From assembly GCA_041671425.1 (NCBI GenBank), contig JBAZBO010000001.1, forward strand, positions 1 through 32,890: a stretch of DNA of 32,890 bases, in the 5' to 3' direction. The notes below the pieces were generated by a model. That model was not told the DNA's origin. It searched no databases and was given only the letters and a program-made list of their open reading frames with translations. The position numbers and the translations under genes were made by a program. Positions within the stretch are counted from its first letter, which is position 1, and each line of letters starts with the position of its first letter. The stretch comes from Patescibacteria group bacterium (GTDB lineage: Bacteria; Patescibacteriota; WWE3; UBA101185; UBA10185). Positions 1 to 32,890 of this stretch are shown piece after piece.

Positions 1-1486
1 GAAAGATCCTTCAAAGCTAAAAGGGGTGCCCTGGAGTATAGATATGAGTACCTGGACCTATGAATCAGGCACTATCACCCAATTCCTACCCGATGACACA
101 ATCTTTGACACTATAGAATTCAAACCCGAGTTCTTCCTCAATCAGCTCAAGGAATATGCCTATCTGACCGCCGGGATCAAGTTTGAGATCATAGATCACA
201 AAGAAAATCTAAGCGAGACTTTTTACTTTGAGAGCGGGCTTAAAAGCTTCTTGAAATCTCTGAACAGGAACAAGGAAGTAGTAAATGAGAATGTATTCTA
301 CGTAAAAAAAGAAGTAGAGGGGATCAATGTAGAGGCCACTTTCCAATACAACGATTCGTTCAATGAGAATATCCTTTCCTTCGCGAACCATATCAAAACC
401 ACAGAGGGAGGCACACATCTGACCGGATTCAGATCTGCGCTTACCAGATCTATAAACGATTACGCAAGAAAGAACAATCTTCTCAAAGAAAAAGATCCTA
501 ACCTGTCTAGTGATGACCTTAAAGAGGGGCTTGCAGCTATAGTCTCGGTGAACCTAGACGCAAACACTCTGCAATTCGAGGGGCAGACAAAGTCAAAACT
601 GGGTAATTCCAATGTAAGGACAATAGTAGAGAATGTGGTCAGAGAAAGCATGGACGCGTATTTTGAAGAAAACCCAAGGGAAGCGTCTGAGATTATTAAC
701 AAGAACATAATAGCCTTCAAGGCCAGAATGGCAGCAAAAGCAGCTAGAGATTCTGTTATAAGAAAGGGTGTGCTGGACAGTGGGGGAGTGCTCCCAGGAA
801 AGTTAGCTGATTGCCAAGAAAAAGACCCCACTAAAACAGAATTATTCATAGTCGAGGGAGATTCCGCTGCGGGACCTGCTAAGCAGGGGAGGGATAGCAA
901 GATCCAGGCCATATTACCGCTCTTCGGTAAGATATTGAATACAGAAAGGGCTCGATTAGACAAAATGGTGAGTTCTGACAAGATAAAACCCCTAATAATA
1001 GCCATCGGTGCGGGTATTGGTGAGCAGTACAATCCAGAAAAACTTAGGTACAATAAATTGATAATAATGGCAGATGCTGACGTGGATGGTATGCATATCA
1101 TGACACTGTACCTTACCTTCTTCTATAGACATATGCCCGAGCTGATAGAGAACGGTCATATATACGTGGCAGTACCACCCTTATACAAAGCTTCTTGGGG
1201 TAAGAACAAGAAGTATTTGTTCGATGACTTTGAGAGATCAGTGTTTCTGAAGACTAGTGACGGTGACAAGGCCATAATTCAAAGATTCAAGGGTCTTGGA
1301 GAAATGAATGCCAATGAGCTTTGGGAAACCACTATGGATCCAGAAACCAGGAGACTGAAACAGATCCACGTAGGTGATGCCTCAAGAGCTGACGAGGTTT
1401 TCACAAAGCTGATGGGGGACGAGGTAGCCCCAAGGAAAAGATTCATACAAAACAACGCCAGACAGGCCAATGTAGATATTACCTAA
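1..1486 (+). CDS. gyrB: DNA gyrase subunit B, C-terminal ~490 aa (5' end outside the window; frame is open from nt 2)
   Basis: Toprim/GyrB C-terminal motifs EGDSAAGPAKQGRD, PLFGKILNTE, DADVDGMHI, FKGLGEMNANELWETTMDP. There is no stop upstream of the listed GTG at 26. Confidence 0.95.
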   Translation, partial: KDPSKLKGVPWSIDMSTWTYESGTITQFLPDDTIFDTIEFKPEFFLNQLKEYAYLTAGIKFEIIDHKENLSETFYFESGLKSFLKSLNRNKEVVNENVFYVKKEVEGINVEATFQYNDSFNENILSFANHIKTTEGGTHLTGFRSALTRSINDYARKNNLLKEKDPNLSSDDLKEGLAAIVSVNLDANTLQFEGQTKSKLGNSNVRTIVENVVRESMDAYFEENPREASEIINKNIIAFKARMAAKAARDSVIRKGVLDSGGVLPGKLADCQEKDPTKTELFIVEGDSAAGPAKQGRDSKIQAILPLFGKILNTERARLDKMVSSDKIKPLIIAIGAGIGEQYNPEKLRYNKLIIMADADVDGMHIMTLYLTFFYRHMPELIENGHIYVAVPPLYKASWGKNKKYLFDDFERSVFLKTSDGDKAIIQRFKGLGEMNANELWETTMDPETRRLKQIHVGDASRADEVFTKLMGDEVAPRKRFIQNNARQANVDIT

Positions 1487-1501
1487 TTTATAAGGAAAAC
1501 T

Positions 1502-2056
1502 ATGGATAATGACAGACACTCACATTTTCATATAATCCCTCAGGACAAAGCACCTGAATTATTGAATTTGATCGTGGAGATAGAGAAGGGGACCATGATC
1601 AAGTATGAGTACAACCATAAATATGGGATTTTGGAACTGGATAGGATACTATATGGCCCCACACAATATCCAGTGAACTATTGCAATGTGCCGTGTACTT
1701 GGAATCAGGACGATAATGACCCATTGGATGCAATACTTTACTGCTCCGGGAATCTAGTTCCGGGAACTTTGGCAAGCGGTAGGGTAGTGGGCATGATGGA
1801 GATGATAGACAATGGAGAAAAAGACCATAAAATACTCTGTGTAGCGGACAAGGATCCGAGATACGGTCATATAAAGACCTTGGAAGACCTAACGCCTTAT
1901 GAGTTAAAAGATGTTAAAACATTTATGGAGATCTACAAAATACCGCAGACCGGACCAAAAACCGTACAAGTCGGGGATTTTTTGGGTCTAAAAGAGGCAT
2001 ATAGATTTATAGAAAATGGAATTGAGTATTATAAAGAAAAGTTCATTAATAAATAA
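1502..2056 (+). CDS. ppa: Family I soluble inorganic pyrophosphatase
   Basis: Family I signature DDNDPLDAIL plus EIEKGTMIKYEY and DHKILCV. AAGGA Shine-Dalgarno 8 nt upstream. The TAA stop overlaps the gyrA ATG by 1 nt (TAATG). Confidence 0.9.
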   Translation: MDNDRHSHFHIIPQDKAPELLNLIVEIEKGTMIKYEYNHKYGILELDRILYGPTQYPVNYCNVPCTWNQDDNDPLDAILYCSGNLVPGTLASGRVVGMMEMIDNGEKDHKILCVADKDPRYGHIKTLEDLTPYELKDVKTFMEIYKIPQTGPKTVQVGDFLGLKEAYRFIENGIEYYKEKFINK

Positions 2057-4623
2057 TGCTTGATGAGATAACCGGACTTACAGCTGAAGAGCAGAACATA
2101 CTCCCCAAAGGGATCATACCCTCTGATATATCAGGGGAGATGGAGAAAGCATATCTGGATTATGCCATGAGCGTTATTGTCTCCAGAGCTCTACCTGATG
2201 TAAGAGATGGATTGAAACCGGTTCATAGAAGGATCATCTACGCCATGCAGGATCAAGGCATGGATCACACATCAAAGTTCAACAAATCTGCCGCAGTTGT
2301 GGGAGAGGTCATGAAGAAATATCACCCACACGGCGACACCTCTATATACGAAGCTTTAGTTAGGATGGCCCAGGATTTCTCCATGAGATATCCTCTGATC
2401 ATCCCGCAGGGTAATTTTGGAAGTATAGACGGTGACGGCCCCGCAGCTATGCGATATACCGAGTGTAAGATGGCCCCAATCGCAGAGGAACTTTATAGGG
2501 ACATAGATAAAGAAACTGTAGATTTTGAGATCAATGACCTTCAAAACGAAGAACCCATGTATCTCCCTTCTGTTATTCCCAACATTCTACTGAATGGTGG
2601 AACAGGCATCGCAGTAGGCATGGCAACAAATATTCCTCCTCACAATCTTACAGAGGTAATTGATGGAATAAACCTACTTATCGAAAAAGCCAGCAATATA
2701 GGAGAAGCACCTAAAAAAGATGCTCCTCAACAAATAGCCAAGGTAGATTTCTCATCCGAAGCAAATGTGGAGGATTTGGTTTCATGCATTCAAGGTCCGG
2801 ATTTTCCTACAGGTGGAATAATCTTTGACAAAAAAGAACTCATCCAGATGTATGCCACCGGAAGAGGAAAGGTGATAACCAGGGCAAGACTTGTTATAGA
2901 AGAGGATGCAAAAGGAAAGGCAAAGATCATTGTTACCGAGATACCTTATCAAGTCAATAAATCCACCTTAGTGGCAAAAATAGCTGATGCGGTGAAGGAC
3001 AAGAAGATCGAGGGCGTGTCGGATCTAAGGGATGAATCTAATAGGAACGGCATGAGGATAGTGATAGAGCTCAAAAAAGAGGCTATGCCCAAAAAAGTAG
3101 AGAACAGGCTCTATAAATATACCCAGCTTCAGGATACTTTCAACGCTAACATGGTAGCTCTAGTAAACGGGGAGCCAAAACTTCTGACTTTGAAGATGAT
3201 CCTGGAGGAGTTCGTCAGACATAGACAACAAGTAGTAGTCAAAAGGACAATTTTCTTTCTCAAAAAGGCAAAAGAGCGCGAGCATATACTACTGGGTCTC
3301 AAAATCGCTCTAGACAACCTAGACGAAGTCATAAACCTTATAAGAAATAGCAAAGATGCCGATGCAGCCAAGGCAGGACTGATAAAGAATTTCGATCTTT
3401 CAGAGATACAGGCTCAAGCTATCCTAGATATGCAGCTTAGGAGGCTGGCCGCTTTGGAAAGACAAAAGATAGAAGATGAACTTAAGCAGATCATTTCAAC
3501 CATAAAAGATTTTGAAAGCCTATTATCATCTCCAACCAGGATAATGGATACAGTAAAGGACGAACTCGCAAAGATAAAAGAGAAGTACGGTGACGAGAGA
3601 AAGACCAAAGTAGTGAAAGGAAGAGTTGGTGAGATATCCGACGAAGATCTGGTCGTGAACGAACCTTGCATTATAACAATCTCAAATAATGGTTACATCA
3701 AGAGACTCAAAGAAGGCAGCTACAAAACACAAGGCAGAGGAGGCAAAGGAGTAAGGGGACAGGAATTGAGGGAAGAGGATGAGATATCCACAATAAGAGC
3801 ATGCAATACCCACGACTTCGCATTCTTTTTCACAAATACCGGCAAGGTTTACAAAATGAGGATCTGGGAAATCCCAGAGACCATGCGCACCGCAAAAGGC
3901 ACCGCACTGATCAATTTCCTGAACATTACTCAAGATGAAAGCGTACAGGCTTTCCTGAGCACCCCTGCTGAAGTACTTGATGAGGGTAAGGGTTATATCG
4001 TGTTTGGCACCGAAAAAGGCAGGGTAAAGAAAACCTCTCTGTCAGATTTCTCTAACATAAGATCTTCTGGAATCATGGCAATAAAGATGGAGGAAGATGA
4101 TAACTTAACTTGGGTGAGATCCTCAAACGGCAAAGACGATATCATGATCACTACAACACAGGGTCAGTCCATAAGGTTCAGGGAAACTGATGTAAGACCC
4201 ATGGGCAGGACAGCGGCTGGTGTGGTGGGCATAAAGATCACCAAAAAAGAAGATAGGGTGGTAGGGATGGTAGTCATCCCAGAAGGAAGTAAAGACTGCG
4301 AGCTGATAGTTGTAACCGGAAAAGGCTATGGTAAAAGGACTAAGCTGGCCGAGTACAAGACTCAGAACAGAGGCGGCTCGGGTATAAAAACTTACAAAGT
4401 CACTGATAAAACAGGAGGAATCATTACAGCACAGATTCAGCACAGAGACATAGAAAGTGATCTTTTGATAGCAACCATCAGTGGACAAGTAATCAGAATG
4501 GGCACCAAACAGGTTCCACTTTTGGGAAGGGACACCATGGGAGTAAGGCTCATCAAGCTGGATGACTCGGACTTCGCTACCTCCGTTGCGTTATTGGATA
4601 CTCTCGAGATAGAAGAGGAATAG
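2056..4623 (+). CDS. gyrA: DNA gyrase subunit A
   Basis: YAMSVIVSRALPDVRDGLKPVHRRIIYAM, HPHGD, AAMRYTE (active-site Tyr region), and a C-terminal beta-pinwheel repeat region. 855 aa. Confidence 0.97.
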   Translation: MLDEITGLTAEEQNILPKGIIPSDISGEMEKAYLDYAMSVIVSRALPDVRDGLKPVHRRIIYAMQDQGMDHTSKFNKSAAVVGEVMKKYHPHGDTSIYEALVRMAQDFSMRYPLIIPQGNFGSIDGDGPAAMRYTECKMAPIAEELYRDIDKETVDFEINDLQNEEPMYLPSVIPNILLNGGTGIAVGMATNIPPHNLTEVIDGINLLIEKASNIGEAPKKDAPQQIAKVDFSSEANVEDLVSCIQGPDFPTGGIIFDKKELIQMYATGRGKVITRARLVIEEDAKGKAKIIVTEIPYQVNKSTLVAKIADAVKDKKIEGVSDLRDESNRNGMRIVIELKKEAMPKKVENRLYKYTQLQDTFNANMVALVNGEPKLLTLKMILEEFVRHRQQVVVKRTIFFLKKAKEREHILLGLKIALDNLDEVINLIRNSKDADAAKAGLIKNFDLSEIQAQAILDMQLRRLAALERQKIEDELKQIISTIKDFESLLSSPTRIMDTVKDELAKIKEKYGDERKTKVVKGRVGEISDEDLVVNEPCIITISNNGYIKRLKEGSYKTQGRGGKGVRGQELREEDEISTIRACNTHDFAFFFTNTGKVYKMRIWEIPETMRTAKGTALINFLNITQDESVQAFLSTPAEVLDEGKGYIVFGTEKGRVKKTSLSDFSNIRSSGIMAIKMEEDDNLTWVRSSNGKDDIMITTTQGQSIRFRETDVRPMGRTAAGVVGIKITKKEDRVVGMVVIPEGSKDCELIVVTGKGYGKRTKLAEYKTQNRGGSGIKTYKVTDKTGGIITAQIQHRDIESDLLIATISGQVIRMGTKQVPLLGRDTMGVRLIKLDDSDFATSVALLDTLEIEEE

Positions 4624-4630
4624 CGGGATT

Positions 4631-4650
4631 ATCCTCGGACGATCCTCGGA
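4631..4650. repeat. Tandem direct repeat ATCCTCGGA-cg-ATCCTCGGA (period 11 bp)
   Basis: Read directly. A closely related tandem pair, ATCCTGGGG-c-ATCCTGGGA, occurs at 6390-6408. Confidence 0.6.
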
Positions 4651-4710
4651 ACAACCCAGGTTATCCCTGATATCAACAAGAAAATCTACGAAAGGTGTAA
4701 GGACAGTACT

Positions 4711-4719
4711 TGATATAAT
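4711..4719 (+). promoter_or_regulatory. Extended -10 element TGATATAAT, 6 nt before the rnhB GTG
   Basis: TGn+TATAAT ends at 4719 and the start codon is at 4726. No Shine-Dalgarno lies between them. Same geometry as many other first genes in this window. Confidence 0.45.
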
Positions 4720-4725
4720 ATCCAC

Positions 4726-5373
4726 GTGCTTACCAAATACGAAACATTTCTTTGGGATGGGGGAATCCAGAACATTGCTGGTGTTGATGAAGTGGGTAGG
4801 GGAGCACTTGCCGGACCGCTAGTAACCGCTGCGGTAATATTGAACAAAGAACACCTCTATAGGAATAACGACGTCTCATCTGAGATCATGGAACTGTACG
4901 AGCAGATAAATGACTCCAAGCTCCTGACACCAAAGAAAAGAGAGAAGTTATCAGAGTTTATCAGAGAACATGCTGTTACCTTTTCAATATCGCAGATAGA
5001 AAATACAGAAGTAGACGATCTGGGAATATCCGCATCAACTCAGAAAGCATTCTTTAACTCCATACAAAACCTAAAGGTAAAGCCTGGGCATGTATTAACT
5101 GATACCTTTGAAATCAAAAAACTCACCAAGGCCAATCAGACCAACATCATAAAAGGTGATACCAAAAGCATAACTATCGCCGCCGCATCAATAGTTGCCA
5201 AAGTCTACAGAGATGCGCTCATGGTCAAAATGCACGAGACCTACCAAGAATATGGCTTTGACAAACACAAGGGCTACGGTACGATCTTCCATATGGGGGC
5301 GTTAAAAAAGTATGGGCCTTGCAAAATCCACCGTATTACCTTTGCTCCTTTAAGCATCAAGAAAAATCAGTAA
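4726..5373 (+). CDS. rnhB: Ribonuclease HII
   Basis: IAGVDEVGRGALAGPLV catalytic motif, DSKLLTPKKRE, GDTKSITIAAASIVAKVYRD. GTG is the only canonical in-frame start before the catalytic motif. Confidence 0.92.
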   Translation: MLTKYETFLWDGGIQNIAGVDEVGRGALAGPLVTAAVILNKEHLYRNNDVSSEIMELYEQINDSKLLTPKKREKLSEFIREHAVTFSISQIENTEVDDLGISASTQKAFFNSIQNLKVKPGHVLTDTFEIKKLTKANQTNIIKGDTKSITIAAASIVAKVYRDALMVKMHETYQEYGFDKHKGYGTIFHMGALKKYGPCKIHRITFAPLSIKKNQ

Positions 5374-6371
5374 AGGGTAGTCTCACTCTCATCAGCTTCA
5401 GATTCGGCATCTATATCTTTGTGGAATTTCTTGTGAACATCTTTAAGTTGTTTATTGGTCACATGGGTATATACCTGAGTAGTGGATACATTCGAGTGAC
5501 CCAAGAGCTCCTGCACAGACCTTAAGTCCGCACCTTCCCGCAAAAGCCCCGTGGCAAAGGTATGCCTAAGAGTATGAGGAGTGGCATCTACGGATATTCC
5601 TGACCTTAATGTATATTTTTTTACCAGCCTCTCCACACTGCGCGTTGTTAATCTCAATGATTCTCCTAAAACATCATTCACTTCCATACTCTTTCCTGAA
5701 TAGCGCAAAAATAGGGGAGTGAAAGCATCACTGCGGGTTGATAAATAACGACGTAACCAGTCCCGGGCACTGGGGCTTAAGTAAACCGTACGAAGTTTGC
5801 GACCTTTACCCATAACCGAGAACTCACCGGACTCAAGATTCACAGAATCTACATTTAAATGCACCAATTCAGAGACTCTCAGGCCTGTACTGAACAAAGT
5901 TTCCAAAATTGCCCGATCACGGATCCCCGAGCGTTTATTAAGATCCTGTGTTTCAAAAAGTCTTTTCATCTGCTCATCATTGAGCACCTTGGGTGAAGAA
6001 TCCTCTGATTTGCCCAGTATTATCTGCTCAGGTGACACCACGTTCAAACCCATCTCAACAATCAGATACTTTAGAAAAGCTCTTACGGCTATCAGAAAGG
6101 TTTTCTGGGTCGACCTTTTGAACTCCTCATGGGATTTGGAACTAATCCTACGATTTAGATTCACACGATACTTTTTAATAAGGTCTACATTCAGATCAGT
6201 GGTCAGGATTGTATCTTTCTGAAGATATTCAGACGACCAGTCCAAAAAGTCATTCAGATAGAAGTGGTACATCTTGATCGTACTCTGGGAAAGGTTCTTT
6301 TCTATCTCACAATACTCAAGGTACTGAGTCACTAGTGAACGAGTTGAATCTCTAGATGATGAATTAGCCAT
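5367..6371 (-). CDS. Xer-type site-specific tyrosine recombinase (XerC/XerD family)
   Basis: C-terminal catalytic region HTLRHTFATGLLREGADLRSVQELLGHSNVSTTQVYTHV, with an N-terminal SAM-like core-binding domain. ATG at 6371 is preferred over the listed TTG at 6377. TGA stop. Overlaps the rnhB 3' end convergently by 7 nt. Confidence 0.9.
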   Translation of the reverse strand: MANSSSRDSTRSLVTQYLEYCEIEKNLSQSTIKMYHFYLNDFLDWSSEYLQKDTILTTDLNVDLIKKYRVNLNRRISSKSHEEFKRSTQKTFLIAVRAFLKYLIVEMGLNVVSPEQIILGKSEDSSPKVLNDEQMKRLFETQDLNKRSGIRDRAILETLFSTGLRVSELVHLNVDSVNLESGEFSVMGKGRKLRTVYLSPSARDWLRRYLSTRSDAFTPLFLRYSGKSMEVNDVLGESLRLTTRSVERLVKKYTLRSGISVDATPHTLRHTFATGLLREGADLRSVQELLGHSNVSTTQVYTHVTNKQLKDVHKKFHKDIDAESEADESETTLY

Positions 6372-6376
6372 GTGCA

Positions 6377-6383
6377 AATATAA
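6377..6383 (-). promoter_or_regulatory. -10-like TATATT/TTATAT, 5-6 nt upstream of the xer ATG
   Basis: Minus strand reads TTTTTATATTTGCAC-ATG, with no Shine-Dalgarno. Confidence 0.35.
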
Positions 6384-6389
6384 AAATCA

Positions 6390-6408
6390 ATCCTGGGGCA
6401 TCCTGGGA
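6390..6408. repeat. Tandem direct repeat ATCCTGGGG-c-ATCCTGGGA (period 10 bp)
   Basis: Read directly. Related to the repeat at 4631-4650. Lies where the -35 region of the putative xer promoter would be. Confidence 0.55.
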
Positions 6409-6641
6409 CCCTAGGCTTTAGCTAAGGCAAAAACTGCCCGTTGTGGACATATTCTAACACAAAACGATTCCAAAATGCCGCGGAAATTAAACAAGCACAG
6501 GAATTAAGGATAGGAAGGTAAAAGGGAATAGAGGACAGTGGGTTTTAGATAAATATTAATAATCAATAAATCACAGAATTGGAAGTGCATAAAATTGGAC
6601 ACAGCAATGAGAATAGAGTAGCATGATGTTTTAGATCTTAG

Positions 6642-6669
6642 ACGTCGTATAATGTATGTTTAACGACGT
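6642..6669. other. Candidate dif-like Xer recombination site, ACGTCGTATAA-TGTATG-TTTAACGACGT
   Basis: 11-6-11 architecture with arms 9/11 reverse-complementary. The inner ATAA and central TGTAT resemble E. coli dif (GGTGCGCATAA-TGTATA-TTATGTTAAAT). Lies 271 bp from the xer start. Confidence 0.45.
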
Positions 6670-6849
6670 ATCGTGGGGTTTTAAACCTAAACCCGCATAC
6701 GAGACACATAATGTTTAGGGGAATACACTGGGAAAGGTTGAGCACACAATTATCAATTAATTAAGATATACATTTCTTTATCATTTATTCTCCGTATTTA
6801 TTTTCATGAATTTGCGAACTGCAGGCCTTAGGATCCAAGGCCACAGGAA

Positions 6850-6858
6850 TTATCCACA
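6850..6858 (+). promoter_or_regulatory. Perfect DnaA-box consensus TTATCCACA (single copy)
   Basis: Exact 9-mer read in the long intergenic region. I saw only one additional weak (7/9) match, TGTGGACAT, near 6453. Confidence 0.3.
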
Positions 6859-6876
6859 AAGTGAGTAAATTAAAAG

Positions 6877-6930
6877 TATGACAATCATACTATGACAACT
6901 ATACCCTATAATAATAGTGACAATTATCAC
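6877..6930. repeat. Abutting 14-bp direct repeats TATGACAATCATAC / TATGACAACTATAC, plus a third degenerate copy GTGACAATTATCAC
   Basis: Read directly. Copy 1 sits inside the palindrome GTATGA-caa-TCATAC, and copy 3 is a near-palindrome. A 9-bp inverted repeat TACCCTATA(6902-6910)/TATAGGGTA(6948-6956) brackets copy 3. Confidence 0.6.
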
Positions 6931-6986
6931 CTCAAGCCTATAACTGCTATAGGGTACTTCCCCACTCCGGTGTATGTCTCAAAAAA

Positions 6987-7787
6987 CTAGGGTTTGAAAA
7001 TGAGTACAAGTAGTAAAAATATAGCTAATAGAAATACATACTCAAAGATAATTGATTTATTTAGCCTGTTCTTATAATGCAGCACCATGTAGTTTAGACC
7101 AAACATCAGAGATCCCGCACACAGCAGGGACCTAAGGAACGACTCTGCTGGTATAAAGGAAACAGCTAGGGCCGAAGAAAAGGCAAAGAAGGCTACCATT
7201 AAACCCATCATAATGCTCTCCCCTGCTCCTATCCTCACAACTTCTCTGTCAAAACCAAGAGTCCATAGTAAATAAAGCGCAAATAAAAATGATGATGCAC
7301 CCACTACCAGATCTTGCATAATAAAATTGGCGGGGATCTTAAATACACCTGCAAAGAAGGGTATGGCTATAATAACTATCAGTATCTGAGCCCAAGTAAT
7401 AGCAACACGATATAGGGGTATTGTATCCTCCTTGTCTTCCACCACAATGAACACATTATTAACCAGACTAATGAGATACAACGAAATTGAGGAAAAGACC
7501 AAGGCAGATACTCTGAAGGGCACACTCAGGTTAGGAAAGAAATATAGTGAAAATATTGTCCCTATGAACAGATGTAACGGGAGTAGAACCAGAGGAAAGG
7601 CGTTCTTATAATTAATACCTGGATATTGAGTAAATATTGCCCCTACTATACAGAACAGATTAGTGATCAACACCTTGTAAGAGAAGCTGATGTTGGGTCC
7701 GCCCCTTGAGAAAAGCCACAGTATAAGCAATAAAGACAGCAAAGAGTACAGGATATACTTCTGTCTTTTCTGAAGTAAGAATTTCAT
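6987..7787 (-). CDS. Polytopic integral membrane protein, unknown function
   Basis: 266 aa made almost entirely of hydrophobic helices. Starts 3 nt after the yebC stop, so probably co-transcribed. I recognise no family motif. Confidence 0.7.
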   Translation of the reverse strand: MKFLLQKRQKYILYSLLSLLLILWLFSRGGPNISFSYKVLITNLFCIVGAIFTQYPGINYKNAFPLVLLPLHLFIGTIFSLYFFPNLSVPFRVSALVFSSISLYLISLVNNVFIVVEDKEDTIPLYRVAITWAQILIVIIAIPFFAGVFKIPANFIMQDLVVGASSFLFALYLLWTLGFDREVVRIGAGESIMMGLMVAFFAFSSALAVSFIPAESFLRSLLCAGSLMFGLNYMVLHYKNRLNKSIIFEYVFLLAIFLLLVLIFKP

Positions 7788-7790
7788 CTC

Positions 7791-8330
7791 TTACTGCCTT
7801 GCTTCGTAGTTGGAAAAGACCTCTGAGACATCTTCCTGAGAAGCAAGCTCATCATGCAAATTCTCAACCTTAACAAGGTCACCATCTTTCAGTGGAATAG
7901 TAAAACTTGGGTTCTCAGGGTCAGCAAATATATATGCTGTGCGTCCACTTGCCCCCATGGACCCACCACTTTTTGTAAATAAATTCCTTATCTCAGATAC
8001 GGTCCTATACTTATTATCCGTGACTGCTCTTACCAAAAAGGCCACACCAGCAGGACCATAGCCCTCATACACTACTTCTTCCATGGTTCTACCATCAGCT
8101 GTAACACCCAAACCTTTATCAATAGCTCTTTGAACATTATCCCTAGGCATACCCGCTTCTTTTGACTTTTCTACAGCCAATCTAAGGGAAGGGTTTGTAT
8201 CTATCTCTCCCCCACCCTCTTTTGCGGCAATTGTTATCGCTCGGCTGATCTTGGAAAATGTCTGGCTCTTTCTGGCATCTGTTATCGCTTTATCCCTTTT
8301 TATCTTCGACCATTTATTATGACCGCTCAT
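7791..8330 (-). CDS. yebC: YebC/PmpR (TACO1) family protein, short form (179 aa)
   Basis: Canonical N-terminus MSGHNKWSKIKRDKA at the ATG at 8330, plus YEGYGPAGVA and DNKYRTVSEIR. The 66-aa N-terminal extension in the ORF track has no homology and runs into the divergent TPR gene. Confidence 0.88.
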   Translation of the reverse strand: MSGHNKWSKIKRDKAITDARKSQTFSKISRAITIAAKEGGGEIDTNPSLRLAVEKSKEAGMPRDNVQRAIDKGLGVTADGRTMEEVVYEGYGPAGVAFLVRAVTDNKYRTVSEIRNLFTKSGGSMGASGRTAYIFADPENPSFTIPLKDGDLVKVENLHDELASQEDVSEVFSNYEARQ

Positions 8331-8337
8331 AAGATTG

Positions 8338-8346
8338 ATAATACCA
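8338..8346 (-). promoter_or_regulatory. Extended -10 TGGTATTAT, 7 nt before the yebC ATG
   Basis: Minus strand reads TGTGGTATTAT-CAATCTT-ATG. The same TGTGGTATTATC string precedes hppA. Confidence 0.45.
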
Positions 8347-8394
8347 CAATAGCGCCGATAAATAACTTCCTTGCAACTAGGATGGAAATTTGAT

Positions 8395-9075
8395 ATGGTC
8401 TTACTCATGCAAAATAACGGCTTATCCCTACAGAAGCAGTCGGTAGATGCAGCTTTGAAAGGAGACTGGAAGAAAGCCATAGATCTCAACCTTTTAATAC
8501 TAGAAAAATTCCCCGATGATATGGACACAAAGGCCAGATTGGGTAAGGCTTACCTACAGGTCAAAGATTTCACCAAAGCCAAGAAACTTTTCAAAGAGAT
8601 ACTAGACAAGGATCCCATCAACGCAATAGCCAGAAAGAACTACGAGCTGGCAAAAGAAAAGAATACTGTTCCAATAAAAACCAGCGCCAATCCTAAAGCC
8701 CTTATAAAAGAGCCAGGGCTTAGTGCTGAGATGTTCCTAGAATCAAAGAAGGTGTTCAAGCATGACCTTATGGCTGGTGAGGAACTCAAGATAAGATCTA
8801 CAAAGAAGAATATAAAAGTCTTTCGAGATAAGATCCAGCTGGGTGAATGCCAAAGCCCAGATATCCTCACGGCGTTAAACGCTGCTAAAGAAGAAAAGGC
8901 TGAGGTAAAGGCTTTCTACGCCTCAAGGAGAGATAAGATCATGAAGATCATAGTCAGGTGCACTAAACCTGTCTTCAGAGCTGAAAAACAGGCAATTAAG
9001 CCATATCTCAAGAAGGGCACTCTAAAAGAGCCCGAACTTGAGATCACTGAACTGGACATTGAAGAAGAGGAATAA
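8395..9075 (+). CDS. TPR-repeat protein, unknown function
   Basis: N-terminal TPR-like helices (AALKGDWKKAIDLNLLILEKFPDDMDTKARLGKAYLQVKDFTKAKKLFKEILDKDP) and an acidic C-terminus. The start is uncertain: ATG at 8395 or at 8407. The 8407 ATG has TGATATGGT 7 nt upstream. Confidence 0.75.
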   Translation: MVLLMQNNGLSLQKQSVDAALKGDWKKAIDLNLLILEKFPDDMDTKARLGKAYLQVKDFTKAKKLFKEILDKDPINAIARKNYELAKEKNTVPIKTSANPKALIKEPGLSAEMFLESKKVFKHDLMAGEELKIRSTKKNIKVFRDKIQLGECQSPDILTALNAAKEEKAEVKAFYASRRDKIMKIIVRCTKPVFRAEKQAIKPYLKKGTLKEPELEITELDIEEEE

Positions 9076-9089
9076 GTATCCCCTACCAT

Positions 9090-9815
9090 CTATCTTAGAT
9101 CGTCATCTTCCAGACTTAGAACAATTGGTTGATCAGTCTTGAGAAGCTCCTTCTTTTGCGTTGGTTCTTCCTTCTTTGGTTCAGGTTTCTTCTCCACCAC
9201 CACTGGTGGATTTGGCTTCTTCACTTCAGGCTTTTTTTCCGCAACCATCGGTTTAGGCTGGGGTTTCTTCTCCACTTTCACAGCCGGGATTGGCGTACGT
9301 GGCATATCAAGAACCACTTTCTTCTCCTCTTCACCCTTGATAATCTTCAAAGCCGCAAAAGGGACTTTTAGATTGTCAGCCGGAATCAAAGCCGTAGCTT
9401 CAACGTTCTGCTGGGCATTATGATACAAAGCAGCAGTATCGGAGATCCTGTAAGACCCACAGTCGGCTAGGATGTACCAGACATCTTCTTTCTTCGAAAG
9501 CACACCACGGATCTCTTTTGGTTCTGACTTTCCTATGTTCTTGAAGAAAGGCTTTCCATCTTCTTCAACCATCTTCATCTTATCGCCAAACATAAGCATG
9601 GACTTTGCGGCATAGTTGGCAGGAACAGGAAATCTCTCACCTGACTCAGACACCATGGATTCACCATCAAAGGTACCTGTTTTGCCTGGTATTTCCTCAA
9701 ACGCCTTCTTTTCCTCCTCCTCTATGGTCCTCATTACGCTCATTGCAATATTAAGATGTTTCTCAAGAGATTTAAGTTCTGACTTAAGTTTGAATAATTC
9801 ACTTTTACTAGACAC
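9090..9815 (-). CDS. Hypothetical protein with N-terminal coiled coil and Lys/Pro/Glu-rich C-terminal tail
   Basis: The long ORF lies immediately downstream of the ATPase gene. GTG at 9815 has AGGAGG 9 nt upstream. It overlaps the upstream gene's 3' end, stop codon included, by 8 nt. The listed TTG at 9884 would overlap that gene by 77 nt. The tail contains EKKP-type repeats. Confidence 0.65.
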   Translation of the reverse strand: MSSKSELFKLKSELKSLEKHLNIAMSVMRTIEEEEKKAFEEIPGKTGTFDGESMVSESGERFPVPANYAAKSMLMFGDKMKMVEEDGKPFFKNIGKSEPKEIRGVLSKKEDVWYILADCGSYRISDTAALYHNAQQNVEATALIPADNLKVPFAALKIIKGEEEKKVVLDMPRTPIPAVKVEKKPQPKPMVAEKKPEVKKPNPPVVVEKKPEPKKEEPTQKKELLKTDQPIVLSLEDDDLR

Positions 9816-12312
9816 TACTATCGACCTCCTTTCCAGACCTGTTTTCCAGGGCAATTGCCATTCCTTTATCGAATCTTGTTTCAAGCCACTTCCCTACCTT
9901 CTCCTCTACGTACGCCCTGTCACTACCATACTTTTGTCTGCTCATCTCAATTACTCTTTGCTTGTTATCACTCTTTGGGACTATACATGTCTCAGGATCC
10001 CAGGGCAACAATATCCTTGCAGAAAAAGGCAGCGAGGTCATCCCATCTATCATTAGTTTTATATACATGTGAAATCTTTCAAGAGATATTATGTCGGTCT
10101 CATCAAAATAAGGGGCAAACTCGTTCGTAAGTGCCCTTGCATCAGGGGCGCCTAGGGAAAACGTAGCAATAGTGCCCACATTACCGAAAACCGCCTTTAG
10201 AAGCTCCTCAGGCAGTTGAGCCGTATACTGGTGGGTCAGATACAACCCAAGTTTATATTTTCTAGACTCAGAAAGGATCGTTTCAAAACTTCCAGTCGCA
10301 AAGTTCTGGAATTCATCAACGTAAAGATAGAAAGGCACTCTTTGTTCGTAAGGTATATTGGCCCTTTGTAAGGCCATGAACTGAATCCTTGATACAAGCA
10401 AGGCACCCAACAGATTTGCGTTGTCGTCCCCTATCTTGCCTTTAGACAGGTTTATGAGCAGTATCTTCTTATTGTTCATGATATCAGCCAGATCTATTGT
10501 AGATTTCTTTTGGCCAAGGATATTCCTGATGGTAGTAGAGGCCAAGAATCTATTAACCTTATTCTGGATAGGAGCTATTGCTTCGGTTACCAGTTTTTGG
10601 TTGCCTTTCATGGCTTTGTACTCAGAATCCCAAAATTTCTGAACCATGGGATCTTTCACAAAGTGGAGTATGTATCTAAGATAGTTATCATCTTCCAAAA
10701 GCCTTGTTATACCCAACATAGTAGTACCGGGTACCTCAAGGAGAGTAAGTAGACAATAGTTCAGCATGTATTCCAATCTTGGACCCCAAGAGTAGTCAAA
10801 CTGCTTTTTTATAGCTGCAACCAAGGCAGAGGCCATAAGGTTCTTCTGGGATACATCATCCATTTCCAAAAGGTTCAACCCCACCGGTCTCTCTGTGTCC
10901 GAAGGATCAACAAGAACCACATCATCCATCCTATTATCAGGTATCCTTTCCAATATCTTCTCTATGGTTTCACCATGCGGATCCAAAACTCCCACCCCAA
11001 AACCTTTCTGGATATCCTGAGTAGCCATATTCTCTAGAAGTGTTGATTTACCTGTGCCAGACTTTCCAATAAGGTACATGTGCCTTAATCTATCATCACC
11101 ATCTTTAAGCCCAAACCTCACCTTCTTGCTCCTATAGATGGTCTCACCAATATAGGTACAGTTATCAACTGGGAGGGTTGATGGTGGCTCTGATTTCTTG
11201 GAATACAACCATGATATGTTTGGCGTACCTAGTTCTGATGAGGGAAAATGGTACAAGGTAGCCATCTCCTCTATTGTCAATACATGGGCCTTATCTGGAT
11301 CAAAAGTTCTGTTCTTGTAATCTTCAAATCCCAGGGGACCTTCTTCAACCACTCTGAAGCTATTAGTATGAGCGGTGTAGAACTGGTTGAATGAGGCAAT
11401 CAAGGACCTTTTGTTAGAGTTTATCCTTTCTGGGGTCTCGGCAGAGGACATGATCCTAATCTGGGCCTTATATCCCATCATGGAAAGCTTGTTCTCAATG
11501 GCTTTAAGCTCAAGATCCTGGGTAGGAGATATATCTACTGGTTTCAAGCTTGGTTTGCTGTAATCGGTCTTTGTCTCTGCATTTGTAAAAAAACCAGTTA
11601 TGATACTAATCATTATTTCCTTAAACTCAGTAAGGATATTGTGGGATAAATCGGTAAGTTCCTTGGACATTCCTGACCTACCAAAGGGATCCTTTCCGGC
11701 TCGTACTGAATCCACATATCCATAACCCTCATCCTGCCAATTATCCGGGCTGGGCATCACCACGAACTGCAGCCAGACACTCTCACCTTCCTGAAGCTCT
11801 GACAAAGAAGATGTCACAGCGGAGAGGGAATCTACTTCAAGCTCCCTAAATGTCTTGATAGGAAAGAATTGCTTTTTGTTGGGAACCAAGGTAACAACAT
11901 CATGACTATCCCTAAAGGGCACCTTGTCAGTGTAGTCCTCAGTCACCCTAATAACGGCTTTTGGATATTGGGCGTATATCTGACTTTCTACAAATTTCAA
12001 AATGTCGTGAGGAACTGCCACGTAAAACCTAATACCTTCAGCGCTGGAAAATGCCATCTCAAATGAGAAATGTTCCTGGTTGGCATAATCCTCTTTCAGA
12101 AGACCGTGAAGTGATGCAAACATGCCCTCTGCACCAAGAGTAGTACCCTGAGCTTCCCCACCCTCCTCTTCATTCTTAGGTACTTGTATCTCCAGCAACT
12201 CAAAATCTGATGTTCTTTTTTGTGATGAGCCTTTCTTGAAAAAACGCGCAAGGAACCTAACGCCAACAAAGGCAAGAAGCGCAAAAGCGAAATAGTAAAA
12301 AACCCCGTTCAT
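9808..12312 (-). CDS. Membrane-anchored VirD4/TraD/TraG-like (FtsK-HerA superfamily) P-loop NTPase
   Basis: N-terminal TM helix (GVFYYFAFALLAFVGVRFLARFF), Walker A YLIGKSGTGKSTLL, Walker B FYLYVDEFQNF, THQYTAQL. The ~400 aa N-terminal region is of unknown fold. ATG at 12312 preferred over TTG at 12327. Confidence 0.8.
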   Translation of the reverse strand: MNGVFYYFAFALLAFVGVRFLARFFKKGSSQKRTSDFELLEIQVPKNEEEGGEAQGTTLGAEGMFASLHGLLKEDYANQEHFSFEMAFSSAEGIRFYVAVPHDILKFVESQIYAQYPKAVIRVTEDYTDKVPFRDSHDVVTLVPNKKQFFPIKTFRELEVDSLSAVTSSLSELQEGESVWLQFVVMPSPDNWQDEGYGYVDSVRAGKDPFGRSGMSKELTDLSHNILTEFKEIMISIITGFFTNAETKTDYSKPSLKPVDISPTQDLELKAIENKLSMMGYKAQIRIMSSAETPERINSNKRSLIASFNQFYTAHTNSFRVVEEGPLGFEDYKNRTFDPDKAHVLTIEEMATLYHFPSSELGTPNISWLYSKKSEPPSTLPVDNCTYIGETIYRSKKVRFGLKDGDDRLRHMYLIGKSGTGKSTLLENMATQDIQKGFGVGVLDPHGETIEKILERIPDNRMDDVVLVDPSDTERPVGLNLLEMDDVSQKNLMASALVAAIKKQFDYSWGPRLEYMLNYCLLTLLEVPGTTMLGITRLLEDDNYLRYILHFVKDPMVQKFWDSEYKAMKGNQKLVTEAIAPIQNKVNRFLASTTIRNILGQKKSTIDLADIMNNKKILLINLSKGKIGDDNANLLGALLVSRIQFMALQRANIPYEQRVPFYLYVDEFQNFATGSFETILSESRKYKLGLYLTHQYTAQLPEELLKAVFGNVGTIATFSLGAPDARALTNEFAPYFDETDIISLERFHMYIKLMIDGMTSLPFSARILLPWDPETCIVPKSDNKQRVIEMSRQKYGSDRAYVEEKVGKWLETRFDKGMAIALENRSGKEVDSSV

Positions 12313-12317
12313 TTTAT

Positions 12318-12355
12318 AAAACAACAAAAACCCCCGCCCTAATTTGGAGCGGGGG
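12318..12355 (-). terminator. Rho-independent terminator-like hairpin after the LCP gene
   Basis: Minus strand reads CCCCCGC-(11 nt loop)-GCGGGGG followed by TTTTTGTTGTTTT. The T-tract ends 5 nt before the ATG of the next gene. Confidence 0.6.
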
Positions 12356-12386
12356 TCGAAAGGAGAGAGACAATGCAGTTATGTTG

Positions 12387-13379
12387 TCACAAATGCTTTG
12401 CTATGTCAAGTCCAACAATCATTGTTATATCAGCCCTATCAACGGCCGGCTCTGCAAAACCTGAGAGGTCTTCCTTCTTCATGACTTTGCTGAAACCAAA
12501 GAATCTCATCAGGTATGAAGCAGACAGAGAATCGGGATCATCTATTATCAAAACACTTTCCTCATAGATCCTAGAAGCATTCCCCACCTCGATCACTCTC
12601 ATCCCAGCGTTCTCACAGACTCTGCCCCCAAATCCCGCTATACCCGGCATCCCTGTCCCATTTAGAACCGCTACAGCTTTGTTTTCCATAGAGATCTCGG
12701 AATTAAAGACAAACTTTTTTATCTCTAGATCAAAGTCACCAAAAGCTGCGGTTTGGATATCCGAAGATCTTAGGATCTTCAACAGGTCCAGAAACTCAGA
12801 GGAACTAAAATTGGTGACCAGGTCATCCCTTATCCCAAATAAGAACTCTGGTGAGAACGCAGCGATCGTGGGACCTCCCATCAACAATCCCGACATGGTA
12901 CGTACACTATCTCCTCTCACATAGACATATCTGTCAATCTTAAGTCCAAGGTCAAACTCGACTGAACGGACAAGATACTCAATGCCACCTTTAAGGTCTC
13001 CATCGGAATATCTTTTACCAAGAGCAAAGATATTGGAAATAGTTTCCAGACCAAACTTTCCTAAAGCATCGATCTTCTCATCTTTTGGAATCTCCACAGA
13101 CAAAGCTGTGTCTTTCGATGAGTTCAGGACTAACAGTTTGAGCGCCCCTAATTCATCGGGGTCATCGGATCCAGATACGGATGGTATAAACAAAACAGTG
13201 TAAACATTCTGAACAGAAAGGTCCTTCGAATCGGCCGAGAAGGCTGATGCTACACTTTTACTAACCAGTTTAAAAATACCAAATATCGATAGGGAGAATA
13301 CACTTATGAGTACAAAAAGTACGGGGGTCACTTTCCTAAGGCTGCGTTTTTTGAGTCTTTTCTTACTTTGGGCAGACAT
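12387..13379 (-). CDS. LCP (LytR-CpsA-Psr)-like protein with C-terminal LytR_C domain
   Basis: N-terminal basic segment plus TM anchor. LCP-like core (LKLLVLNSSKDTALSVEIPKD, LGLKIDRYVYV). C-terminal LytR_C pattern VAVLNGTGMPGIAGFGGRV...IEVGNA...DITMIVGLD. Confidence 0.7.
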   Translation of the reverse strand: MSAQSKKRLKKRSLRKVTPVLFVLISVFSLSIFGIFKLVSKSVASAFSADSKDLSVQNVYTVLFIPSVSGSDDPDELGALKLLVLNSSKDTALSVEIPKDEKIDALGKFGLETISNIFALGKRYSDGDLKGGIEYLVRSVEFDLGLKIDRYVYVRGDSVRTMSGLLMGGPTIAAFSPEFLFGIRDDLVTNFSSSEFLDLLKILRSSDIQTAAFGDFDLEIKKFVFNSEISMENKAVAVLNGTGMPGIAGFGGRVCENAGMRVIEVGNASRIYEESVLIIDDPDSLSASYLMRFFGFSKVMKKEDLSGFAEPAVDRADITMIVGLDIAKHL

Positions 13380-13410
13380 AATAAGATTCTCTGCGCCAAA
13401 TTGTATCAGA

Positions 13411-14103
13411 TTATTTGTGAGGTATAAACAGCTTCCAAATAGGTTCGTCTGGGAAACAACTTAGAACCATAGGTTTTCCTGTTACCGGATGGCTAAAACT
13501 CAAGCTATATGCATGAAGCATCATACGACCAAAACGATCAAGAGACGATCTCAAAAACGATCTAGAGCAGTATAAAGGGTCACCGGCAATGGGATGCCCT
13601 AAAGCAGCAAAATGCACCCTTATTTGATGCGTTCTACCAGTTTTTGGCGATATATCCATAAAAGTGTAACCTTCAAAGATCTTGATCTTCCTCGCAGTGG
13701 TAAGAGCCTCTTTTCCATCCTCTACCACTGCAAAGCGCATCCTATTTTGAGGATTCCTCTTTATGGGGGCGTTTATCTCAAGGATCTCGTCTTCGATCTC
13801 ACCAACAACAACTCCAAAGTAGTGCTTCTCAACTTTTCTTTGTTTGAATTGTGCTTTCACAGATTCAAATGAGGACTTGTTTTTGGCAATAAGTATCAAA
13901 CCTGAAGTGTCTTTGTCCAACCTATGGACTATACCTCCCCTCAAAGCAAATTCCGACTCATCATCAGGAATTACTATCCTTCCTAGGATCATATCTTGCA
14001 AAGTACCCTCACGGGCAGTCAAGGAATTATTTACTATCAAGCCGCTGGGTTTATTGATGACCAAAAGGTCAGAGTCCTCAAATACTACTGATTGCTGATC
14101 CAT
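13411..14103 (-). CDS. RluA-family pseudouridine synthase (no S4 domain)
   Basis: Catalytic motif HRLDKDTSGLILIAKN, plus GRTHQIRVHFAALGHPIAGDPLY. Confidence 0.9.
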   Translation of the reverse strand: MDQQSVVFEDSDLLVINKPSGLIVNNSLTAREGTLQDMILGRIVIPDDESEFALRGGIVHRLDKDTSGLILIAKNKSSFESVKAQFKQRKVEKHYFGVVVGEIEDEILEINAPIKRNPQNRMRFAVVEDGKEALTTARKIKIFEGYTFMDISPKTGRTHQIRVHFAALGHPIAGDPLYCSRSFLRSSLDRFGRMMLHAYSLSFSHPVTGKPMVLSCFPDEPIWKLFIPHK

Positions 14104-14467
14104 TTTTAACGTATCTTTCTATAGCTTTGATTATATCCGGGGGCGTCAGCTCAGCTTTGGCCAGAAACTCTTTTGCACCATTGTCCAAACACTTCTGGAT
14201 TATAGAAGGATCCTCCAGATTACTCATTATTAGGACGGGTTTCTGATTCAAGATACTATTGGCATTTATGCTTTTCAGTATCTCTATACCGTCAAGTCTC
14301 GGAAGCATTATATCCAGCAGAAGTATATCCCAGTCACCCTGATTTATCTTGCCTATCGCTGTTTCTCCATCCGCTGCCACATCAACAGAGTAACCGACGT
14401 CCTTCAAAAAGTCTGCATACAACTCCCTTAAGCTTAATTCGTCCTCAACAAGTAATACTTTGTTCAT
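14078..14467 (-). CDS. Stand-alone response-regulator receiver domain (CheY-like)
   Basis: VEDE acidic pocket, phospho-acceptor LLLDIMLP, conserved Ser (IMSNL) and Lys (FLAKA). No output domain. Confidence 0.88.
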   Translation of the reverse strand: MNKVLLVEDELSLRELYADFLKDVGYSVDVAADGETAIGKINQGDWDILLLDIMLPRLDGIEILKSINANSILNQKPVLIMSNLEDPSIIQKCLDNGAKEFLAKAELTPPDIIKAIERYVKNGSAISSI

Positions 14468-14847
14468 TGTTTTTTTAAAAAGGCTTTGACCTCAGAAACT
14501 ATCTTATCCGGTGTTATCTCTGACTTTATAAGATAACCATCGGCTCCATAATTGAAACACTCATTTATCACGTTCTCACTGCCCAAATTGGTAAGAAGTA
14601 TGACCGGTCTTCCCTCCCCCACATTGGCAAAATGCATCTCCTTCAATATCTGAACTCCATCCATACTAGGCAGCATTATATCCAAGAGTAAAAGATCCCA
14701 TTTCTCGGAAACTATCTTGTCATAACCATCCCTACCATCCTTAGCCTCTAACATTTCAAAACCCGCATCTCTCAAAACCTCAACGTACAAAGTCCTAATC
14801 TCGTCCTCGTCCTCTATTATGAGGAGTGTGTTTTTTTCCTGGTTCAT
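14464..14847 (-). CDS. Stand-alone response-regulator receiver domain (CheY-like), paralog of the downstream one
   Basis: IEDEDE, LLLDIMLP, LLTNLG, YLIKS. 4-nt overlaps with both neighbouring genes. Confidence 0.88.
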   Translation of the reverse strand: MNQEKNTLLIIEDEDEIRTLYVEVLRDAGFEMLEAKDGRDGYDKIVSEKWDLLLLDIMLPSMDGVQILKEMHFANVGEGRPVILLTNLGSENVINECFNYGADGYLIKSEITPDKIVSEVKAFLKKQ

Positions 14848-15086
14848 TTTTTACCTCCTTTGATAATTATAGAGGCAAAGATAACAATCAACAAGCCGAT
14901 AGATATCATAACGTCAGAACCGTTAGCATAAAAAAGACCAAAGTCTATCCTATCCACAACACATTTATCGGTATATCTTTCCCAAAGGTTGTGGACACCT
15001 CCAAACAAAATCATAGCAAGCCCTATCAAAGTTGCGGGCTTACTCCTAAACATGGAAAGGTTGATGAATAGGAACACCAAGACCAA
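14844..15086 (-). CDS. LspA (signal peptidase II)-like C-terminal fragment, possibly a remnant
   Basis: LIGLAMILFGGVHNLWERYTDKCVVDRIDF...YANGSDVMISIGLLIVI parallels LspA GGAxGNxxDRxxxGxVVDFxDF...FNxADxxIxxG. Only ~80 aa lie downstream of the first canonical start (TTG). The Asp dyad is not clearly conserved. Confidence 0.5.
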   Translation of the reverse strand: MVLVFLFINLSMFRSKPATLIGLAMILFGGVHNLWERYTDKCVVDRIDFGLFYANGSDVMISIGLLIVIFASIIIKGGKK

Positions 15087-15162
15087 GAGAACAACAAAAA
15101 CAGCGTATTGTAGTGGTGAAAGAATATGGGATAAAAAGTAATTGCAGTTGTAGGCTATAGTC

Positions 15163-16173
15163 TTACTTCTTCTTTTTATTGCTACAGCTGGAACAAGTTG
15201 TAGCCTCAGGATAGATCTCCAAACGCCCTTCTTCTATGGGGCCACCACAAACCTCGCAAATCCCATACTTTCCTATCTTCATCCTGGCTAAAGCTTTCCT
15301 AACCTGCATAATAACCGGAGCCAAAGAAGCCTTTTTTATATCAGTGAGCTCCTTGGGAGTATCTTCCAGCACTGCATCATCCATAGCTTCTGAATTACCC
15401 TCACTTCTTCCATCTTGAAGATACGGATCCTCTTCGATAAGTTTTTGCTGTCTCGCTTCCAACTGCTTGTTCTTGGCCAACAGATTTCCTTTGAAGATCT
15501 TGAGTATGTTATCTAATGATTTCTCTTTTTTATCCATATGCTTGTTCATCCTAATCAGAAAGTTGAGCAAGCTTATTGTAAACAAGCACGCATAAAATAT
15601 CAAACTGACTCTGCCAGGAAAAACCAACATCCCAATGATTATATTTGTAAGGGCAAAGATCGGAAAAACAAGACCAGAGATGGACTTTCTCCTCAAAAAA
15701 GACAGACCGGCGAATGCAAAAAGGTAGCCCGAAAACAGGAACAAAAACGCGAATTGCTTGTAGTACGCTATTAAACTAAGAGATATCAAAGACAAACCAA
15801 GCAAAAAAGACAGTGAAAAGATATCGAGTATCCTGAAAAGCGACCACTTCCATTTCCTGGAAAGAATTACCACAGGAGTAATAAATCCTATCAAAGCGCC
15901 TAACGAACTGAATCCCGGAGTCCAAAACCTTATGACATTATAGTAAGTTCCATAAAATCCCAACCTGTTGTCAAAAGCATAGAATACCCTGGAGAAAACC
16001 AAACTGGAGAAAAGTGATACTACAAAAAGGTCGAACAATTTCTCTTCGCCAAATCCATCCTTCCTGCCCTCCTGCCAAAGAACGAACAAGGACATAAAAA
16101 AAGCCAGAGTGAGAAAGATCCCTATCGTATGGATCTTATATCCGCTAAAGACAAAGAAAGTAGGCAAATTCAT
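15163..16173 (-). CDS. Lgt-like polytopic membrane domain fused to a C-terminal DksA/TraR C4 zinc finger
   Basis: The N-terminal ~210 aa follows the Lgt helix pattern (IHTIGIFLTLAFF..., IRFWTPGFSSLGALIGF). The GRxGNFxNxE signature is not visible. The C-terminus RKALARMKIGKYGICEVCGGPIEEGRLEIYPEATTCSSC is an exact CxxC-x17-CxxC DksA/TraR motif. Confidence 0.7.
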   Translation of the reverse strand: MNLPTFFVFSGYKIHTIGIFLTLAFFMSLFVLWQEGRKDGFGEEKLFDLFVVSLFSSLVFSRVFYAFDNRLGFYGTYYNVIRFWTPGFSSLGALIGFITPVVILSRKWKWSLFRILDIFSLSFLLGLSLISLSLIAYYKQFAFLFLFSGYLFAFAGLSFLRRKSISGLVFPIFALTNIIIGMLVFPGRVSLIFYACLFTISLLNFLIRMNKHMDKKEKSLDNILKIFKGNLLAKNKQLEARQQKLIEEDPYLQDGRSEGNSEAMDDAVLEDTPKELTDIKKASLAPVIMQVRKALARMKIGKYGICEVCGGPIEEGRLEIYPEATTCSSCSNKKKK

Positions 16174-16176
16174 AGA

Positions 16177-16731
16177 TTAGGCTTTTGACAGATACTCACC
16201 TGTCCTGGTATCCACTTTTATGGTATCCCCTATCTTGATGAACGGGGGGACCCTTACCACAGTACCATTGGGAAGCTTAGCTTCCTTCAAGACATTGGTA
16301 ACCGTATTCCCCCTGTAACCAGGCTCTGTATAGGCTACTTCGAACACTAGGCTATTGGGAAGCTCTACCGAGACAGGTTCATCCTCAAAATACATCACCT
16401 GAACCACAATACCTTCCAATAGAAAGGCCGCTTGCTCCCCTATCACGTCCTCTGGGATAGTAAACTGTGCGTAGGTCTCAGGATCCATAAATACATACCC
16501 TATTTGGTCGTTATAGAGATATTGAGCGTTCCTTTTCACCACGTCAGCATATTCCATCCTTGTGGAAGCCATGTAGCTCTTTTCTAGAACAGAGTTATTC
16601 AAAAGATTTCTTACCTTGACTCTTACGGTGGCACTTCCTCTGGAAACTTTCACATGGAAATACTTCAACACCAAAAAGGGGGTGTCATTTTCCTTAAATA
16701 TTGCTCCTGTCTTTAGGTCTGTAGCTATCAT
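16177..16731 (-). CDS. efp: Elongation factor P
   Basis: MIATDLKTGAIFKENDTPFLVLKYFHVKVSRGSATVRVKVRNL with a three-domain length of 184 aa. AAGGA Shine-Dalgarno upstream of the ATG at 16731. The longer listed ORF overlaps the tRNA. Confidence 0.93.
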   Translation of the reverse strand: MIATDLKTGAIFKENDTPFLVLKYFHVKVSRGSATVRVKVRNLLNNSVLEKSYMASTRMEYADVVKRNAQYLYNDQIGYVFMDPETYAQFTIPEDVIGEQAAFLLEGIVVQVMYFEDEPVSVELPNSLVFEVAYTEPGYRGNTVTNVLKEAKLPNGTVVRVPPFIKIGDTIKVDTRTGEYLSKA

Positions 16732-16743
16732 ATTTTTCCTTGC

Positions 16744-16831
16744 TGGTGCCACGAGTGGGAGTTGAACCCACACGAGGGTTGCCCCTCATTGGTTTTTGAG
16801 ACCAACGCGTATGCCATTCCGCCACCGTGGC
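16744..16831 (-). tRNA. tRNA-Leu (anticodon CAA), type II with long variable arm, CCA encoded
   Basis: Hand-folded cloverleaf. Acceptor GCCACGG/TCGTGGC. 3-bp D stem with a GG-containing loop. Anticodon stem TTGGT/ACCAA with loop CTCAAAA. Variable arm GAGGG-GCAA-CCCTC. T arm GTGGG-TTCAACT-CCCAC. Discriminator A plus CCA. Confidence 0.9.
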
Positions 16832-16845
16832 TCACAACAACAGAG

Positions 16846-16854
16846 ATTTTATCA
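16846..16854 (-). promoter_or_regulatory. Extended -10 TGATAAAAT upstream of tRNA-Leu
   Basis: Minus strand reads CTTGTGATAAAAT, then 14 nt to the mature tRNA 5' end. Lies in the 30-nt gap after dnaB. Confidence 0.4.
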
Positions 16855-16861
16855 CAAGAGG

Positions 16862-18199
16862 CTATAAACTTTCTCTTCTTTGCTCAAGCTCAAAGAATTG
16901 GGTCCTGTTCTGCTTGAAGAACAAAGGTATCTCACCGGTAGGTCCGTTCCTATGCTTTGCCAACATCAATATGTAGTTCTCCCTATCCTCTTCGTCAGGT
17001 CTGTACAAAAACATCACAATATCTGCATCTTGTTCTATAGATCCCGAATCCCTAAGATCAGAAAGCTGAGGCCTCTTATCTCCACCACGCTGTTCTACCG
17101 CTCTGGACAGCTGTGAAACGGCTAAAACGGGTACTTTTAGTTCCCTGGCTAAATTCTTCAAGGCCTGGGAGATCTCAGAGACTTCCTGCACCCTGCTTTC
17201 CAGATTCCTTCCCCTTACCAGCTGAAGGTAATCAACCACTATCAGGTCTATCTCGTGTTCCAGTTGGAGTCTTCTGGCCTTGGTTCTCATTTCCATCACA
17301 CTAATACCAGGGGTATCATCAATAAAGATTGGCGCTTCAGCCAGCTCACCTGCGGCAATACCATATCTCTCAAAGTCGTCCTGCTCCAGGTTTCCTGTGG
17401 TGATCCTCCAGTTATCTATATCTCCTTGGGCAGATATCATCCTGTCTACTATGGATTCCCTACCCATTTCCAACGAAAACATCGCCACTGCCTTGTTGTG
17501 AACTGTTGCCGCGTGCTGGGCAATGTTGATAGCCAAAGATGATTTACCTACAGAAGGCCTTGCCGCAAGTATGACCAAGTTTTCCCTTTGAAGACCGGAA
17601 AGCATGCTGTCCAAGGTTTTCAGACCTGTAGGCACTCCTCTTAAAGCACCTCTGGTCTTGCTTAGCTCATCCAGCCTCTCAAATGTGACTTCCAAAGTCT
17701 CTTTTACAGGAACAAAGTCCTGCTGCACCCTATCTTGGGATACCGAGTACAACATTTGCTCCGACTGGTCCAAAAGCTCTTCAATATTACCTTCTTCAAA
17801 TACCAGCTCCCCTATCCTAGCGGCTGTGTGCAGAAGTTTTCTTTTTACCGCGGCATCTCTGATTATCCTGGCGTAAAACTCTACATTGGCAGCAGTGGGT
17901 ACTGAGAAAACCAGTTCTGACAGATATGCTGTTCCTTCTGAGGAATCAGTCTTGCCCATGGTTCTTAGCTCATCAGGCAAGGTAATAAGATCAGCCGGTT
18001 CCCTTCTTTCATAAAGATTTACTATTGCTTGGAATATATCTACATGCAGAGATTTATAAAAATGCTCGGGCCTCAGGAATTCCACCACTTTCACAATGGC
18101 GTCGGGGTCGATCATCACCGCACCTAGCACAGATTTCTCTGCATCAAGGTCGTGGGGCGGTATTCCCACCTGAGTGGTCTTAATTCGTTCTTCGGCCAT
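16862..18199 (-). CDS. dnaB: Replicative DNA helicase DnaB
   Basis: PPHDLDAEKSVLGA N-terminus, Walker A ARPSVGKSSLA, Walker B LIVVDYLQL, SQLSRAVEQR, DADIVMFLYR. Confidence 0.95.
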   Translation of the reverse strand: MAEERIKTTQVGIPPHDLDAEKSVLGAVMIDPDAIVKVVEFLRPEHFYKSLHVDIFQAIVNLYERREPADLITLPDELRTMGKTDSSEGTAYLSELVFSVPTAANVEFYARIIRDAAVKRKLLHTAARIGELVFEEGNIEELLDQSEQMLYSVSQDRVQQDFVPVKETLEVTFERLDELSKTRGALRGVPTGLKTLDSMLSGLQRENLVILAARPSVGKSSLAINIAQHAATVHNKAVAMFSLEMGRESIVDRMISAQGDIDNWRITTGNLEQDDFERYGIAAGELAEAPIFIDDTPGISVMEMRTKARRLQLEHEIDLIVVDYLQLVRGRNLESRVQEVSEISQALKNLARELKVPVLAVSQLSRAVEQRGGDKRPQLSDLRDSGSIEQDADIVMFLYRPDEEDRENYILMLAKHRNGPTGEIPLFFKQNRTQFFELEQRRESL

Positions 18200-18204
18200 A
18201 TAAG

Positions 18205-18861
18205 TTAATGCTTGGGGCTAAGCACTATTACTTCTGTCTCTTCCAAATTCCCTGATTTACTACTTAAAGTAAGCTTATCCTGTCCCTTTTTACTGCCATT
18301 TTCAACTCCCATCTCATCCAGGAACTTTTCCAAAGGTTCGAGATCCTTCTCAAATTTCAGGTCGGGAGTAGCATAATGCATTGGGACAACAAAATTGGGC
18401 TCGATAGAGGATATGACTTTTGATGCCGTTTGGGCATCAATCGTGTAGTTGCCTCCCACAGGTATCAGAAGCACATCTATCCCAGGAAGCTCAGAAAGGA
18501 CCTCATCAGGAAGGTCATGTCCAAGATCCCCAAGGTGAAGTATGTTTAGTCCCTCTACATCAATAAGGAAAATCGTATTATCCCCCCTTTCGGCACCGTT
18601 TTTTGTATCATGGAAGGTCTTATATCCTAAGATCGTGACGCCATTTACTTCATACTCTCCGGGTCCATCAATAACTATCCTGGTATTGTAGACACCGGCG
18701 GCATTGTCATGATCAGGATGATGATGGGTCACCAAAACAGCGTCGGCGTTAAGTTTAGGAAGGTTGTAGCCGACATGCTTGGGATCATAGGGATCCACCA
18801 CTAGCGTGCACTCTTTTCCCCTGATCTGAAAGCATGAATGGCCTATGAACGTTATATCCAT
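18205..18861 (-). CDS. MBL-fold metallo-hydrolase
   Basis: HxHxDH motif (THHHPDHD) in a beta-lactamase-fold context, 218 aa. Confidence 0.85.
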   Translation of the reverse strand: MDITFIGHSCFQIRGKECTLVVDPYDPKHVGYNLPKLNADAVLVTHHHPDHDNAAGVYNTRIVIDGPGEYEVNGVTILGYKTFHDTKNGAERGDNTIFLIDVEGLNILHLGDLGHDLPDEVLSELPGIDVLLIPVGGNYTIDAQTASKVISSIEPNFVVPMHYATPDLKFEKDLEPLEKFLDEMGVENGSKKGQDKLTLSSKSGNLEETEVIVLSPKH

Positions 18862-18867
18862 GGCAGT

Positions 18868-18876
18868 ATGATATCA
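18868..18876 (-). promoter_or_regulatory. Extended -10 TGATATCAT, 6 nt before the MBL-hydrolase ATG
   Basis: Minus strand reads TGTGATATCATA-CTGCC-ATG. The 12-mer TGTGATATCATA is identical to the one at 26797-26808. Confidence 0.45.
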
Positions 18877-18924
18877 CAACCGAATCTGAAAACTGAATAG
18901 AATTTACCTTAAAAGGCGAAAAAC

Positions 18925-18933
18925 TGTTAAAAT
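18925..18933 (+). promoter_or_regulatory. Extended -10 TGTTAAAAT, 7 nt before the hisS ATG
   Basis: TGTTAAAAT-TATCGTC-ATG, no Shine-Dalgarno. Divergent from the MBL promoter within a 79-bp intergenic region. Confidence 0.45.
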
Positions 18934-18940
18934 TATCGTC

Positions 18941-20206
18941 ATGGAAGCACAAAGGCTTAGTACACAACCATATAAAGGCACCAGGGACTTGTTCCCTGAA
19001 GATCTGAAAGTCCAAAGTTATATCTTTGACACGTGGAGAAGGGTATGCAAAGGCTTTGGTTATGAAGAATACCAGACTCCCCTCTTGGAGCCTGCAGAGA
19101 TCTACAGAGCCAAATCAGGTGAGGATATAGGAGGCAGAGAGCTTTACACACTTACTGACATGGGCGGAAGAGAATTGGCACTAAGGCCGGAGCTAACACC
19201 ATCTGTAACTAGGATGGTATGCAGGAAATACAAAGAGCTACCCAAACCCATAAGGCTTTTCAGTATAGGCAGTTTTTACAGGAGTGAGGCCCCACAGAGA
19301 GGCAGGAATAGAGAGTTCTGGCAGTTGAATGCAGACATCTTTGGTGAGTCGTCCCTAAATGCAGACATCGAGATCCTCCAGCTGGCTTTGGAACTGATGC
19401 TGGCCTTCAACCCACCCACAGGCTCGTTCAGACTTTACCTAAGTAACAGAAAGCTTCTAAACTCCTTGTTCGACCTTTTGAATATAGAAAATAGAAGTAC
19501 TGTTTCAAGAATACTTGATAAATACCAGAAGTTACCAGCGGATGTTTTTGAAAAAGCCCTTGCTGATCTAGATATATCGGGTGAGAGGTTCAGCAGAGTG
19601 AAAGCTTTCATGGAAGGTAATATAGAGAAAGAACTGGAAAGCTCGGAAGGCTACAATGAAATAAGGAAAATACTTGCTGTGCTGGAGGCCTGCGGATACA
19701 AGGACCTAGTGGAGTTCAGGCCTTCCTTGATAAGGGGGTTTGACTACTACGACGGCATGGTCTTTGAGGTTTTTGATATGAATAAAGAAAATACCAGGTC
19801 TCTTTTTGGTGGAGGAAGATACAATGGTCTAGCCAGGATCTTTGGAAGTGAGAACTTCCCTGCTGTAGGTTTTGCCCCTGGCGACGAAACCACTAGACTG
19901 TTCCTAGAAACCTGGGGTTTGATCCCCAACCTTAAAGATGCCGAAAAGTGCTTTCTTTTTGCTGTCACAAAGAGGGAGGGCATTACCACATACCTAAACA
20001 AAGTAGCGCAAAGACTTAGAACTCAGGAGGGAAAAACCGTGGTCACAGACCTTTCTGAAAATATAGAAGGAGTTGAGGAGGGATTAAGGGAAACCAATAA
20101 GAAGGGCTTTAGATACGCAGTGTTTGTTGGAGACAACGAGTTTGAGAAGAACGGTTATACCCTAAAGGATCTATCAACCGGAGATCAAACCTTTTCTAAT
20201 CTGTAA
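18941..20206 (+). CDS. hisS: Histidine--tRNA ligase
   Basis: GTRDLFPED, LRPELTPSVTRM, FYRSEAPQRGRNREFWQLNADIFG, GGGRYNGL. Class II HisRS pattern, 421 aa. Confidence 0.93.
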   Translation: MEAQRLSTQPYKGTRDLFPEDLKVQSYIFDTWRRVCKGFGYEEYQTPLLEPAEIYRAKSGEDIGGRELYTLTDMGGRELALRPELTPSVTRMVCRKYKELPKPIRLFSIGSFYRSEAPQRGRNREFWQLNADIFGESSLNADIEILQLALELMLAFNPPTGSFRLYLSNRKLLNSLFDLLNIENRSTVSRILDKYQKLPADVFEKALADLDISGERFSRVKAFMEGNIEKELESSEGYNEIRKILAVLEACGYKDLVEFRPSLIRGFDYYDGMVFEVFDMNKENTRSLFGGGRYNGLARIFGSENFPAVGFAPGDETTRLFLETWGLIPNLKDAEKCFLFAVTKREGITTYLNKVAQRLRTQEGKTVVTDLSENIEGVEEGLRETNKKGFRYAVFVGDNEFEKNGYTLKDLSTGDQTFSNL

Positions 20207-20215
20207 GATCTACGG

Positions 20216-20221
20216 TATCAT
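20216..20221 (+). promoter_or_regulatory. -10-like TATCAT, 6 nt before the EamA ATG
   Basis: GGTATCAT-AAATCA-ATG, no Shine-Dalgarno. Confidence 0.4.
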
Positions 20222-20227
20222 AAATCA

Positions 20228-21204
20228 ATGCCCAGAAGACCTAAGTTCTATGCTTATGTATCCTTACTTATAGCCACAGCCATATGGGCTGCAGCAGGAC
20301 CCATCATAAAGCTGACCCTAGGCTATATTCCCGTCATAACCTTTCTATTCCTAAGATTTTTGATCGTATGTATACTCATTTCTCCTTTCATGTGGCTGGA
20401 AATAAAAAGAAATCCGATCAACAGAAAGGACATTAAGAACTTTGTGATACTGGGGATCTTAAGCCAAACTGTTCTTATAGTCCCGTTCTATGGGTACCAG
20501 TATACCCGGGCGATAGACGCGGCCCTCATAGGTATCACCTACCCTGTCATGGCAGTAGCCGCGGGCAGTTACTTTTTCAAAGAAGTGGTCACAAAGATGG
20601 AGAAAGCGGGCATGATCCTTGCAACCTTGGGGGCATCTGTGATCATGATAGAACCAATCCTCTCAGGTATGGGTGTCTCAAAAGTCTCAGGCATGAGCAT
20701 ATTTGGCAATGTGCTCATATTTGTATATCAACTATCGTGGGTGGCATACATCATATGGTCAAAAGCCGCCATGGGTGAAAAGTCAATTGAAGTGAGCAAG
20801 ACCTCTAAGAAGCTTAGGATCTCTCCCATGACCAAGAAATACAGTCCGAGCATTATTACCATGTTCACTTTCTTTGTCGGACTGGCGTCATTCATACCTC
20901 TGGTCATAGCCGAGAACATATCAATAAAGGCCGCACTGCAATACTAATAAGTTCCCTCGGTACTACACCAATCCTGGGTGTACTTTATATGGCTCTTTTG
21001 TCTTCTATACTTGCCTACATGCTCTTCCAGTGGGGACTTCACTATGTAGAAGTCACTGACGCAGCACTGTTTACGTATCTATCCCCTTTATTTACCTTTC
21101 CAATAGCATACGCACTACTAAAAGAAATTCCGTCCCCCACTACGGCTGTAGGTACAGTGTTTATAGCCGCAGGCATATTGATTGCCGAAAAACATAAATC
21201 TTGA
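20228..21204 (+). pseudogene. EamA/DMT-family transporter interrupted by a -1 frame change (two ORFs: 20228-20947 and 20989-21204)
   Basis: ORF1 carries TM1-7. ORF2 carries the last helices (LYMALLSSILAYMLFQWGL...). ORF2's frame stays open upstream of its ATG through ISSLGTTPILGVLY. The two frames can be joined in the loop near 20915-20945. ORF1 ends in a double stop TAATAA. Confidence 0.7.
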
Positions 21205-21210
21205 TATACT
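21202..21210 (+). promoter_or_regulatory. Extended -10 TGATATACT, 8 nt before the rpmE ATG
   Basis: TGATATACT-CCCCCAGT-ATG. Lies at the extreme 3' end of the EamA reading frame. Confidence 0.4.
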
Positions 21211-21218
21211 CCCCCAGT

Positions 21219-21533
21219 ATGAAAAAGGGTATACATCCACAGGTTTATAAGGAATGCGTTGTCACATGTGCATGCGGCAATACATTCACCACAATATCCA
21301 CCCAAGAGACTTTGAGGGTGGAGATCTGCAATATGTGCCATCCTTTCTTCACCGGGCAGCAAAAGTTCATAGACACCGAAGGTAGGATAGAGAAATTCCG
21401 AAAGAAAGTGGAAATGTCAAAACAGAAACAGGCCGTCTCCAAGAGCAAGAAACAAGACAAGAAGGACAAGACTACTTCAAACAAATCATCCCTGAAAGAC
21501 CTCCTGGAACAAGCAAAGACCTCAAACAATTAG
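21219..21533 (+). CDS. rpmE: 50S ribosomal protein L31 (Zn-type CxC...CxxC) with Lys-rich C-terminal extension
   Basis: [25 protein letters not shown]. About 35 extra K/S-rich residues at the C-terminus. Confidence 0.92.
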
Positions 21534-22535
21534 ATGGACCAAGGTAAGTCACTTTTAGAAAGTGAGATTCAAAGATTAACAACTGAAGTTGAAGCTCATA
21601 AAAAGCTTTTGCAGGAGGAATCCTCTGAAGGTATGAGGGACCTTATCCTTGAGGAAATAACAAACCTAGAAACCTCATTGAAAGCCCTGAACGACACCAA
21701 AGAACACCTGAATCTCTCTCAACACCATGATCCGTCAGATGAGCCCAACCCCTCGTTAGGGATCAATAAGAATGTGGTAATCCTTGAGGTAAGATCGGGA
21801 ACCGGTGGAGATGAAGCAGGCCTTTTTGCCGCAGAGCTCTACGAGATGTACAAAAGATATGCCGAGAAGAAAAGCTGGAAAATGGAAGAGGTCTCGGTTT
21901 CAAGAAACGCCATGGGAGGCTTCAAGACTGCAAGTGCATACATAAAAGGCCCCGAGGTATACGAAAGCCTCAAGAACGAGTCTGGTGTTCACAGGGTACA
22001 AAGAGTACCCTTAACCGAGTCTAGTGGCAGAATACACACTTCCACAGCCACGGTCGCAGTACTTCCAGAGCCGGGAAAATATGAGATCACAATAAGACCC
22101 GAGGAAATAAGGGAAGACTTTTTCAGATCCGGGGGGCATGGGGGTCAAAACGTAAACAAAGTCTCCACTGCCGTGAGGATCACACATATACCAACGGGCG
22201 AAGTCGTGGAATGCCAGCAGGAGAGATCTCAGCTTAAAAACAGAGAAAGAGCAATGGCTGTACTTAAAGCAAGACTTTTTGAAATGATGCGCGAGCAAAA
22301 TGTCCAGGATATATCAAATCTCAGATATTCCCAGGTAGGTACAGGAGAAAGAAGCGAAAAGATAAGGACTTATAACTTCCCCCAAGATAGAGTAACGGAC
22401 CACAGGATCAACACTTCATGGCACAACCTGCAAAGTATAATGATGGGCAATATTGAGGAAATGCTAGAGAGTCTCAGGGGTATCGGTGAGGACGGGGCTG
22501 AAGGTAACAACATCACCCTGCCTATCGACGACTAA
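21534..22535 (+). CDS. prfA: Peptide chain release factor 1
   Basis: GGQ motif SGGHGGQNVNKVSTAVRITHIPTG. PxT-type recognition loop RVQRVPLTESSGRIHTS. Starts directly after the rpmE TAG. Confidence 0.92.
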   Translation: MDQGKSLLESEIQRLTTEVEAHKKLLQEESSEGMRDLILEEITNLETSLKALNDTKEHLNLSQHHDPSDEPNPSLGINKNVVILEVRSGTGGDEAGLFAAELYEMYKRYAEKKSWKMEEVSVSRNAMGGFKTASAYIKGPEVYESLKNESGVHRVQRVPLTESSGRIHTSTATVAVLPEPGKYEITIRPEEIREDFFRSGGHGGQNVNKVSTAVRITHIPTGEVVECQQERSQLKNRERAMAVLKARLFEMMREQNVQDISNLRYSQVGTGERSEKIRTYNFPQDRVTDHRINTSWHNLQSIMMGNIEEMLESLRGIGEDGAEGNNITLPIDD

Positions 22536-23579
22536 CTCTACCTTATCCCCCACCTTGGTCTCCGATATGGCCTTTGAAAGCGGATAATCTTCGTTTATAT
22601 CTTTACCCTCAAATCTCACTATTATATCCCCTCTTTTCAAACCTACTTTCTCAGCTGGAGAATCAACAATAACTCTGGAAACAAAGGCCCCTTCAGGAAG
22701 CTCCTTTAATGAGGCTATCTCCGAAGTCACAACGGTATAGTCAACACCTAGGTAAGGCCTCACTATCTTGCCCTCTCTCAAAAGCCCCTCAAGAAGCGGC
22801 TTCAAAGTGTTCACCGGTATAGCAAAACTGATGTTATCAGCTCCATACGAAGTGGCCACATTTATACCAATTAGCTGTCCCGCAGAGTTTAATAAAGGCC
22901 CACCAGAATTCCCAGGGTTTATGGCTGCATCGGTCTGTATAGCCCCCTCATAGGTTTTCACAGCGCCTCCAAGCCCCGATGACGCAGACAAGGACCTGGA
23001 GATCCCAGAAACTATTCCAAGTGTAACGGTGTTTTGGTATCTTCCCAGAGCATTACCTATGGCAATGGCCTTTTGTCCCACTTTCAGGATATCAGAATCC
23101 CCAAACTCAACGACAGGAAGACCCCTGGCTGTAATCTCAAGAATAGCCAAGTCAGTAGGCTCATCAAGGTGTATCTTATTGACCTCATGGGTCGTACCAT
23201 CTTTCAGGACTACCGAGTATTCCCCATTGACGCTGTTGACAACATGGCTGTTGGTTACGATCAAACCGCTCGGATCCACAATAAAACCCGTTCCTATACC
23301 CTCCTCGGATATAGTGGGACCACTAAATATATCAAAGCCCACACTCTTTACCACAATAGACACAACCGATGGAGAAACCTTTTCTACCACATCGACTATG
23401 GATGACTCTTCCTCAACCAACTCTGTGGTTCTAATAGAATCTGGCTTTCCATAGGAAGGTTTTTGGAGAAAGTTTCCAAACGGAATCTTGAGACTTTGGG
23501 GAACACCACCACCAAAGCCAACGAGAATAACCAAAAATATGATAAGGGTCGCAACCCCTAGATATCCTTTGAATCTCAT
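22464..23579 (-). CDS. htrA: HtrA/DegP-family (S1C) serine protease with one PDZ domain
   Basis: N-terminal TM anchor. Catalytic His region TNSHVV and Ser region GNSGGPLLN. C-terminal PDZ domain (GLKRGDIIVRFEG). Confidence 0.92.
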   Translation of the reverse strand: MRFKGYLGVATLIIFLVILVGFGGGVPQSLKIPFGNFLQKPSYGKPDSIRTTELVEEESSIVDVVEKVSPSVVSIVVKSVGFDIFSGPTISEEGIGTGFIVDPSGLIVTNSHVVNSVNGEYSVVLKDGTTHEVNKIHLDEPTDLAILEITARGLPVVEFGDSDILKVGQKAIAIGNALGRYQNTVTLGIVSGISRSLSASSGLGGAVKTYEGAIQTDAAINPGNSGGPLLNSAGQLIGINVATSYGADNISFAIPVNTLKPLLEGLLREGKIVRPYLGVDYTVVTSEIASLKELPEGAFVSRVIVDSPAEKVGLKRGDIIVRFEGKDINEDYPLSKAISETKVGDKVELVVDRQGDVVTFSPVLTDTPETL

Positions 23580-24796
23580 ATCTCTTTTGCTAATTCTAAG
23601 GCTTTGTCCAACTGAGCGTCAATCTTGTTGTTGATATCTTCATCAGTCCTCTCCACTTTTATATCGGGCTCTATACCATTCTTATGAACCCAGATCTTAT
23701 CGGGAGTCAGCCACTTGGCAACTGTGATATGTAAACCGGATCCATCAGAAAAGTCTCTAGCATCCTGTATGGTCCCTTTACCAAAAGATTTGGTACCTAT
23801 GATGGTGGCCTTGACGTGGAACTTAAGGGCTGCAGCTAAGATCTCAGAGGCCGAGGCACTTCCCCCATCAAGAAGTATATAAACAGATGGAATACTCTGA
23901 AACTCCCCTACTCTATCAGTCTCATGGGCTATCTGCTCCCCCAAAGCGTTTTCTTGATACAAAATTGGTTGCTTACCTTTTACGAACTCACCTGCAAGGT
24001 ATACAGCGGAAGCCATATAGCCTCCGGGATTACCCCTAAGGTCGAGGATTATAGCGTCAAGCTCAGACATACCCATGTCGATCTGGGATACAACCTTGTC
24101 CCAATCATTGTTTGTCTCATTACCAAACCTGCTCACTCTGATGTAGGCAGTACCATCCCCTTTATCCTCCCAAGACACACTAGCAACAGTTATGACACCT
24201 CTTTTTATCATCACAGTAAAAGGAGCTTCATTACCTCTCATTAGGGTAAGTGTGCTAACAGTACCTGCATCCCCTCTTATTTTGGAGACAGCTTCATTAA
24301 GAGAAATGCCCAAGGTACTTACACCCTCAATCTCAACAATGGCATCCCCTGCTCTTACACCAGCTTCTTTGGCCGGGGAACCATCAAGAGGGGCCACAAC
24401 GATAAGCTGGTTCTCCCTTAACCCAAGTTCGGCTCCAATACCCTCAAAAGTACCATTCAAGTTACTATTTACAACTTTGTTGACTTGCGGGGGAAGGAAG
24501 GAAGTGTATGGATCACCAAGAGAATTGACCATACCAGTGATTGCACCCCAAAGCATCTTCTGGGAGTCAACAGGCCTTTCAAGATACTGAGTACTAACCA
24601 GATTCCAAACCTCCCAGAACTTACCAAAATCTATCTCTTTAGAAGAGGGGGATCTGTTGAGTATCTTTATCTCAGGGGGATTCTTCTTTATCTCGATCAG
24701 GTATCCCCTCTTCCCCAGATTATACCCACCATAAAAGGTACTAAGGGAGACAAGGATCAATATTAGAACTCTTTGGAAAATCTTAAAACCTTTCAT
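23576..24796 (-). CDS. ctpA: S41 family C-terminal processing peptidase
   Basis: TM anchor, PDZ (GVRAGDAIVEIEG), LDLRGNPGGY, GSASASEILAAALK, FGKGTIQ. ATG at 24796 (MKGFKIF) lies 4 nt after the upstream stop. ATGA overlap with htrA. Confidence 0.9.
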   Translation of the reverse strand: MKGFKIFQRVLILILVSLSTFYGGYNLGKRGYLIEIKKNPPEIKILNRSPSSKEIDFGKFWEVWNLVSTQYLERPVDSQKMLWGAITGMVNSLGDPYTSFLPPQVNKVVNSNLNGTFEGIGAELGLRENQLIVVAPLDGSPAKEAGVRAGDAIVEIEGVSTLGISLNEAVSKIRGDAGTVSTLTLMRGNEAPFTVMIKRGVITVASVSWEDKGDGTAYIRVSRFGNETNNDWDKVVSQIDMGMSELDAIILDLRGNPGGYMASAVYLAGEFVKGKQPILYQENALGEQIAHETDRVGEFQSIPSVYILLDGGSASASEILAAALKFHVKATIIGTKSFGKGTIQDARDFSDGSGLHITVAKWLTPDKIWVHKNGIEPDIKVERTDEDINNKIDAQLDKALELAKEI

Positions 24797-24800
24797 TTTT

Positions 24801-25790
24801 TCACACCAAAGCCCAGATGTTGGGAAGTGGAACTTCCACACTGGTGTCATTCTTTTCGAACTTAACAACTATACTATCTTTACTAGCTTTTTCAATAAAT
24901 CCAACCCAACCAAAATGATCTTCGGAAAATACTACTACTCTGACACCTTTTTTCAATAGTTTCAGATTGGTCTTAACTGTGGAAGATCGTACCTCCGGAT
25001 CATCAAAAGCCTCCGGCATAGGAATCCTTAAAAGTCCTTCGATCCCTCTGACAAAAACATATCTATTGGAAACGTTCGTAAGGGTGCTAAACACATCCTT
25101 TGGAGTTGAAAGCTGCCCAAACCCGCTGAACAATCCCAAAAAGATATCTGCTTTCTTCGCAATGGAGAAAAGCTCTCTATCAGCACTTCCTGCCAATATA
25201 CCTGACACTTCAAGCTCAATAGCTTTCTCAAGCAAGTCCTCTTGAAAATAATCGCCTACATAAAGTATTTTCTTATAAACATTCTTGTGGTATTTCTTCA
25301 AATACTGCATCTGCATTTCACTACTGGGATTTGGGAACACCACCAACTCACCTTCAACTGAATTTTCCGTACTTGCGAGCATATGGATGTTGGTTGTATG
25401 AGTCTTGATCAGAGCAGAAAGGTTCTCTGCTACATCCACGACCTCACCCCAAACGCCGGATAACAGCACAAAGGTCTCCTTCTGTGAGACCAATACAAAT
25501 GCATCTCCCTGTTTCTCCAACACTCCATTGAAAGGCGCATCCACACTCTTTCCCCTAAATCTTCCTATGGTCTCACCTCTAGCAAAGGTCTTTCCTGGAA
25601 AGAGCTGCGCAGAAAACAAGGGGTCAACCAAAAAATTGTTAAGCGCATATTTTGAACTGCCTATCTCGGTAAATGCCTCAACAATATCGCCAGCTTTAAC
25701 CCGGAGGCTGCCCTCGTTTGGCAGAGATCTTTCTACCAAAACGTCGTTGGCATGGATGATCTTTTTATAAATAGGCACGTAGTCACTCAT
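24801..25790 (-). CDS. Hypothetical cytoplasmic protein (329 aa), no family recognised
   Basis: Long ORF translationally coupled on both sides. By eye, N-terminal lipoyl/barrel-sandwich-like strings (LRVKAGDIVEAF, DAPFNGVLEKQGD) and a C-terminal SH3/KOW-like segment. No TM helix or signal peptide. Confidence 0.65.
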   Translation of the reverse strand: MSDYVPIYKKIIHANDVLVERSLPNEGSLRVKAGDIVEAFTEIGSSKYALNNFLVDPLFSAQLFPGKTFARGETIGRFRGKSVDAPFNGVLEKQGDAFVLVSQKETFVLLSGVWGEVVDVAENLSALIKTHTTNIHMLASTENSVEGELVVFPNPSSEMQMQYLKKYHKNVYKKILYVGDYFQEDLLEKAIELEVSGILAGSADRELFSIAKKADIFLGLFSGFGQLSTPKDVFSTLTNVSNRYVFVRGIEGLLRIPMPEAFDDPEVRSSTVKTNLKLLKKGVRVVVFSEDHFGWVGFIEKASKDSIVVKFEKNDTSVEVPLPNIWALV

Positions 25791-26791
25791 AGTACCGCCA
25801 ATGCCTCCCCTATCTGCCTTTCTATATTCTCATAGGAAATAATATTCTCTTCTTCAATACCAGGATCATTTGAATCAATAGACCTTGTATCCACAACAAA
25901 ACCCAACTTACCTCCCCCCACAGTACCTTCGTACTGACCAAGCGATGAAGACTTAACACTTATATGGGCCTTGGAACCTCCCTCCAGCGGCACAAAGAAT
26001 AGATTATTCCTTGGTACCTCAAAGAACTGGGAAGTCCCGGAATCAGTGCTGAACAAGCATTCCACAGCGCTGTCTACTCTTACTACAGTACCTAGTATTG
26101 TGGGTATCACGTCAGGCGACAATAAAGACTCGTATACCTCAGGTCGGTACTTCTTCAACATCAGGGAGGGTAGATACGAACCATTCATATCCACAAGGAC
26201 ACTGAAAACCCCAGGTGTTCTTATATGAGTCAGTAGGGATTGGAACATATCTGTATCTTTCACATATTCACTTGAGAACCTATCCCCACAAAAAAGGATT
26301 GGAAGTTTTGGATCAAGCTCATATGCCTTATCAAGAGAACCGAATCTTACAAAGTCGTGATACATCTTGAATTTGGCCTTTTCCACGATCATATTGGGAA
26401 CTAGTGCCAGATTGGCCAGAAACGCTAATATATCTTCTTTGCTCATTCTCGATGGGGTTATAGAGGTCGTGGAATTCACATACATCACATTGAAATCAAG
26501 GAGATCAGCTAATAGTGCAGAGGCGGGAGTGCTAACCTTGATGTCCAAATCTAGTTCTACTGGCTCAAGGTCGCTACATATAAGAATGTCACAATCCTGG
26601 ACCGAGAGTCCAAGTTTCTTTATCGCATACCTAAAAACGTCAGTATAGAAAGTCTTCCTATCCGTAAAATGGACCTGCAGAACAGGGTTATATAAAAAAG
26701 GAAACCTGAATATCTCATAACCCTTTTTGGGAAGTCCCGGCGCCAAAAAAGTGACCTGTTTTGATCCTATGTGGGCAGACAACACAGACAT
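25787..26791 (-). CDS. Hypothetical cytoplasmic protein (334 aa), no family recognised
   Basis: Long ORF with a 4-nt ATGA overlap onto the next gene. The N-terminal AHIGSKQVTF faintly resembles an ASKHA phosphate-1 motif, which is speculative. Confidence 0.65.
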   Translation of the reverse strand: MSVLSAHIGSKQVTFLAPGLPKKGYEIFRFPFLYNPVLQVHFTDRKTFYTDVFRYAIKKLGLSVQDCDILICSDLEPVELDLDIKVSTPASALLADLLDFNVMYVNSTTSITPSRMSKEDILAFLANLALVPNMIVEKAKFKMYHDFVRFGSLDKAYELDPKLPILFCGDRFSSEYVKDTDMFQSLLTHIRTPGVFSVLVDMNGSYLPSLMLKKYRPEVYESLLSPDVIPTILGTVVRVDSAVECLFSTDSGTSQFFEVPRNNLFFVPLEGGSKAHISVKSSSLGQYEGTVGGGKLGFVVDTRSIDSNDPGIEEENIISYENIERQIGEALAVL

Positions 26792-26797
26792 GCAAAT

Positions 26798-26806
26798 ATG
26801 ATATCA
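26798..26806 (-). promoter_or_regulatory. Extended -10 TGATATCAT, 6 nt before the ORF334 ATG, overlapping the rpsR stop codon
   Basis: Minus strand reads CTG-TGA-TATCAT-ATTTGC-ATG. Same 12-mer as upstream of the MBL hydrolase. Confidence 0.4.
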
Positions 26807-27061
26807 CAGAGCGTGTTGGTCCGTATAAGGAAGAAGCGCCATGAATCTGGCCTTCTTTATCTCATTTGTCAGCTTCCTCTGGTTGGAGGCTGTAAGCCCT
26901 GTAAAGTTCTTGTGAAGGATCTTTCCCCTGTCGGTGATGAACCTTCTAAGGATAAGTACATCCTTATAGTTAGGCTTGGTATTGGTCTGAGAGAAATAGC
27001 ACTTATTAGATATCTTCTTCTGACCAAGACCTTTTTTTACCTTCCTTACAAATTTAGCCAT
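26804..27061 (-). CDS. rpsR: 30S ribosomal protein S18
   Basis: YKDVLILRRFITDRGKILHKNFTGLTASNQRKLTNEIKKARFMALLPY. GAGGA Shine-Dalgarno upstream. Confidence 0.95.
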   Translation of the reverse strand: MAKFVRKVKKGLGQKKISNKCYFSQTNTKPNYKDVLILRRFITDRGKILHKNFTGLTASNQRKLTNEIKKARFMALLPYTDQHAL

Positions 27062-27064
27062 ATA

Positions 27065-27544
27065 TTATTCCTCTGGTGTCTCCGCAGCATCAAAGCTGGT
27101 ATCGGACAAAATATCATCTAGGTCTATTTCAGCCTCAGTGTTAGAGCTTGCCTTGTCGTGAGTAGGAGCTTCACCTGAAGCAGCTGGCTCGGCAGAGGAA
27201 TCTCCAAACTTACCGGATGAAAGGACTATCATCTCATCTATTACTACTTCGGTCTTGTATCTTTTCTCACCCGTATCGTTGGTCCAATCCCTAGTTTGAA
27301 GTCTTCCCTCAACATAGACCTTGGTACCCTTGCCCAAAAGCTGGGCGCACAACTCACCTAGTTTGTTCCAGGCCACCACATTGTGGAAATCAGCGGCTTC
27401 TTTCTTCTGACCATCTGAAACCCATTCTCTATTAGTAGCAACACCAAAACTGGCTACAGCGGTACCCTGCGGGGTATATCTAAGCTCGGGGTCCCTTGTA
27501 AGATTTCCTACCAATATTACTTTGTTAACGCTTCTTGATGACAT
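27065..27544 (-). CDS. ssb: Single-stranded DNA-binding protein
   Basis: OB-fold N-terminus VNKVILVGNLTRDPELRYTPQGTAVASFGVATN, with a Gly/Ser/acidic tail (DLDDIL motif 15 aa from the end). AAGGAG Shine-Dalgarno upstream. Confidence 0.93.
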   Translation of the reverse strand: MSSRSVNKVILVGNLTRDPELRYTPQGTAVASFGVATNREWVSDGQKKEAADFHNVVAWNKLGELCAQLLGKGTKVYVEGRLQTRDWTNDTGEKRYKTEVVIDEMIVLSSGKFGDSSAEPAASGEAPTHDKASSNTEAEIDLDDILSDTSFDAAETPEE

Positions 27545-27567
27545 GTTAACTCCTTACCCAGCCGGAA

Positions 27568-27855
27568 TTACTCCAGTGCTGTAATTAAATACCTGACTAG
27601 ACCATCCGTAAGATTTAGCCTTGATTTCAGAGTTTCCAAATGTTTCTTATCCATCTCGAACTCAAAGACATCATAGTATCCTTCGGTATCATGTTTTATT
27701 TCGTAGGCAAAGCCTCTTTTACCCCAAGGCTTTATCTCACCCAATTTGCCTTCGAAAGATTCTATATGGGTCTGTACTGTACCAAGCACTTTCTTGGCTC
27801 CAGCTTCGCCTAAAGAGATCTTTGATATTGTCATTATTTCGTATTTTCTATTCAT
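27568..27855 (-). CDS. rpsF: 30S ribosomal protein S6
   Basis: YEIMTI...WGKRGFAYEIKHDTEGYYDVFEFE. Canonical rpsF-ssb-rpsR order. Confidence 0.93.
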   Translation of the reverse strand: MNRKYEIMTISKISLGEAGAKKVLGTVQTHIESFEGKLGEIKPWGKRGFAYEIKHDTEGYYDVFEFEMDKKHLETLKSRLNLTDGLVRYLITALE

Positions 27856-27872
27856 AGCTTTTAGACGGGGGC

Positions 27873-27901
27873 ATTATACTAACAGGTTTATCTCTTGTCC
27901 A
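27873..27901 (-). promoter_or_regulatory. Sigma-70-type promoter of the rpsF operon (TGGACA-17 nt-TATAAT)
   Basis: Minus strand reads TGGACA AGAGATAAACCTGTTAG TATAAT, with 17 nt from the -10 to the ATG. Confidence 0.55.
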
Positions 27902-27928
27902 CTAGTATCGCTCCAGTAAAAATAGATA

Positions 27929-29014
27929 TTACACACTGAATCTGAATTCTACTACATCACCATCATTCATAAAATACTCCTTGCCTTCTGTCCTTATCAA
28001 ACCCAGTTCCTTGGCACCTCTCCAGCTGCCCGCCTTGACCAGATCATCATAGGAAACTACCTCAGCACATATAAAACCCCTTTCAAAATCAGTGTGGATG
28101 GTTCCAGCTGCTTGAGGTGCTTTATCACCTATTCTAATAGTCCAAGCTCGGACTTCCTTAGGACCGGCAGTGAAGAAGGTTTGCAAATTGAGTAATTTAT
28201 ATCCTCTTTTTATCACTTTATCCAGTCCGCTGTAGTGTATTCCCAGCTCTTCCATATATGCCTGAGCATCAGTATCAGAAAGTGAGGCCAACTCTGACTC
28301 AAGTTGTGCACATAGGTATACAACATCTGTACCCATTTCCTTATTTTCTGGCTTGGAGACAAACTCCTCCGACACGTTATAAACCTGAATGAAAGGCTTG
28401 GAAGTAAGCAGATTCAGATCTTTTGCATGAATATGTTCCTTCTCCGTGAGCTGAACAGAAGATGCAAGCTCTCCCCTGTCCAAGGCAACCAGGATCTTTT
28501 CACATACGGCTAGTTTTTCAAAACTTAGCTTGTCTCCACTTTTGGAATTTCTTTGTTCCGTCTCGATCTTTTTGTTCAAGACCTGCAAGTCAGCTAGGAT
28601 CAATTCCATGTTGATCACTTTGATATCATTCTCAGGGTCTGTAGAGCCCGCTCGGGCTACATTTGGATCTTCAAATGCTCTGACAACATGAATTATGGCG
28701 TCCACCTCTCTGATGTGGCTTAGAAACTTATTACCTAAGCCTTCTCCCTCAGAAGCGCCCTTGACAAGCCCTGCAATATCAACAAAATTCACTACCGCGG
28801 GCATTATCCTCTTGGGTGGGGTCTTGTATTCTTTTTCTACTATCTCATAAAGCTTTTGCAGCCTCTCATCCGGAACATCCACCACGCCTACATTTGGCTC
28901 AATAGTAGCAAAGGGGTAGTTGGCTGCCAAAGCAGCCTGCTTTTTGAGAAGAGCGTTAAAAAGGGTGGACTTACCTACATTTGGAAGTCCTATGATCCCG
29001 ATAGAAAGTCCCAT
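27929..29014 (-). CDS. ychF: Ribosome-binding ATPase YchF (Obg-like)
   Basis: [39 protein letters not shown]-terminal TGS-like [14 protein letters not shown]. Confidence 0.95.
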
Positions 29015-29021
29015 GGTGGGT

Positions 29022-29027
29022 ATTCTA
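29022..29027 (-). promoter_or_regulatory. -10-like TAGAAT, 7 nt before the ychF ATG
   Basis: Minus strand reads CAACGTAGAAT-ACCCACC-ATG, no Shine-Dalgarno. Confidence 0.4.
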
Positions 29028-29059
29028 CGTTGATTTGGAAATAAAATAAACTGTCTACT

Positions 29060-29121
29060 AAAAGGAGCCCCAGCGTTTTCGTTTCCACACAGTGGTTTCG
29101 ACGCTGGGGTGCGATAGCTCC
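29060..29121 (-). terminator. Compound GC-rich stem-loop with T-tract downstream of the orphan ORF
   Basis: Minus strand reads GGAGC-tatcgcac-CCCAGCGT-(24 nt)-ACGCTGGG-GCTCC-TTTT. The 3' arm is a contiguous 13 nt. Confidence 0.55.
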
Positions 29122-29146
29122 TTTGTACAAAAACAGACCAAACGGA

Positions 29147-30532
29147 TTAGGAGGTCACGCTACCATTTTCTGCACGCACAACGCGCATAGTAGCCATAAT
29201 CTCCGCTTCCCGACGCTTACTGACATCTTCCTCTTTCTGTCTAACAGAGCTTCGCTGTTGATATTCCAGAATGGAATCCTGCAGTACTACAGACAACTCC
29301 GGGTAGCCATCCTTCAAGATATCAAGGAGCATTTCTGCCCCACAACATGTATCCTGATTGTACACACCGCGGTGGCTCTCAGGGAGTCTTGCCATCGCAA
29401 CAGCGAAATCGACCAGGATTTCAGCCTCCCCCGCACTCTGTATCAGGGAGAGGATTGTGGGCACATGCCATGGCATGATGACATGGCTTCTTCCTTCCAT
29501 ATCATGGGGCATGTACCTCACGAATGCTGCTATTTGCTGGGAGAACAGCTTGGCGCTGTACTTCAAGCCTTCTCCAAAAAGTTGACTTTGTACAAAGTCA
29601 GCATAACGCCAGAGCGCTGCTTCGTGTTCCATCCTCGGAACTGACTGCCCAGAAGCTTCACGCTCAATGATCGAGCACATGCGCTCATGAGCAACCCACT
29701 TCCATTTCTCAGGTGCATCAGAAAGCAACAGATATCTGAGCGGGTTGTACCCAGACGCCTCGTCCATAGACCACCAAGAGGTCGGATCATTCAGCGAGAA
29801 CAAGCTGAACAACCTCTCGGCCACGTCATCATGCAAGAATTGTAGAAGATCCACAACGAGATAGTTGTAGCCCTTCAAAAGGCTATAGTTCTTCTCAGGA
29901 TCCCTTCTTCCCAGGACGTGCTTGTAGAAAATCTCCACCAACTCTGCGAGAAAAGCGTAAAGATCCTCGGTCAAAAATGTGTGTTTGACACCCAGGTCCC
30001 CACTGAACCCAGTGTGCCCACTATACTGACCGAGAATGCGGTCTCCACCCCAGTAGAAGGGGATAGAACGTCTCTCCGGAGTCAGCAGAATAAGTAGGGC
30101 TCTCGCCTTAAAAGCTGCGTGGATTTCCGGATCCTCAATCAGCCCTTTCAAGTCCCTGAACTCACGATCCTTGAAGTTCACCCATTCTTTCCAAGCCCTC
30201 TCTGTCTCTGAGCAAAAGAACGAGCTCTTCCACCTCCGAACAAGCCGCCTCACTTCTCTGGTTACCATTTCCATACCTCCCATACTACTCATCCTGACTT
30301 CATCATCCAGGGTATACCGCCTCGCCCTTCCTGCCCGCCAACCCGCCTTCTTTCGAATAAGGCTGGAGAGTAGGACCATCTCACCGGGATCGGGGTCAGA
30401 ACCACCTTCCCACACATCTTCTGCGAGGGAAAATGTTATCGAACCCTCAACACCCTGTGCGGTTGTAACTGCATAAGGTCCATGTTCACCATTTAAGACC
30501 CTCTGCACAACCGCCACAATTCCTCCCGACAT
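29147..30532 (-). CDS. Orphan protein (461 aa) in a compositionally atypical segment, no family recognised
   Basis: Uninterrupted long ORF. ATG at 30532 is preceded by GAGGAGG with a 5-nt spacer; the listed TTG at 30553 is less likely. 12 Trp, Arg/His-rich, and uses CGG Arg codons. Small beta-rich N-terminal segment followed by an apparently helical body. Confidence 0.75.
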   Translation of the reverse strand: MSGGIVAVVQRVLNGEHGPYAVTTAQGVEGSITFSLAEDVWEGGSDPDPGEMVLLSSLIRKKAGWRAGRARRYTLDDEVRMSSMGGMEMVTREVRRLVRRWKSSFFCSETERAWKEWVNFKDREFRDLKGLIEDPEIHAAFKARALLILLTPERRSIPFYWGGDRILGQYSGHTGFSGDLGVKHTFLTEDLYAFLAELVEIFYKHVLGRRDPEKNYSLLKGYNYLVVDLLQFLHDDVAERLFSLFSLNDPTSWWSMDEASGYNPLRYLLLSDAPEKWKWVAHERMCSIIEREASGQSVPRMEHEAALWRYADFVQSQLFGEGLKYSAKLFSQQIAAFVRYMPHDMEGRSHVIMPWHVPTILSLIQSAGEAEILVDFAVAMARLPESHRGVYNQDTCCGAEMLLDILKDGYPELSVVLQDSILEYQQRSSVRQKEEDVSKRREAEIMATMRVVRAENGSVTS

Positions 30533-30657
30533 CTGCACCTCCTCTATTTTCAATGTACATCAAGCTATCGCTGACGCACATATTACAACTTATTCTGGAA
30601 GGAATCAATATTATAGGTCTTGTAGAATACGGGCTTTACATTTTGAAGCTCAAGGAG

Positions 30658-32622
30658 CTAAATAAGAAGCGGAGCCACCAAAAGCGCACTCATACCAACT
30701 AGCTTCATAAAGATAAGGAGTGAAGGTCCTGCTACATCCTTCATGGGATCCCCTACTGTGTCCCCGATAACCGCAGCTTCATGCTGTGGGGTGCCCTTCA
30801 AACCTTTGGTTGATGCGATAAGCTTCTTGGTATTATCAAAGGCTGTACCGGTGTTGTTGAAGAAAGGTCCTAACAAAGCAGCCGACACTACCGACCCTAT
30901 CAAAAGAGGACCTAAAGCCTCTGCTCCAAACGCAAATCCCACTAAGATTGGTACAAGGATTGAAATAAGCCCCGGTAAGATCATGCCTTTGAGGGCATTC
31001 TTGGTCGTAATGTCTATGCACTGGGCATAATCAGCCTTAGCTTTACCCTGCAAAAGACCCTTGATCTCCCTAAACTGCCTTCTGATCTCATCTACCATCA
31101 AGAAAGCTCCTTTAGCAGTAGCCTCCATAGTCAAAGAGGCAATAAGGTAAGGTAAGGAAACACCCAACAACAGGAAACCGAGCGAAGTGGGATCAGTGAC
31201 ATTAAGGGTATCTATACCTGTGATAGTGAAAAAAGTTGAGAAAATAACAAAGGCTGTTATCGTACCTGAGGACATTGCGTAGGCCTTGGTAATGGCTTTC
31301 ATGGTATTCCCTACTGAATCCAGAGAGGAAAGACCATCTACTAACTCCTCTGATGCGCCTGACATCTCGACAATTCCTGAGGCATTATCTATCACGGGAC
31401 CAAAGGCATCAGCAGTCATGATGTAGGCTATTAGAAGATCTGTGCCTATATTCACCCCGATAACTGCCAATATTGAGCCACCGGATAACGTATAGGCAAG
31501 GATCGTTGAGGCAACTATCGCTATTACAGGAACTATCGGACTTCTCAAGCCATATCCCAACCCGACAATAATGTTTATGGCGGGTCCCCTCTTAGCAGCC
31601 TCCGCCATATTGGCAACGGGCTTTCCTTCCATTCCAGCAAAATATCTGGTCGAAAAAGCAGCAACCAGAGTCACTACTACACCCAAAAGTACCCCGATCC
31701 AGACGCTCAGGTCAGGCAACAGCATCTTGGTCAGAATAAAGGAACTGGACAATCCCAAGGCAGAAGCAATCCAAAGACCATAATTGAATGACGCATTAGG
31801 ACTTTTTGTCTCACTTATCTTCCTGGTCAAGGCTATTGCTATCAAAGAGGCCATGATACCGCAACATTGCAAAAGGATGGGATAGAAAACAACATTCGGA
31901 CCGTACTTGAAAAGCAAAGCCGATGCCACAAGGGTACCGGTCACTATATCATCACTAAAAGTCTGAAAGAGATCTGAGCCTCTACCAGCACAATCACCAA
32001 CGTTATCTCCCACCAAATCCGCTATCACCGCAGGGTTTCTAGGGTCATCTTCAGGCAAACCTTCTTCTACCTTCCCAGCGAGATCGGCTCCAACATCTGC
32101 AGACTTGGTGTAAATCCCCCCTCCAATCTGTGCAAAAAGAGCTGCTAAACTAGCTCCAAATCCAAATCCCACCAAGACCTCATAATCTTTGAAGACAAGG
32201 TAAAGGATGCTTAGAACAAAAAGGGAAAGCCCGGTGATAGCAAGCCCTGTAATGGAGCCACTAAGGACTGCAAGTCTGAAGGCACGACCTGTTGACTTTG
32301 AGGCCGAATTTGTCACCCTGGAGTTGGCGAAAGTTGCGGCGAACATACCTATAAAAGAGCCAAGTAAAGATACAAATACCCCAAGGACAGAGACAAAGGC
32401 CACTCTCCAATCAAAAAGAAATAACAGTGCTAAAAAAAGGAAAGGAGTTACCAGAGAAATAGATTTAAGCTGTCTGAGAAGATATGACTTCGCACCAACA
32501 GCAATATACCCTGCCACTTCTCCCATCTTACCGCCAGGTCTGGGTTCTTTCCTTATCTTTAAAAGAAAACTAAGTGCAAAAAATATAACTGTTAGACCTG
32601 TCAATAATGATATGTAGAACAT
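30658..32622 (-). CDS. hppA: Membrane-bound proton-translocating pyrophosphatase (K+-independent type by motif)
   Basis: GGIYTKSADVGADLAGKVE, DDPRNPAVIADLVGDNVGDCAGRGSDLF, DSVGNTMKAITKAYAMSSG, IGDTVGDPMKD. ATG at 32622 is preferred because TGGTATTAT sits 8 nt upstream of it; the listed GTG at 32640 would lie upstream of that element. Confidence 0.92.
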   Translation of the reverse strand: MFYISLLTGLTVIFFALSFLLKIRKEPRPGGKMGEVAGYIAVGAKSYLLRQLKSISLVTPFLFLALLFLFDWRVAFVSVLGVFVSLLGSFIGMFAATFANSRVTNSASKSTGRAFRLAVLSGSITGLAITGLSLFVLSILYLVFKDYEVLVGFGFGASLAALFAQIGGGIYTKSADVGADLAGKVEEGLPEDDPRNPAVIADLVGDNVGDCAGRGSDLFQTFSDDIVTGTLVASALLFKYGPNVVFYPILLQCCGIMASLIAIALTRKISETKSPNASFNYGLWIASALGLSSSFILTKMLLPDLSVWIGVLLGVVVTLVAAFSTRYFAGMEGKPVANMAEAAKRGPAINIIVGLGYGLRSPIVPVIAIVASTILAYTLSGGSILAVIGVNIGTDLLIAYIMTADAFGPVIDNASGIVEMSGASEELVDGLSSLDSVGNTMKAITKAYAMSSGTITAFVIFSTFFTITGIDTLNVTDPTSLGFLLLGVSLPYLIASLTMEATAKGAFLMVDEIRRQFREIKGLLQGKAKADYAQCIDITTKNALKGMILPGLISILVPILVGFAFGAEALGPLLIGSVVSAALLGPFFNNTGTAFDNTKKLIASTKGLKGTPQHEAAVIGDTVGDPMKDVAGPSLLIFMKLVGMSALLVAPLLI

Positions 32623-32630
32623 AAGTACAG

Positions 32631-32639
32631 ATAATACCA
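32631..32639 (-). promoter_or_regulatory. Extended -10 TGGTATTAT, 8 nt before the hppA ATG
   Basis: Minus strand reads GATGTGGTATTAT-CTGTACTT-ATG. Shares TGTGGTATTATC with the yebC promoter. Confidence 0.4.
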
Positions 32640-32673
32640 CATCAAAATAACTCTTTAAATAACAAGGGAAAAC

Positions 32674-32890
32674 TTACTCCTCTTCCACACCAAAGATCTT
32701 CATAAGAACATCGATCACAAAAGAATCAAACCTCTCCACCAAGTGCCAGAACTGCTCAAACAAGTTGTCATTGTCCTGAGTGTCCTCTGCTCCCACCGTG
32801 CCAGTACTTTCAGCAGAAGAGCCAAGAACAGAACCCTCTTCGTAAAGACTTAGCTGTAACCTATTTGAGGAATCTCCCAAAACCTTTGTC
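32674..32890 (-). CDS. 3' end of an unidentified gene (acidic C-terminus); 5' end outside the window
   Basis: The frame stays open to the window edge (codons ACA AAG GTT precede the listed TTG). No motif recognised. Confidence 0.4.
   Translation of the reverse strand, partial: TKVLGDSSNRLQLSLYEEGSVLGSSAESTGTVGAEDTQDNDNLFEQFWHLVERFDSFVIDVLMKIFGVEEE

Follow-up and report, generated by a model that had tools for sequence, protein, structure and literature searches.

An Xer-type site linked to its recombinase gene was identified in the genome of a Patescibacteria group bacterium of the WWE3 lineage. The 28-bp element is probably the cognate core site of the adjacent Xer, and site and gene together would constitute a module that is conserved across the Patescibacteria (CPR). 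That the element is an Xer-type site linked to xer is well supported by comparison with other genomes, and its most likely cellular role would be that of a dif analogue, in the resolution of chromosome multimers. No description of a dif or Xer site from Patescibacteria/CPR was found in the literature searched, and a survey of dif sites in 16 phyla included no CPR genomes (Kono 2011, PMC3025954). The analysis covers a 32,890-nt stretch of DNA (GenBank assembly GCA_041671425.1, the whole of contig JBAZBO010000001.1), which is referred to here as the window, and related loci from other genomes, metagenomes, and phage contigs.

RESULTS

The 28-bp element lies upstream of xer and has the layout of an Xer core site

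The first-pass annotation of the window had proposed a dif-like site with an 11-6-11 layout upstream of an Xer recombinase gene. The window sequence confirmed the element at 6642-6669, its layout, and the reverse-complementarity of its arms at 9 of 11 positions. Its placement just upstream of the xer start codon (ATG at 6369-6371) was also confirmed, with 270 nt between the gene and the site. Written by parts, the element reads ACGTCGTATAA-TGTATG-TTTAACGACGT. The features of the site and the gene are as follows.

6642-6669, + strand: 28-bp Xer-type core site with an 11-6-11 layout, ACGTCGTATAATGTATGTTTAACGACGT
6642-6652, + strand: left arm ACGTCGTATAA, predicted binding site of an Xer monomer; positions 3-6, 8, 10, and 11 are nearly invariant in 47 sites
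6653-6658, + strand: asymmetric central region TGTATG, predicted strand-exchange region; TRTAWC-like in hosts, more varied in phage copies
6659-6669, + strand: right arm TTTAACGACGT, predicted binding site of a second Xer monomer; positions 18-21 and 23-26 are nearly invariant in 47 sites
5367-6371, - strand: xer, encoding a 334-aa tyrosine recombinase of the XerD/XerC/XerA type with a Pfam Phage_integrase domain (E = 3e-42) and a SAM-like N-terminal domain

The 28-mer is unique in the window when up to 3 mismatches are allowed. The window contains five 11-6-11 sites with at least 9/11 complementary arms, and 5.1 ± 2.0 are expected from first-order Markov random sequences with the same dinucleotide make-up. 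The first-pass annotation had also pointed to a resemblance to E. coli dif. This resemblance did not exceed chance, since the element is identical to E. coli dif (reference sequence checked against MG1655) at 15 of 28 positions and eight unrelated 28-mers of the window score 16 to 18 of 28. Because these features are at chance level within the window, the significance of the site derives only from its conservation in other genomes.

The adjacent gene encodes a catalytically intact recombinase that scores below the XerC and XerD cut-offs

The window Xer scored below the cut-off of each NCBIfam model considered: 242.9 bits for XerD (cut-off, 329.6), 242.1 bits for XerC (cut-off, 335.15), 205.7 bits for archaeal XerA (cut-off, 220), and 132.6 bits for XerS (cut-off, 267). 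The closest solved structures are those of E. coli XerD (1a0p, 144 bits) and Pyrococcus XerA (4a8e, 137 bits), and XerH is a distant relative (58 bits). Since the XerC and XerD scores are nearly equal and both are below the cut-off, the window Xer is, as judged by score, an XerC/D/XerA-type enzyme specialized toward neither XerC nor XerD. By the same measure, the window system is placed outside the XerS, XerH, XerA, XerC, and XerD families. The catalytic residues R165, K189, H266, R269, H292, and Y301 are invariant among 25 orthologues and, judged by these residues, the enzyme is catalytically intact.

No second tyrosine recombinase was found in the window or in the 20-kb loci. The equal XerC and XerD scores and the near symmetry of the arms are only suggestive of a single Xer paralogue. 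The R-Q residues of XerD, in the region that contacts FtsK, align to K-D in the window Xer. This change is uninformative about activation by FtsK, because XerS also lacks the R-Q FtsK-contact residues of XerD (PMC5357621).

The site is conserved beside orthologous xer genes

We sampled 80 loci that encode relatives of the window Xer from GTDB species-representative genomes and located sites by a Hamming scan followed by a position-weight matrix. A strong single copy of the site (21 to 46 bits) was present in 46 of the 80 xer loci; the other loci scored 13 bits or less, and many of those without a strong site have no upstream DNA. The second-best matrix match in any locus was no higher than 12.5 bits, and there was one copy in each 20- to 33-kb locus and one in each metagenome stretch. 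The first-pass annotation had named the conservation of a xer-adjacent 11-6-11 site in relatives as a check on its proposal, and the proposal withstood it.

The WWE3 loci match the 28-mer at 27 or 28 of 28 positions, and the CPR-wide consensus is AYGTCGYAYAA-TRTAWC-TTTWRCGACRT. Information content is 1.5 to 2 bits at positions 3-6, 8, 10-12, 18-21, and 23-26 and falls to approximately 0.1 bit directly outside the 28 bp, showing that conservation is confined to the site. In every site-bearing locus the site lies upstream of xer, at a distance ranging from 18 to 7452 bp. The gap is 18 to 914 nt in many loci and is larger where variable genes have been inserted. The surrounding gene order is also conserved (dnaB-efp-rluD-...-yebC -> [site] xer -> <- (rnhB) gyrA <- gyrB), with the site between the yebC gene cluster and xer. 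The site, xer, and this gene order are kept across classes in which Xer identity is 45 to 79%.

Two sets of loci show the site beside xer in other contexts. Three loci that lack yebC (L045, L049, and L056) have the site 18 to 106 bp from xer. In loci labelled Chloroflexota, both arms are changed together, to TTCG...CGAA or TTCC...GGAA, approximately 35 nt upstream of xer. Because these sites with concerted arms lie beside the Chloroflexota-labelled xer genes, the module seems to predate the CPR. Concerted variation, together with the single copy in each orthologous locus, also upholds the earlier proposal that the site is linked to xer as in single-recombinase modules. At the level of individual Chloroflexota-labelled MAGs (L036, L039, L050, L045, and L049), the 11-6-11 site is 18 to 35 nt upstream of the orthologous xer, and the paired arm changes can be read as GGTTCG...CGAACC and ATTTCC...GGAAAT. 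The dif sites that Kono et al. predicted for Dehalococcoides in 2011 were considered as relatives of the motif and rejected, as the sequences are unrelated.

Because the 80 loci had been picked by way of xer, metagenome contigs were searched with the arms alone. At least 120 contigs matched, and those listed have one site each. Among the matches listed, at least 57 contigs have xer, yebC, or the membrane-protein gene alongside the site; on 46 the context is different or undetermined, and a further 17 do not extend far enough for a judgment. The exact 28-mer of the window occurs on 19 of the contigs among the matches listed; 18 of these have the same gene order, and 1 is too short. This motif-first scan confirmed the conservation of the site beside orthologous xer. 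The orientation of the central hexamer relative to xer and the flanking genes is inverted in WWE3 compared with Microgenomates and other CPR (L010-L080).

Phage contigs carry the site, often near terminase genes

The arm pattern was found on at least 120 IMG/VR contigs, compared with 9 for a composition-matched control pattern in which the right arm was reversed instead of reverse-complemented. Of the 120 matches listed, 116 reached a full-site score, which includes the outer positions that had not been searched. Among the matches listed, the copy is intergenic on 99 of the 116 full-site phage contigs, and the host gene order is present on none of the site-bearing contigs. The nearest large open reading frames (ORFs) most often encode terminase large subunits; portal, head, endolysin, and primase families are also represented. 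A tyrosine-recombinase-like ORF was present in the stored flanks (median, approximately 3.4 kb per side) of only 3 of the 116 listed phage loci, although a phage integrase does adjoin some copies (L096). The phage copies span more than 100 contigs (IMG/VR loci L084-L203), and four of those listed (L100, L133, L138, and L180) have the WWE3-type arms of the window.

The central hexamers of the phage copies are more varied than those of hosts, and many are unlike host hexamers. This difference argues against simple integration, and the variety of phage centers favors recombination between two copies of the phage site (circularization or the resolution of multimers) no less than integration. No element or prophage flanked by two full sites was found in the 46 host loci. 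The phages that carry the site probably exploit the host Xer. One 9,208-bp IMG/VR contig (L143) has a 14-bp terminal overlap, is apparently circular, and bears one full site. It also bears a second copy in direct repeat, which has the same left arm and center and a degenerate right arm; a site pair of this sort is the kind left by integration or resolution events. An inverted site pair on L134 and L178 was rejected as a sign of inversion, because the two contigs are one sequence in opposite orientations.

A DnaA box and short repeats flank the site

The 320 bp of noncoding DNA that separate the site from the membrane-protein gene contain the following features.

6824-6842, no strand assigned: perfect 19-bp palindrome GGCCTTAGGATCCAAGGCC, between the DnaA box and the site; found in the window only
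6850-6858, + strand: perfect DnaA box TTATCCACA, separated from the site by 180 nt and located on its far side with respect to xer
6877-6957, - strand: noncoding block with the repeats TTGTCATA (6877-6884 and 6891-6898) and TTGTCACT (6916-6923) and CCTATAR-like motifs

A perfect DnaA box in the same orientation and on the same side, 30 to 920 bp from the site, was found in 29 of 46 related loci, and DnaA boxes near the site numbered 44 in total, compared with 6.6 expected. In other CPR loci, the motifs CCTATART, TTTTCACG, GATATAGT, and AAACCCGAA are enriched 15- to 25-fold within 1 kb of the site, and in WWE3 the repeated motif takes the form TTGTCATA. The conserved block (6824-6960 in the window; within 1 kb on the yebC side in L001-L080) consists of a G-rich start, short repeats, the DnaA box, and AT-rich DNA, and it has the look of an origin or an accessory region. 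Short repeats and DnaA-box-like sequences have been described at a CPR origin, in a paper on Peribacteria (PMC4736985). None of the hallmarks of oriC (a cluster of DnaA boxes, diverging genes, and a switch of skew from - to +) was found at the locus. Given the single box, the converging genes, and the unswitched skew, we do not read the block as an origin. It could instead be an accessory region for Xer, by analogy with cer/psi, or a regulatory region linked to DnaA.

The other side of the site, toward xer, differs in content between loci. In 19 loci, half-sites resembling the left arm (GTCG[CT]A[ACT]AAT) overlap with what is likely the -10 box of the xer promoter, 10 to 40 nt before the start codon, and further half-sites occur within 250 nt of xer, for a total of 84 compared with 19 expected. 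The half-site loci include L004, L017, L018, L021, L022, L025, L027, L028, and L032-L035; the window contains none. These half-sites hint at autoregulation by Xer. The interval between the site and xer contains 1 to 7.5 kb of lineage-specific cargo in 10 loci (L010, L011, L014, L018, L034, L035, L041, L043, L047, and L064), and 43 of the 69 ORFs located between site and xer are singletons. Annotations of the cargo include cohesin/TIG surface proteins, trehalase, transaldolase, a glycosyltransferase-kinase fusion, and radical-SAM enzymes. The cargo breaks up an otherwise rigid gene order, and the interval resembles a hotspot of insertion beside the Xer site. The possibility that its genes are integrated phages was examined and rejected, as no phage-hallmark or mobile-element family of Pfam was matched by any of the 20 ORFs tested.

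Synonymous-site skew shows no strand switch at the site

Bulk GC skew was higher on the left flank of the site than on the right in 40 of 41 loci, and genes converge on the site in 28 of 41 loci and diverge from it in none. The window has the local layout given in the first-pass annotation, with + genes on the left (gyrB, ppa, gyrA, and rnhB) and mostly - genes on the right. That annotation had taken the convergence as a weak fit to a terminus. This reading was not sustained, because the convergence is a deeply conserved gene order and synonymous-site skew has the same sign on both sides. Since the loci share one ancestral gene order, gene convergence and steps in bulk skew are not independent observations. 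Bulk skew mixes coding and replication effects, and third-position and four-fold-site skew were therefore computed separately.

Of 38 loci, 36 had a positive third-position GC skew of the top strand on the left side of the site and 34 on the right side; the sign switched in only 4. Four-fold-site GC skew of the top strand was determined in 39 loci, within 10 kb on either side of the site, for four classes defined by side and gene strand. The values were 0.05 for + genes on the left, 0.27 for - genes on the left, -0.035 for + genes on the right, and 0.28 for - genes on the right. A combination of codon-bias and strand terms fits all four classes only when the leading strand is the same on both sides. 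A terminus model predicts approximately -0.05 and -0.27 for the + and - genes on the right, and an origin model likewise fails. A single fork passing through the locus is the only model that fits the skew. In the window, gyrB, gyrA, and rnhB have a skew like that of the + genes hisS, EamA, and prfA, located 12 to 16 kb away across the site. No replication-strand switch was detected within approximately 10 kb on either side of the site; in the window, the same holds for 26 kb in one direction. The bulk GC-skew step and the gene strands were accordingly rejected as evidence for a terminus, being explained by conserved gene order and codon-position skew. Converging genes with a step in bulk GC skew can thus mimic a terminus while reflecting only conserved gene order.

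Canonical dif sites closely track the shift point of strand skew (Kono 2011, PMC3025954), and no such shift point is found locally at this site. Since the site is off any local strand-bias switch, it may work away from the terminus or independently of FtsK, by analogy with archaeal XerA/dif or plasmid cer/psi.

Several further observations concern replication. By synonymous-site skew (1-5373 compared with 6987-32640), the leading strand is the - strand over the whole window, and gyrB-ppa-gyrA-rnhB would therefore be a conserved block transcribed head-on to replication. A search of all 323 loci for dnaA and dnaN gave no match, which is weak evidence since the query sequences were approximate; neither gene was found beyond gyrB. 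An E. coli dif control for the skew method, with 31 genes, was too noisy. Position within contigs of 0.9 to 1.1 Mb was tried and discarded as a measure of distance from the origin; it is uninformative because contig starts are arbitrary. Complete or near-complete genomes bearing the site include JBMORU010000001.1 (1.11 Mb), JBPOHV010000001.1 (0.93 Mb), Ga0208373_1000006 (0.90 Mb), and CAZFRF010000001.1 (0.94 Mb).

DISCUSSION

The reading that we favor, in which the adjacent Xer acts on the 28-bp element as its core site, has to be weighed against several alternatives. Of these, an operator and a mobile-element site both seem unlikely, to a similar degree. An operator for the transcription of xer or its neighbors, bound by a dimeric regulator such as the YebC-family protein encoded nearby, by DnaA-associated factors, or by Xer solely as an autorepressor, would explain the palindrome without recombination. 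It would agree with the half-sites over the xer -10 region (19 loci; 84 half-sites compared with 19 expected), with the presence of yebC next to the site in most CPR loci, and with the conserved DnaA box and repeats that adjoin it. However, the site tracks xer rather than yebC in the three yebC-less loci and in the Chloroflexota-labelled loci, and in many loci 1 to 7 kb of unrelated genes, in either orientation, separate it from xer. More than 100 phage contigs carry the site by terminase genes with no such regulator nearby, and an 11-6-11 layout with an asymmetric center is that of a tyrosine-recombinase core site. The half-sites in xer promoters and the adjacent DnaA box do leave room for a regulatory component. 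The abundance of the site on phage contigs, in some cases beside a phage integrase (L096), raises the possibility that it is mainly an attB/attP or resolution site of CPR phages or plasmids, the chromosomal copy being an integration hotspot or derived from one rather than a site of dimer resolution. The highly variable gene content of the site-xer interval (43 of 69 ORFs being singletons), half-sites near xer that could be relics of integration, and a location off any skew switch are consistent with such an origin. Yet site, xer, and gene order are kept across classes at 45 to 79% Xer identity, as is typical of a housekeeping function, the interval ORFs tested include no phage hallmark genes, and in 0 of 46 host loci do two full sites flank an element.

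Two other explanations are less probable still. We regard it as very unlikely that the site is part of a replication element, that is, an origin or a DnaA-titrating or DnaA-reactivating locus defined by the box, the repeats, and the AT-rich DNA. The perfect DnaA box, which 29 of 46 loci have less than 1 kb from the site and always oriented alike, the 15- to 25-fold enrichment of four other short motifs, and the short repeats and DnaA-box-like sequences of a published CPR origin (PMC4736985) are points in its favor. Nevertheless, there is a single DnaA box and no cluster, genes converge on the locus rather than diverge, and both bulk and synonymous-site skew contradict an origin. The accompanying motifs are also missing from most phage copies, and the distance from box to site varies from 30 to 920 bp. 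Least credible, and hardly tenable, is an RNA or DNA hairpin such as a terminator of the upstream membrane-protein gene. The outer 7 bp of the arms could pair, but variable arm positions show no compensatory changes. For the position pairs 1/28, 2/27, 7/22, and 9/20, complementarity was 0.54, 0.46, 0.59, and 0.12, compared with 0.54, 0.38, 0.47, and 0.13 expected under independence. Positions 9 (C) and 20 (T) are consistently noncomplementary, a conserved asymmetry that, with the absence of covariation between the arms, fits two related protein half-sites and not a base-paired stem. In addition, the site has no T-tract, a promoter/terminator scan was empty there, the stop codon of the upstream gene is 317 nt away, and Rfam has no match at the site; for the intergenic region, scans against Rfam and for tRNAs produced nothing beyond two chance matches below threshold.

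Taking the element as the core site of the adjacent Xer, we infer binding, cleavage, use of a single recombinase, and a role in dimer resolution. One Xer monomer would occupy each 11-bp arm, and two sites, borne by a chromosome dimer or by a pair of phage genome copies, would synapse as a tetramer. Tyr301 would then cut at the borders of the asymmetric 6-bp center, and two ordered pairs of strand exchanges would proceed via a Holliday junction and add one crossover. A more speculative extension, which we advance tentatively and consider doubtful, is that CPR multimers are resolved at a non-terminus Xer site within a composite locus, without positioning directed by FtsK, and that phages share the core and use the host Xer. 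The composite locus would comprise the short repeats, the single consensus DnaA box, and the 28-bp core, and its models would be cer/psi, with one-sided accessory sequences, or archaeal XerA/dif. On the phage side, a large and diverse set of CPR phages would carry the core beside terminase genes, and the host Xer would circularize, resolve, or integrate their genomes.

Comparison with known Xer systems

By protein type and site layout, the closest known system is archaeal XerA/dif, and by the joining of gene and site into one module the closest are XerS/difSL and XerH/difH. Archaeal XerA is a closely similar recombinase that acts on a 28-bp 11-6-11 site. It is a single recombinase, as we infer for the Xer of the window. 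In some archaeal species xerA and dif form a module, the system is FtsK independent, and dif frequently lies at a point other than 180 degrees from the origin (PMC5357621). The window differs in that its host is bacterial, its Xer scores below the XerA cut-off, and its arm sequences are different. In the XerS/difSL system of streptococci and lactococci, as in the window, gene and site form one module and the arms are nearly symmetric but biased (PMC5357621). However, difSL is 31 bp with an 11-bp center, whereas the window site is 28 bp with a 6-bp center, and XerS belongs to a distinct 356-aa family (132.6 bits for the window Xer against a cut-off of 267). Moreover, difSL is at the terminus and FtsK dependent, whereas the window site is without a local skew switch. 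The XerH/difH system of Helicobacter and Campylobacter has a single recombinase, a site near its gene, and an asymmetry of the arms that orders cleavage (PMC5357621); the window has the proximity of gene and site and an arm asymmetry, and a single recombinase would act there as well. The XerH/difH system differs in its recombinase (58 bits for XerH against 144 for XerD) and in its arms, which are unrelated in sequence. XerCD/dif has the same 28-bp 11-6-11 layout, an A-rich inner arm end, and a TGTAT-like center, and the window Xer has an XerD-like fold and the same catalytic residues. In contrast, the window protein matches XerC and XerD equally well by score without reaching either cut-off, has K-D in place of R-Q, and is paired with a site that has nearly alike arms, is linked to its gene, and lies off a local skew switch.

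Recombination away from a terminus also takes place at the plasmid sites cer and psi and at loxP of phage P1, the site of Cre. In cer and psi, one flank of the core bears accessory sequences, and P1 has loxP close to its packaging site. The locus described here resembles cer/psi in having a one-sided conserved block of motifs like those that bind proteins beside a 28-bp core, but the spacing of block and core varies between loci, from 30 to 920 bp. The phage copies of the 28-bp site resemble P1 loxP in that they adjoin terminase genes. Integrative mobile elements exploiting Xer (IMEX), such as CTXphi, VGJphi, TLC, and the gonococcal GGI, likewise have a dif-like site, encode no recombinase, and depend on the host Xer (PMC5357621). 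Similarly, 113 of the 116 listed phage loci have no recombinase in their stored flanks. In contrast to IMEX, however, the 46 host loci yielded no integrated copy with a site at each end, many phage centers are unlike host centers, and the elements are tailed-phage contigs with terminase genes rather than filamentous phages.

If the 28-bp Xer site is indeed single copy and phylum wide, it would provide a fixed landmark for the curation of CPR assemblies. If phages do use it, the 28-mer would be a sequence tag for assigning phage contigs to CPR hosts, to which they are otherwise very hard to link. The site is also a substrate for asking whether a bacterial Xer works away from the terminus or without FtsK, and in the few cultivable CPR organisms it could be used to excise markers.

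Other conserved genes near the site

Two other genes near the site were noted. The gene ruvC adjoins the site in 13 of 83 host xer loci, a related gene context that favors the core-site reading, and lies between yebC and the membrane-protein gene in nine WWE3 relatives (L001, L003, L004, L007-L009, and L081-L083). It is absent from all 32.9 kb of the window, where the corresponding spot is 7787-7791. An 839-aa protein encoded at 9808-12327 on the - strand has an N-terminal membrane helix and a HerA/FtsK-superfamily ATPase domain (DUF87, TrwB/VirD4-like, with a weak match to CedD). Its gene is kept in the WWE3 gene order a few kilobases from the site, and the protein could be a DNA translocase.

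What the first reader, a model, noticed from the sequence alone, without database searches (positions are those of the whole stretch)
29015..30657. Single-gene compositional island: higher-GC, Trp/Arg-rich 461-aa orphan between ychF and hppA
My hand counts of six 60-nt lines inside 29147-30532 give 42-58% G+C (mean about 51%). Four lines in the flanking ychF and hppA genes give 30-53% (mean about 40%). The protein has 12 Trp (about 2.6%; GyrA has 2 in 855 aa), many Arg/His/Cys, and CGG Arg codons, where neighbours mostly use AGA/AGG. It has its own strong GAGGAGG Shine-Dalgarno, a ~100-nt upstream spacer with TATAAT-like boxes, and a dedicated GC-rich terminator. It interrupts two housekeeping genes. 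I recognise no family: a ~75-aa beta-rich N-terminal segment (GPYAVTTAQGVEGSITFSL...GWRAGRARR), a basic linker, then a long apparently helical body. This is the clearest candidate here for a horizontally acquired gene of unknown function, possibly a single-gene defence or addiction-type cargo.
Basis: partly seen in the sequence, partly recalled or inferred. Interest (0 to 1): 0.7.

Follow-up and report, generated by a model that had tools for sequence, protein, structure and literature searches.

The report
GC-rich OB-fold plus helical fusion gene
The GC-rich gene between ychF and hppA is real and encodes a fusion of two unannotated protein families of uncultured ultra-small (CPR) bacteria, a cold-shock-like barrel and a helical domain of unknown fold. 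Its relatives are GC-richer than their neighbours in every genome examined, so the composition alone does not show a recent foreign origin.

Summary
The 461-aa gene (29147-30532, minus strand) is the strongest compositional outlier of 30 genes. Its GC is 0.510 against 0.429±0.023 (z +3.6), its GC3 is the highest, and 17 of 37 Arg codons are CGN.

It is not an orphan. An exhaustive search finds 506 clusters of relatives, all unannotated and without any Pfam, NCBIfam, PHROG, PADLOC or PDB sequence match.

A confident AlphaFold model (pLDDT 92) shows two modules.
- Residues 5-72 form a five-stranded barrel that superposes on CspA/CspE (TM 0.70-0.75).
- Residues 75-456 form an all-helical body with no structural relative (TM ≤0.3).

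Each module mostly occurs alone. The barrel is an ~85-aa protein in many CPR lineages. The body is a ~360-aa protein that sometimes carries a membrane anchor.

The gene is solitary and sits at a different place in each genome, including a relative that shares local synteny with the window. However, ychF lies directly downstream in two distant genomes.

In all 8 loci tested, the family member has 0.05-0.23 more synonymous GC3 than its neighbours predict. GC-richness is therefore a family trait.

A defence or addiction role has no support. The most likely function is binding of single-stranded nucleic acid, but this is inferred.

The parts
29147..30532 (-). Coding sequence of the 461-aa two-module protein (ATG at 30532, TAA at 29147-29149).
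   Evidence: ORF and translation. An identical protein occurs in a second assembly. There are 506 homologous clusters. The AlphaFold model has pLDDT 92.4 and pTM 0.82.
30317..30520 (-). N-terminal module, residues 5-72: a five-stranded beta-barrel with a cold-shock/S1-like OB fold. It carries the conserved HGPYAV, GSITFSL, VW, PEPGE and KRAGWRA motifs.
   Evidence: Strands E5-15, E18-25, E32-35, E52-61 and E64-72. Foldseek matches: CspA 2l15 TMt 0.71, CspE 3i2z 0.70-0.73, phage CspD 0.75, probability 1.0. Conserved columns. There are 226 relatives, mostly stand-alone.
29165..30310 (-). C-terminal module, residues 75-456: an all-alpha body of about 16 helices ending in a 46-residue helix. K278 is invariant. 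W114, W117, R144, Y262-P264 (SGYNP), E292, E304, Y310 and Q333 are nearly invariant.
   Evidence: Secondary structure. Conservation over 80 sequences. Only weak generic solenoid matches, TM 0.2-0.3 and E 3e-3 or worse. No Pfam or PDB sequence match.
30538..30544 (-). Shine-Dalgarno sequence GAGGAGG, 5 nt upstream of the ATG.
   Evidence: Read directly from the sequence.
30533..30657 (-). 125-nt spacer between the hppA stop and the gene. It contains an exact TATAAT at 30610-30615 as a candidate -10 box, with no convincing -35.
   Evidence: Sequence. The promoter scan reports no -35/-10 pair here.
29060..29124 (-). Terminator-like GC-rich hairpin (AAAGGAGC...CCCCAGCG...CGCUGGGGCUCCUUUU) between the gene and ychF.
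   Evidence: RNA fold of 29040-29150: -32.9 kcal/mol, z -2.65 against shuffles.
27929..29014 (-). Context: ychF, directly downstream on the same strand. The same order (family gene, then ychF) is seen in the distant locus L013.
   Evidence: Pfam PF06071 and PF01926. L013 gene order. The two YchF proteins are 45% identical. The gap in L013 is 36 bp with no hairpin.
30658..32640 (-). Context: hppA (membrane H+-pyrophosphatase), directly upstream on the same strand.
   Evidence: Pfam PF03030, E 2.9e-195.

Best explanation
This is a genuine protein-coding gene of a CPR (Microgenomates-type) bacterium. Its product fuses two unannotated families.

1. A small cold-shock-like OB-fold protein. It mostly occurs alone, at about 85 aa, in many CPR lineages.
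2. An all-helical protein of about 360 aa. It also mostly occurs alone, and some members carry an N-terminal membrane anchor instead of the barrel.

The gene is an accessory, solitary gene that occupies a different chromosomal site in each genome, so it has been gained or relocated. Its GC-richness is a property of the whole family, not a mark of recent arrival.

Proposed mechanism (inferred, not shown): the OB head binds single-stranded nucleic acid, most likely RNA. It uses exposed aromatic residues (Y20, F34, W41, W65) and the basic KKxGWRAxRAR hairpin. This tethers the helical module to its target. The helical module is the working part, with a conserved polar and aromatic set (R144, D249, SGYNP, K278, E292, E304, Y310, Q333). 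In relatives the same module acts free or at the membrane. The repeated placement just upstream of translation factors (ychF twice, efp once) hints at a translation- or RNA-linked role.
For: Shown:
- Real gene. The ORF has a Shine-Dalgarno sequence, an identical copy occurs in a second assembly, 506 homologous clusters exist, and the model is confident at pLDDT 92.4.
- Two modules. The barrel superposes on CspA, CspE and CspD with TM 0.70-0.75. The body has no structural match above TM 0.3.
- Modularity. Of 154 retrieved relatives, 21 have both modules, 126 have the body only (five of these with an N-terminal hydrophobic, TM-like segment) and 7 have the barrel only, including one tandem pair. 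A profile of the barrel finds 226 proteins. The best 120 are nearly all 78-118 aa, and those with names come almost all from CPR lineages: Zambryskibacteria, Nomurabacteria, Doudnabacteria, Vogelbacteria, Wildermuthbacteria and Parcubacteria.
- Host taxon. The two close two-domain relatives that carry names are from Woesebacteria and Microgenomates DG_75. The window shares gene blocks with the DG_75 contig.
- Variable position. The flanks are hppA|ychF (window), purM|ychF (L013), nusA-infB|dnaJK (L015-17), dnaB|efp (L019), pilus operon|RRM (L010) and a stretch of small ORFs without Pfam hits that also holds a methylase and a helicase (L021-23).
- Family-wide GC3 excess. The excess is +0.05 to +0.23 (z 2.6-10.8). 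The family gene ranks first or second in all 8 loci. Observed against host-expected GC3 gives r = 0.90. Third-position A and T are depleted in 8 of 8 loci.

Inferred:
- Nucleic-acid binding, from the fold and residue pattern.
- A link to translation, from a translation factor lying directly downstream on the same strand in 3 loci (window, L013, L019).
Against: - No sequence similarity to true cold-shock domains. Pfam gives nothing even at E 10 and hhalign against CspA gives probability 0.3%. RNA binding therefore rests on fold analogy alone.
- By my count from the translation, the barrel (residues 1-80) is net acidic outside its basic hairpin.
- The helical body has no recognisable catalytic or binding motif.
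- CPR genomes are dense in translation genes, so the neighbourhood signal is weak.
- Serial transfer from GC-richer donors is not excluded as the source of the GC3 excess.
- The window organism's taxon is inferred, not measured.
Confidence: 0.5

Rival explanations
1. First reader's reading. The gene is a recently acquired foreign single-gene cargo with a defence, abortive-infection or addiction role. Its GC-rich composition still reflects the donor.
For: - It is the strongest GC and codon outlier in the window.
- It is solitary, with its own Shine-Dalgarno sequence and terminator-like hairpin.
- Its location is not syntenic in a related genome.
- In L021-23 a family member lies among small ORFs without Pfam hits, 7-9 kb from a DNA methylase and 3 kb from a PIF1/UvrD-like helicase.
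- In L002 a HEPN/nucleotidyltransferase pair lies about 1.4 kb downstream, two genes away.
- Other GC-rich outlier genes exist in these AT-rich genomes, for example L010 14259-14837.
Against: - No PADLOC, PHROG, phage, plasmid or viral-contig match.
- No toxin, nuclease or NTPase domain, and no partner ORF.
- No flanking repeats and no adjacent tRNA or integrase.
- The nearest homologue among about 15 billion proteins is 39-40% identical, so no donor is in sight.
- The same positive GC3 offset occurs in 8 of 8 hosts whose expected GC3 spans 0.24-0.58, and it tracks the host (r 0.90). Independent recent transfers would not all deviate in one direction.
Confidence: 0.15
2. The gene is a vertically inherited, lineage-specific factor tied functionally to YchF or translation. 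Its odd composition results from an intrinsic pressure on the gene, such as selection at synonymous sites or GC-biased gene conversion. Its varying position reflects the generally poor synteny of CPR genomes, not transfer.
For: - The order family gene then ychF, on the same strand, recurs in two genomes whose YchF proteins are only 45% identical. In L013 the gap is 36 bp with no terminator. By my estimate this is unlikely by chance, about 2e-4 for 2 of 9 contexts in genomes of about 900 genes.
- efp lies directly downstream in L019.
- Gene GC3 tracks host GC3 (r 0.90), as expected for long residence.
- The family protein is 34% identical between the window and L019, against 43% for EFP and 56% for DnaB. 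This fits a fast-evolving vertical gene.
- Recombining bacterial genes are reported to have raised GC3 (Lassalle et al. 2015, PMC4450053; title and abstract seen).
Against: - The distribution is patchy. There are about 500 clusters among 1.84 billion representatives, far fewer than for a universal CPR gene.
- The gene lies at different sites in two genomes that otherwise share local synteny.
- In the window, a terminator-like hairpin separates it from ychF.
- No mechanism for a gene-specific GC pressure has been shown.
Confidence: 0.25
3. The feature is an artefact: either a chimeric assembly joining a fragment of a GC-richer organism between ychF and hppA, or a spurious ORF.
For: The abrupt GC step is confined to one gene.
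Against: - A second assembly (Logan SRR18595301 contig L003) spans both junctions with 0 mismatches in 2994 bases.
- The ORF has hundreds of homologues and a confident fold.
- Homologues in other genomes show the same one-gene GC step.
Confidence: 0.02

Closest known systems
Bacterial cold-shock proteins (CspA/CspE; cold-shock domain, Pfam PF00313) and S1-like OB folds
   Same: Both are ~70-residue five-stranded antiparallel barrels. Foldseek gives TM 0.70-0.75 and probability 1.0 to CspA 2l15, CspE 3i2z and a phage CspD. Aromatic residues sit on strands 2 and 3 and basic residues lie nearby. Like Csps, the domain mostly exists as a free small protein.
   Different: There is no detectable sequence relationship. 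The RNP1 and RNP2 motifs are absent. The domain has its own signature (HGPYAV, GSITFSL, VW, PEPGE, KRAGWRA, PSDEQ tail). Here it is fused to a 380-residue helical body. Named members come almost all from CPR lineages.
Alpha-solenoid scaffolds (PUF, TOG/HEAT, armadillo, TPR)
   Same: All are all-alpha and built of stacked helical hairpins. These are the top Foldseek matches for the body: SPIRAL2 TOG, Puf4, designed ARM and PP2A-A.
   Different: The matches are weak (TM 0.2-0.3, rmsd 12-17 A, E 3e-3 or worse). No repeat HMM fires in any of 80 members. Helices are irregular in length. Conservation sits in inter-helix loops (LND, SGYNP, PR..E), not in a repeat register.
Compositionally atypical 'ORFan' islands taken as horizontal transfers
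   Same: It is a one-gene step in GC, GC3 and codon usage, a solitary gene between housekeeping genes, and its position is not conserved.
   Different: It is GC-richer than its host, whereas by general knowledge mobile DNA is usually AT-richer (not checked here). It has no mobility gene, adjacent tRNA or flanking repeats. The deviation recurs with the same sign in every host examined, which a single transfer does not explain.
Single-gene anti-phage or abortive-infection proteins (sensor plus effector in one chain)
   Same: It is a solitary accessory gene. A variable N-terminal module (OB barrel, TM helix or none) sits on a conserved C-terminal module.
   Different: There is no PADLOC match. 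No known effector domain is present. Most contexts are housekeeping operons, not defence islands.

Membership tests
Cold-shock domain (PF00313) | Significant match to the CSD sequence profile | tested here: not met
   No Pfam family at E up to 10 for the whole protein, or up to 1 for the isolated domain and stand-alone relatives. hhalign of the domain profile against E. coli CspA gives probability 0.3%. The PDB profile search finds no Csp.
Cold-shock domain (PF00313) | Five-stranded antiparallel OB barrel of about 70 residues | tested here: met
   The AlphaFold model has five strands in residues 5-72 with pLDDT of roughly 83-97. Foldseek TM is 0.70-0.75 to CspA, CspE and CspD. This rests on a predicted structure, not a solved one.
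Cold-shock domain (PF00313) | RNP1 (K/N-G-F/Y-G-F-I/V) and RNP2 (V-F-V-H-F) motifs | tested here: not met
   The conserved motifs are HGPYAV and GSITFSL. Each has one aromatic at an analogous strand position, but the motifs themselves are absent.
Cold-shock domain (PF00313) | Binds single-stranded RNA or DNA | not testable with these tools
   Needs EMSA or fluorescence titration with the purified domain.
HEAT/ARM/PUF/TPR alpha-solenoid repeats | Repeat-profile matches and a regular repeat register | tested here: not met
   No repeat family matched in 80 members at E 0.01 or better, apart from a single marginal MIT hit.
HEAT/ARM/PUF/TPR alpha-solenoid repeats | Structural superposition on a solved solenoid (TM of about 0.5 or more) | tested here: not met
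   The best matches have TM 0.20-0.33 and rmsd 12-17 A.
Known anti-phage defence systems (PADLOC-DB) | Match to a defence-protein model | tested here: not met
   0 families at E up to 10.
Known anti-phage defence systems (PADLOC-DB) | Recurrent location in defence islands | tested here: inconclusive
   In two context groups defence-type genes lie nearby but not adjacent: a HEPN/NTase pair about 1.4 kb downstream in L002, and a methylase and helicase 3-9 kb away in L021-23. The other contexts are housekeeping or unannotated neighbourhoods. The sample is small.
Toxin-antitoxin or addiction module | Two small adjacent co-directional genes, or a fused toxin domain | tested here: not met
   No partner ORF lies in the 125-nt and 132-nt spacers. 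No conserved neighbour appears across loci. No toxin domain is present.
Horizontally acquired genomic island | Composition and codon usage atypical for the host | tested here: met
   GC z +3.6, top GC3, and codon chi-square 143 on 41 df. The feature is shared by all family members examined, which weakens its diagnostic value.
Horizontally acquired genomic island | Mobility hallmarks: flanking direct repeats, adjacent tRNA, integrase or transposase | tested here: not met
   No flanking repeat pair. The only tRNA is at 16744-16831. The only recombinase is at 5367-6377, about 23 kb away.
Horizontally acquired genomic island | Empty site (ychF directly next to hppA) in close relatives | tested here: inconclusive
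   No close relative of the window genome was recovered. The metagenome scan with YchF gave one weak hit. Indirect evidence: relative L019 carries its copy at another site.

The most novel reading that the evidence does not exclude
The two modules are new protein families: a cold-shock-like OB protein found almost only in CPR lineages, and a helical domain with a fold not yet seen in the PDB. The helical family also carries an intrinsic, host-independent excess of G/C at synonymous sites and avoids A/U-ending codons for Lys, Asn, Ile, Phe, Gln and Leu in every host. Two causes are conceivable. Either the gene is a hotspot of recombination with GC-biased repair, or its mRNA is selected to escape an AU-directed activity, possibly that of its own product. 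Either would be an unusual, family-level coupling between a protein's function and its gene's composition.
Probability: 0.2. Interest if true: 0.7.

Novelty: new variant of a known kind. Interest (0 to 1): 0.45.

Why it matters
CPR bacteria make up a large share of bacterial diversity, and much of their proteome has no annotation.

This gene links two such unannotated families in one chain. That is a fusion-based (Rosetta-stone) hint that the widespread ~85-aa cold-shock-like protein and the ~360-aa helical protein work together.

It also gives both families a structural handle for the first time: an OB barrel that probably binds RNA or ssDNA, and a confidently predicted helical fold with no solved relative.

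The case carries a methodological warning. A sharp one-gene GC and codon island would normally be called recent horizontal transfer. Here the same deviation, in the same direction, accompanies the family in every host examined. Composition-based island calls can therefore mistake a family trait for an event.

If the synonymous GC excess proves intrinsic, it becomes a tractable case for testing gene-specific biased gene conversion or selection on codons in bacteria.

Tried and rejected
Searches that found nothing:
- Pfam, NCBIfam, PHROGs and PADLOC scans of the protein, of 80 relatives and of stand-alone barrels. No family matched, only chance-level hits.
- PDB sequence searches with the full-family and barrel profiles.
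- hhalign of the barrel profile against CspA: no relationship.
- Foldseek of the first, poorer model (6-sequence alignment, N-terminus unmodelled). It gave only generic solenoid hits and was superseded by the 80-sequence model.
- Searches for a phage or plasmid origin, all negative. These were tblastn against INPHARED phages and PLSDB plasmids, IMG/VR scans with body motifs and with a degenerate KKRAGWRA pattern (chance matches only).
- Insertion scars: no flanking direct or inverted repeat pair.
- Structured RNAs: Rfam finds only the tRNA-Leu.

Attempts that failed to deliver:
- Recovering close relatives of the host to inspect the ychF|hppA junction. The metagenome scan with YchF returned one irrelevant locus. 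The genome-collection scan, run with the family alignment A1, returned one distant MAG.

Ideas tested and rejected:
- The GC3 excess is confined to the helical body. Body exceeds barrel in only 6 of 9 genes.
- Body-only members have a separate barrel gene next door. None was found in L006, L013 or L021-23.
- A conserved small upstream ORF exists. The 133-aa ORF in L015 and the 113-aa ORF in L019 look unrelated by eye.
- Amino-acid composition alone explains the GC3. The excess persists after conditioning on the amino-acid sequence and the neighbours' codon usage.
Full report
**1. The observation**

The region 29015-30657 holds one gene on the minus strand. The ATG is at 30532, a GAGGAGG lies 5 nt upstream, the stop is at 29147-29149, and the product is 461 aa. 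The gene lies between hppA (30658-32640; PF03030, E 3e-195) and ychF (27929-29014; PF06071 and PF01926).

I recomputed composition for 30 genes in the window.
- The gene has GC 0.510. The others have mean 0.429, sd 0.023 and maximum 0.465, so z = +3.6.
- Its GC3 of 0.552 is the highest.
- Trp is 2.6%, Arg 8.0% and Lys 3.9%.
- 17 of 37 Arg codons are CGN. Every other gene has 0-4, except the recombinase at 5367-6377.
- Its synonymous-codon chi-square against the rest (143 on 41 df) is the largest in the window.
- In the sliding profile, the only 600-nt windows at GC of 0.49 or more are inside this gene.

A hairpin at 29060-29124 ends in UUUU. The 111-nt segment folds at -32.9 kcal/mol (z -2.65), which makes it a plausible terminator. 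An exact TATAAT is present at 30610-30615, but it has no convincing -35.

A separately assembled Logan contig (L003) matches window 28359-31352 with no mismatch and crosses both junctions. A chimeric join is therefore unlikely.

**2. Not an orphan**

The word-indexed search found only five relatives, at 33-40% identity. The exhaustive HMMER scan of 1.84 billion representatives found 506 clusters at E 1e-3 or better, 208 at 1e-10 or better and 35 at 1e-30 or better. All are metagenomic, and the sources call them 'hypothetical' or give no name.

Two close two-domain relatives carry names: Candidatus Woesebacteria RBG_16_36_11 (OGM09850.1) and Microgenomates bacterium DG_75 (KPJ70777.1).

No curated library recognises the family. 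This covers Pfam (whole protein, 80 relatives, isolated domains), NCBIfam, PHROGs, PADLOC and PDB sequences.

**3. Architecture**

With a 6-sequence alignment, AlphaFold left the N-terminus unmodelled. With 80 sequences the model reached pLDDT 92.4 and pTM 0.82.

Residues 5-72 form five strands. Foldseek aligns them to CspA (2l15, TM 0.71), CspE (3i2z, 0.70-0.73), a phage CspD (0.75), the DBC1 S1-like domain, and the OB domains of Lys- and Asp-tRNA synthetases. The module is therefore a cold-shock/S1-like OB barrel by predicted fold. There is no sequence relationship: hhalign against CspA gives probability 0.3% and no CSD profile matches.

Residues 75-456 are all-helical, ending in a 46-residue helix. 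The best structural matches are generic solenoids (TOG, PUF, ARM, PP2A-A) at TM 0.2-0.3 and E 3e-3 or worse. No solved structure resembles it.

Across 80 members, K278 is invariant. W114, W117, R144, P152, Y262/P264 (SGYNP loop), E292, E304, Y310 and Q333 are at least 90% conserved. This looks more like a defined site than a repeat register.

**4. Both modules live mostly on their own**

Among 154 retrieved relatives, the split is as follows.
- 21 have both modules.
- 126 have only the body (median 363 aa). Ten of these carry a different N-terminal extension, and in five of them it contains a hydrophobic, TM-like segment.
- 7 have only the barrel. One of these is a tandem pair and one is fused to another unknown region.

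A profile of the barrel finds 226 proteins. The best 120 are almost all 78-118 aa and are 39-57% identical to the window's N-terminus. Those with names come almost all from CPR lineages: Zambryskibacteria, Nomurabacteria, Doudnabacteria, Vogelbacteria, Wildermuthbacteria, Parcubacteria and Minisyncoccia.

The window protein is thus a fusion of two separate unannotated families. By fusion (Rosetta-stone) logic, this suggests that they cooperate where they are separate.

**5. Genomic context**

The gene is solitary everywhere, and no neighbour is conserved.
- Window: hppA | gene | ychF.
- L013: purM | gene | ychF.
- Woesebacteria (L015-17): nusA-infB | gene | dnaJ-dnaK-grpE.
- Microgenomates DG_75 (L019/20): dnaB | gene | efp.
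- L010-12: pilus operon | gene | RRM protein.
- L021-23: a stretch of small ORFs without Pfam hits, which also holds a methylase and a helicase.
- L002: a HEPN/nucleotidyltransferase pair lies about 1.4 kb downstream.
- L006: unannotated neighbours.

The DG_75 contig shares two gene blocks with the window: S41 protease-HtrA-RF, and DnaB-EFP-LGT-DksA. DnaB is 56% identical and EFP 43%. Its family gene sits between DnaB and EFP, where the window has only tRNA-Leu. This is direct evidence that the position is not conserved between related genomes.

One adjacency does recur. ychF lies directly downstream on the same strand in the window and in L013. Their YchF proteins are only 45% identical, and the L013 gap is 36 bp with no hairpin. 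In L019, efp is the co-directional downstream gene. By my estimate, two ychF adjacencies in about nine contexts is unlikely by chance (order 1e-4). The sample is small and CPR genomes are rich in translation genes.

No mobility hallmarks flank the window gene. The family is absent from phage, plasmid and viral-contig collections.

**6. The composition is a family trait**

In every contig examined, the family member is GC-richer than the rest of the contig by 3 to 14 points.

For 8 loci with several genes I predicted each member's GC3 from its own amino-acid sequence and its neighbours' codon usage.

| Locus | Observed minus expected GC3 |
|---|---|
| window | +0.082 |
| L010 | +0.075 |
| L013 | +0.180 |
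| L001 | +0.216 |
| L002 | +0.053 |
| L015 | +0.068 |
| L019 | +0.100 |
| L021 | +0.231 |

The z-scores run from 2.6 to 10.8, and the member ranks first or second for GC3 in every locus.

Host-expected GC3 spans 0.24-0.58. Observed values track it (r = 0.90) with a mean offset of +0.126.

Third-position A and T are depleted in 8 of 8 loci. The shift to G/C-ending codons is seen in 8 of 8 loci for Asn, Gln, Ile, Leu, Lys and Phe. It is not confined to one domain.

A single recent transfer into the window genome cannot explain a same-sign deviation in eight hosts. The nearest relative is only 39-40% identical, so no recent donor is visible. Two options remain.
- Repeated acquisition from consistently GC-richer donors. 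This is unusual, since by general knowledge mobile DNA tends to be AT-richer than its host.
- A gene-specific pressure. One candidate is GC-biased gene conversion in a frequently recombining gene (compare Lassalle et al. 2015, PMC4450053). Another is selection against A/U-rich codons.

I could not discriminate between these.

**7. Most likely function**

Shown:
- The gene is real.
- Its product is a two-module fusion of an OB barrel and a helical body.
- It is accessory and positionally unstable.
- Its family is compositionally offset.

Inferred:
- The barrel binds single-stranded nucleic acid, probably RNA. This rests on conserved aromatics on strands 2, 3 and 5 and the KKxGWRAxRAR hairpin.
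- The barrel brings the helical module to its target.
- The helical module, with its conserved polar and aromatic cluster, is the functional core. In relatives it works free or at the membrane.
- A translation- or RNA-linked role is hinted at by ychF and efp lying downstream.

Confidence is about 0.5 for the whole picture and about 0.3 for the RNA-binding mechanism.

**8. Rivals**

- Recent foreign defence or addiction cargo (0.15). It fits the outlier status and the variable position. It has no positive defence evidence and is undercut by the family-wide offset.
- A vertically inherited, YchF-linked lineage factor with intrinsic GC pressure (0.25). It fits the ychF recurrence and the tracking of host GC. 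It conflicts with the patchy distribution and the differing sites in syntenic relatives.
- Assembly artefact (0.02). This is refuted by the second assembly and the homologues.

**9. Novelty and verdict**

- The barrel is a new sequence family of a known fold.
- The body has no known relative.
- The function is unknown.
- The compositional behaviour is odd and unexplained.

I rate this a new variant of a known kind: an OB-fold nucleic-acid-binding protein with an unrecognised partner domain. Interest is moderate, at 0.45. The finding is real and better defined than before, but there is no demonstrated mechanism, and CPR genomes contain many such unannotated families.

Noticed in passing
window 5367-6377 (-) and 6378-6986: A tyrosine recombinase (PF00589, E 3e-42, with an N-terminal SAM-like domain) is the second codon-usage outlier in the window (15/26 Arg codons CGN; chi-square 123 on 41 df). 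It is followed by a 600-nt AT-rich stretch (GC about 0.37) with no ORF longer than 35 aa. It could be Xer-type housekeeping or a remnant of a mobile element. It lies 23 kb from the finding.
   Followed up: partly
one search hits (P0172, P0228, P0241, P0271 and others); not in the window as a separate gene: The N-terminal barrel of the finding belongs to a family of stand-alone ~80-100-aa 'hypothetical proteins' found in many CPR lineages. Some clusters are seen on 10-59 contigs. It has no Pfam model and may be a cold-shock-like protein largely specific to CPR lineages.
   Followed up: partly
L019/L020 6808-9411 compared with window 16862-18199: DnaB of the Microgenomates DG_75 contig carries an intein with a LAGLIDADG endonuclease (867 aa). 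The window's DnaB (445 aa, 56% identical in the extein) has none.
   Followed up: no
window 15163-16173 (-): A single ORF combines the N-terminal half of prolipoprotein diacylglyceryl transferase (LGT, profile positions 2-125 of 240) with a C-terminal DksA/TraR zinc finger. In L019 the two are separate but overlapping genes. This may be a fusion, a frameshift or a miscalled ORF.
   Followed up: no
window 1502-2056 (+) and 30658-32640 (-): The window encodes both a soluble inorganic pyrophosphatase (PF00719) and a membrane H+-pyrophosphatase (PF03030).
   Followed up: no
window 9090-9884 (-) and 9808-12327 (-): A 264-aa protein with 15% Lys and no Pfam match overlaps the end of an 839-aa HerA/TrwB-like ATPase (DUF87, type IV coupling-protein-like).
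   Followed up: no
L010 14259-14837 (-); L002 2929-3228 (+): Other single genes in these AT-rich contigs are much GC-richer than their neighbours. One is a 192-aa protein with GC 0.49 and GC3 0.54 in a 0.33 contig. The other is a HATPase_c fragment with GC3 0.60. One-gene GC-rich islands may be common in these genomes.
   Followed up: no
window 16744-16831 (-) and 16177-16773 (-): tRNA-Leu(CAA) lies between dnaB and efp and overlaps the mechanically called GTG start of the efp ORF. The true efp start is probably about 17 codons downstream, since the alignment to L019 EFP begins at residue 18.
   Followed up: partly
window 7791-8528 (-): The YebC/TACO1 homologue matches its Pfam N-terminal domain only from residue 71, and only positions 1-54 of the 160-position second/third-domain profile. 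The start may be miscalled or the protein may be atypical.
   Followed up: no
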